Of a stretch of 34,992 nucleotides of DNA, positions 1 through 34,992 are shown one piece after another. Position numbers and translations under genes: made by a program. The DNA is from Vicinamibacterales bacterium. Lineage in GTDB: Bacteria; Acidobacteriota; Vicinamibacteria; Vicinamibacterales; UBA2999. The stretch lies in contig DASTDQ010000725.1 of NCBI GenBank assembly GCA_035710305.1, positions 1 through 34,992 of the forward strand. The letters are read 5' to 3'. The notes beneath the pieces are model-generated. The model was not told the origin of the DNA. It saw only the letters and a program-made list of their open reading frames with translations, and ran no database searches. Positions within the stretch are counted from its first letter, which is position 1; the number at the start of each line of letters is the position of its first letter.

Positions 1-3000
1 CGGAGGTGATTCGACAGCCGATTCGCGCGCGCGCTCAACGCCCGGTAGGTCACCAGGTGTCCGTCGTCGATCAACGCAGTCCGATCCGGACCAGTCGTCA
101 CCTGTCGCTCGAACCACTCGTGGATGCACGTGTCACTCGGATACGCCACCGCCGTGTCGTTCCACTCCTCGAGCAACTGGCGACGCTCCTCGTTCGGAAG
201 CGGTGAGTGGTCTTCATAGCGCGCCTGGGGGTCGTCCACCATCGCCGCAAACGTCGAGGCGTAGTACGCACCGATGCGAGCGACCTGAGCCTCCTGGAGC
301 TCGCTTCCGTCGTATTCCAGCCTCAACTCGAGCTCGGACGCGTTGAGCGCCAGGGCAAAGTTCGCGACCAGAGTGAAGTTCGTTCTCTCGAAGAACTTGG
401 TCTCGAGCACCTCCGCGTCTCCCAGATCCGCCAGGTTCTGGTACACGTGGAAGTGTGTGAAGTTGAAGAGCACTTCGAAAAGCGGCTGGCCTCCGAGGGC
501 CTGCTGAATCTCCGGCAGGGGATAGCGTCGGAACGGCAACAGCTCGCGTTCCGTCTGGAACGTGGCGTGCACGAGGTCAGTCCACGTGCCTCCCTTCAGT
601 GCCATGCGCATCGGCACGCTGTTCAGGAAGACACCCACCACCTGCTCGCCCTCGAGCTCCTCCGGCCGCCCGTTCGTTGTCAGACCTGTCACGACATCGT
701 GGTTGGCGGCAAAGGCGCTCTGAACCTTGAAATGCGCCGCGAGCAACACGCTCTTGAGCGGTACGCCCGCCGTGCGGGCGAGCTGCCGCAAGCCGGCCAG
801 GACCTCCGCCGACGGTCGTACCCGGTGCACTCGAAGCGGCCTGTCGGTTGGCGCCTCGCGCGCGTCAGGCCAGCGCGGCAGCTTTGTGACTTCCAGATCT
901 TCAAGCCGGTCGATCCAGAACCGGCGAGCGTCCTCAGACCTGAGCGTGGACCGCTCCAGCGCAACGAAGTCAGCATAGCTGGCCGCGGGTGATTCACGCT
1001 GTGGACGCTCCGCGAGCCCCTCTGATGACAGGTATTCGCGAAACAGCTCCACGTTGAGCAGCGCGACGCTCCACCCGTCGAGAATCGCGTGATGGAAGCT
1101 GAGCGTGAAGTGCCAGGTCGCATCGCTCCTGAGGTGTACGCGCCACCGCAGCAGCGGGGCCTGCGCCATGTCAAAGTGACGGGTCTTCTCGGCCTCGAAC
1201 CACACGTCGAAGGTCTTCGCCTGTTCGGCGTCCGGCCGATTTCCGAGATCGTAGACCTCCAATGGCAAGGGAACCGACCGATGAACGACCTGTAGCGGCT
1301 CGCTGAATTCGCTCCAGTGAAAGGAGGTGCGCAGTATTGGATGACGCCGCACGACCACGTCAACCGCTGCCCGGAACCGCTGCTCATCGAAGAGCGACCG
1401 AATGCGGTAGCCGAAGACATCGTGGTACACGCCGCTCTCGGGATTCAACTGGCTGTGGAACAGCATCCCTGACTGGATGCGGGCCAGCGGATACGCGTCC
1501 ACGGCATCGGCGGGAAGCTGGACGCGATCAGCCGCCGTCATGAGAGCAAAGGCTTCCCTGACGGGAGCGGATCGGGGGACGGGGCTCGTCCGGTCCATCA
1601 TCACGCGCGACAGAGCGTCAATCGTCTGATGTTGGAAAAGCTCCTGAAGCGAGAAGATCAATCCGACCTGCTTCGCTCTGGCTACGATCCCGATGCTCCG
1701 GATCGAGTCGCCGCCGAGCTCGAAGAAGTTGTCGTAGATGCCGACCCGCTCGACGTGCAGGGCGTCCGACCAGATCCCCGCCAACGCCTCTTCTTCCACT
1801 GTTCGAGGGGGAACGTACTCATGCCCCAGCGACAGGCGGACGCCGTCGGGCGCAGGAAGCGCGCGGCGGTCCAGCTTGCCGTTCGGGGTGAGCGGCAGGG
1901 CATCGAGCACCACAAATGTCGCCGGCACCATGTAGTCCGGCAGCGATGCCTTCAAATGGCGGCGCAGCGTGGTCACGTCAGGAGATCCGCCTTTGCCAAC
2001 GATGTAGGCCACCAGCCGCTGGTCTCCAGGACTGTCCTCGCGTGCGACCACGACGGCCGCTTCGATGTACGGATGACGAATCAGGACGGCTTCGATCTCC
2101 CCGAGCTCGATCCGGAAGCCGCGAATCTTCACCTGCTGATCGAGCCGACCCAGGAAGCCGAGCTGGCCGTCGGCCAGGTATCGCGCGCCATCGCCAGTCC
2201 GGTAGAGCCGGGCCCCCTCGCCATAGGGGCTTGGCACGAAGCGCTGGGCCGTCAGCTCCGGCCGGCCGTGATATCCCCGGGCCACGCCTGCGCCGGCGAC
2301 ATAGATTTCCCCAGGCAGGCCCGCAGGCAAGAGCTCGCCGTGCTCGTCGCGAACGTAGACCTGAAGGTCCGGGATCGGCCGCCCCGCCGGGCTGTCCACG
2401 TGCGGCGTATCGAGATCCGCCTGCGTGATCACGCGATAGGTCACGTGCACCGTCGTTTCGGTGATCCCGTACATGTTGACCAGGCGCGGGCACTCACCGT
2501 GGCGGCTCATCCACGGCGCCAGGTGACGCACGTCGAGCGCCTCACCCCCGAAGACGACGTACCGGAGCGCGGACATCGCACCATCCAGACGGCGCTTGCC
2601 CTCGGCTGCCACGAGCTGGCGGAACGCCGACGGTGTCTGGTTCAGGACGGTGACGCGCTCGCGCGCCAGCAGGTCGATGAATTCATCTGGCGCACGCGAG
2701 ACCCCGTACGGAACGACCAGCAGCCGCCCGCCGTAGCAGAGGGCCCCCCACAGCTCCCAGACAGAGAAATCGAAGGCATACGAGTGGAAGAGCGACCAGA
2801 CGTCTTGCGCCCCGAACTCGAACCAGTCGTCGGTTGCGGCGAACAGACGGGCCACGTTGCGATGCGTGACCGGTGTGCCTTTCGGCGTCCCGGTCGAGCC
2901 CGACGTGTAGATCACGTACGCAACGTTGTCGACGCTCATGCTTACAGCCGGGACCGTCGCTCGTTCCCGGGAGATCGCCTCCCACGCGCCATCGAGGCTG

Positions 3001-6000
3001 AGCACATGGGCTTTCGTCTCGGGGAGGCCTGCTGAGAGGCGATCCTCGGTCACCAGCACATCGATCCTCGCGTCAGCCACCATGAACGCGAGCCGCTCGG
3101 GCGGGTGTACAGGATCGAGCGGTACGTACGCCCCACCGGCCTTGAGGATGCCGAGTATGCCGACCACTAACTCGATCGACCGCTCCATGTACAGCCCGAC
3201 CAGGACCTCCGGACCCACGCCCAATGACCGCAGGTGGTGTGCCAGCTGATTCGCACGGGTGCTCAGTGCGCCATACGTGATCTGGTGTCCGTCCAGGATT
3301 ACGGCCACCCGATCCGGAGTCCGCACGACTTGCCGCTCGAACCACTCGTGCAGGCACATGTCGGTGGCGTAATCGACCGTCGCGTCGTTCCACTCCCGCA
3401 GTTGCCGGGCTCGCTCGTCCGCACTGAGGAGCGGTATCTCCGAAATCCGCCGCCCGGCGTCGGTGACCATGCCTTCCAGCACGGCGACGAAATGCCCCGC
3501 CATTCGTTCGATTGTCGACGCGTCGAAGAGATCGGTGTTGTACTCGAGGACGCCGTAGAATCCGCCCGGCGACTCGGCAAGATTGAGGGTCAGATCGAAC
3601 TTCGCCGTCTTCTGCTCGACCTCGACCGGCGACATCGAGAGCCCGGCGACCTCCACACCTCCCGCCGGCGCGTTCTGGAGCGCGAACATCACCTGGAACA
3701 GCGGGGTCCGGCTCAAGTCCCTCGGGACATCCAGCTCGTCGAGAAGCTTCTCCAGCGGGAGATGCTGGTGGGCGTACGCATCCAGGGCGGTATCCCGGAC
3801 CTGCGTCACGATCTCCCGGACGCTTGGGTCGCCGGCGAGATCCGCACGCATGACGAGCGTATTGACGAAGAGTCCGACGAGGTTTTCCGTCTCGGTTCGA
3901 CTGCGGCCAGCGATGGGCGTCCCGACCAGGATGTCGTCCTGTCCCGTGTAACGGAACAGCAGACTGAAGAAGCCCGCCAGGAGCGTCATGAACGGCGTGG
4001 CGCCCTGCGTGGCGCTCAGGGCCCGCACCGCCTCGCTCAACTCCTTCGAGAGCGTGACCGGCCGGCTCGCGCCGCGGAACGACTGGACAGGCGGACGCGA
4101 GCGGTCGGTGAGCAGCTCGAGCGATTGGGGCGCCCCTGAAAGGCGGTTTCGCCAGTATCCGAGCTGCTGGTCGAGTGCCCCGGCATCGAGCCACTGCCGT
4201 TGCCAGACCGCCACGTCAACATACTGAACATTCAGATCGGCCAGCGGCGAGGTTTCACCGCGGGCGAACGCCGCATAGATCCTGGACAGTTCGCCAATCA
4301 CGATCCCCATCGACCATCCGTCCGAGACGATGTGGTGAATCGTCAGCAAGAGGACGTGCTCGGACTCGGCGAGCGTTGCCACCGTCGCTCGCATCAACGG
4401 GCCCCTGGTCAGATCGAACGATCGATTGGCCTCATCGGCAGCGAGGCGCAGCGCCTGGGTCGTTCTCTCGGCGTCCGGCAGCGCGCTCAGATCGACGACC
4501 GCGAGCGCTCCAGGTGTTGCTGCACCGATGTCCTGCCGAGGACCGTCTTTACCAGTCGCAAACCGGGCGCGGAGGATCGCGTGCCGTCTGAGAATCTCGT
4601 CCACAGCGTGCGACAACGCAGCGAGGTGGAGCGGCCCCTTCAGCCGCACCGCAGACGGAATGTTGTAGGCCGCACTACCAGAGTCCAACCGATCCAGGAA
4701 CCAGAGCCGCTCCTGGGCGTGTGAGAGTGGCAGATCGACATCCCGGCCAACCGGAGACAGCGGTATCTCCAACTGGTGGTCGCCGTCTGTCAGCAAGCGC
4801 TCGACGTAGCGGGCCTGCCCAGCCACCGTCGGCTCGTCGAAGACTGCGCGAAGCGGGTACTCGACGTTGAAGAGCGCGCGAACTCTCGACACCATACGAG
4901 TCGCGAGCAGGGAGTGGCCGCCCAACCGGAAGAAATCGTCCCGGACACCGATTGTCTCGATGCCCAACACTTCTGACCAGAGGGCAGCGAGCGCGCGCTC
5001 GGTTGGTGTGCGCGGTGGCTCGAACGCGTCGAGTTCGGTGCGACTCTGATCGGGTTCAGGCAGCGCCCGCCGATCGACCTTTCCGTTGGGTGTGAGCGGC
5101 AGCGCGTCCAGCGTGACGAACCTGGCCGGCACCATGTAGTCGGGAAGACTCGCCCTCAGGAAATCTCTGAGGGAAACAACGCTGTCCGCCGTCGCGAGAT
5201 CGCCCACCACGTACGCCACCAGCTGCACGTCCCCGGACACCTCACGCGGCTCGACAGCGCACGCCTCCACTAAGACATGCCGCTCCAAAACGGCTTCTAT
5301 CTCTCCCGGCTCGATCCGGTGCCCCCGTACCTTCACCTGTCGGTCAGCGCGACCGAGATGCTCGAGCGTCCCGTTGGGCCGCCATCGCGCCAGATCGCCG
5401 GTTCGATAGAGACGTGCGCCGGCGGCGCCGCTCACGTGGTCCGGGACAAACGGCCCGGCGGTCAGATCGGGTCGTTGCCAGTAGCCCGCCGTCACGCCGG
5501 CGCCTCCGATGTACAGCTCGCCAGCTACTCCCACGGGCGCGGGTTCGAGCTGGCGGTCCAGGACGTACACCTGAGTATTCGCGATGGGCCGTCCGACCGT
5601 AATCGGCGCGCTGCTCGCGACGGGCCCGCACGTCGACCAGACTGTCGTCTCGGTCGGGCCGTACATGTTCCAGAGCGCGCCGACACAGGCGTTCAGACGA
5701 TCGGCCAGCGCGGCCGGCAGCGGCTCTCCGCCGCACAGCACGGTCAGTCCGCGCGCCCCCGGCCAGTTGGCTTCGAACAGGAGACGCCATGTCGCCGGTG
5801 TCGCCTGCATGAGGGTGGCGCCCGACCGCGAGATCGCTGCCTCCAGTTGCTGGCCGTCGCTCACCGTCGCTGCCGCCGCCACCCACACCCGCGCACCCAC
5901 TGTCAGGGGCAACAACAGCTCGAGCACGGAAATATCGAACGAGTGCGTCGTCACTGCGAGCAGCAGGTCGTCAGCCGCGAGCCCTGGCGTGCGTGCCATG

Positions 6001-9000
6001 CTCGCGAGAAAGTTCGTCACGCACCCATGCGGCACGCACACGCCTTTCGGTCGGCCCGTGGATCCGGACGTGTAGATCACATACGCCAGCGCCGTCGGGC
6101 CGACCGCCAACGACAGATTCTCCACGGACTCGGTCTCGCCCGCGGACGTCACTGCGCCGATATGCACGACGGCCGTGCCCTCGGGCACCATCGAGGCGAA
6201 GGCCTTTCCGGTCACCACCGCAGCCGCAGCCGAGTCTTCGAGCATCAACCTGACTCGGTCGGTGGGATACGCGGGGTCGACGGGCACATACGCAGCTCCC
6301 GCCTTGAGCACACCAAGGATCGCCACGACGAGGTCTGCCGACCGTTCGAGCCAGATCGCCACTCGCACGCCGGGACCGACACCCAGATCTCTCAGCCGGC
6401 GCGCCAGACGGTTCGCCTGCGTGTTGAGTTCCCGGTAGCTGAGCGTCGTCGTCTCCGCAACGACGGCCACCGCATCGGGTGTCCGTGCGACCTGCGCTTC
6501 GAACACCTCGGGAATCGTCGCCGACGGAGGCGCGGTCGCCGTGTCGTTCCACTCGACGAGCAGCCGTGCACGTTCGTCAGCGTTCAGCAGCGGCAATGCC
6601 GAGACGCGCGCGTCGGGGTTCGCGACGACGCCCGCGACCAGTGCCTGGAAGTGCCCCGCCATCTGCTGGATCGTGGCGGCATCAAACAGATCCGGGTTGT
6701 ATTCGAGCGCCCCCACGATGCCTTTGCGCGACTCGAAGAGGCTCAACGCCACGTCGAACTTCGAGGTCCCCTGTTCGACGACGACCGGTGCCAGCGAGAC
6801 GTCCCGAATGTGCAGCGCAGCCGCGGGTACGTTCTGAAGCGCGAACATCACCTGGAACAGCGGCGTGCGGCTCAAGTCCCGTTCCACCTTCAGCTCGTCC
6901 ACCAGCCTCTCAAACGGCACGTCCTGGTGCGCGTATGCCCCGAGCGCGGTCTCCCGGACCTGTGCCAGCAACGCGCGGAACGACGGGTCAGAACCGAGTT
7001 CCGCCCGCAGGACCAGCGTGTTGACGAACAGCCCGATCATCCCTTCCGTCTCGGCACGCGTGCGTCCCGCGATCGGCGTCCCGACAAGCACATCCGGCTG
7101 GCCCGCGTACCGATACAGCAACGTCTGGAAGACCGCCAGCAGCGTCATGAACAGCGTCGCGCCCTCCCGCCGACTGAGCGCTCCCAGCGCCGCCGCCGTT
7201 TCGGTCGAGATCTCGACTGGCACGCTTCCACCGGCAAAACTCTGAACGGCCGGCCGCGGTCGATCCGTGGGCAGCTCGAGGACGCGCGGCGCGCCCGCCA
7301 GCCGTGTCCGCCAGTAGGCGAGCTGCGCGTCCATGGCGCCGCCGGCCAGCCAGTCGCGCTGCCAGACGGCGTAGTCGGCGTAGTGAAGCGTGGGTTCCTG
7401 CAACCGCGAGGGGCGCCCGTCGATGAATTCCTCGTACAGCGTGCCCACCTCGCCGACCAGGAGTCCGGCCGACCATCCGTCGGTCACGATGTGATGCGCG
7501 GAGAACAGCACCATGTGATCCGCGTCCGACAGACGCACCACGATGGCCCGCACCAGGGGCCCGGTTGCCAAGTCGAACGGCCGCTGAGCGGCTTGCGTGG
7601 CCAGCCGGCTCACTGTCTCGTGACGGGCATCCGGCGCAAGACGACTCAGGTCCGCCAGCTCGATCGAGATCCTCGAGACCGGGGTAATGCGCTGCACGGG
7701 GCGGCCTTCGCCGTCTCGCCCGACGACAGCGCGCAGGCCCTCGTGCCGTCGTATGACCTCACGGTACGCGGCCGCGAACGCGGCGAGGTGTAGCGGGCCG
7801 GTGAGTCGCAGCGCACTGGGCACGACATACGCGCTCCCTCCCGGCTCGAGCTGGTCGAGGAACCACAGGCGCTCCTGGGCGTATGAAAGCGGCGCATCCC
7901 CCTCACCGTCGCGCCTGGCCATCGGCGGCGCGACTGGCGTGGCCTCTCCTTGATGCGCTGCCTCGATCACCCGGGCGAAAGCGGCGACCGTCGGCTGCTC
8001 GAACAGCGTCCGCAGCGGTAGATCGACGCCGAACAGCGCCCGCACACGCGCCCCCACCTGGGTCGCCAGCAGTGAATGCCCCCCGAGCTCGAAGAAGTCG
8101 CTGTGCGCACCCACCTGCGGAACGCCCAGCACGCTCGCCCAGACATCGGCGAGGATCTCTTCCATCGGGCTCCGTGGCGCCACGTAGGTCGACTCGATCG
8201 CCTGAGGCTCCGGCGCCGGCAGCGCCCGTCGGTCAACCTTGCCGTTCGGTGTCAGGGGCAACGCGGCCAACGTCACGAACGTCGTCGGCACCATGTAATC
8301 GGGGAGCCGGTCCTTCAGCGCCTCGCGCAGGGCGCCGCCGCTGGCCGCGGCGGCTCCCTCGGCCGCCACGACATAGGCCACGAGACGGTCGTCACCCGGG
8401 GCTGCGGTGTACACGACGACGACCGCGTCTCCGATGCCGGGCTGCTGTCGCAGGACCTCTTCGATCTCCCCCAGCTCGATGCGGAACCCCCGCAGCTTCA
8501 CCTGATCGTCGATGCGTCCCAGAAACTCCAGCTCGCCGTCGGAACCGTGGAAGCTGAGATCTCCCGTCCTGTAGAGGCGCTCCCCGGGCAGCTCGCTGAA
8601 CGGATGGGGCACGAACTTCTCGGCGGTCAACTCCGGGCGTTTCAGGTAGCCTCGACCCAGGCCAGCCCCACCGATGTAGAGCTCGCCCGCGATACCCACT
8701 GGCGTCGGCTGCATGCGGCGATCGAGCACGTAGAGCTGCGTATTGATGATCGGCCGGCCAATCGCGACGGCACCGGAGGTCGGCGTGTCTTCGGACACTT
8801 CGTAGACGCAGCACCCGACGACGGTCTCCGTCGGACCGTACTCGTTGATGAGTCGCGTTCGCGGCGCGTGGGTCCTCCAGAAGTCGATGTCGGTCGCCGT
8901 CAGGGCCTCACCGCCGATGACGAAGGCCCGCGTGCCTCCCGCCGCTTGCTCCGGAGGGATCGTCGCGGCAAGCATCTTCAGGTGAGCCGGCGTGAGCTTC

Positions 9001-11126
9001 ACCAGTCCAAAGTCGCTACCCGAGGCCAGGGCCTCACCGAGCGCCTCGACCTCGCGCGCTTCCGGCAGGAGCACCACGCGTCGTCCGGCGATGAGCGGTG
9101 AGATCAGGCTCGTGATGGTCGCATCGAATCCAAGCGAGGATTGCACCGGGGCCCCACTCCCCTCGGCGAGGGGATACGTCCGCGTGCACCAGTCAAGATA
9201 GTTCGCTACGCTCGCATGCTCGATCATCGTCCCCTTGGGCCGTCCGGTCGACCCTGAGGTGTACATCACGTACGCCAGATGGCGTGGCGTCACGTCGGTT
9301 CGACGATTCACGGTGTAATCGGCGTCGTCCCGCCCACCGTGATCGACGCATTCCACCGTGGCCGAACCGGCAGCAATCTCCTCGCGCAGGTGTTCCTGTG
9401 TCAGGACAAGCTCAGCCCCACAGTCCTCGAGCATGTACTGCAGACGCTGTTTCGGGTAGTCGCGAGGCAATGGTACGTACGCGCCACCGGCCTTGAGGAC
9501 GCCCAGGATGGCGGCCAACATCTCCGGGCCTCGCTCCATGAACAGGCCCACCAGCGCGTTGGGCTTCACTCCGAGTTCCGCCAGACGAACAGCCAGCCGA
9601 TTGGCCCAGCGATCCAATACCGAATACGTCACCGACCGGTCTTCGAAGACCAGGGCCACCGAGTCGGGAGTCTTAGCCGCCTGCTCCTCGAACATCTGAT
9701 GAACGCAACGCGGGCCAGTGAGCGACACCTGCGTGTCATTCCAGTCGACCAGGAGTTGCTGGCGCTCCGCCGTGGTCAACATCGGGATGTCGTCGATGCG
9801 CGGATTGGCGTCGCTCAGCAGGCCGTCGAGCAGCATCTCGAGGTGCGCCAGCATTCGCCCGACGGCCGCCGCGTCGAAACGGCTGCCGTCGTAGTCGATG
9901 CGCAGCGACAATCGCTCGCCCGGGCCAACGACCACTATGAGCGGATAGTTGGTACGCGACTCGGCCACATCCTCCCGAACCGCCAGTCCGCCCGCATTTC
10001 CGTCCGAAAAGGGCCGCACGGGGTAGTTTTCGAAGACGAACGCACTCTCGAAGAGCGGAGTCGCCGACGGCACGCCGCTCCAGCGTTGAATGTCGACGAG
10101 AGACGCGTACTCGTACTCGCGTTGTTCGACCTGCTGGCGCTGAATGCTCGTCAACAAGGAGAGCACGGGCACATCTGCCAACACTCGCGCGCGCACGGGC
10201 AGCATCGTGATGAACAGACCGACCATCGATTCAGAACCACTAAGGTCGGCCGGACGACCCGACGATGTGGTGCCGTAGACGACGTCATCGGTGCCGCCAT
10301 AACGGCTCAGGAGGATCGCCCAGGCCCCCTGCACGACCGTATTGAGCGTCAGGTTGTGGCGGCGAGCGAACGCCTGCAGCGCGGCTGTCCTGGCCGCGGA
10401 GATCTGGACGCGTTCGCTGCCGAACGCTTCTCGCGTCCCGACAGTCGCACGGCGTCGGTTGACTCCGAGCGGCGTCGGGGCCTCGAACCCCTTGAGCCTT
10501 TCACGCCAGAAGGTCTCGGCCGCTGTCGGGTTCCGTGCCATGAGCCAGGCGACGAAGTCCCTGAAAGGCCGTGGCGGTGGCACTTGTGGCTCGACGCCGC
10601 GGCGCAGTGCGTCGTAGAAGACCTGCACTTCGTGCAGCACGACAGCGACGCTCCAGCCGTCCAGGAGCACGTGATGGAACGTCCAGAAAAACCTGTAGGC
10701 GTCCTCCGACAGCCGGATGAGCGCCATTCGCATCAGCGGCGCGCGATCGAGTCGAAGCGGTCTCTGCCGCTCCTCAGCGACGAAATCAGCAAGACGGGCT
10801 TGGTGTTCTGCCGCAGGCACCTCGCGCCAGTCCTCGTTGATCCACGGCAGGTCCACGCGCGACCGCACCAGCTGCAGCGGCCCCTTCTCGCCTTCCAACG
10901 CAAACGCCGTGCGCAGCACGGCATGCCTGTCGACCACGAGCTGCCACGCGCGCTGGAACGCGGCCGCATCGAGCTTCCCTTCGATCGTGTAGCCGAGCCG
11001 TTCGACATAGACGCCGGACTCCGGCGAGTACAGAGTGTGGAACAGCAGGCCACGCTGGAGCGGCGTCAGCGGATAGATGTCCGCGACCCTCCCTCGCGTA
11101 GCCGGCGATTTCGACGGACGCGTCAC
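1..11126 (-). CDS. NRPS-4, 3'-truncated by the window edge (at least 3708 codons): C(DCL-like)-A(Asn code)-T-C(LCL)-A(Gly code)-T-C(LCL)-A(Thr code)-T(GGDS)-C''(divergent)-A(start only)
   Basis: Not in the supplied ORF track: there is no in-window stop and the frame runs off the left edge. From my own reverse-complement reading, GTG at 11126-11124 directly follows the TGA (11129-11127) of the upstream gene. Motifs found, in order: [18 protein letters not shown] (~11090-11040); HHVLLDGWS (10676-10650); [11 protein letters not shown] (~9270-9235); FDATIT / VKLTPAH / FVIGGE / [12 protein letters not shown] (~9130-8800; 10-residue code DATKVGEVGK, Asn-like); DFFELGGHS (Ser codon 8075-8073); [11 protein letters not shown] (~7890); HHIVTDGWS (7496-7470); SFDISVLE / MQATPATW / LCGGE / [11 protein letters not shown] (~5925-5640; DILQLGMVWK, Gly-like); [10 protein letters not shown] (Ser 4913-4911); [11 protein letters not shown] (~4720); HHIVSDGWS (4337-4311); FDFSVWE / LNQTPSAF / VVFGGE / [11 protein letters not shown] (~2775-2440; DFWNVGMVHK, Thr-like); NFFELGGDS (Ser 1706-1704); [13 protein letters not shown] (~1490-1450); [11 protein letters not shown] (1100-1068); and a C-A linker plus A start, LLEEWNDT...[17 protein letters not shown], down to nt 3. 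All checkpoints share one frame (codon first bases = 2 mod 3). Every listed minus-strand ORF inside 1-11126 is in a different frame. I did not verify every codon. Confidence 0.9.
   Translation of the reverse strand, partial: [3708 protein letters not shown]
190..1500 (-). other. C'': divergent DCL-clade-like condensation domain following a GGDS-type carrier domain (no E domain in between)
   Basis: [46 protein letters not shown] (~1540-1420) and [11 protein letters not shown] (1100-1068). The E-domain signature TPIQxWFF is absent. Boundaries are approximate. Confidence 0.7.
5100..8305 (-). repeat. Diverged intra-cluster duplication, copy 1: (A-end)-T-C(LCL)-A(Gly) unit, paralogous to 16000-19233
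   Basis: The proteins align closely. Example 1: [66 protein letters not shown] versus [66 protein letters not shown]. Example 2: [35 protein letters not shown] versus [35 protein letters not shown]. By eye the DNA of 8095-8310 and 19021-19240 is about 80-85% identical. The end points are approximate. Confidence 0.6.
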
Positions 11127-12893
11127 TCAGTACCTCCAGCTGCTCGGATCCGCCCCCGGGGGAGCCGTTTCCTTGATGCGCTCGAGAATCCGGGGCACGT
11201 ACATCTGGACGTAGCGTAGTTGGCTGTAGGCAATTCCGCGTTCGTGGTCGCCGTTCCAGCAATGCTCCGCGCGGTCCCCGTAATCGACGACGCCGGCGTA
11301 GGGGGGAGTCGCGGACTTCAGAAACTGCTCTGTCAGGTACACCGCGTTGTTCAGGTAGTAGTTGTCCATGTCTCCGACGTAGATATGGAGCTTCCCCCGG
11401 AGCTTCGGGCCGAGAGTGGACCAGTCGCGCCGCAGGATCCAGGAGAGGTCGTAGTTCTCCTTCCAGTAGTCCGCCACACTTCTATCGATCGCCCCCGTGC
11501 GTTTGTCCCAGATGGGCCGGGGATAGCCGTCGTTCCCCACGGGGGAGTAGACGGCCTGCCAGATGTCCCATTGACCGCCCGAGCGGCCCCGGCTTGCGAG
11601 GGCCAGCTCGAGATGGTTCAACTGCTCGAGCGTGCCGCTCACATGGCCGAGATAGTTGCGGCGCCCGGGACGGGGTGTCCGGCGGAACGGTCCGTCGATC
11701 CAGTAGGCGTTGGCGTCCTCGTAGAGGTTCACCACGGTGTAAGCCCGGAAATCGATCGGATCAGGGCAGGCAACGAACGCGCCGTTGTACTGGTCCGGAT
11801 AGAAGACCTGCGCCGCCATCGCCTCCCACCCGCCGGTGGATCCGCCGTAGAGGAACCGGGCCCATCCCTCTCCGATCCCTCGAAACTGCTTCTCGATGTA
11901 AGGAATCAACTCGTGGGTGATTGCGTCTCCGTACGGTCCGAGGTTCGCCGAGTTCACGGCGTAGGAAGCGTCGTAGTACGGATTGGCGTGCTGGATCTGC
12001 ACGACCAGCATGCGCGGAAAGCCCGGGCTGATCCAATCCTTGTACAGCGCGTACGCCGCCTCCTCTCGCACGCGGTTGTAGCAGTCCACGCCGTACCGGG
12101 CGTTGTACACGCACGGGGCCTTCTCGTCGGGCGGATCGGTGCGCCAACCATCGAAGTCTCTCGTGAAGTGACCGTGAAAGACGGCCAGCGGATAGCGAAC
12201 CTCCGGGTGCTCTGCGTAGCCGGCCGGGAGCAGCACGTGAGCTCCCAGATAGACATCCGTGCCCCAGAACTTTGACAACAGCGTGCTCTTGATGCGCACG
12301 TGCTTCACCCACGGCGTGTCTTTCGGCGGATCGAGCGGCGGAATCGTCTGATCGAGGGTCAACTCGACCACGTCGTCCTTTGCAGGATCCACGCGCCGCT
12401 CGATCGGCAGCGAATAGAGATTGCCCGGCTTCCTCGCCCACTGCTGCCCCTCTCCCATGTCCGGCGGCAGCGACACCGTATGGCCATCGGCGCGTGTGTA
12501 GGTTCGATAGCGGTTGAGCAGCGCCTGCACGCGATAGTTCCCGGGGGGCAGCCCTGCGAGGCCGGACACGGGATACCCGAATGCCGCCCCGTCAACCGTT
12601 CGCCTGCTGCCCGGCATCCAGCTCTCTACGTCCACACCAAATACCTGGGCAGACTGAGGGCCGTCGTTCACCTGGAACCTCGGCTCACCGGCGGCAGCCG
12701 CGGATACCAACACGAGAAGGCGGCCCTGGAGCGCTTCGCGGGCCGCACCGTCAGGCAAAGTGATCGTGAATTTCAGCGAGGTCTCCGACGCGACAACCTG
12801 AGACAAGGGCACGTCGGGGCCCGTCGCACGTCCGCATCCGGCAGCCAAAGCGATGCACGGCACCGCCGCTCGAAGGATCGCCGGGGCTCTCAC
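11127..12893 (-). CDS. Exported lipoprotein, alpha/beta-hydrolase esterase (esterase-D / enterochelin-esterase-like 'putative esterase' type)
   Basis: The track ORF is 11127-13019. My preferred start is GTG 12893-12891, 19 nt after the SGNH stop; the longer ORF would overlap the upstream gene by 107 nt. From that start the protein reads VRAPAILRAAVPCIALAAG|C, a lipobox with its Cys codon at 12836-12834. The nucleophile elbow is LYGGSTGGW (Ser codon 11840-11838). GDMDNYY and AEHCWNGDH further on are candidate Asp/His. The family assignment is from memory of the GxSxG context (FHGHF..., GGSTGGWEA...YPD.Y), not from a search. Confidence 0.85.
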   Translation of the reverse strand: MRAPAILRAAVPCIALAAGCGRATGPDVPLSQVVASETSLKFTITLPDGAAREALQGRLLVLVSAAAAGEPRFQVNDGPQSAQVFGVDVESWMPGSRRTVDGAAFGYPVSGLAGLPPGNYRVQALLNRYRTYTRADGHTVSLPPDMGEGQQWARKPGNLYSLPIERRVDPAKDDVVELTLDQTIPPLDPPKDTPWVKHVRIKSTLLSKFWGTDVYLGAHVLLPAGYAEHPEVRYPLAVFHGHFTRDFDGWRTDPPDEKAPCVYNARYGVDCYNRVREEAAYALYKDWISPGFPRMLVVQIQHANPYYDASYAVNSANLGPYGDAITHELIPYIEKQFRGIGEGWARFLYGGSTGGWEAMAAQVFYPDQYNGAFVACPDPIDFRAYTVVNLYEDANAYWIDGPFRRTPRPGRRNYLGHVSGTLEQLNHLELALASRGRSGGQWDIWQAVYSPVGNDGYPRPIWDKRTGAIDRSVADYWKENYDLSWILRRDWSTLGPKLRGKLHIYVGDMDNYYLNNAVYLTEQFLKSATPPYAGVVDYGDRAEHCWNGDHERGIAYSQLRYVQMYVPRILERIKETAPPGADPSSWRY

Positions 12894-12912
12894 GCCGATT
12901 GATGTCCTCAGC

Positions 12913-14241
12913 CTACCGATCGTGGTCGTACAGTTGGTCGTAGAGTGCCTTTGCGATGAGGGTGTGGCCCAACGCATTAGGGTGAAGCCGATCCCACCCT
13001 GCGATGACCAGTTGGTCATATCCCGCTGCTTCGAAGGAACCTTCCAGTCGAATCACTTCGAACCCCGCCCGCGTCGACTCGTGCTCGACAATGTCGTAGA
13101 TCAGCCGATACGTGCTCTCGTACCTCTTCTCTTCCACCAAGTAAGGGACGATCACCACCAGCACCCGGAATCCATGCTGGCGCTGCAGCCTGCCGAGTTC
13201 TCCAAGGGCGTATCGCAGCTTGCCGATCCTGGCATGAGACAAGTAGTTCGCGACACGGAACCGGGATGCAGCGGAACCATTCGTCTCCATTTCAGTCTTC
13301 AGGCGGCTCATGATTGCGCCCAGTTCCGCGTCACCTGTCGTGTCAGCGATGTAGTCCCTGTTGTCGGCGGCGAAATTGGCCTCGAGGTTGGCGCGCATGT
13401 TGTCTCGACCGAGCCCGGCAGTGTCCAGGCGCGACCTGACGAACTGGAAGAGCCGGATTCTGTAGATCGGCGACCCGTATCTGCGCGCCCTCAGAATGTA
13501 CTCGACGTTGGTACTGGCGACTTCCACATCGTTCACGACATAACCGACCACGACGACGTCTGGCTTGTACTGAATGCCGATGTCCTTCAGCGTCGCGACC
13601 TCCTGCAGCGTATCGTAGCCGCCGAGAGCCATATTCAGGACCTCGACGGCGCGGCCCTTTTGACGCAGCATGTCGTCTAACCGTCTCGCAAAAGACTCGT
13701 TGGGTCCCAGGGAGTTGCCGAACGCCACTGAGTCGCCGACGACGACGACGCGGCTGGTGCCGGCGGGCTTTTGCAGTTCGTACTCCCTGTCCCTGAATCC
13801 GCGGGAATTGATCCTGACGTGGGTGCCCCATGCATACCCTTCCGCAAATGGCGTCGCCTCGTAGATTCGCTCCTTGACCGACGACGGCCGCAGAATCAGC
13901 TCTCGCCCGTTTGCCAGTTCTCCGAAAGGGTTGTAGTCGAACACGCGCAGGACGGCCTCGATGACCAACAACGGCGTCACGATGGACGCCAGAAGAAGAA
14001 CGGCCTCGCCTCTCCCTGGAACCTTCACCGAGAGCCGGATGGAGTGACGCCTGACGACCAGATACGCCCCGAGCGCCACCAACACGATCTGCGCCACGGC
14101 GATACCGGCAAGCATCGTGGAATTGGCTATGTGGTGGTCGGACACGAAGGCCGCTTCGATGACCCACTTGTTGAACAGGACGCCCGTCGCGATCGACAGG
14201 CCTCCCAAGCAGAGCATCGCCGTATGTCGTTGTACCTTCAT
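12913..14241 (-). CDS. Membrane-anchored SGNH/GDSL-family hydrolase (3 N-terminal TM segments, catalytic domain predicted outside the membrane)
   Basis: 442-aa ORF starting at ATG 14241. Hydrophobic segments lie at aa ~8-28, 43-63 and 80-100, with a basic N-terminus (MKVQRH) and a basic loop (RRHSIRLSVKVPGRGE) between TM2 and TM3. All four SGNH blocks are present: I VVVVGDSVAFG (GDS at 13737-13729), II MALGGYD, III VVGYVVNDV, V WDRLHPNALGH (DRLH at 12993-12982). Confidence 0.88.
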   Translation of the reverse strand: MKVQRHTAMLCLGGLSIATGVLFNKWVIEAAFVSDHHIANSTMLAGIAVAQIVLVALGAYLVVRRHSIRLSVKVPGRGEAVLLLASIVTPLLVIEAVLRVFDYNPFGELANGRELILRPSSVKERIYEATPFAEGYAWGTHVRINSRGFRDREYELQKPAGTSRVVVVGDSVAFGNSLGPNESFARRLDDMLRQKGRAVEVLNMALGGYDTLQEVATLKDIGIQYKPDVVVVGYVVNDVEVASTNVEYILRARRYGSPIYRIRLFQFVRSRLDTAGLGRDNMRANLEANFAADNRDYIADTTGDAELGAIMSRLKTEMETNGSAASRFRVANYLSHARIGKLRYALGELGRLQRQHGFRVLVVIVPYLVEEKRYESTYRLIYDIVEHESTRAGFEVIRLEGSFEAAGYDQLVIAGWDRLHPNALGHTLIAKALYDQLYDHDR

Positions 14242-14280
14242 GACGCCGGGGTGGAGTGACGATCGAACGGACCGGAACGG

Positions 14281-17200
14281 TCAGTATTCCTGGCCCTGGA
14301 GCAGTCGGTCGAGCGTGGCCTGATCGAGGTCGGCGAGAGGGAAATCCGAGGGAGATGCGCCGCCCGCATCTGGAGACAGGCAGTGCGCGATGATGCCCCG
14401 AAGAGCATCGGCGATACCGTCGACCAGCCCCTGCATCGTCGCGCGCGCGTGCACGTTCTCGCTGTACTGCAGCGAGAGCTGGAGCCGACCGTCGACGATG
14501 ATCCCGGACACCTCCATCAGATGGCGGGGCCGGGCTCGAGGGCTCTGCGCTGGACCGCTGGACCCGGTCGCAAAGCGGAACGGCGTGTTCGCTGCGAGCG
14601 TCTGGTCGAACCGACCGAGGTAGTTGAAGATCACTTCTGCCGGCGCATCCCCGAGTTGGGCGATGCGGGCCGGCTCGCTGTAGCGAAGAAGCCCGTAGCC
14701 GATGCCCCGCTGTGGAATCTGCCGAAGCTGCTCCTTGATCGCCGTGAGTGCGCTCCCCGGATCCTCTTTCGCAGGCAGCTCGAGCCGCACGGGGAAGATC
14801 GTCGTGAACCACCCGACGGTCCGGGACACGTCGAGATCATCGAACGGCGACTCGCGCCCGTGTCCTTCGAGATCGACGACCAGCGCCCGCGATCCCGTCC
14901 ACGGGGCAAACGCCTGCAGCAGCGCGGTGAGCAGGACGTCGTTGATCTGGGTGCCGTAGGCCTCGGGGACCTCGGTGAGCAGCGCGTGCGAGTCCTCCTC
15001 GGTCAGCGTGGCCGACACGACCGCCCGGGAGGCGATCGTGTTGGGTCCGTCCGTGCGGTCCACGGGCAGCCGCGGCGCCTCGCCTGTCACCTGCTGCTGC
15101 CAGTACGCCACTTCCTCGTTCAGCGCTCCGCTCTGAACGTACTCGTACAACTTCCGTGCCCAGTGCTGGAGGGCCGTCGTCTTCCGCGGCAGCGTCGCCG
15201 ACACCCCCCGGATCGCCTGGTCGTAGGCGGTCAACAGGTCTTCGAGCAGAATCCGCCACGACACGCCGTCGACAACCAGGTGGTGAGCGATGAGGAATAC
15301 ACGATCCGGCTCGTCGCCGCATGCGAAGTGACGCACGTGGAAGAGCGGCCCACGGCCAAGGTCGAAGCTCGTGTGAAGCGCTTCGATCTGGCGGGTCATC
15401 TCGGCGGATCGCTCGGCCGGAGCGAGGGAGGACAGATCCACCGTCGAGAACGGAGATCGTCCGTCAGGCGTCATGCTCTCCTGATGCCATTCTCCGTCCC
15501 GCAGCTCGAAGCGGTGGCGGAGCGCGTCGTGATGGAGGAACAGTGACGCGACGCTTTGGCCCAGGCATGCCGGATCCAGCCGCGCGCGGGCCTCGAGCAA
15601 CAGGGCCTGATTGAAGTGGTGAGGCTCGGCCGGGGGAGACTCGAAGAACCACCGTTGGATGGGCGTCAGGGCCACGGCTCCGGTCACCGCCCCCTGCTCC
15701 GCCGCCACTTCGCCCACTCCCGCCACGGCGGCGAGCTCGGCGATTGTCTGATGCTCGAAAATCTGCCTTGGCGTGAGCCGCAGACCCGCTTCGTTCGCGC
15801 GGGCCACGATCTGAATCGCGAGGATCGAGTCCCCGCCCACGTGGAAGAAGCTGTCGTGCACGCCGAGCTGGTCCACCCCAAGCACACGAGACCAGATCGC
15901 CGCCAGCGTCTTCTCCCTGGGGTCGCGCGGCGCGATGAAGGCCGTCTCCAGCTCCGGCCTCGATTGCTCCGGAGCCGGAAGCGCACGACGGTCGATCTTC
16001 CCGTTCGGGGTGAACGGCCAGGCATCGAGCGTCACGAACGCCGCCGGAATCATGTACTCGGGCAGCGAGGCTCTGATGTGCCTCTGAAGCTCGGTGACGC
16101 TCAGGGGCTGGTCCCCGCTCGCCAGCATGTAGGCCACCAGTCGCGTGTGGCCCGGCGCGTCTTCCCTCGCCACGACCACGGCATCCCGGATCGACTGGTG
16201 CTGGCCCAGCACGGTCTCCACCTCACCGAGCTCGATCCGGTGGCCTCGGATCTTCACTTGATGGTCGATCCGGCCGAGGAACTCGATCCGACCGTCCGGC
16301 CGATACCGCACGCGGTCTCCGGTGCGATAGAGTCGCGATCCTCCGGCCACATCGAAAGGATTCGGGACGAACCGCGCCGCTGTCTCGTCCGGGCGTTTAC
16401 GGTACCCGCGTGAGACGCCAGCCCCGCCGATGTGAAGCTCGCCGGGCACGCCGATCGGGAGCAGTCTGGTCTCCCGATCGAGCACGTACACCTTGGTGTT
16501 GGCGATCGGATGCCCGATCGAGGTCGGCGCGTCACGGTCCTCTACGTGGTCGAGCGTCGACCAGACCGTGGTCTCCGTCGGACCGTACATGTTCCAGACC
16601 GATCGAGCGCCGGACAGCAGCCGGCTCGCAAGATCCTGCGAGAGCGCCTCACCGCCGCAGAGCGCCTTCAGTGACGCGCCGCCCGACCACCCGTTGTCAA
16701 GCACCAGGCGCCATGTCGCCGGAGTTCCCTGCATGGCCGTGGCCTGGTGGCGTTCGACGAGCGCAGCCAGCTGCCCGCCGTCGCGCACGTCATCGGGACC
16801 TGCGACGACCAGTCGGGCCCCGGTGGTGAGCGGCAGAAGCAGTTCGAGCACGGAGATATCGAACGAAATCGTCGTGACCGACACGAATGTGTCGTCGCGA
16901 TCGAGTCCGGGGACCGCACGCATGGTTTCGAGGAAGTTCACGACGGAACCGTGCGCGATCTGCACGCCCTTCGGGCGGCCGGTCGAACCGGACGTGAACA
17001 TCACGTACGCCAGGTTGCGGGGATCGAGACTGTGAGAGGCACTGCAGTCTGCCGTCGGCGCGTTGGCCGGCCAATCGGCGTCGATGCGAAGGACCTGGAC
17101 GTCTGCTCCAAACCGGTGTGCCAGGTGGGCCTGTGTGAGAACGAGCGCCACGTCGGCATCCTCGAGGATCACTCGAAGACGCTGCTCGGGATACGACGGG

Positions 17201-20200
17201 TCGAGAGCAACGTAAGCGCCGCCCGCGTTGAGGATCCCGAGCATTCCCACGACGAGATCGAGGGACCGATCCAAACACAGTCCGACGCGCACCTCCGGCC
17301 CGACGCCGACACTCTGCAGATAACTCGCCAGCCGGGCCGCCCGGTCGTCGAGCTGCCGGTACGTCAGTTGCCGCCCCTCGAACACGACCGCGACAGCGTC
17401 CGGCGTCAGGGCGACCTGTGCCTGGAACACATCGGGAATGCACGCATCGCTCCGGTACATCTCCTCCGTCGCGTTCCAGGTCTCCAGCAACTGCGTGCGT
17501 TCTGCCGTTGAGAGCAGCTCCAGCGTGGCGACCGGACGCGTGGGCTCGGCGACAGCCGCCTCGAGCAGCTGGGTGAAGTGCCCGACCATCCGCCGGATCG
17601 TCGCCGCGTCGAACAGATCCGAGCTGTATTCCAACGTCCCCCGAATTCCCGATGGCGATTCCGCCAGGCTCAGGGTCATGTCGAATTTCGACGTCGCTTG
17701 CTCGATTTCTACCGGCAACAAGGACAGGCCGGGAAGCGACAGGGTTTCGGTGGGCGTGTTCTGCAGCGCGAACATGACCTGAAACAGCGGCGTGCGACTC
17801 AAGTCCCGTTCCACTTCCAGCTCGTCCACCAGTTTCTCGAACGGCAGGTCCTGATGCGCGTAGGCCCCCAACGCTGTTTCGCGTACCTGGGCCAGCACGT
17901 CCCGGAACGTCAGTGCTCCATCGAAGTCTGCGCGCATGACCAGTGTGTTGACGAACAGCCCAATCAGCCCCTCGGCTTCCGCGCGCGTGCGCCCGGCGAT
18001 CGGCGTCCCGACGAGGACCGTCTTCTGACCCGAGTACTTGTAGAGCAGCGTCTGGAAGGCGGCCAGCAGCGTCATGAACGGCGTCACGCCTTCGCGACGG
18101 CTCAGCACCTGAAGTGCTTCGGACAGATCCTTGGCGATGCTGACCGGCTCACTTGCACCGGCGAGGCCCTGGAGTGGTGGCCTGGGCCTGTCGGTCGGCA
18201 GCTCGAGCAACCCGGACGCACCCGCCAGTCGATCGCTCCAGTAAGAGACCTGCGCGTCCATCGCGCCGGCGTCCAGCCAGTTCCGCTGCCAGACTGCGTA
18301 GTCCGCATACTGAATGGGCGGCTCCGCAAGTGGCGAGGGGTGGCCGGTGATGAACGCTGGATACAGCGTCGTGAGCTCCCGCACGATGAGTCCCATCGAC
18401 CACCCGTCGGTGACGATGTGGTGCGCCGAGAACAGCGCGACGTGGGTCTCGTCCTCGAGCCGAAGCACGGTCGCCCGCACCAGCGGCCCGGACGCCATGT
18501 CGAATGGGCGCCTGGCCATGAGCAGGGCCAGCCGGCGCATTTCCTCTTCGCGCGCAATCGGGGCGAGAGAGCTGAGATCGACGAACTCGAGGGCGATCGA
18601 CTCGCCATCGGTGATGCGCTGTTCGCCGCGCCCGTCACCCGTTGTGACGATTACCGTGCGCAACGATTCATGGCGCCGGACGACCTCGCGGTAGGCAGCC
18701 GCGAACGAGGCCACATGGAGCGTTCCCGTCAGCCGCAGCGCGCTGGGTACGACATACGCGCTCCCGGAGGGCTCGAGCTGGTCGAGGAACCACAGACGTT
18801 CCTGGGCGAAAGAGAGCGGAGCGCTGCCGCGGTCGACGCGACGGTGTATCGATGGAGCGCGAACGACCGCGCCTCCTTGTTTCGCCGCTTCCACCTGCGC
18901 AGCCAGTCCTGCGACCGTCGGGTGCTCGAAGAGCGTGCGCAGCGGGAGATCGACTTCGAACACCTGTGCGACGCGGCTCATCACCCGGGTCACCAGCAGC
19001 GAATGCCCGCCGAGCTCGAAGAAGTCGCTTTGCACGCCGACCTGCGGCACACCCAGCACGCTCGCCCACACGTCGGCGAGGATCTCTTCCACCGGGCTCC
19101 GCGGCGCCACGTGGGCCGATTCGAGCGCCTGGGTCTCCGGCGCCGGGAGGGCCCGGCGGTCGACCTTGCCGTTCGACGTGAGGGGCAGGGCATCCAGCGC
19201 GACGAACGCCGCCGGCACCATGTAGTCGGGCAACGACGTCTTCAGAAAATCTCTGAGCTCGGTCACTCCCGGCGGTTCCGCCTCTGCCACCGTGTAGGCG
19301 ACGAGCCTCACCTGGCCCGGCGTGTCCTCGCGCGCGACGACGGCCACCGCCCGCAACGCCGGGTGTCGGCTCAGGGCCCCTTCGATCTCCCCCAACTCAA
19401 TGCGGAAGCCTCGAATCTTCACCTGATGATCCCGCCGCCCGAGATACTCCATTTCGCCGTTCGGCAGGTAAAGCCCCAGGTCTCCCGATTTGTACAGGCG
19501 TGCTCCGGCCGGGCCGCCAAAGGGATGTGGAATGAACCGTTCCGCCGTGAGCTCCGGCCGATTGAGATAGTTCCGAGCCAGTCCCGCTCCGCCTACGTGC
19601 AGCTCGCCAGGCACACCGACCGGCAGCAGTCTCATACCCGAATCAACGAGATACGTCTGCAGAGTAGGAATCGGCACGCCGATGTTGCTGCCGTCCTTTT
19701 CGAGATCCTCAGCCTCGAGACCCTTGAACGTCACATGAACGGTGGTTTCAGTAATCCCGTACATGTTGACGAGCTTCACATCTGGGTATGCCCGGTTCCA
19801 CGGCTGTAACTGCCTTGGGGCCAGTGCCTCGCCGCCGAAAATGATGTAGCGCAGGGCCACGCTCGTCCTTCGCTGGCTCAGCGCGTGGTGCATGAGCTGC
19901 TGGAAGGCGCTCGGTGTCTGGTTGAGAACCGTCACCTCCTCGGACAGTATGAGACCCAGAAACTGCTGCGGATCCTTGTTGACGCCTTCCGAGACGATGA
20001 CCAGTCTGCCTCCATAGAGCAGGGCGCCGTACATCTCCCAGACGGAGAAGTCGAAACAGTAGGAGTGGAACACCGACCACACGTCTTCTTCCGTGAACGC
20101 AAACTGCATGTGGTCGTTGACCATCAGCCGGACCACCTGCCGATGCTCGAGCAGAACGCCCTTGGGTCTTCCGGTCGACCCCGATGTGTAGATGCAGTAC

Positions 20201-23200
20201 GCGATGTTGTCGGGAACGGCATGAGCCGCTGGTGGCTGGGAAGATCTGCTGCCTATTGCCTCGCGATCGCGGTCGAGCAGGATCAGTGAGGAAACGCTGT
20301 CGGCCAGGATACCGATACTGCTGGATGTCGAAATGGCATGCGAGACACCGGAATCGTTGACGATGTAGGAGCGCCGTTCGTCCGGATAATCCGGGTCAAT
20401 CGGCAGATACGCCCCGCCGGCCTTCAGAACGCCCAGTATCGCCACGATCATGTCCGGAGATCTGGCCAGACACAGGGCCACCAGTGTTTCCCGACCGACG
20501 CCCTGTTCGCGAAGGTAATTCGCGAGCCGGTTGCTCTCCTCGTCCAGCTGGCGGTAGGTCAACTGCGTGTGCTGGAAGACGACCGCCACTCGATCGGGAT
20601 ACCGGGCAACCTGCTCCTCGAAGATCGAGTGAATGGTCTTCTCGCGCGGATACTCGGCGGCCGTTCGATTCCAATCGACGAGCTGAGTTCGTTTTTCGGC
20701 CTGGCTGAGCAGATCGACGTCGTTCACCGGAACATCGGAACCGGACGCGAAGCACTCGAGCAGCGCTTCAAAGTGCCCGGCCAGCTGCTCGATCATGAAC
20801 TCGTCGAACAGGTCGGTGTTATAGACCCACGTCCCGACGAACCCCTCGGCCGTACGCTGAACTGACAGGTTGACGTCGTACTTGCCGTGACCGAGATTCG
20901 TATCGACCAGAATGGCTTTCGTCTGTCCGACCGTGATTGCGGCGGGAGGGGCGTCGTCGAATCGAAAGAGCACGTCGAACAGCGCCGTCCGGCTCATGTC
21001 GACCTGGGGATTCAGCTCCTTGACAAGCCAATCGAAGGGCATGTCTTCATGCCGCCGCGCATCGTCGACAGTCCGGATGATTTGCTTCAGGAACGCGCCG
21101 AAGGTCGGGCGGCCACCGAGATTGCTGCGCAGGACCAACAGGTTTGCGAAGGGCCCGACGGCGTTTCGAACGGCAGCATGACGACGACAGGGGACACTGG
21201 TACCGACGACGATCTCCTCGTGACCCGAATAGCGGTGCAGGAGCACATTGAATGCGGCCAGCAGGACCTCGAACGTTCCCGTGTGCTCAGCACGGCCACG
21301 CGCGTCTATCTGGCTGGACAGGCGGCCGCTGAACGCGAAGGTCCGCCGACCGACCGAATAGGTATGAACGGCCGGGCGGCCGACGCGCGTTGGCAGTGTC
21401 AGTGCCTGAAGTGGGCCGGCCAGCTGGCGCTTCCAATAGAACAGCAGTTGCTCGACAACGTCTTCCGGCAAAGTGCGCTGCCAATTCGCATGGTCGATGT
21501 ACCTGACGGTCAGGTCCGCGAACCGGGCAGGCCGCTTTTCGGTCTGAGCGTTATAAGACTCTGCGATCTCCTGTGCGAGCACGCGTAACGACCACGTGTC
21601 GGCCGCACTATGGTGCACGGTCACGACCAATACAGCGGTGGCGTCGGCAAGGCGAAAGAGCGTGGCCCGAATCAGTCGGTCACGATCCAGCGCAATCGGA
21701 ATCTGCGACGCCTCCAACGCGAACTGGACCACCAGCTCGGACGCATCTCGGTCCGGGTCTCCTGCGACGTCGCGAACGTTCAGTTCGAGATCGGTATGCG
21801 GAACGACTTCCTGATACGCGTGACCGTCGCGCGTGACGAATCGCGTGCGCAGGACGTCGTGTCGGCCAGTGACGAGATTGATGGCCCGCTGCAGCAGGTC
21901 CGCATCGACGCCTCCCTGAAAATGCAGGACCAGCGGCAGGTTGTGATAGACCGGATGCGATTCATAGACATTGCCGGTCTCGAACTGGTCGATAAACCAC
22001 ATTCGCTCCTGGTGGTAGGACAGCGAACCTCGGGAGTCGTGGGACGCTGAAAGCGGAATGCTCGCCAGCTCGAGATCCGGATCGAGTCGCAGGGCGTCGA
22101 TCGGCGCCGCGGGGTCGCGAACAATACTCTCGAGGAGCGTGATAAACCGGCGGCACAGGCGCGCGATCGTTGGCGCCTCGAACAGATCGGTGCGGTACAC
22201 GAACGTGCCACGAATGCCGTCTCCAGACTCCCACGCGTACAGATCCAGGTCTGATCTGACGTGCGCGCTCGTGTCATCCAGTGCAGACGCCTTGAGGCCG
22301 GCGAGGTCAATCGCCATCTGCGGGGTGTTCTGAAAGATGAACATCGCCTGAAACAACGGCATCTTTCCGAGATCCCGGATCGGCTCGAGCTCCTCGACCA
22401 GCTTCTCGAAAGGCAGATCCTGGTTGGCATACGCCCCGAGCGCAGCCACCCGCACCTCCGCCAGTAATTCCTGGAACGACATGTCATGGCGCACGTCGGC
22501 CCGCAGCACCAGCGTGTTCACGAACAACCCGATCAACCCTTCAGTTTCGGTCCGGGTACGCCCGGCGATCGGCGTCCCGACGAGGACCTTCTCCTGGTCC
22601 GCGTACCGATGGAGCAACGCCTGGAAGGCGGCGAGCAGCGTCATGAAGAGCGTCGCACCCTCCCGGCGGCTCAGCGCCACCAGCGCCTCCGACAACGCGC
22701 GCGGGAGCCAGACCGGCTCGGTCGCGCCCGCAGTGCTCTGTACCGCCGGCCTCGGTCGATCCGCGGGCAACTCCAGCAACCGTGGAGCACCGCGCAGTCG
22801 ATCCCTCCAGTACGAGAGCTGGGCCTCTAGGACATCACCCTGGAGCCATTGCCGCTGCCAGTGGGCGTAGTCCGCATACTGGATGGGCAGCTCCGGGAAG
22901 GCCGACGGACGTCCCCGCGAGAAGGTCTCGCACACGCTGCTCAGCTCACTGAGCAACACGCGGATCGACCACACGTCGGAGACAATGTGGTGCATCGTCA
23001 GAAGCAGCGCATGCTCCTGGTCCGCCAGGCGGATCAGCGTCGCCCGCATCAGCGGACCCCGCGACAGGTCGAAGGGGCGAGCGGCCTCCTGGCGCGCCAG
23101 ACGTCGGACCTCCTTTTCCCGGCCGGTTTCCGGCAGCTCGCTCACGTCGACCCGACAGAGCGCGCACGGCTCCCCTGCGTCGATGACCTGCTGTGCCCGA

Positions 23201-23394
23201 CCCTCGGACTCGGTGAACGTCGTCCGCAACGCCTCGTGCCGACGAACGACTTCTCGAAGCGCCCCGTTCAGCGCTTCGGCTCGCAGTGGACCCGACAGCC
23301 GTATGGCCGCCGGAATGTTGTACGCAGCGCTCCCCGGCTCCAGTCGATCCAGAAACCACAGGCGTTCCTGAGCGAAGGAAGCTGCAAATCTCAC
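14281..23394 (-). CDS. NRPS-3 (3037 aa): C(LCL)-C'(divergent)-A(Thr code)-T-C(LCL)-A(Gly code)-T(GGDS)-E
   Basis: Track ORF. The GTG start at 23394 overlaps the upstream TGA (GTGA). Domain evidence:
- C1: SFAQERLWFL, MHHIVSDVWS (22995-22966).
- C': LSYHQERMWFIDQFE...YHNLPL, HHSAADTW (21615-21592).
- A1: YTSGSTGRPKG, FDFSVWE / LNQTPSAF / IIFGGE / NMYGITETTVH = DFWNIGMVHK (Thr).
- T1: DFFELGGHS.
- C2: LSFAQERLWFLDQLEP, SAHHIVTDGWS.
- A2: SFDISVLE (16866-16843) / MQGTPATW / LCGGE / NMYGPTETTVW = DILQLGMVWK (Gly).
- T2: FFHVGGDSILA.
- E: TPIQRWFF, AHHLVVDGVSW (HH at 15285-15280), EGHGRE.
- C-terminal tail: SDFPLADLDQATLDRLLQGQEY. Confidence 0.95.
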   Translation of the reverse strand: MRFAASFAQERLWFLDRLEPGSAAYNIPAAIRLSGPLRAEALNGALREVVRRHEALRTTFTESEGRAQQVIDAGEPCALCRVDVSELPETGREKEVRRLARQEAARPFDLSRGPLMRATLIRLADQEHALLLTMHHIVSDVWSIRVLLSELSSVCETFSRGRPSAFPELPIQYADYAHWQRQWLQGDVLEAQLSYWRDRLRGAPRLLELPADRPRPAVQSTAGATEPVWLPRALSEALVALSRREGATLFMTLLAAFQALLHRYADQEKVLVGTPIAGRTRTETEGLIGLFVNTLVLRADVRHDMSFQELLAEVRVAALGAYANQDLPFEKLVEELEPIRDLGKMPLFQAMFIFQNTPQMAIDLAGLKASALDDTSAHVRSDLDLYAWESGDGIRGTFVYRTDLFEAPTIARLCRRFITLLESIVRDPAAPIDALRLDPDLELASIPLSASHDSRGSLSYHQERMWFIDQFETGNVYESHPVYHNLPLVLHFQGGVDADLLQRAINLVTGRHDVLRTRFVTRDGHAYQEVVPHTDLELNVRDVAGDPDRDASELVVQFALEASQIPIALDRDRLIRATLFRLADATAVLVVTVHHSAADTWSLRVLAQEIAESYNAQTEKRPARFADLTVRYIDHANWQRTLPEDVVEQLLFYWKRQLAGPLQALTLPTRVGRPAVHTYSVGRRTFAFSGRLSSQIDARGRAEHTGTFEVLLAAFNVLLHRYSGHEEIVVGTSVPCRRHAAVRNAVGPFANLLVLRSNLGGRPTFGAFLKQIIRTVDDARRHEDMPFDWLVKELNPQVDMSRTALFDVLFRFDDAPPAAITVGQTKAILVDTNLGHGKYDVNLSVQRTAEGFVGTWVYNTDLFDEFMIEQLAGHFEALLECFASGSDVPVNDVDLLSQAEKRTQLVDWNRTAAEYPREKTIHSIFEEQVARYPDRVAVVFQHTQLTYRQLDEESNRLANYLREQGVGRETLVALCLARSPDMIVAILGVLKAGGAYLPIDPDYPDERRSYIVNDSGVSHAISTSSSIGILADSVSSLILLDRDREAIGSRSSQPPAAHAVPDNIAYCIYTSGSTGRPKGVLLEHRQVVRLMVNDHMQFAFTEEDVWSVFHSYCFDFSVWEMYGALLYGGRLVIVSEGVNKDPQQFLGLILSEEVTVLNQTPSAFQQLMHHALSQRRTSVALRYIIFGGEALAPRQLQPWNRAYPDVKLVNMYGITETTVHVTFKGLEAEDLEKDGSNIGVPIPTLQTYLVDSGMRLLPVGVPGELHVGGAGLARNYLNRPELTAERFIPHPFGGPAGARLYKSGDLGLYLPNGEMEYLGRRDHQVKIRGFRIELGEIEGALSRHPALRAVAVVAREDTPGQVRLVAYTVAEAEPPGVTELRDFLKTSLPDYMVPAAFVALDALPLTSNGKVDRRALPAPETQALESAHVAPRSPVEEILADVWASVLGVPQVGVQSDFFELGGHSLLVTRVMSRVAQVFEVDLPLRTLFEHPTVAGLAAQVEAAKQGGAVVRAPSIHRRVDRGSAPLSFAQERLWFLDQLEPSGSAYVVPSALRLTGTLHVASFAAAYREVVRRHESLRTVIVTTGDGRGEQRITDGESIALEFVDLSSLAPIAREEEMRRLALLMARRPFDMASGPLVRATVLRLEDETHVALFSAHHIVTDGWSMGLIVRELTTLYPAFITGHPSPLAEPPIQYADYAVWQRNWLDAGAMDAQVSYWSDRLAGASGLLELPTDRPRPPLQGLAGASEPVSIAKDLSEALQVLSRREGVTPFMTLLAAFQTLLYKYSGQKTVLVGTPIAGRTRAEAEGLIGLFVNTLVMRADFDGALTFRDVLAQVRETALGAYAHQDLPFEKLVDELEVERDLSRTPLFQVMFALQNTPTETLSLPGLSLLPVEIEQATSKFDMTLSLAESPSGIRGTLEYSSDLFDAATIRRMVGHFTQLLEAAVAEPTRPVATLELLSTAERTQLLETWNATEEMYRSDACIPDVFQAQVALTPDAVAVVFEGRQLTYRQLDDRAARLASYLQSVGVGPEVRVGLCLDRSLDLVVGMLGILNAGGAYVALDPSYPEQRLRVILEDADVALVLTQAHLAHRFGADVQVLRIDADWPANAPTADCSASHSLDPRNLAYVMFTSGSTGRPKGVQIAHGSVVNFLETMRAVPGLDRDDTFVSVTTISFDISVLELLLPLTTGARLVVAGPDDVRDGGQLAALVERHQATAMQGTPATWRLVLDNGWSGGASLKALCGGEALSQDLASRLLSGARSVWNMYGPTETTVWSTLDHVEDRDAPTSIGHPIANTKVYVLDRETRLLPIGVPGELHIGGAGVSRGYRKRPDETAARFVPNPFDVAGGSRLYRTGDRVRYRPDGRIEFLGRIDHQVKIRGHRIELGEVETVLGQHQSIRDAVVVAREDAPGHTRLVAYMLASGDQPLSVTELQRHIRASLPEYMIPAAFVTLDAWPFTPNGKIDRRALPAPEQSRPELETAFIAPRDPREKTLAAIWSRVLGVDQLGVHDSFFHVGGDSILAIQIVARANEAGLRLTPRQIFEHQTIAELAAVAGVGEVAAEQGAVTGAVALTPIQRWFFESPPAEPHHFNQALLLEARARLDPACLGQSVASLFLHHDALRHRFELRDGEWHQESMTPDGRSPFSTVDLSSLAPAERSAEMTRQIEALHTSFDLGRGPLFHVRHFACGDEPDRVFLIAHHLVVDGVSWRILLEDLLTAYDQAIRGVSATLPRKTTALQHWARKLYEYVQSGALNEEVAYWQQQVTGEAPRLPVDRTDGPNTIASRAVVSATLTEEDSHALLTEVPEAYGTQINDVLLTALLQAFAPWTGSRALVVDLEGHGRESPFDDLDVSRTVGWFTTIFPVRLELPAKEDPGSALTAIKEQLRQIPQRGIGYGLLRYSEPARIAQLGDAPAEVIFNYLGRFDQTLAANTPFRFATGSSGPAQSPRARPRHLMEVSGIIVDGRLQLSLQYSENVHARATMQGLVDGIADALRGIIAHCLSPDAGGASPSDFPLADLDQATLDRLLQGQEY
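14365..15687 (-). other. Epimerization domain terminating NRPS-3, downstream of a Gly-coded A domain
   Basis: TPIQRWFF, HHFNQ, AHHLVVDGVSW (HH at 15285-15280) and DLEGHGRE are all present. The preceding carrier has the E-type GGDS motif. Confidence 0.85.
16000..19233 (-). repeat. Diverged intra-cluster duplication, copy 2: (A-end)-T-C(LCL)-A(Gly) unit, paralogous to 5100-8305
   Basis: See copy 1. Both A domains give the identical 10-residue code, DILQLGMVWK. Confidence 0.6.
20710..22029 (-). other. C': second, divergent condensation domain in tandem with C1, directly N-terminal to the Thr A domain of NRPS-3
   Basis: The N-terminal signature LSYHQERMWFIDQFETGNVYESHPVYHNLPL differs from the LCL signature LSFAQERLWFLDxLEP used elsewhere in the cluster. 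The active site is HHSAADTW (21615-21592). It is joined to the A domain by a canonical linker (LLSQAEKRTQLVDWNRT). No carrier domain lies between C1 and C'. Confidence 0.8.
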
Positions 23395-25289
23395 GCTCGC
23401 TCTCCTCCCTGCGTGTGCTTCACTTCGCGCGGCAAGCGTTCAATTGCGGGTACATGAATGGTGCGTCCAACCTGCTTCGCGGTGTCGACGTAGGCGGCGA
23501 CCCCCGCCACCGTGGGCGCCTCGAAGAAGTCCTTGAGCGGCATCTCTACCTCGAGCACCTCACGCACGCGCGCAAGGATCTGCGTTGCGATAAGGGAGTG
23601 CCCACCCAGATCGAAAAACCTGTCGAGCACACTCAGCCGCTCCAGGCGCAGCACCTTTGACCAGATGCCGGCAACGATCTCTTCAGTCGCGGATCTCGGT
23701 GCGACGAGCTCAGCGTCGGGCTTCTCCGAGAGCCTCCTGGGCGCCGGAAGCGCCCGCCTGTCGACCTTCCCGCTGAGGGTGTGCGGCAACTCCTCCAGCT
23801 GGATGAAGGCCGCAGGGATCATCCAGATGGGCAGGTATTCGGACAGGTACTGTTTGAGCACGCCGGGCTCGACGTCATCGTTGCGGACGATGTACGCACA
23901 CAGAAACGTCTCGCCCGCCTCTTCTCCGGTGACCACGACAACGTCTCTGATGGACGGGTGGTCGCGCAGGAGGCTCTCGATTTCTCCCAGTTCGACGCGG
24001 AACCCGCGAATCTTGACCTGGTGATCTTTCCTTCCGAGAAACTCGAAGTTCCCATCCTCCAGGACACGTCCCATGTCGCCGGTCTTGTAGACGATGTCCT
24101 CCGGATCGTTACTCCATGGATTCTTGATGAACACCTCGCCGGTCAGATCGGGACGGTTGTAATAGCCCAGCGAGCGGTACGGTGTGCGTATGTAGATCTC
24201 TCCCACCATTCCGGGTGGACACGGATTCCCCTTCGCATCGACGACGATCGCCGACGCTCCTTCGATCGGCTTCCCGATGGGAATCGAGCGCCTGCCCGCG
24301 TCGGACGGCCGTACGAAATAGCAGAACTTCGCCAGCGTGGTCTCGGTGGGGCCAAGCAGGTTGACCAGCTGGATCCGGTCGTCGTACACCTCGGTCCATC
24401 GCCTCACGTCCGAGGGAAGCAGCGCCTCACCGGCCAGCAGCACGTGCTTCAGGTGCGCGAGCCGGCCCGGGTGCAGTTGCTCGTTGAGAAGCAGGCGGAA
24501 CAGCGACGGCACACAGTGCACGAGATTGATCCGCCGATGGTCGATCCAGTCGAGCAGCTTTCGCCCATCGAGCAGCGTTTCGCGCTCGGCAGGGACGCAC
24601 ACCGTACCGCCGGCACACAGTGGCACGAAGACGTCCCTCAGAAACGGATCGAATGACGGCGTCGTCAGCTGACTGACCCGCGTGCCGTGACCAGCGCCGA
24701 CGGTCTTGATCTCCCACCCGATGAAGTGATCGAGTCCCTTGCGACGCCCCGCGATCCCCTTCGGCCGGCCCGTGGAGCCCGACGTGAAGTAGACGTAGCA
24801 CATGTCGTCTGGCGCGACTTCGATCGGCAGCCTCGCGTCGCCCGGGCTCTCGTCCTCGAGGTGGATGACGCCATGAGCTCGTTCGCACGCCTCGTCGAGG
24901 CACACGACCCTCGACCCGGGGTGACGGTCGTTCAGCGCCTCGCGAACATGCGCGCCCGTTCCGCAAGCCAACAGCGACCACGCCGGCGCAAGCTCCGACA
25001 CGATTCCCTCGAGCCGTTTCGGCGGCATCGTCGAGTCCATCGGGGCGAACGCAAGGCCGGCCTTCAGCGACGCGAGCATCCCGACGATCACCTGCACACG
25101 GTCCTCGACGAGGATGGCGACGACCGACCCTTTCGTGGCACCGGCGGAGAGGAAAAGCCTGGCGAGCCGGTCCGCCTTCCGGCGAAGCTCGCCGTAGGTC
25201 AGCCTCCGTTCGCCGCACTCGATCGCCGTCGTCTCACTGAAAGACTCGGCGGCGCGGTCGAACCAATCAACGATGCCTTCGCGTGTCAT
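23391..25289 (-). CDS. Stand-alone NRPS adenylation-thiolation (A-T) didomain protein, unassigned substrate
   Basis: 632-aa ORF, ATG at 25289, 14 nt after the asnB-like stop. It begins directly with A-domain N-terminal sequence (IVDWFDRAAESFSETTAIE...LTYGEL). Motifs: FTSGSTGRPKG, SFDPFLRDVF, NLLGPTETT, YKTGD, KIRGFRVELGEIE, SGKVDRRAL. The carrier motif is RFFDLGGHSLIA. It ends in a T-C-linker-like tail (IERLPREVKHTQGGERA). Confidence 0.93.
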   Translation of the reverse strand: MTREGIVDWFDRAAESFSETTAIECGERRLTYGELRRKADRLARLFLSAGATKGSVVAILVEDRVQVIVGMLASLKAGLAFAPMDSTMPPKRLEGIVSELAPAWSLLACGTGAHVREALNDRHPGSRVVCLDEACERAHGVIHLEDESPGDARLPIEVAPDDMCYVYFTSGSTGRPKGIAGRRKGLDHFIGWEIKTVGAGHGTRVSQLTTPSFDPFLRDVFVPLCAGGTVCVPAERETLLDGRKLLDWIDHRRINLVHCVPSLFRLLLNEQLHPGRLAHLKHVLLAGEALLPSDVRRWTEVYDDRIQLVNLLGPTETTLAKFCYFVRPSDAGRRSIPIGKPIEGASAIVVDAKGNPCPPGMVGEIYIRTPYRSLGYYNRPDLTGEVFIKNPWSNDPEDIVYKTGDMGRVLEDGNFEFLGRKDHQVKIRGFRVELGEIESLLRDHPSIRDVVVVTGEEAGETFLCAYIVRNDDVEPGVLKQYLSEYLPIWMIPAAFIQLEELPHTLSGKVDRRALPAPRRLSEKPDAELVAPRSATEEIVAGIWSKVLRLERLSVLDRFFDLGGHSLIATQILARVREVLEVEMPLKDFFEAPTVAGVAAYVDTAKQVGRTIHVPAIERLPREVKHTQGGERA

Positions 25290-25303
25290 GTAATGCTGTT
25301 ACC

Positions 25304-27175
25304 TCAGTTGCGGCTGGGCAGATCGAACGTATCGAGCAGAATGCCGAACGTGAGCACGATCAGCAGCCAGTCGCTCTCCAGGTGGGGATTGATCTTGGAC
25401 CCGGGCCGTGAATACTGCGTCTTCAGCCTCTCGATCGTGTCCGGGTTGAAGTACCCCTGCCTCTTGATCCGGCCGGGCGACAGCATGTCGTTCACCCACT
25501 CGATGTTCTGCTGGAGCAGATACGGGCTGCCCGGCGCACGGAACCCGAACTTTTCCCTGTCGATGATCTCTCGCGGGACCTGACCTTCGGCGACTTTCTT
25601 GATGATGTACTTCTCGGTCAGGCCGTTGACCTTCATGCCTGGCGGGATCTCCCGCGCGAACTGCACCAGGTTGATGTCCAGAAAGGGATATCTCGCCTCG
25701 ACCGCGTGTGCGAGCGCCATCCTGTCCCCGTGATCGGACAGCAGGTGATCGGCAAGCCTCAGCTTGTAATCGAGGTACGAACGCTGGTGCAACGGGTGGC
25801 GGCCCCGGAGTTGTTCCTTGTCCACGAGCTCGAAGCTCGTGCAGTCGAACTGCTCGAAGCACTCGTTGACACCGGCGGAGTACAGGGCCTGCTTCACGTC
25901 CCTCAGCGCGTACTGATGCTGTTCGTAGAAGAGGTCGCGATCGCCCCACAGCCTCTCGCGCAACTCGTCCTCGAGGACGGAGTCGAGGTCGTGCTTCCTC
26001 TCCGCGCGCAGCCCTGCCTGGTCGAAGCGGTAGCCGATGTAGCCGCCGAACGTCTCGTCGCTACCTTCTCCCGTGAGCACGACGGTGATGCCGTTCTTCT
26101 TGGTCGCACGCGACAGCGCCATCGAGCAGGTGTTGTACGTCTCCCTGACGGGGCATTCGCAGTGGTAGATCATTCCCGGCAGGCGCTGCTGGATCTCGGA
26201 CCAGTCGAACATCAGCTCGTGGTGAATCGACTGGTTGGACTCCACCATCATCTGTTGAAAGCGCTTCTCGGACAGTTCCCGGTTTTCGTCGCTGAACGCA
26301 ATCGAGAACGAATGACGCGTCACCTCCGGTGAGGCCCGTTTGATCAGCGCTGCGATCAGCGACGAGTCGAGTCCGCCGCTCAGATAGAACCCCACCGGCA
26401 CGTCGGCCTGCAGGCGGTATCGGACCGACTGCAGGAGCAGTTCATCGACGCGGCTCGCATAGTAACGTTCCGGCCTCTCGTCGATGCCGTCGCTCATCCT
26501 GGGATAGTCCAGATCCCAGTAGCGTCTCACCGCGACGCGTGAATCCTCGAGGGTGACATAGTGGCCGCTCTTCAGGCTCTCGATACCCTTGAACATCGTC
26601 CGCGGGCTGACCAGGCCAGGGAACGAGAGGACCTGGTCGAGGCCCGTCAGGTCCACTTCACGGCGGACCATCGGATGCTCCAGGATGGCCTTGATCTCCG
26701 AGCCGAACACGAAGACGCCATCCGCGAGCGTGTAGAACAGAGGAGCAACGCCGAAATGGTCCCTCGCGAGGAAGAGCGTCCGCTTTCGCCGATCGTACAG
26801 GACGAAGGCGAACTGGCCGTTCAGTTCCTGCAACAACTCGACGCCGTGTTCCTCGTACAGGTGGAGGATCACCTCCACGTCGCTGTTGGTGCGGAAGACG
26901 TGGCGATCGCGAAGGCGATCCCGCAACTCGGCGTAATTGAATATCTCGCCGTTGCACAACAGCACGAGCGACCGATCCTCGCTGTAGATCGGCTGATCGC
27001 CGGTCTGCAGGTCGATGATGCTGAGCCTTCGAAATCCGAGCCCTACGTTGTCCTCGACGAAGTATCCACACGAGTCGGGGCCGCGATGCACGAGGCGGTC
27101 GGTCATCCTCGTGAGCACCGCACGGTCGACACCCTCGTGCCGATCCAGGTTGACGAAACCGGTGAGCCCGCACAT
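25304..27175 (-). CDS. asnB: Asparagine synthetase B-family, glutamine-hydrolysing amidotransferase (AsnB-like)
   Basis: 623-aa ORF. ATG at 27175 lies 2 nt after the NRPS-2 TAG. It has the N-terminal nucleophile MCGLTG (Cys2), then RGPD, NGEIFNY, SDVEVIL, and the PP-loop SGGLDSS (26380-26360). Both the glutaminase and synthetase halves look intact. Confidence 0.93.
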   Translation of the reverse strand: MCGLTGFVNLDRHEGVDRAVLTRMTDRLVHRGPDSCGYFVEDNVGLGFRRLSIIDLQTGDQPIYSEDRSLVLLCNGEIFNYAELRDRLRDRHVFRTNSDVEVILHLYEEHGVELLQELNGQFAFVLYDRRKRTLFLARDHFGVAPLFYTLADGVFVFGSEIKAILEHPMVRREVDLTGLDQVLSFPGLVSPRTMFKGIESLKSGHYVTLEDSRVAVRRYWDLDYPRMSDGIDERPERYYASRVDELLLQSVRYRLQADVPVGFYLSGGLDSSLIAALIKRASPEVTRHSFSIAFSDENRELSEKRFQQMMVESNQSIHHELMFDWSEIQQRLPGMIYHCECPVRETYNTCSMALSRATKKNGITVVLTGEGSDETFGGYIGYRFDQAGLRAERKHDLDSVLEDELRERLWGDRDLFYEQHQYALRDVKQALYSAGVNECFEQFDCTSFELVDKEQLRGRHPLHQRSYLDYKLRLADHLLSDHGDRMALAHAVEARYPFLDINLVQFAREIPPGMKVNGLTEKYIIKKVAEGQVPREIIDREKFGFRAPGSPYLLQQNIEWVNDMLSPGRIKRQGYFNPDTIERLKTQYSRPGSKINPHLESDWLLIVLTFGILLDTFDLPSRN

Positions 27176-27177
27176 GG

Positions 27178-30100
27178 CTACCCCTGCACCGGCGCGTTGA
27201 AGTCGTTGAGCAGTTGCTGGGTCTCCGACTCGGCGGCCATCGACAGAGCGGACACGCTCAGGTCGGGACGGGCGGCCACGTCGGCGAGAATGCGTTCGAA
27301 GCGGCGCAGCATCTGATCGACGGTGTCGGCGTCGAACAGGTCGACTCCGTAGTGCACCGTGACGTCAAGGCCTCCGTCTCTATGGGAGATGCTCATCCAT
27401 AGATCGAACTCCGTGGCGACGTTGTCGATCTTGAAGCTGCTGACCTCGAGTCCGTGGAGCGACGCCCGCTCCGGGGCCGGTTCATCCAGCTGAAACCAGA
27501 CCTGGAACAGCGCGCGATTCGATGTCCGCAGTGGACGCAGCTGTTCCACCAGCTTCTGATATGGAAGCGACTCGTGACTGTAGGCGTCGAGGCAAACCCT
27601 CCGCACACGCGCCAGGACCTCGCGAAAGGAGGGCGGGCCGGAGAAGTCCGTTCGCAGGACGAGGGTATTCACGAAGAAACCAATGAGCGGATCGGTCTCG
27701 GATCGCGTCCGGCCCGAGACGGGCGTGCCGACGACGATGTCGTCCTGACCGCTGTAGCGGTACAGCAGCGTCTGAAACGCCGCAAGAAGGAGCATGAAGG
27801 AGGTCACACCTTCGCTCCGGCCCAGCTCGGCCAGGTCCCGATACAGGTCGCCGGACACTCTGATTGACTGGGTGGCGCCGCGGCGGGTCGGCGCCGCCGG
27901 TCGAGGATGCCGCGTCGGGAGAAGCAGGGGCGCCGGCTCCCCCTGGAGCTGTTTCGTCCAGTAAGACAGGTGCGCCTCCAGGACTTCTCCCTGGAGCCAG
28001 TGTCGTTGCCAACTGGCGAAGTCGGCGTATTGAATGCCCAGCTCGCGCAGCGGCGAGAGACCACCCTGGCTGAACGCGGCGTAGAGGTGAGTGAATTCGG
28101 CGATCATCCGCTCGATCGACCAGCCGTCCGACACGATGTGATGCATCGTGAACACGACGATGTGTTCCCGCGGAGTCAACCGGAGGACTTTCACGCGGAG
28201 TAATGGCGCTCGAGCCAGGTCGAAGGGGCGTCCCATTTCGTCCGACAGGACGCGCCGTGCCTCGGGTTCGCGCTCGGCGAGCGTCAGGCTTGACAGATCC
28301 GCGATCGGAGCCGGGAATCGACCTGGTTCCAGAATGCACTGACGCGGTTGGCCGCCCTCCGCGAGGAACGCGGTGCGGAGCGTTTCGTGCCGCCTGACGA
28401 TCTCGGCGATCGTCTGCTCGAATGCGGCGAGGTCCAACGCGCCATTGAAACGGACGATCCTGACCATGCTGTAGAACGGATTGTCTGGTTCGACCTGGTG
28501 CATGAACCAGAGACGTTCCTGTGCGAACGAGAGAGGCAGAACCCCTTGCCGGCTGGTACGCTCGATAGCCCGCGTCTCTGCACCCAGTCCAGTGCTGGCC
28601 GCAGTTTCGAGACGCGCCGCCAGGCTGGCCACCGTGGGAGACTCGAACAGATCGCGGTACGACAGGTTCACCTGGAATGCCGCGTTCAGCCGGGTCAGGA
28701 TCTGGAGCGCCAGGAGAGAATGGCCCCCCAGGTCGAAGAAATCGTCTTCCACGCCGACCTCGTCGAGGCGCAGCACCTGCGACCAGATGGTTGCCAGAAT
28801 CTCTTCGCGCGGAGTACGTGGCGCAATCTTTGTCTTCGCCGATCGCCTCAGCGAATCAGGCGCAGGCAGTGCCTCTCGATCGACCTTTCCGTTGCGCGTC
28901 AACGGCAGGGACTCCAGCCTGAGGAACGTGGCCGGAATCATGTAGTCTGGCAGGCGCTCGTTCAGCCACGCTCGCAGCTCGCCGACGTCGACATCCGCTT
29001 CGGCACCCAGATACGCGACGAGGCGCACATCGCCTGGCGTGTCCTCGCGGGCAAGGACGGCCACGTCCCGCACGCCCCGGTACGTGCCGAGCACGGCCTC
29101 GATCTCGCCGAGCTCGATGCGAAAGCCTCGAATCTTGACCTGATGGTCGACCCGTCCCAGGAACTCGAGGTTTCCGTCGGCGCGGTACCGCGCCAGGTCG
29201 GCGGTCCGGTACAGTCGCGCACCGGGGCTGTCGCCAAACGCATCGGGAACAAAGGCCGCGGCTGTCGAGTCCGGACGCCCAAGGTAGCCTCGCGCAAGCT
29301 GTGAGCCTCCGAGGTACAGCTCCGCGGCGGCGCCCGTTGGCATCAGCCTCAACCGGCTGTTCAGCAGGTGGATTTGCGTACCGACCGTCGGTCGACCGAT
29401 GGGCACCGCCCCCGAGCCGTCTGCAGCGCCGTCTCCGCCGGGCACTTCGTAGATGCAGCAGCCCACGGTGGCTTCAGTGGGACCGTACTCGTTGACAATC
29501 CTGGTGTTGGGCGCGTGTGTCCTCCAGGGGCGGAGAGTCTCGCCATGCAACGCCTCGCCGCCAATGACGATCACGTTGGCCAATCCGGGAACCCGGTCGT
29601 GAGACAACTGCTGATTCAAGAGTGCCAGGTGGGATGGCGTGATCTTCAGCAGGCTCCAGCCGCCCGCCCGACTGAGTGCCTCACCAAGCTCGTCCACGGG
29701 TAAGTCGTCCGGCAGCACCGACACGCACCGGCCGGTGAGTAATTGAGGGAACACACTCGTAATCGTCAGGTCGAAGCCGAGGGGGGAATGTAGCGGGGCA
29801 CCACGCCCCTCTGACACCCGGTATTCCCGGGTGCTCCAGCTCAAGTACTGCGCGAGAGCCCGATGGGAGACCATCACCCCCTTGGGCGACCCGGTCGATC
29901 CAGATGTGTAGATGACGTACGCAAGGCTCTCGGGCATTCCCGGCTCTGACAGGTTCTCGCGACTCTCGCGGGCAATCGCCTCCCAGTCCGCGTCCAGACA
30001 AACCGTCGAACCCGTCGGCGGTGAAAACCGGTCGCGCAGCAGCTGCTGTGTCACTAACAGGGATACCCCCGCGTCCTCGATCATGAACATCAACCGCTGT

Positions 30101-31821
30101 CGCGGGTAACCGGGATCGAGTGGGACGTACCCTCCGCCGGCCTTGAGAATGCCAAGTATCCCTACGACCATCTCGGGCGAGCGCTCCACGCACAGGCCAA
30201 CGAGGGTGTCCGTGCCGACGCCGGCCCTCCTCAAGTAGCGAGCCAGTTGGTTCGCGCGGGCATTCAGTTCCCGGTAGTCGAGCGTCGTTGCACTCGACGC
30301 CACGGCCACTGCGTCTGGAGTGCGGTCGACTTGTGCCTCGAACTGTTCCTGCACGCAGCCGTTCGGGACAACAGCGGCAACCTCGGGCGGGCGGTTCCAC
30401 TCGAGCAGCAGCCTGTGACGCTCGGATTCGCCCACGATTTCCAGATCGCCGATCGGCGCGCTCGGCTGCTTCGCGATGCTGGTCAGGAGCGTCTGAAGCT
30501 GCGACGCCAGCCGCTCGATGTCGCCCTCGGCAAAGTAGCGATGGTCGTAGTGCAGCTCGATCGAGAGCGCTCCCTGCCGCCGCGCGGAGGACAACTTGAT
30601 CCGGAACTGGTCGGTACACGCGCTCAGGCGGTCGATGGTGAACGTCGTATCGTCACCGACCGACAGGACTGGCGGGATCTCTTCGAAGTCGAAACAGAGA
30701 GGGTAATGCGCCTGCTCGATGTCGGCATCGGCCGCAGCGAGCATGTCCCTGCAATCGAAATACTCCTGCCACTCCGCGATCTCTTCGACATCGTGTCTGA
30801 CGCGTCGAAGAACCTCGCTGAACGGGTCGTCGTCGACGACGGAACAGCTGAGCGGGAGGTATCGTGCGAACAGGCCGATGGTACCCTCGAGCTGCTCGTA
30901 GTTCCGCCCGTCGAAGGCTGTGCCGATGGGGATTTCCGCCTGCCCGGTCAATCTCCCCAGCAACACTCGCCATGCTGCGAGCAGCAGTGCCGAGGTCGGC
31001 GCTTCCAGTCGGCTGCTGAGCCGCTCGATGTCTGCGCTCAACTGCGAATCGATCCGAACTGCGATCACCTTCGGGTGAAAGCCTCCTTCCTCTATCGACT
31101 CCTTCGGAAAGGGCAACGCGATCTCGCCGGTCGGCCGAGGCCTGTGATTCTTCCAGTACGTCCTGCCGGCTTCAGTGTCAGCGGTCTCGAGGAGTTGATT
31201 CTGCCATTCGGCCAGGTCCGCGTACTGCAGGGGTTCGTCGGACAGTACATCCTGGCGCACTCGGGCAGAGTAGTGCCGGGCCAGTTCACGTACGAGGTTG
31301 CCAAGACCCCTCCAGTCCGCACACAGGCCCGGGAGAGTCAGGAACAACGTGCGGCGACCAGGCGCCAGGCGGATCACGGCAATCTCGAGCAGGGGTCCAT
31401 GCACGAGATCCAACCGCCTGTTCAGCTGGTCCGTGACGATCTGCTCTATTTCGTGCGTCTGACTGGCGGCCCGGTCGCTCAAGTCGTACTGGCGAATCAC
31501 CGGCGACTGGCCTGCGTCAGGAACCTGAACGGGAACGGTGACGCCAGACACGCAGCGGAACGTGGTGCGAAGGATCTCGTGTCTCTCGACGACGTGTCTC
31601 ACCGTGTCGGCGAAGATCGCCTCATCGAACGCTCCGTCTACCAGGACGGTGCACGCCGAGCGACGATTCTGCCAGTCGCCGATCTGCTGAAGGCGCCACA
31701 ACCGATCCTGTTGCGGCGAGAGCCGGAAACCGGCGACATCTTCCTGCATGCCTGCGGACTCGTTTCGAGCGCTCATTCGCTCACCGGCCAGGTGTGTCGA
31801 TTCGTTCGCGAGGGGAAGCAA
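27178..31821 (-). CDS. NRPS-2 (about 1530-1547 aa): C*(no catalytic His)-A(Asn code)-T-C(LCL), ending inside a C-A linker
   Basis: The track ORF starts at TTG 31821; an ATG at 31776 (MSARNES...) is an alternative start. Domain evidence:
- C*: FRLSPQQDRLW and LTLPGLCADWRG (31335-31306) where HHxxxDG is expected.
- Canonical C-A linker: ERHRLLLEWNRP.
- A: YTSGSTGSPKG, FDLTIT / LKITPSH / VIGGE / NEYGPTEATVGC = DLTKVGEVGK (Asn-like).
- T: DFFDLGGHSLLA.
- C: LSFAQERLWFM, MHHIVSDGWS.
- The last residues, ...ESETQQLLNDFNAPVQG*, resemble the xQLLxxWNxT C-A linker. Confidence 0.93.
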   Translation of the reverse strand: MLPLANESTHLAGERMSARNESAGMQEDVAGFRLSPQQDRLWRLQQIGDWQNRRSACTVLVDGAFDEAIFADTVRHVVERHEILRTTFRCVSGVTVPVQVPDAGQSPVIRQYDLSDRAASQTHEIEQIVTDQLNRRLDLVHGPLLEIAVIRLAPGRRTLFLTLPGLCADWRGLGNLVRELARHYSARVRQDVLSDEPLQYADLAEWQNQLLETADTEAGRTYWKNHRPRPTGEIALPFPKESIEEGGFHPKVIAVRIDSQLSADIERLSSRLEAPTSALLLAAWRVLLGRLTGQAEIPIGTAFDGRNYEQLEGTIGLFARYLPLSCSVVDDDPFSEVLRRVRHDVEEIAEWQEYFDCRDMLAAADADIEQAHYPLCFDFEEIPPVLSVGDDTTFTIDRLSACTDQFRIKLSSARRQGALSIELHYDHRYFAEGDIERLASQLQTLLTSIAKQPSAPIGDLEIVGESERHRLLLEWNRPPEVAAVVPNGCVQEQFEAQVDRTPDAVAVASSATTLDYRELNARANQLARYLRRAGVGTDTLVGLCVERSPEMVVGILGILKAGGGYVPLDPGYPRQRLMFMIEDAGVSLLVTQQLLRDRFSPPTGSTVCLDADWEAIARESRENLSEPGMPESLAYVIYTSGSTGSPKGVMVSHRALAQYLSWSTREYRVSEGRGAPLHSPLGFDLTITSVFPQLLTGRCVSVLPDDLPVDELGEALSRAGGWSLLKITPSHLALLNQQLSHDRVPGLANVIVIGGEALHGETLRPWRTHAPNTRIVNEYGPTEATVGCCIYEVPGGDGAADGSGAVPIGRPTVGTQIHLLNSRLRLMPTGAAAELYLGGSQLARGYLGRPDSTAAAFVPDAFGDSPGARLYRTADLARYRADGNLEFLGRVDHQVKIRGFRIELGEIEAVLGTYRGVRDVAVLAREDTPGDVRLVAYLGAEADVDVGELRAWLNERLPDYMIPATFLRLESLPLTRNGKVDREALPAPDSLRRSAKTKIAPRTPREEILATIWSQVLRLDEVGVEDDFFDLGGHSLLALQILTRLNAAFQVNLSYRDLFESPTVASLAARLETAASTGLGAETRAIERTSRQGVLPLSFAQERLWFMHQVEPDNPFYSMVRIVRFNGALDLAAFEQTIAEIVRRHETLRTAFLAEGGQPRQCILEPGRFPAPIADLSSLTLAEREPEARRVLSDEMGRPFDLARAPLLRVKVLRLTPREHIVVFTMHHIVSDGWSIERMIAEFTHLYAAFSQGGLSPLRELGIQYADFASWQRHWLQGEVLEAHLSYWTKQLQGEPAPLLLPTRHPRPAAPTRRGATQSIRVSGDLYRDLAELGRSEGVTSFMLLLAAFQTLLYRYSGQDDIVVGTPVSGRTRSETDPLIGFFVNTLVLRTDFSGPPSFREVLARVRRVCLDAYSHESLPYQKLVEQLRPLRTSNRALFQVWFQLDEPAPERASLHGLEVSSFKIDNVATEFDLWMSISHRDGGLDVTVHYGVDLFDADTVDQMLRRFERILADVAARPDLSVSALSMAAESETQQLLNDFNAPVQG
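30427..31731 (-). other. C*: condensation-like domain lacking both active-site histidines (PGLCADW instead of HHxxxDG), fused by a normal C-A linker to the Asn A domain
   Basis: Reverse complement of 31335-31306 reads L-P-G-L-C-A-D-W-R-G. Aligned to MHHIVSDGWS of the other C domains in this window, this gives H->P and H->G. The domain boundaries are approximate. Confidence 0.8.
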
Positions 31822-31836
31822 GAACGCATCGCGCGA

Positions 31837-34800
31837 TCAACCACGGTGGCGTGCTGCTCTGCCGCGTGCGATCGCAGAGAGCTTCTCTCGGCTGGCGGAC
31901 TTCGCCAGCGATTTCTGTTTGCCGCGATGACTCGCGTCGGTGCTGACGAGAATGTCGCCCACCGTCCTCGATTCAGCCTCACCGGAGCTCACCAGCGTCG
32001 TGATGGCCGCTTCCAGATAGCTCAAGATGTCGGAAATTTCTCCGTCGTCGAAGCGACGTGCGTCGTAGTTGACGCGGCACAAGACGGCCGGTCGCAAAGT
32101 CACGTCCAGCGTCAGCGCGTAGTGCGACGCGTCGTCGGCGTGCAGGTCGCGGATCACGAGAGCCGATTCTCCCTTCAGCGTGCCAACCGGGTGGTTCTTG
32201 AACACGAGGAGGCTTTCGAACAGGGGCTTGCCACGCGGCACGTCACTCCAGCCGTGCACGTCTACCAGTGAGGAGTATTCGTAGTCTCGTTGCCTGACCT
32301 GACCTGCCTGTATCGCCGTGAGCCATGGCACCACGCCGTCATCACGGTTCAGCCGTACGCGCAGCGGCAGTGTGTTGATGAAGAGCCCTACGATGGAATC
32401 CACCCCCTCGAGTTGGGGAGGACGCCCGGACACGGACACGCCGAACACGACGTCGTCGCTGCCGGAGATGCACGCCAGGACCAGCCCCCATGCTCCCTGG
32501 AGAACGGTGTTCAGCGTCACGTGGTGCCGCCGGGCGTAGTCGCGCAGCGCGTCGGTGGTCGACGACGGCAGCGGCAACGGCCGGCGTCGATAGGAACGCC
32601 CGGTCGCGGTCGATTCAGCCGCGGTCAGCGACCCGCCCACGGGAGTCGGAACGGTGAAGCCCGCCATCACGCCGCGCCAGTAGGACTCGGCTGCCGTCTG
32701 ACTCTGCCCGGCGTGCCAGGCGATGTAGTCGCGGAACGGGCGCGCCGGCGGCAGCTCGATCGCCTCACTCCGGCGGAATCCCTCGTACAGGCTCATGACC
32801 TCCTGGATGATCAAGGGGCCGGACCACCCATCCAGCAGCATGTGGCTGTAGCTCCAGACGAACTGGAACGTTCGCTCCCCGAGCCTCGCGAGCGTGACGC
32901 GCATGAGAGGGGCCTCGGTCAGGGCGAGGCCCCGATCGCGATCGGCTGCCAGAAGAGATGTCAGTTGCCTCTGCTGGTCAGTCTGCGCAAGCGATCGCCA
33001 ATCCTCCACGACCCAAGGCAGCGCGACCTGTCCGTGGACGATCTGGAGTGGCCTGTCGAGATTCTCGTAGCGGAAGGTCGTTCGCAATGCGGGATGCCGA
33101 TCGACGACCTGTTGCCAGGCCCGCTGAAATGCCTCGAGGTCCAGATCCCCCTCGAGCGTGCAACTGAGCTGCTCGAAGTAGCCTCCCGAATCACGATCGT
33201 AGAGCGAGTGGAACAGCAGACCCTGCTGAAGCGGCGACAGCGGATAGATGTCCTCGATTCGCGAGTCATCTCCCAGGAGCGTATCGAGCGTGCGCTGGTC
33301 CAGGTCGGCCAGCGGAAAGTCGGCGGGCGTCAGCTTGCCTGCCGCGGCCGAGGGACGCTGACGAATCAGCACACGCAGCGATTCGAGGAGGCCGGTCACG
33401 AGGGCCTGCGCGGTCTCGCGCCGATGTTTGCCGCCGAAGGTGAGTGAGACGGTCAGCTGATCCGCCGCAACGCCCGCCGCCAGCTCCATCAGGTGCGGGC
33501 GCGCGTTTGCGGGGGCGTGCGCCGGGCCGCGAGACTCGGCCGCCTGCGTGAACAACGATGAGCCGGGTTCGGCTTGATCGGCCGTCCCGAGATAAAGAAA
33601 CACGATCTCGGCGTGCGGCAGGCGTTCCAGCCGCGGGCCCGACTCCGGGCTGAGATAGCGGAGCAGGCCGAAATTCATTCCGTTATTCGGAACGGCTCGG
33701 AGCTGCTCTTTCACCGTCCTGATCGCGTCACCGGGTCGAGCGCCCGGCCTGATTTGCAGCGCCACGGGATAGATCGTCGTGAACCACCCGGCCGTACGAG
33801 ACACGTCGATCCCCTCGATGAACTCCTCGCGGCCGTGGCCCTCGAGCTCCAGGAGCAATGCCGACTGGCCACTCCACTTACAGAAGGCCTGCGTGGTGGC
33901 TGTCAGAAGCAGTTCATCGACGCGCGCGTTCCACGCTTTCCGTGCGTCGTCGAGCAGCAGCTGCGTCTCCGACGCGGTCAGGGACGACGAGACAGTGGCC
34001 TTCGACCCGTAGGTGTTCTCGCCATCCGGGACGTCTCGTGGCAACGGTTCCACGCCCGCCTCTCCCACCGACAGCCAGTACGGGAGCTCGCGAGCCACGG
34101 TCTCCGACCGGGCATGTTCGTTGAGGCGCGCCGACCAGTCCTTGAACGACACCGTCTTTGGCGGCAGCGTGACGTTTTCGCCCCGACCGAGCGCTTGATA
34201 GATCGCCTCGAAGTCCTCCAGCAGGAACCGCCAGGACAGGTTGTCCACGGCCAGGTGGTGAATGCACACGAGCCAGCGCCCGCGCCGCCCGGCACCCAGG
34301 TCGAAATGTGTGGCCTGCATGAGAGGGCCGCGCGACAGATCCAGCGCGCCCTGCGACTGCGCCGCGGCCGCCTCGATGGCGGCCGCCACCTCGCCATCCG
34401 GCACGGTACTCAGATCGACCTGACGCACGACGGCTTCGGCGCCCGGCTTGGCGACGATCTGCCGCCAACCCGACTCGTCCCGCGTGAAGCGCGCGCGAAG
34501 GGCGTCGTGATGCGCCTCGAGGCGCGTGAGCACGTCGCGTACGCGGGCCACGTCGAGCGGCTGGACTTCTTCCAGAAGAACGGATTGATTGAAGTGATGC
34601 GGCGCCGCGAACTGACGCTCGAAGAACCAGTGCTGGATCGGCGTCAACAGCACGGGGCCCGTGACCACGCCCTGCTCGGCCTCGATCCTCGAGGCGCCGG
34701 AGGCGACCGATGCCAGCTCCGCAATGGTCTGGTGCTGAAGGATGTGCTTGATCGAGAGCGCCAGGCCAGCCTGGTTGGCCTTGGCGACGACCTGAATGCC

Positions 34801-34992
34801 GCCCACCGAATCGCCACCAAGCTCGTAGTAGTTGTCGTGGATGCCGATCGGCTCGATGCCCAGCACGTCCTGCCAGATCCGGGTCAACGACCGTTCCGAA
34901 TCGCTGCGCGGCGCCTCGTATTCGGTCTGCAGTTCCGGCCGCGGGTGTGCCGAGGGCCTGGACCCTCGGGCGTCGGGCGCTGCCGCCTGCAC
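31837..34992 (-). CDS. NRPS-1, 5'-truncated by the window edge: ...T(GGDS)-E-C(DCL) followed by a basic tail
   Basis: The track ORF is open to the right edge. Domain evidence:
- T: YYELGGDSVGG.
- E: TPIQHWFF, CIHHLAVDNLSW, EGHGRE.
- E-C linker: ADFPLADLDQRTLDTLLGDDSRIEDIYPLSPLQQGLLFH.
- C: WSYSHMLLDGWS (first His replaced by Ser, second His kept).
- The protein ends with the Lys/Arg/Ser-rich tail ...SHRGKQKSLAKSASREKLSAIARGRAARHRG*. Confidence 0.93.
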   Translation of the reverse strand: MQAAAPDARGSRPSAHPRPELQTEYEAPRSDSERSLTRIWQDVLGIEPIGIHDNYYELGGDSVGGIQVVAKANQAGLALSIKHILQHQTIAELASVASGASRIEAEQGVVTGPVLLTPIQHWFFERQFAAPHHFNQSVLLEEVQPLDVARVRDVLTRLEAHHDALRARFTRDESGWRQIVAKPGAEAVVRQVDLSTVPDGEVAAAIEAAAAQSQGALDLSRGPLMQATHFDLGAGRRGRWLVCIHHLAVDNLSWRFLLEDFEAIYQALGRGENVTLPPKTVSFKDWSARLNEHARSETVARELPYWLSVGEAGVEPLPRDVPDGENTYGSKATVSSSLTASETQLLLDDARKAWNARVDELLLTATTQAFCKWSGQSALLLELEGHGREEFIEGIDVSRTAGWFTTIYPVALQIRPGARPGDAIRTVKEQLRAVPNNGMNFGLLRYLSPESGPRLERLPHAEIVFLYLGTADQAEPGSSLFTQAAESRGPAHAPANARPHLMELAAGVAADQLTVSLTFGGKHRRETAQALVTGLLESLRVLIRQRPSAAAGKLTPADFPLADLDQRTLDTLLGDDSRIEDIYPLSPLQQGLLFHSLYDRDSGGYFEQLSCTLEGDLDLEAFQRAWQQVVDRHPALRTTFRYENLDRPLQIVHGQVALPWVVEDWRSLAQTDQQRQLTSLLAADRDRGLALTEAPLMRVTLARLGERTFQFVWSYSHMLLDGWSGPLIIQEVMSLYEGFRRSEAIELPPARPFRDYIAWHAGQSQTAAESYWRGVMAGFTVPTPVGGSLTAAESTATGRSYRRRPLPLPSSTTDALRDYARRHHVTLNTVLQGAWGLVLACISGSDDVVFGVSVSGRPPQLEGVDSIVGLFINTLPLRVRLNRDDGVVPWLTAIQAGQVRQRDYEYSSLVDVHGWSDVPRGKPLFESLLVFKNHPVGTLKGESALVIRDLHADDASHYALTLDVTLRPAVLCRVNYDARRFDDGEISDILSYLEAAITTLVSSGEAESRTVGDILVSTDASHRGKQKSLAKSASREKLSAIARGRAARHRG

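Follow-up and report, generated by a model that had tools for sequence, protein, structure and literature searches.

Two genes with hydrolase folds lie on the minus strand in the middle of a series of NRPS genes, and the question was whether they belong to the synthetase pathway and what they could do there. The window, i.e., the whole stretch of DNA that was analyzed, has a length of 34,992 nt. A sequence-only reading had placed the two genes, encoding an SGNH/GDSL protein (SGNH) and an esterase-like lipoprotein (EST), at a split E-C boundary between NRPS-3, which ends with an E domain, and NRPS-4, which starts with a C domain. Both the coordinates and the termini were reproduced (Table 1), and both genes were found to be intact. 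The N-terminus of NRPS-4 is VTRPSKSPATRGRVADIYPLTPLQ, and its first domain is indeed a C domain (RVADIYPLTPLQ, HHVLLDG); behind it come A-T-C-A-T-C-A-T-C and further domains. The uninterrupted version of the E-C linker, which had been noticed inside NRPS-1, was located at residues 558-590 of this partial protein (ADFPLADLDQRTLDTLLGDDSRIEDIYPLSPLQ).

Table 1. Features of the region from NRPS-3 to NRPS-4; positions are those of the window.
Feature	Position	Strand	Remarks
NRPS-3	14281..23394	-	3037 aa; C-C-A-T-C-A-T-E; C-terminus is the E-domain end ...SDFPLADLDQATLDRLLQGQEY and stop
NRPS-3/SGNH gap	14242..14280	-	39 nt, NRPS-3 stop to SGNH ATG
SGNH/GDSL membrane-anchored protein	12913..14241	-	442 aa; coordinates include the stop codon
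SGNH N-terminal membrane region, residues 6-100	13942..14226	-	three predicted helices, the first weakly hydrophobic
SGNH catalytic domain, residues 160-437	12931..13764	-	GDS, G208, N237, DxxH; helical insertion at about 245-356
SGNH/EST gap	12894..12912	-	19 nt, SGNH TAG to EST GTG; GAGGA inside
EST (lipoprotein esterase-like)	11127..12893	-	588 aa; GTG start at 12893, TGA stop; coordinates include the stop codon
EST lipoprotein signal peptide, residues 1-20	12834..12893	-	MRAPAILRAAVPCIALAAG followed by C; PROSITE-type lipobox
EST all-beta N-terminal domain, residues about 40-202	12288..12776	-	AF2 secondary structure; arrangement similar to CBM48-plus-CE1 in 7b5v and 6rzo
EST alpha/beta-hydrolase domain, residues about 215-576	11166..12251	-	S352, putative D510, putative H544
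Shine-Dalgarno-like GGAGG	11133..11137	-	within the EST 3' end, 6 nt in front of the GTG of NRPS-4
NRPS-4	3..11126	-	GTG start at 11126; >3708 aa, reading frame still open at the window edge

The junctions were as tight as had been described. The TGA of EST directly abuts the GTG of NRPS-4, as read from the sequence, and the gap in front of SGNH would be 63 nt instead of 39 nt with the start at Met9 (434 aa) that a public annotation gives for the same gene. Neither terminator-like nor promoter-like sites were found in the SGNH and EST junction gaps, and GC3 was uniform over the genes. The placement of the GGAGG motif suggests that the translation of NRPS-4 is coupled to that of EST. SGNH and EST are genuine genes in an operon arrangement with the synthetase genes, and are probably co-transcribed with them. 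No transporter, thioesterase or starter module was present within the 35-kb window. The window also encodes a stand-alone A-T didomain protein, for which the NCBIfam matches to DltA stayed below the cut-off.

Profile searches revealed that the SGNH protein matches generic GDSL models only. Lipase_GDSL_2 (PF13472) scored 45.8 bits (cut-off 32.9) and covered residues 167-427, corresponding to profile positions 1-177 of 178, and the DltD, ALGX and DUF1574 models gave no match. The catalytic set comprises S171 in the GDS motif (codon 13731-13729), G208, N237 and D417-x-x-H420, representing blocks I, II, III and V, and each of these residues is either invariant in an alignment of 41 homologues or conserved there to at least 90%. 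The AlphaFold2 (AF2) model (pLDDT 85) showed the three-layer alpha/beta/alpha SGNH fold, and Foldseek matched it with a probability of 1.00 to EstL5, LAE5, TesA and Axe2 (TM-score (target) 0.6-0.79). The closest structural neighbors, e.g., TesA and Axe2, are hydrolases. SGNH domains beside MBOAT and DltD-like partners are often acyltransferases, and thus hydrolysis is not the only possibility; from its fold and catalytic residues the protein is predicted to be, possibly, either an esterase or an acyltransferase.

The sequence-only reading had assigned three transmembrane helices to this protein. Three helices were also present in the AF2 model (residues 6-33, 41-63 and 77-100), but only two hydropathy segments were strong (45-63 and 80-98), and the first one (10-28) was weak. 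The loop 64-79 is strongly basic and is predicted to be cytoplasmic, and, thus, the catalytic domain would face the periplasm irrespective of whether TM1 is inserted. This topology, which was derived from hydropathy and positive-inside heuristics only, agrees with the outside location that had been proposed. In about 150 relatives the N-terminus carries just one anchor, which aligns to TM3, and the two additional N-terminal helices were seen exclusively in cluster-linked homologues. Close homologues had identities of 98%, 81% and 63%; the latter two, the neighborhoods of which were examined, are situated in NRPS/PKS loci. Distant relatives occur in polysaccharide-type loci (L005).

For the EST, the assignment to an esterase-D-like family was likewise confirmed, and both Pfam assignments agree with the AF2 folds. 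In this case the score was marginal: the Esterase model (PF00756) reached 25.8 bits versus a cut-off of 22, with residues 321-376 alone aligned, and the homologue in locus L004 reached 22.4 bits. The AF2 model (pLDDT 84) had its best Foldseek matches to 8z91, 7b5v, 5vol, 7xrt and Ag85C, i.e., to CE1, feruloyl-esterase and antigen-85 folds. The nucleophile S352 is part of a GGSTGG motif (11846-11829). D510 (within 11375-11358) and H544 (within 11270-11256) are the putative acid and base, based on their positions after beta7 and beta8 and on their invariance; all three residues are invariant among 48 EST-family sequences. The lipobox LAAG in front of C20 fits the PROSITE PS51257-type pattern, which was found in all nine cluster-embedded homologues and in 31 of the 48 family members, while the remainder had signal-peptide-like N-termini. 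As the earlier reading had deduced from this motif, the EST is predicted to be exported and lipid-anchored, with its catalytic domain in the periplasm.

Conserved synteny of the two genes had been set beforehand as a test of the proposal, and this test had a positive outcome. A 3-TM SGNH protein and an EST of the cluster clade (see below) were found together in all six related NRPS/PKS loci with typable neighbors, namely the window, L167, L004, L001, L170/L171 and the P0008 locus. In L167 the SGNH protein and the EST are 81% and 84% identical to those of the window, respectively, and an NRPS-3 orthologue (80%) precedes the SGNH gene. The corresponding values are 63% and 78% for L004, and 28% and 84% for L001, where the SGNH architecture is the same as in the window. 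L170/L171 encodes a 394-aa 3-TM GDSL protein and an EST with 83% identity. In a seventh locus, P0003, a very large gene directly follows the EST gene. The gap between EST and the next gene is only 0-1 nt in five loci (window, L001, L170, P0008 and P0003), and in four of them the next gene encodes an NRPS. Around the pair, the synthetases share 42-80% identity and have acquired PKS modules; between clusters the EST retained 78-86% identity, in contrast to 42-80% for the synthetase domains and 28-81% for the SGNH partner. This recurrence across related clusters makes it very likely that both proteins are part of the NRPS pathway.

Further genes for extracytoplasmic transferases were detected in the sister clusters. 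In L170/L171 and P0008 an MBOAT gene adjoins genes for a DUF1574/DltD-like single-TM SGNH protein and a 3-TM GDSL/AlgX-like protein, and the SGNH proteins beside MBOAT had weak matches to the DltD, DUF1574 and ALGX models. An MBOAT gene is also found near the EST in P0003, and L167 and L171 encode multi-TM proteins that are weakly similar to GT-C proteins (TMEM260/ALG3). These neighbors indicate that extracytoplasmic chemistry is a theme of this cluster family. The 35-kb window contains no MBOAT, AT3 or GT-C-like gene.

The family of the EST is very large, highly conserved and uncharacterised; more than 8000 homologues were found, and the identity is 58-75% across Gemmatimonadota, Acidobacteriota, Bacteroidota, Planctomycetota, Proteobacteria and others. 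The sequence-only reading had named as contrary evidence that homologous clusters lack the two genes and that the closest homologues are housekeeping genes in unrelated contexts. The second point was indeed observed for the EST, because its nearest non-cluster homologues (68-75% identity) are of the housekeeping type, with the context YajQ-EST-PstS-PhoU, but homologous clusters do carry the pair. At 164 loci of family members with 58-75% identity neither NRPS domains nor the SGNH partner were found nearby. A conserved neighbor of the housekeeping family was not found either, the commonest gene being present at 12 of these loci; the neighborhoods contain S9 peptidases, sulfatases and beta-lactamase-like proteins. 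The cluster-embedded ESTs form one clade (50 of 50 NJ bootstraps) of paralogues, sister to syntenic Gemmatimonadota housekeeping genes, in spite of the divergence of the synthetases around them. Only five substitutions distinguish this clade from its housekeeping relatives (D56Q, F132Y, F267Y, E299Q and R558Q); all are mild, three of them neutralize a charge, and every invariant residue is kept. The housekeeping-type relatives and the absence of NRPS genes at the 164 loci thus point to a recruited, barely diverged paralogue.

The explanation that we favor, tentatively and with slightly less than even confidence, is that the two are accessory genes of an NRPS cluster from a Gemmatimonadota-like bacterium, and that the SGNH protein and the EST form the core, conserved among related clusters, of a module for extracytoplasmic acyl/ester processing that acts on the exported product. 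Up to three helices would anchor the SGNH protein in the inner membrane and leave its Ser-Gly-Asn-His domain on the periplasmic side, and the EST, exported and lipid-anchored, would carry a beta-sandwich followed by a CE1/esterase-D-type Ser-Asp-His domain. Once the peptide or a pro-form has been exported, an ester or acyl linkage on it would be made or cleaved by one or both of them. Candidate reactions are deacylation, release of an ester-linked group and lactone opening, and the SGNH domain might alternatively transfer an acyl group. Conjectural in this proposal are the periplasmic location, which comes from heuristics, the exported product as substrate, and whether a bond is formed or broken. 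In its favor are the recurrence of the pair, the 0-1 nt junctions behind EST, the single clade of cluster ESTs, the intact catalytic residues, the conservation of the export and anchor signals of both proteins within their families, the added transferases of the sister clusters, the gaps free of terminators and promoters, the uniform GC3 and the precedent of periplasmic IroE (PMC7403778). The five mild substitutions, which give no sign of a re-tooled EST active site, count against it, and so do the lack of a transporter, thioesterase and starter module in the window and of a conserved neighbor in the housekeeping family. A surplus C domain had been suggested to install the ester, but this idea is unsupported, because nothing ties the C domain to ester installation or shows an ester in the product.

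A barely diverged, recruited paralogue also opens a different reading, which was absent from the earlier one, namely self-protection. The cluster EST could be a resistant equivalent of a housekeeping lipoprotein esterase that is inhibited by the product (ARTS-type), or an immunity esterase by which product that re-enters the periplasm is inactivated; in that case the SGNH protein would have a separate role in tailoring or immunity. The unusual conservation and size of the EST family, the monophyletic paralogue clade with its unaltered invariant residues and few, partly charge-neutralizing changes, and the higher conservation of the EST between clusters than that of the synthetases or the SGNH protein would all fit. 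Duplication, cluster location and phylogenetic separation are also the ARTS criteria (PMC5570205). This reading would also call for a second, housekeeping copy in the same genome, outside the lone 35-kb contig, and for an essential family. However, the EST-family neighborhoods resemble nutrient scavenging rather than core physiology, and the obligate companionship with the 3-TM SGNH protein is left unexplained. We regard self-protection as unlikely.

Rather improbable is an action of the pair, together with the MBOAT, DltD-like and GT-C-like proteins of the sister clusters, on the cell envelope and not on a free metabolite. This judgement covers two variants jointly: a carrier-bound peptide or acyl group might be handed to a lipid or polysaccharide acceptor in a Dlt- or AlgI/J/X-like manner, or the envelope might be remodeled for product tolerance. 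The MBOAT and weakly GT-C-like neighbors described above, the sub-threshold DltA matches of the A-T didomain protein in the window and the polysaccharide-type loci of distant SGNH relatives are consistent with such a role. However, MBOAT and GT-C-like genes are missing from the window itself, the A-T protein is of a generic NRPS adenylation type, a precedent for an NRPS-MBOAT hand-off was not found in the literature, and systems of this kind are not known to include the esterase family.

The PF00756 family includes Fes, IroD and IroE. IroE is a periplasmic member that linearizes an NRPS trilactone, iron-free enterobactin (PMC7403778). If the cluster produced a (depsi)peptide metallophore, the EST might similarly free the metal or linearize the scaffold, like IroE, PfeE or Cee, and both its family and its predicted periplasmic location would be compatible with this. 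Yet Fes, IroE and PfeE chains were absent from the matches to solved structures when the single EST sequence was searched at E<=1, and also when a family profile was used with a limit of E<=10; the nearest structures were CE1/feruloyl esterases. In addition, genes for a TonB-dependent receptor, catechol or hydroxamate formation and hydroxylases were absent from the truncated window and from the examined sister loci, and a siderophore-type esterase is thus very unlikely. Least probable of all is that SGNH and EST are unrelated passengers between synthetase genes by chance: the wider EST family is overwhelmingly found outside of clusters, but at least six diverged cluster variants, differing in gene order, contain the pair, the downstream junction of EST is 0-1 nt in five loci, and the cluster clade is monophyletic.

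Several known systems can be compared with the pair. ClbP, XcnG and ZmaM are membrane-bound enzymes encoded in NRPS(/PKS) clusters, which act after export with a periplasmic catalytic domain; their fold is that of S12 beta-lactamases, their TM helices are at the C-terminus, and the bond they cleave is an N-acyl-D-Asn amide. In the pair, by contrast, the SGNH fold comes with TM helices at the N-terminus, and the other protein has a CE1/esterase-D fold. An identity of the ClbP/XcnG type was rejected, because neither protein matches the Beta-lactamase or Peptidase_S12 models, and no S12 protein is encoded in the window. PvdQ deacylates the pyoverdine precursor in the periplasm, and acyl removal from an exported NRPS precursor is also a proposed possibility for the pair; PvdQ differs in its Ntn-hydrolase fold and in its amide instead of ester chemistry, and is not homologous to either protein. 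With PvdQ and IroE (PMC7403778) as precedents, the earlier view that such a maturation or self-protection logic is undescribed was overstated. The EST shares with IroE, PfeE and Cee the Pfam family PF00756 and an association with an NRPS-product pathway, as well as a predicted serine esterase activity in the periplasm. In contrast, a sequence relationship is undetectable beyond the nucleophile-elbow region, and the EST differs from IroE by its length (about 585 aa, including insertions and a large beta-sandwich), by a lipobox anchor instead of a TM anchor, and by its origin from a huge non-siderophore family. Membership in the Fes/IroD/IroE subgroup was rejected, based on the lack of sequence similarity to solved members and of a siderophore context in the truncated window and the examined sister loci. 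DltD, AlgJ/AlgX, PatB and the OatA C-domain have an N-terminally anchored SGNH domain that faces outward, and the SGNH protein would resemble them if its domain is oriented as the heuristic topology predicts; the difference to MBOAT/AT3 systems is that the partner is absent from the window, while MBOAT is encoded in the sister loci P0008, L170/L171 and P0003. Finally, as judged from one contig, the EST resembles ARTS-type duplicated targets, being a phylogenetically separate duplicate clade of a conserved family that is located in the cluster.

The window represents the complete contig (34,992 bp), and its minus strand is almost wholly one synthetase operon, the genes of which are compiled in the table, together with the gene orders of the sister loci, i.e., loci with homologues of the esterase. 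NRPS-4 was missing from the list of open reading frames because the gene runs off the window. The stop codon of the A-T protein overlaps the start of NRPS-3 by 4 nt. The sequence-only reading had described the junctions around the membrane-anchored SGNH/GDSL protein (SGNH) and the lipobox-bearing esterase (EST) as very tight, and all distances were reproduced: 39 nt from the stop of NRPS-3 to the SGNH start, 19 nt from the SGNH stop to the EST start, and an EST stop that directly abuts the start of NRPS-4, with a GGAGG 6 nt upstream of this GTG. A scan of the junction gaps revealed no terminator-like or promoter-like sites. The proposal that an E-to-C linker is split at this position was likewise substantiated, as the end of NRPS-3 and the start of NRPS-4 both match the uncut linker at residues 558-590 of NRPS-1. 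The GC3 was uniform across the genes (0.77-0.85), and, thus, there was no sign of a recent separate acquisition of SGNH and EST.

Features of the synthetase operon in the window and of the sister loci
Feature	Sequence	Position	Strand	Description
NRPS-1, partial	window	34992..31840	-	
NRPS-1, C domain after E	window	32827-32847	-	motif at residue 716
NRPS-2	window	31821..27181	-	
Asparagine-synthase-like gene	window	27175..25307	-	623 aa; amidotransferase; TIGR01536, 465 bits
Stand-alone A-T didomain protein	window	25289..23394	-	632 aa
Asparagine-synthase-like and A-T genes	window	23391-27175	-	between NRPS-2 and NRPS-3
NRPS-3	window	23394..14284	-	C-C-A-T-C-A-T-E
NRPS-3, tandem C-like domains	window	20695-23394	-	residues 1-900
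SGNH	window	14241..12913	-	442 aa; between NRPS-3 and NRPS-4; ATG at 14241, TAG 12915-12913
SGNH, alternative starts	window	14217-14241	-	upstream ATG or Met9
EST	window	12893..11127	-	588 aa; between NRPS-3 and NRPS-4; GTG at 12893, TGA 11129-11127
NRPS-4	window	GTG 11126 to window edge	-	
Antisense open reading frames	window	9279-11219, 8076-9101, 11220-12275, others	+	
Sister locus	L001			NRPS (E end), methyltransferase-like, 3-TM SGNH-like (492 aa), AsnS-like, EST, NRPS/PKS
Sister locus	P0008 locus			NRPS, GDSL (400 aa), 554-aa protein, DUF1574-like GDSL, MBOAT, EST, NRPS
Sister loci	L170/L171			gene set of the P0008 locus, one gene inverted
Sister locus	L004			sulfotransferase, PKS/NRPS (...E-C), EST, SGNH
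Sister locus	L167			NRPS-3 orthologue, SGNH, 535-aa multi-TM protein, EST
Sister locus	P0003 locus			MBOAT, 632-aa protein, EST, gene of at least 1996 aa
Membrane/acyl-transfer genes	L170	1803-6040		directly upstream of EST
Membrane/acyl-transfer genes	L171	414-8016		directly upstream of EST
535-aa multi-TM protein	L167	8757-10364		between SGNH and EST

Two tandem condensation-like domains open NRPS-3, and their active-site motifs are degenerate (HHIVSDV at residue 135 and HHSAADT at residue 594); the surplus domain could be of a modifying, dehydrating or interface type. The A domain that follows them has the Thr-like signature fragments FDFSVWE ... VNMYGITETTV, and the same Thr-like signature is present again in the third module of NRPS-4. 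The A-domain signatures noted, Thr-like (FDFSVWE...NMYGITETTV) and FDISVLE-type motifs, are a rough reading and not rigorous Stachelhaus codes. In NRPS-1 the C domain after the E domain has SHMLLDG where HHxxxDG is the catalytic motif, i.e., the first His is replaced by Ser. Another asparagine-synthase-like gene adjoins EST in L001, and its product is 31 % identical to that of the window. The long plus-strand open reading frames antisense to the synthetase genes are spurious ones usual in GC-rich DNA and not genes; their translations are Arg-rich and of low complexity.

The folds that had been assigned to both proteins from the sequence alone, as well as the lipobox of EST, agreed with the results of the profile searches and structure comparisons. 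SGNH passed the Pfam profile Lipase_GDSL_2 with 45.8 bits, the four SGNH blocks are complete (S171, G208, N237, D417/H420), and the AF2 model has an SGNH hydrolase fold with a helical insertion of about 110 residues (pLDDT 85). The NCBIfam comparison of the pair yielded only matches far below the cut-off (the Leptospira LA_2490/LA_2486 GDSL families, TesA and GTNG_0744). The N-terminus contains two strongly and one weakly hydrophobic segment, and three helices (TM1 to TM3) were predicted by AF2. Regardless of an insertion of the first helix into the membrane, the catalytic domain is predicted to lie outside the membrane, because the loop 64-79 is basic. In an exhaustive search (E<=1e-30) 163 representatives were retrieved, nearly all with about 375 aa and one anchor that corresponds to TM3; the two extra N-terminal helices were confined to cluster-linked homologues. 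In the public annotation of the same contig SGNH starts at Met9 (434 aa, P0186) and not at the upstream ATG. The homologue in L004 favours the longer form of 442 aa, P0122 the shorter one, and neither start candidate has a clear Shine-Dalgarno motif.

In EST a lipobox of the PROSITE type (LAAG|C20) is followed by an all-beta N-terminal domain and then by the alpha/beta-hydrolase domain, in which S352 lies within GGSTGG and D510 and H544 are invariant. The Pfam profile Esterase (PF00756) was passed marginally and in the nucleophile-elbow region only, and the nearest folds are CE1/feruloyl esterases and antigen 85. PDB searches with the sequence and with a profile yielded generic esterases only and no Fes/IroE-type structure. 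Membership in the enterochelin-esterase subgroup was rejected, since neither sequence nor profile matched Fes or IroE.

The search for homologues of EST gave more than 8000 hits, of which the best 120 share 61-86 % identity with it along the full length. The family (P0002-P0120; L007-L166; about 585 aa) retains 58-75 % identity across phyla, including Gemmatimonadota, Acidobacteriota, Bacteroidota, Planctomycetota, Proteobacteria, Ignavibacteriales, KSB1 and others. About 150 columns are invariant, but the Pfam match extends over about 55 residues only, and the family appears to be without a characterised member.

All copies with 78-86 % identity to EST are embedded in NRPS or NRPS/PKS loci, and these sister clusters were obtained by exact-protein look-ups. 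The sequence-only reading had suggested searching homologous NRPS clusters for the pair, and it was indeed found: at least six cluster variants that have diverged from one another share the combination of a 3-TM SGNH protein and EST. This count includes the 394-aa GDSL protein of L171, which has three N-terminal hydrophobic segments, and the 492-aa protein of L001, both with weak homology to the SGNH of the window. The distance from the EST stop to the next gene start is 0-1 nt in five loci, and in four of them the next gene encodes an NRPS. Genome and metagenome scans served as the negative control. No NRPS C, E or A-T domains and no SGNH partner were detected in the available flanks of the 160 further EST loci listed, which stem from at least eight phyla and have 58-67 % identity among the matches listed; the downstream flank was at least 1.5 kb in 115 of the 164 non-cluster loci.

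In L170, L171 and the P0008 and P0003 loci extra membrane/acyl-transfer genes lie directly upstream of EST. They encode an MBOAT protein, a single-TM SGNH protein with weak DUF1574/DltD matches, a 3-TM GDSL protein with DUF459/ALGX matches, and a 9-TM protein of 554 aa. This set resembles the outward acyl-transfer sets of the Dlt/Alg type and is placed within an NRPS cluster; no description of such an arrangement was found in the literature. The 535-aa multi-TM protein of L167, the closest sister locus, has weak TMEM260-like/ALG3 (GT-C glycosyltransferase) similarity and is absent from the window. Near-identical copies from the 90 %-identity cluster of the window's EST are located on the contigs P0179 (122,972 bp), P0180 (64,853 bp) and P0184 (125,454 bp), on which the whole biosynthetic cluster is to be expected.

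The ESTs embedded in clusters grouped in one clade of a neighbour-joining tree (50/50 bootstraps), which also takes in four close relatives whose context is partly known at best. The sister group of the clade consists of syntenic Gemmatimonadota housekeeping genes. Copies with 68-75 % identity, likewise obtained by exact-protein look-ups, have a housekeeping-type neighbourhood in Gemmatimonadota genomes (sigma factor, YajQ, EST, PstS and PhoU). Five positions alone set the clade apart (D56Q, F132Y, F267Y, E299Q, R558Q), and every invariant residue of the family is kept. Between clusters the identity is 78-86 % for EST, compared to 42-80 % for the synthetase domains and 28-81 % for SGNH. The single clade, the five substitutions and the higher conservation suggest that a housekeeping paralogue was recruited one time and has changed very little since. 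For the housekeeping ESTs no function could be deduced from the neighbourhood, because none of the neighbours was conserved: after clustering of 908 neighbouring open reading frames from 164 loci, no neighbour was present in more than 12 loci, and among the neighbours were an S9 peptidase, an ABC exporter, a sulfatase, a Ser/Thr kinase and others.

For the pathway function of the pair we infer, as the most economical reading, an extracytoplasmic acyl/ester-processing module, which would process the exported product, or a pro-form of it, outside the cytoplasm. This reading draws on the conservation of the pair, on its probable translational coupling with the synthetase and on the outward-facing transferases of the sister clusters (MBOAT, DltD/DUF1574-like SGNH and GT-C-like membrane proteins). 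SGNH domains that are partnered with MBOAT proteins are commonly transferases, and the sequence would be compatible with hydrolysis as well as with acyl transfer. Alternatively, the product's target may have been duplicated, with EST as the resistant copy, or EST may serve as an immunity esterase. That EST has hardly diverged lends this explanation real weight, and the explanation fits the ARTS criteria for duplicated self-resistance targets (PMC5570205). The more specific form, that EST is a resistant duplicate of the widely conserved, uncharacterised periplasmic lipoprotein esterase and that NRPS/PKS products of a new class from Gemmatimonadota would thus have this family as their target, seems rather improbable to us. 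A third reading is that both proteins act on the envelope and not on the free metabolite. A role as siderophore esterase is unlikely, because the sequence and profile searches gave no similarity of EST to Fes/IroE and no uptake or chelator genes were found in the window or in the sister loci examined, and a status of both genes as mere passengers is contradicted by the synteny. An alternative of equal standing to the target form is that the 3-TM SGNH protein and EST, either alone or joined by MBOAT and GT-C proteins, may work as a trans-envelope module by which ester-linked decorations of the product are built or edited outside the cytoplasm.

Post-export processing and self-protection fix the real end product of a cluster and its expressibility in other hosts, and a cluster cloned without such steps may deliver no product at all, or else a pro-form or a toxic intermediate. 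The analysis defines an accessory pair, a 3-TM SGNH protein and a CE1-like lipoprotein esterase, that recurs in the NRPS/PKS clusters of a barely cultured phylum. The esterase apparently goes back to one recruitment from a family that is very large, strongly conserved and hardly covered by Pfam. This large orphan family deserves study in its own right. If EST were a resistant copy of the target, the family would gain a function and a ligand, and a target-guided handle on a new antibiotic would be available together with the function of a family of thousands.

The earlier view that a post-export logic of this kind is undescribed was too strong, because NRPS products are known to be processed in the periplasm, namely by the S12 peptidases ClbP and XcnG and by the Ntn acylase PvdQ. 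A further precedent is IroE, a periplasmic enzyme of the same Pfam family as EST (PF00756), which linearises the trilactones enterobactin and salmochelin (PMC7403778). For the pair of SGNH and EST in NRPS clusters no description was found in the literature. The combination of these two folds and the fact that it recurs appear to be new, and the same holds for the recruitment of a paralogue out of a lipoprotein family that is huge, strongly conserved and uncharacterised. If the maturation reading is true, a new extracytoplasmic ester/acyl route would extend the paradigms of ClbP, PvdQ and IroE to new folds.

Follow-up and report, generated by a model that had tools for sequence, protein, structure and literature searches.

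An AsnB-family amidotransferase gene at a split condensation-adenylation junction belongs to a conserved NRPS cassette predicted to install isoasparagine

Organisation of the locus

The window, a stretch of 34,992 nucleotides from the Vicinamibacterales bacterium contig DASTDQ010000725.1 (assembly GCA_035710305.1), carries an AsnB-family gene between an NRPS protein that ends with a condensation (C) domain and a free-standing protein that begins with an adenylation (A) domain (Table 1). All genes in this region lie on the minus strand (window ORFs) and the A-T gene overlaps the start of NRPS-3, the predicted downstream acceptor of its chain, by 4 nt (ORF table). The region yielded no promoter-like site, and neither junction of the AsnB gene has a terminator-like one.

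Table 1 Features of the region around the AsnB gene
Feature	Positions	Strand	Description
NRPS-2	27178..31821	-	1547 aa; C-A(Asn)-T-C (Pfam)
NRPS-2 C-terminal condensation domain	27178..28548	-	Pfam Condensation aa 1092-1538; linker comparison with fused C-A junctions
2-nt spacer, NRPS-2 stop to AsnB start	27176..27177	-	TAG-CC-ATG, read from sequence
AsnB-family glutamine-dependent amidotransferase	25304..27175	-	623 aa; PF00733, PF13537, TIGR01536 above cutoff
14-nt spacer, AsnB to A-T	25290..25303	-	GAGG Shine-Dalgarno-like motif ahead of A-T start codon (sequence read)
A-T protein, free-standing	23391..25289	-	632 aa; AMP-binding, AMP-binding_C and PP-binding only (Pfam)
A domain of A-T protein	23730..25289	-	AMP-binding aa 10-377, AMP-binding_C aa 436-508; code DPRHLALLAK (isoaspartate type)
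T domain and C-terminal tail of A-T protein	23391..23729	-	LGGHSL motif; PP-binding aa 539-601
NRPS-3	14281..23394	-	C-C-A(Thr)-T-C-A(Gly)-T-E-like; Pfam, domain map, codes

NRPS-2 ends in ...ESETQQLLNDFNAPVQG followed by the stop codon (also given as ...LLNDFNAPVQG and stop). In an alignment with the window's own contiguous C-A junctions, for example ...RTQLLETWNATEEMYRSDACIPDVFQAQV and ...RTQLVDWNRTAAEYPREKTIHSIFEEQV, the stop falls 5 residues past the (W/F)N motif, and the N-terminus of the A-T protein (MTREGIVDWFDRAAE...) picks up at the equivalent of IPDVF. Summed over the split pieces the linker comes to 10 residues, against 11-12 in fused modules. With a stop codon in the linker and AsnB between the halves, this is not a canonical fused C-A-T module. 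An earlier note on this DNA had described the same layout, and its description holds: Pfam and the linker alignment agree that NRPS-2 stops inside the C-A linker after its C domain, the AsnB that follows is full length with Cys2 and SGGLDSS intact, the next gene encodes A-T and nothing else from the A-domain N-terminus onwards, both spacers are as it gave them, and the two Asn-coded A domains that it mentioned for the window are present as DLTKVGEVGK and DATKVGEVGK.

The split arrangement recurs on independent contigs at 94%, 89% and 70% AsnB identity and is found in strict form in 31 of 89 related loci; it is thus neither a chance event nor an assembly artefact.

The AsnB-family protein

The AsnB protein starts MCGLTG, carries the SGGLDSS PP-loop and is matched by PF00733 (2.1e-78), PF13537 (4e-43) and TIGR01536 (465 bits, cutoff 267), features by which it is classed in the class II glutamine amidotransferase-asparagine synthase family. 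The glutaminase residues C1, R49, N74, E76 and D98 (E. coli numbering) are present in the window protein and in 93/93 relatives. PP-loop residues S234, G235, G236, D238 and S239 are likewise kept in 93/93, with L at position 237 in 86 and S240 in 92, while among the synthetase residues D351, E352 and K449 are kept in 93/93 and E348 in 91/93. A PDB search returned 7YLZ (best, 2.6e-59) and 1CT9 as the nearest solved structures.

With E. coli AsnB and human ASNS the protein shares the two-domain architecture, the Cys1 glutaminase, the PP-loop and the equivalents of E348, D351 and K449, but it is about 70 residues longer, through an insertion in the synthetase domain, and it is encoded in NRPS clusters, not in a housekeeping context. 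It also differs in the conserved Arg of the synthetase site (E. coli R387, human R403), which is His both in the window protein (HMMER alignments to 6GQ3 and 1CT9) and in 93/93 clade members. This is the only robust change among the Asp-binding residues mapped against the E. coli and human enzymes; the D384 position sits in the insertion, of ~35-70 residues, where MAFFT and HMMER disagree.

The protein is not an E. coli-type asparagine synthase B equivalog (NF006949, 337 bits against a cutoff of 499). Nor does it fall in the lasso-peptide cyclase, macrolactam cyclase and beta-lactam synthetase branches (NF033535, 247 bits against 525; NF033561, 47 against 300); the beta-lactam synthetase 1JGT matches at just 7e-12, and the glutaminase site is intact. 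Scores for the XrtA/PEP-CTERM amidotransferase (TIGR03108, 410 bits against 816.9) and the NAGGN amidotransferase (TIGR03104, 352 against 570.1) are also below cutoff. TIGR01536 is nominally an asparagine synthase equivalog, so that its match is compatible with ordinary conversion of Asp to Asn. Nine AsnB relatives without NRPS neighbours had heterogeneous contexts (transposases, OCD/mu-crystallin, TauD) and were uninformative.

Substrate of the free-standing A-T protein

The specificity code of the A domain, DPRHLALLAK (GrsA-aligned), is identical at all 10 positions to that reported for Zmn16-A1 of the zeamine synthetase (PMC3547906), and follows the D-x-R/K-H pattern of the Zmn16-A1 (side-chain-carboxyl, isoAsp) type. 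NRPSpredictor called 2-aminoadipic acid for this code (PMC3547906), and by NMR the residue of prezeamine at the Zmn16-A1 position is 'γ-aspartate', i.e. side-chain-linked Asp (PMC5811116). The FclI code, DPRHVSLLAK, is listed as Asp. The window A-T protein would therefore most likely carry Asp attached via the β-carboxyl, an assignment that draws on the 10-residue code and on two characterised relatives, those of zeamine and fabclavine, both without AsnB. Such attachment leaves the α-carboxylate free as an obvious target for amidation, and Arg239 and His278 probably bind it. The window protein resembles Zmn16-A1 and FclI-A1 in its code (10/10 and 8/10, respectively), in the N-terminal position of the A domain and in the predicted side-chain-linked Asp; it differs from them in that they are starter modules in which the α-carboxyl stays free, whereas the window module elongates, with a C-ending protein upstream and AsnB as partner. 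We also considered a VinN/FlvN-like β-amino-acid-adenylating enzyme and rejected it, as a PDB search identified the protein as an ordinary NRPS A-T closest to LgrA, with the putative β-aminoacyl-ACP synthetases 7DQ5 and 6M01 scoring far below LgrA.

A conserved cassette of AsnB and D-x-[R/K]-H adenylation domains

The comparative set, collected via AsnB or A-T similarity, comprised 89 AsnB-anchored loci, 74 of them with a complete A domain, and 198 A domains in all, of which 78 have a D-x-[R/K]-H code. At least six bacterial phyla have the AsnB-A-T cassette. For 53 of the 78 D-x-[R/K]-H A domains the closest domain upstream is AsnB, within 300 nt in 38 of them. Seen from the A-domain side, AsnB lies directly upstream in 4/4 sampled A-T homologues, and likewise in 4 to 5 of the 8 closest genomic A relatives; these 8 loci came from scanning genomes with the A domain as the single query, a protein-database search being used for a larger homologue set. 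AsnB and A are often separated by an Asp/Glu racemase gene, as in loci of cyanobacterial and acidobacterial origin, and other Asp-directed partners include methylaspartate mutase, a PhyH dioxygenase and a B12-radical SAM enzyme. The cassette consists of AsnB and a D-x-[R/K]-H A-T(-C/-TE) protein, to which an aspartate racemase or another Asp-modifying enzyme may be added.

Within this cassette AsnB and the D-x-[R/K]-H A domain co-vary. Pairwise AsnB identity follows that of the neighbouring A domain with a Spearman rho of 0.75-0.83, compared with 0.77 for the downstream C domain, 0.59 for the upstream C domain and 0.25 for the nearest other A domain, the pairs not being phylogenetically independent. 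Several copies of AsnB can be present in a single MAG, each in an NRPS cluster (SMAG_U2212, loci L009 and L013; SMAG_U400, loci L031 and L042). No AsnB-NRPS fusion occurs among the 89 loci, which therefore offer no Rosetta-stone evidence for on-line action.

Origin of the split between C and A

The D-x-[R/K]-H A domain is almost always N-terminal in its own polypeptide, beside a preceding C-ending protein: it starts its own protein in 70 of 78 cases, against 8 of 120 for other A domains (Fisher p about 5e-38). Each of the best 120 database homologues of the A-T protein is an A-T, A-T-TE or A-T-C protein whose A domain lies at residue 1 (±8); 119 of them have a D.[RK]H code. It had been suggested that splitting the module gives AsnB access to its substrate, with the advice to compare related clusters in which AsnB is absent. 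That comparison was informative: 16 D-x-[R/K]-H A domains have a separate C-ending protein as their immediate upstream neighbour and no AsnB, so the class is N-terminal with or without it. In loci L009 and L010, conversely, the D-x-[R/K]-H A domain is fused to a C domain and the AsnB gene lies about 6.5-7.5 kb upstream, so that the presence of AsnB does not require the split. AsnB does not cause the C/A break.

Proposed function and alternative explanations

We propose that the cassette installs an isoasparagine residue. The A domain would adenylate the β-carboxyl of L-Asp and tether Asp to the T domain; Asp would enter the peptide as isoaspartate, with its free α-carboxylate bound by Arg239 and His278; and AsnB would use glutamine-derived ammonia and ATP to turn that α-carboxylate into a carboxamide. 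By analogy with Lactococcus AsnH, amidation would come after activation, with the aminoacyl- or peptidyl-S-T intermediate, or else the peptide once released, as substrate. The C/A break would be an inherited trait of the cassette, an A-T-C exchange unit with its preceding tailoring gene recombined at the C-A linker, and AsnB itself would have no need of it. We give this reading as a whole, β-linked Asp on A-T, amidation of the α-carboxylate by AsnB and an inherited break, a probability of roughly 0.55; isoasparagine as the product residue of AsnB-containing cassettes is a prediction. The narrower proposal, that the carrier-bound β-aspartyl or peptidyl-β-aspartyl thioester is the substrate of AsnB and that the detached A-T(-C) protein serves as a dedicated platform giving it a time window before or after condensation, is put forward only tentatively and may well be wrong. 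Of the suggestion in the earlier note that AsnB amidates the residue on the neighbouring A-T, the neighbour and its free carboxylate accordingly gain from the match to the Zmn16-A1 code, while the split as a route of access gains no support.

That note had thought its two readings inseparable from sequence alone, but comparative genomics does separate them. Its mundane reading, in which AsnB is an extra asparagine synthetase that enlarges the supply of L-Asn to the two Asn-coded modules, fits the presence of those modules and the TIGR01536 match, and we consider it very improbable. An Asn-coded A domain is found in only 16/74 loci against 58/74 for the D-x-[R/K]-H class, and AsnB adjoins and co-varies with the latter and not the Asn modules (Spearman 0.83 versus 0.25); few Asn-coded loci together with this tie make general supply of Asn unlikely. 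The several copies per genome, each within an NRPS cluster, and the clade-wide replacement of the synthetase-site Arg by His also speak against it. The D-x-[R/K]-H class is present as well in 13 of the 16 Asn-code loci, the window among them, so for this cluster context taken alone is compatible with Asn supply.

A dedicated supply of precursor is unlikely. Here AsnB would make free L-isoasparagine, Asn or a D- or methyl-derivative, which the adjacent D-x-[R/K]-H A domain would load with no on-line or post-assembly tailoring. Adjacency and co-inheritance of AsnB and A suit an enzyme and its cognate A domain equally well, the partner racemase and glutamate mutase work on free amino acids, and TIGR01536 is again passed. 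Against this, the same code loads un-amidated Asp in zeamine, and the paper on that cluster names neither an amidotransferase nor an asparagine synthetase (PMC3547906); the conserved Arg/Lys at 239 suggests a carboxylate ligand over a carboxamide; and in the analogous peptidoglycan system the ligase rejects both D-Asn and D-isoAsn, amidation coming after ligation. It is improbable, too, that Asp is loaded via its α-carboxyl, with Arg239 on the β-carboxylate, and converted on T to ordinary Asn, an NRPS analogue of Asp-tRNA(Asn) transamidation. A basic residue at 239 could hold either carboxylate and a free-standing A-T beside a tailoring gene is the classical layout for on-carrier tailoring, but the only characterised A domains with this code yield side-chain-linked Asp, and the ordinary Asn modules in the same clusters would make an indirect carrier-level route to Asn redundant.

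Comparison with known systems

The isoasparagine reading has its closest parallel in Lactococcus lactis, where RacD (Asp racemase), AslA (β-carboxyl ligase) and AsnH (AsnB family) give D-isoAsn, the α-carboxyl of β-linked D-Asp being amidated after ligation (PMC4155827). Both systems would combine a racemase, an ATP-dependent β-carboxyl activator and an AsnB-family amidotransferase to form isoasparagine. They differ in that AslA is an ATP-grasp ligase with a peptidoglycan precursor as acceptor, while the activator of the cassette is an NRPS A-T didomain; the window itself is without a racemase, and the likeness to AsnH drawn here is one of activity.

Like the hydroxyamidotransferase TsnB9 (7YLZ), an AsnB-fold enzyme that amidates the carboxylate of a pathway intermediate and not free Asp, the window AsnB would be a tailoring enzyme. 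DdaH, OxyD and the amidotransferases of glutarimide PKSs are AsnB-family tailoring enzymes as well, amidating pathway intermediates rather than free Asp; to our knowledge no gene for any of these, TsnB9 included, has been reported to separate the C and A halves of an NRPS module or to be associated with an isoAsp-type A domain. SyrB1/SyrB2, CmaA/CmaB and NovH/NovI each pair a small A-T protein with an in-trans tailoring enzyme encoded next to it; there, unlike AsnB, the tailoring enzymes are oxygenases or halogenases. We know of no description of on-carrier amidation for a free-standing A-T.

Literature searches on the codes, isoasparagine, AsnB-like enzymes, and aspartate racemase with asparagine synthase found no characterised compound or mechanism for the cassette. 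In a 2015 cyanobacterial survey, one NRPS cluster was listed with 'asparagine synthase and racemase', whose effect the authors described as not predictable. Chitinopeptins of Chitinophaga eiseniae, considered as the product of locus L088, were rejected as unrelated, their structure being without Asn or isoAsn and no AsnB being mentioned; the terminal 'AMT' domain of hectoramide and vatiamide in cyanobacteria is of another kind, fused and serving in off-loading.

Conclusions

A gene pair noted earlier as unexplained in orphan clusters now has a testable predicted function. For genome mining we suggest the rule that a D-x-[R/K]-H A domain points to a side-chain-linked Asp-type residue and an adjacent AsnB to an amidated α-carboxyl. 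The C-A linker is the site used for engineered exchange units, and this A-domain class, almost never fused to a C domain, represents a natural working split between C and A that may be useful for NRPS engineering. If AsnB does act on the carrier, NRPS carrier proteins would have their first example of glutamine-dependent amidation, and in-trans NRPS tailoring a new class; (D-)isoasparagine and methyl-isoasparagine residues would then be accessible in many phyla through a general, transplantable cassette.

A condensation-adenylation junction interrupted by an AsnB gene

Five collinear genes encode the peptide synthetases NRPS-1 to NRPS-3, a separate A-T protein and, between NRPS-2 and the latter, an AsnB-family amidotransferase, and an additional NRPS extends beyond the window start. 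Aligned with the fused C-A junctions of the window, NRPS-2 ends within the C-A linker, 5 residues past its (W/F)N motif, with the A-T protein picking up at the IPDVF-equivalent stretch; the two ends together leave 10 linker residues, compared with 11-12 in the fused junctions. The spacers are 2 nt (NRPS-2/AsnB) and 14 nt (AsnB/A-T), and a sequence scan found no promoter-like site and no terminator-like site at either AsnB junction. The amidotransferase retains Cys2 and SGGLDSS. Because linker ends, spacers, motifs and family matches all agree, the proposal of an earlier note that a C-A-T module is split as C / AsnB / A-T around an intact AsnB, with NRPS-2 ending inside the linker, is confirmed in every testable detail.

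Genes and open reading frames of the window (forward-strand numbering)
Feature	Coordinates	Strand	Basis or remark
NRPS-1, partial	31837..34992	minus	C-terminal C domain
NRPS-2, C-A-T-C	27178..31821	minus	domain search
AsnB homologue	25304..27175	minus	PF00733, PF13537, TIGR01536 above threshold
A-T protein	23391..25289	minus	domain search
NRPS-3	14281..23394	minus	domain search
GDSL-lipase-like ORF	12913..14241	minus	
Esterase-like ORF	11127..13019	minus	
Long ORF	9279..11219	plus	example, window 1..14000
Long ORF	5277..7793	plus	example, window 1..14000

NRPS-2 opens with a second C-like domain following that at the end of NRPS-1; its His motif is degenerate, with ..TLPGLCADWRGL.. in place of HHxxxDG, and the C/C junction probably includes an inactive C domain. 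In NRPS-3 the first ~900 aa hold a tandem pair of condensation domains (HHIVSDVWS and HHSAADTWS) ahead of a Thr A domain. Such tandems also follow the isoAsp-type module in the related loci L001-L003, L032, L033, L082, L087, L088, L090, L091 and L095. Between NRPS-3 and the NRPS extending past the window start lie the esterase-like and GDSL-lipase-like ORFs, overlapping by ~100 nt, whose products may act as hydrolases in off-loading or tailoring; the window showed no TE domain. The long plus-strand ORFs overlap the minus-strand NRPS at the window start and most likely represent high-GC shadow ORFs rather than genes.

AsnB is paired with one class of A domain

The C / AsnB / A-T(-C) layout was repeated on independent contigs at AsnB identities of 94%, 89% and 70%, and a genome scan with AsnB added 80 loci (50-66% identity) from Acidobacteriota, Cyanobacteriota, Bacteroidota, Bacillota, Desulfobacterota and Actinomycetota, the last represented by Streptomyces sp. 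CB02058. C, A, T and AsnB domains were mapped by phmmer, using stop-to-stop ORF calling, on all 89 loci, collected through similarity searches with AsnB or the A-T protein. A C domain ended <300 nt upstream of AsnB in 44 loci, an A domain started <300 nt downstream in 44, and both held in 31; the domain maps of all 89 contained no AsnB-NRPS protein fusion. Two AsnB copies were found in single MAGs, each within an NRPS cluster.

Stachelhaus codes were read from alignment to a GrsA sequence, which returned the control code DAWTIAAICK. The A domain following AsnB nearly always reads D-[PAGV]-[RK]-H-[LVF]-[AS]-x-[LM]-x-K (DPRHLALLAK in the window). This DxRH class (D-x-[R/K]-H) comprises 78 of the 198 A domains of the related loci and is present in 58 of the 74 loci having a complete A domain; an Asn code occurs in only 16 of these, together with the DxRH class in 13 of them. 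The domain closest upstream is AsnB for 53/78 DxRH A domains; among homologues of the A-T protein sampled from the database, 4/4 have AsnB directly upstream, as do 4 to 5 of the 8 closest genomic A-domain relatives. By Spearman correlation of pairwise identities, a crude measure as pairs are non-independent, AsnB co-varied with the adjacent A domain (rho 0.75-0.83), the downstream C domain (0.77), the upstream C domain (0.59) and the nearest other A domain (0.25).

The C/A break belongs to the A-domain class

DxRH A domains start their own ORF in 70/78 cases and are fused to a C domain in only 2/78, compared with 8/120 N-terminal and 100/120 fused among other A domains of the same loci (Fisher p ~5e-38 for N-terminal position). 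The two fused examples are in L009 and L010. All of the best 120 A-T homologues from a search of 5.8 billion proteins were A-T (including A-T-TE) or A-T-C proteins whose A domain begins at residue 1 (±8), and 119 carried D.[RK]H.

The earlier note had suggested, as one of two readings, that splitting the module gives AsnB access, and had proposed checking whether C and A are contiguous in homologous clusters that lack it. The suggestion is not supported: in 16 DxRH cases AsnB is missing and the protein directly upstream is a separate one ending in C, as in the A-T-C / A-T-C / A-T-C series of L015, L024, L026 and L031. Since these A domains are detached even without AsnB, the break belongs to the A-domain class and AsnB fills an already existing gene boundary. 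The detached A-T protein is compatible with in-trans tailoring, and the split is most simply explained by recombination of a mobile AsnB + A-T(-C) unit at the C-A linker.

Predicted substrate and amidation

The microcystin modules for iso-linked D-MeAsp and D-Glu also have D-x-R-H codes. Zmn16-A1 of the zeamine NRPS, mis-predicted as 2-aminoadipate, has exactly the code DPRHLALLAK (PMC3547906), and the NMR structure of prezeamine has at its position 'γ-aspartate', Asp joined via its side-chain carboxyl (PMC5811116); the fabclavine homologue FclI (DPRHVSLLAK) is given as Asp. In cyanobacterial and many acidobacterial loci AsnB and A are separated by an Asp/Glu racemase gene, which, together with methylaspartate mutase, PhyH dioxygenase and B12-radical SAM partner genes elsewhere, points to Asp-type building blocks. 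From the code, its two characterised relatives and these partner genes we infer that the window A-T protein activates the β-carboxyl of Asp, leaving the α-carboxylate free.

Because the examined glutaminase residues and synthetase residues D351, E352 and K449 are kept in 93/93 members of the AsnB clade, and E348 in 91/93 (against an E. coli AsnB sequence consistent with the 1CT9 alignment), the enzyme is predicted to be an active glutamine-dependent amidotransferase. In profile searches the window AsnB fell below the cutoffs for the E. coli-type equivalog, lasso-cyclase, PEP-CTERM and NAGGN families, and throughout the clade His replaces the conserved synthetase-site Arg (R387 in E. coli, R403 in human; PMC6748925). 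The best functional precedent is Lactococcus peptidoglycan, in which RacD supplies D-Asp and AslA attaches it via the β-carboxyl; this ligase rejects both D-Asn and D-isoAsn, and the α-carboxyl is amidated afterwards by AsnH, of the AsnB family, yielding D-isoAsn (PMC4155827). By analogy, the A-T protein would load Asp via its β-carboxyl, exposing the α-carboxylate, which AsnB may amidate after activation, on the T domain or post-release, to give isoasparagine.

A literature search found no paper on the function of this cassette (AsnB, an optional Asp-modifying gene and the DxRH A-T protein); one survey from 2015 lists 'asparagine synthase and racemase' for an orphan NRPS cluster from cyanobacteria, calling their effect unpredictable (PMC4558948). 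Tailoring enzymes of the AsnB family are already known, as are A domains of the isoAsp type; what appears to be undescribed is that the two are paired in a conserved way, along with the predicted isoasparagine residue and the systematic detachment of A from C.

A LanM-like gene (DUF4135 + LANC_like) lies beside the cassette in Calothrix sp. CCY 0018 (L099, 14090-17428), and in the metagenomic locus L101 (12406-18617) three Lant_dehydr_N (LanB-like) genes come after an AsnB-racemase-A-T-TE cassette. AsnB relatives adjoin a fused B12-binding/methylaspartate mutase and an Asp/Glu racemase in L004, L006, L007, L009, L010 and L075, which suggests 3-methyl-(iso)asparagine variants. In L015, L024, L026 and L031 (~12000-20400 each) AsnB precedes only the first of three successive separate A-T-C proteins, all with DGKH.. 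codes, and these triplets predict three iso-linked Asp-type residues in a row.
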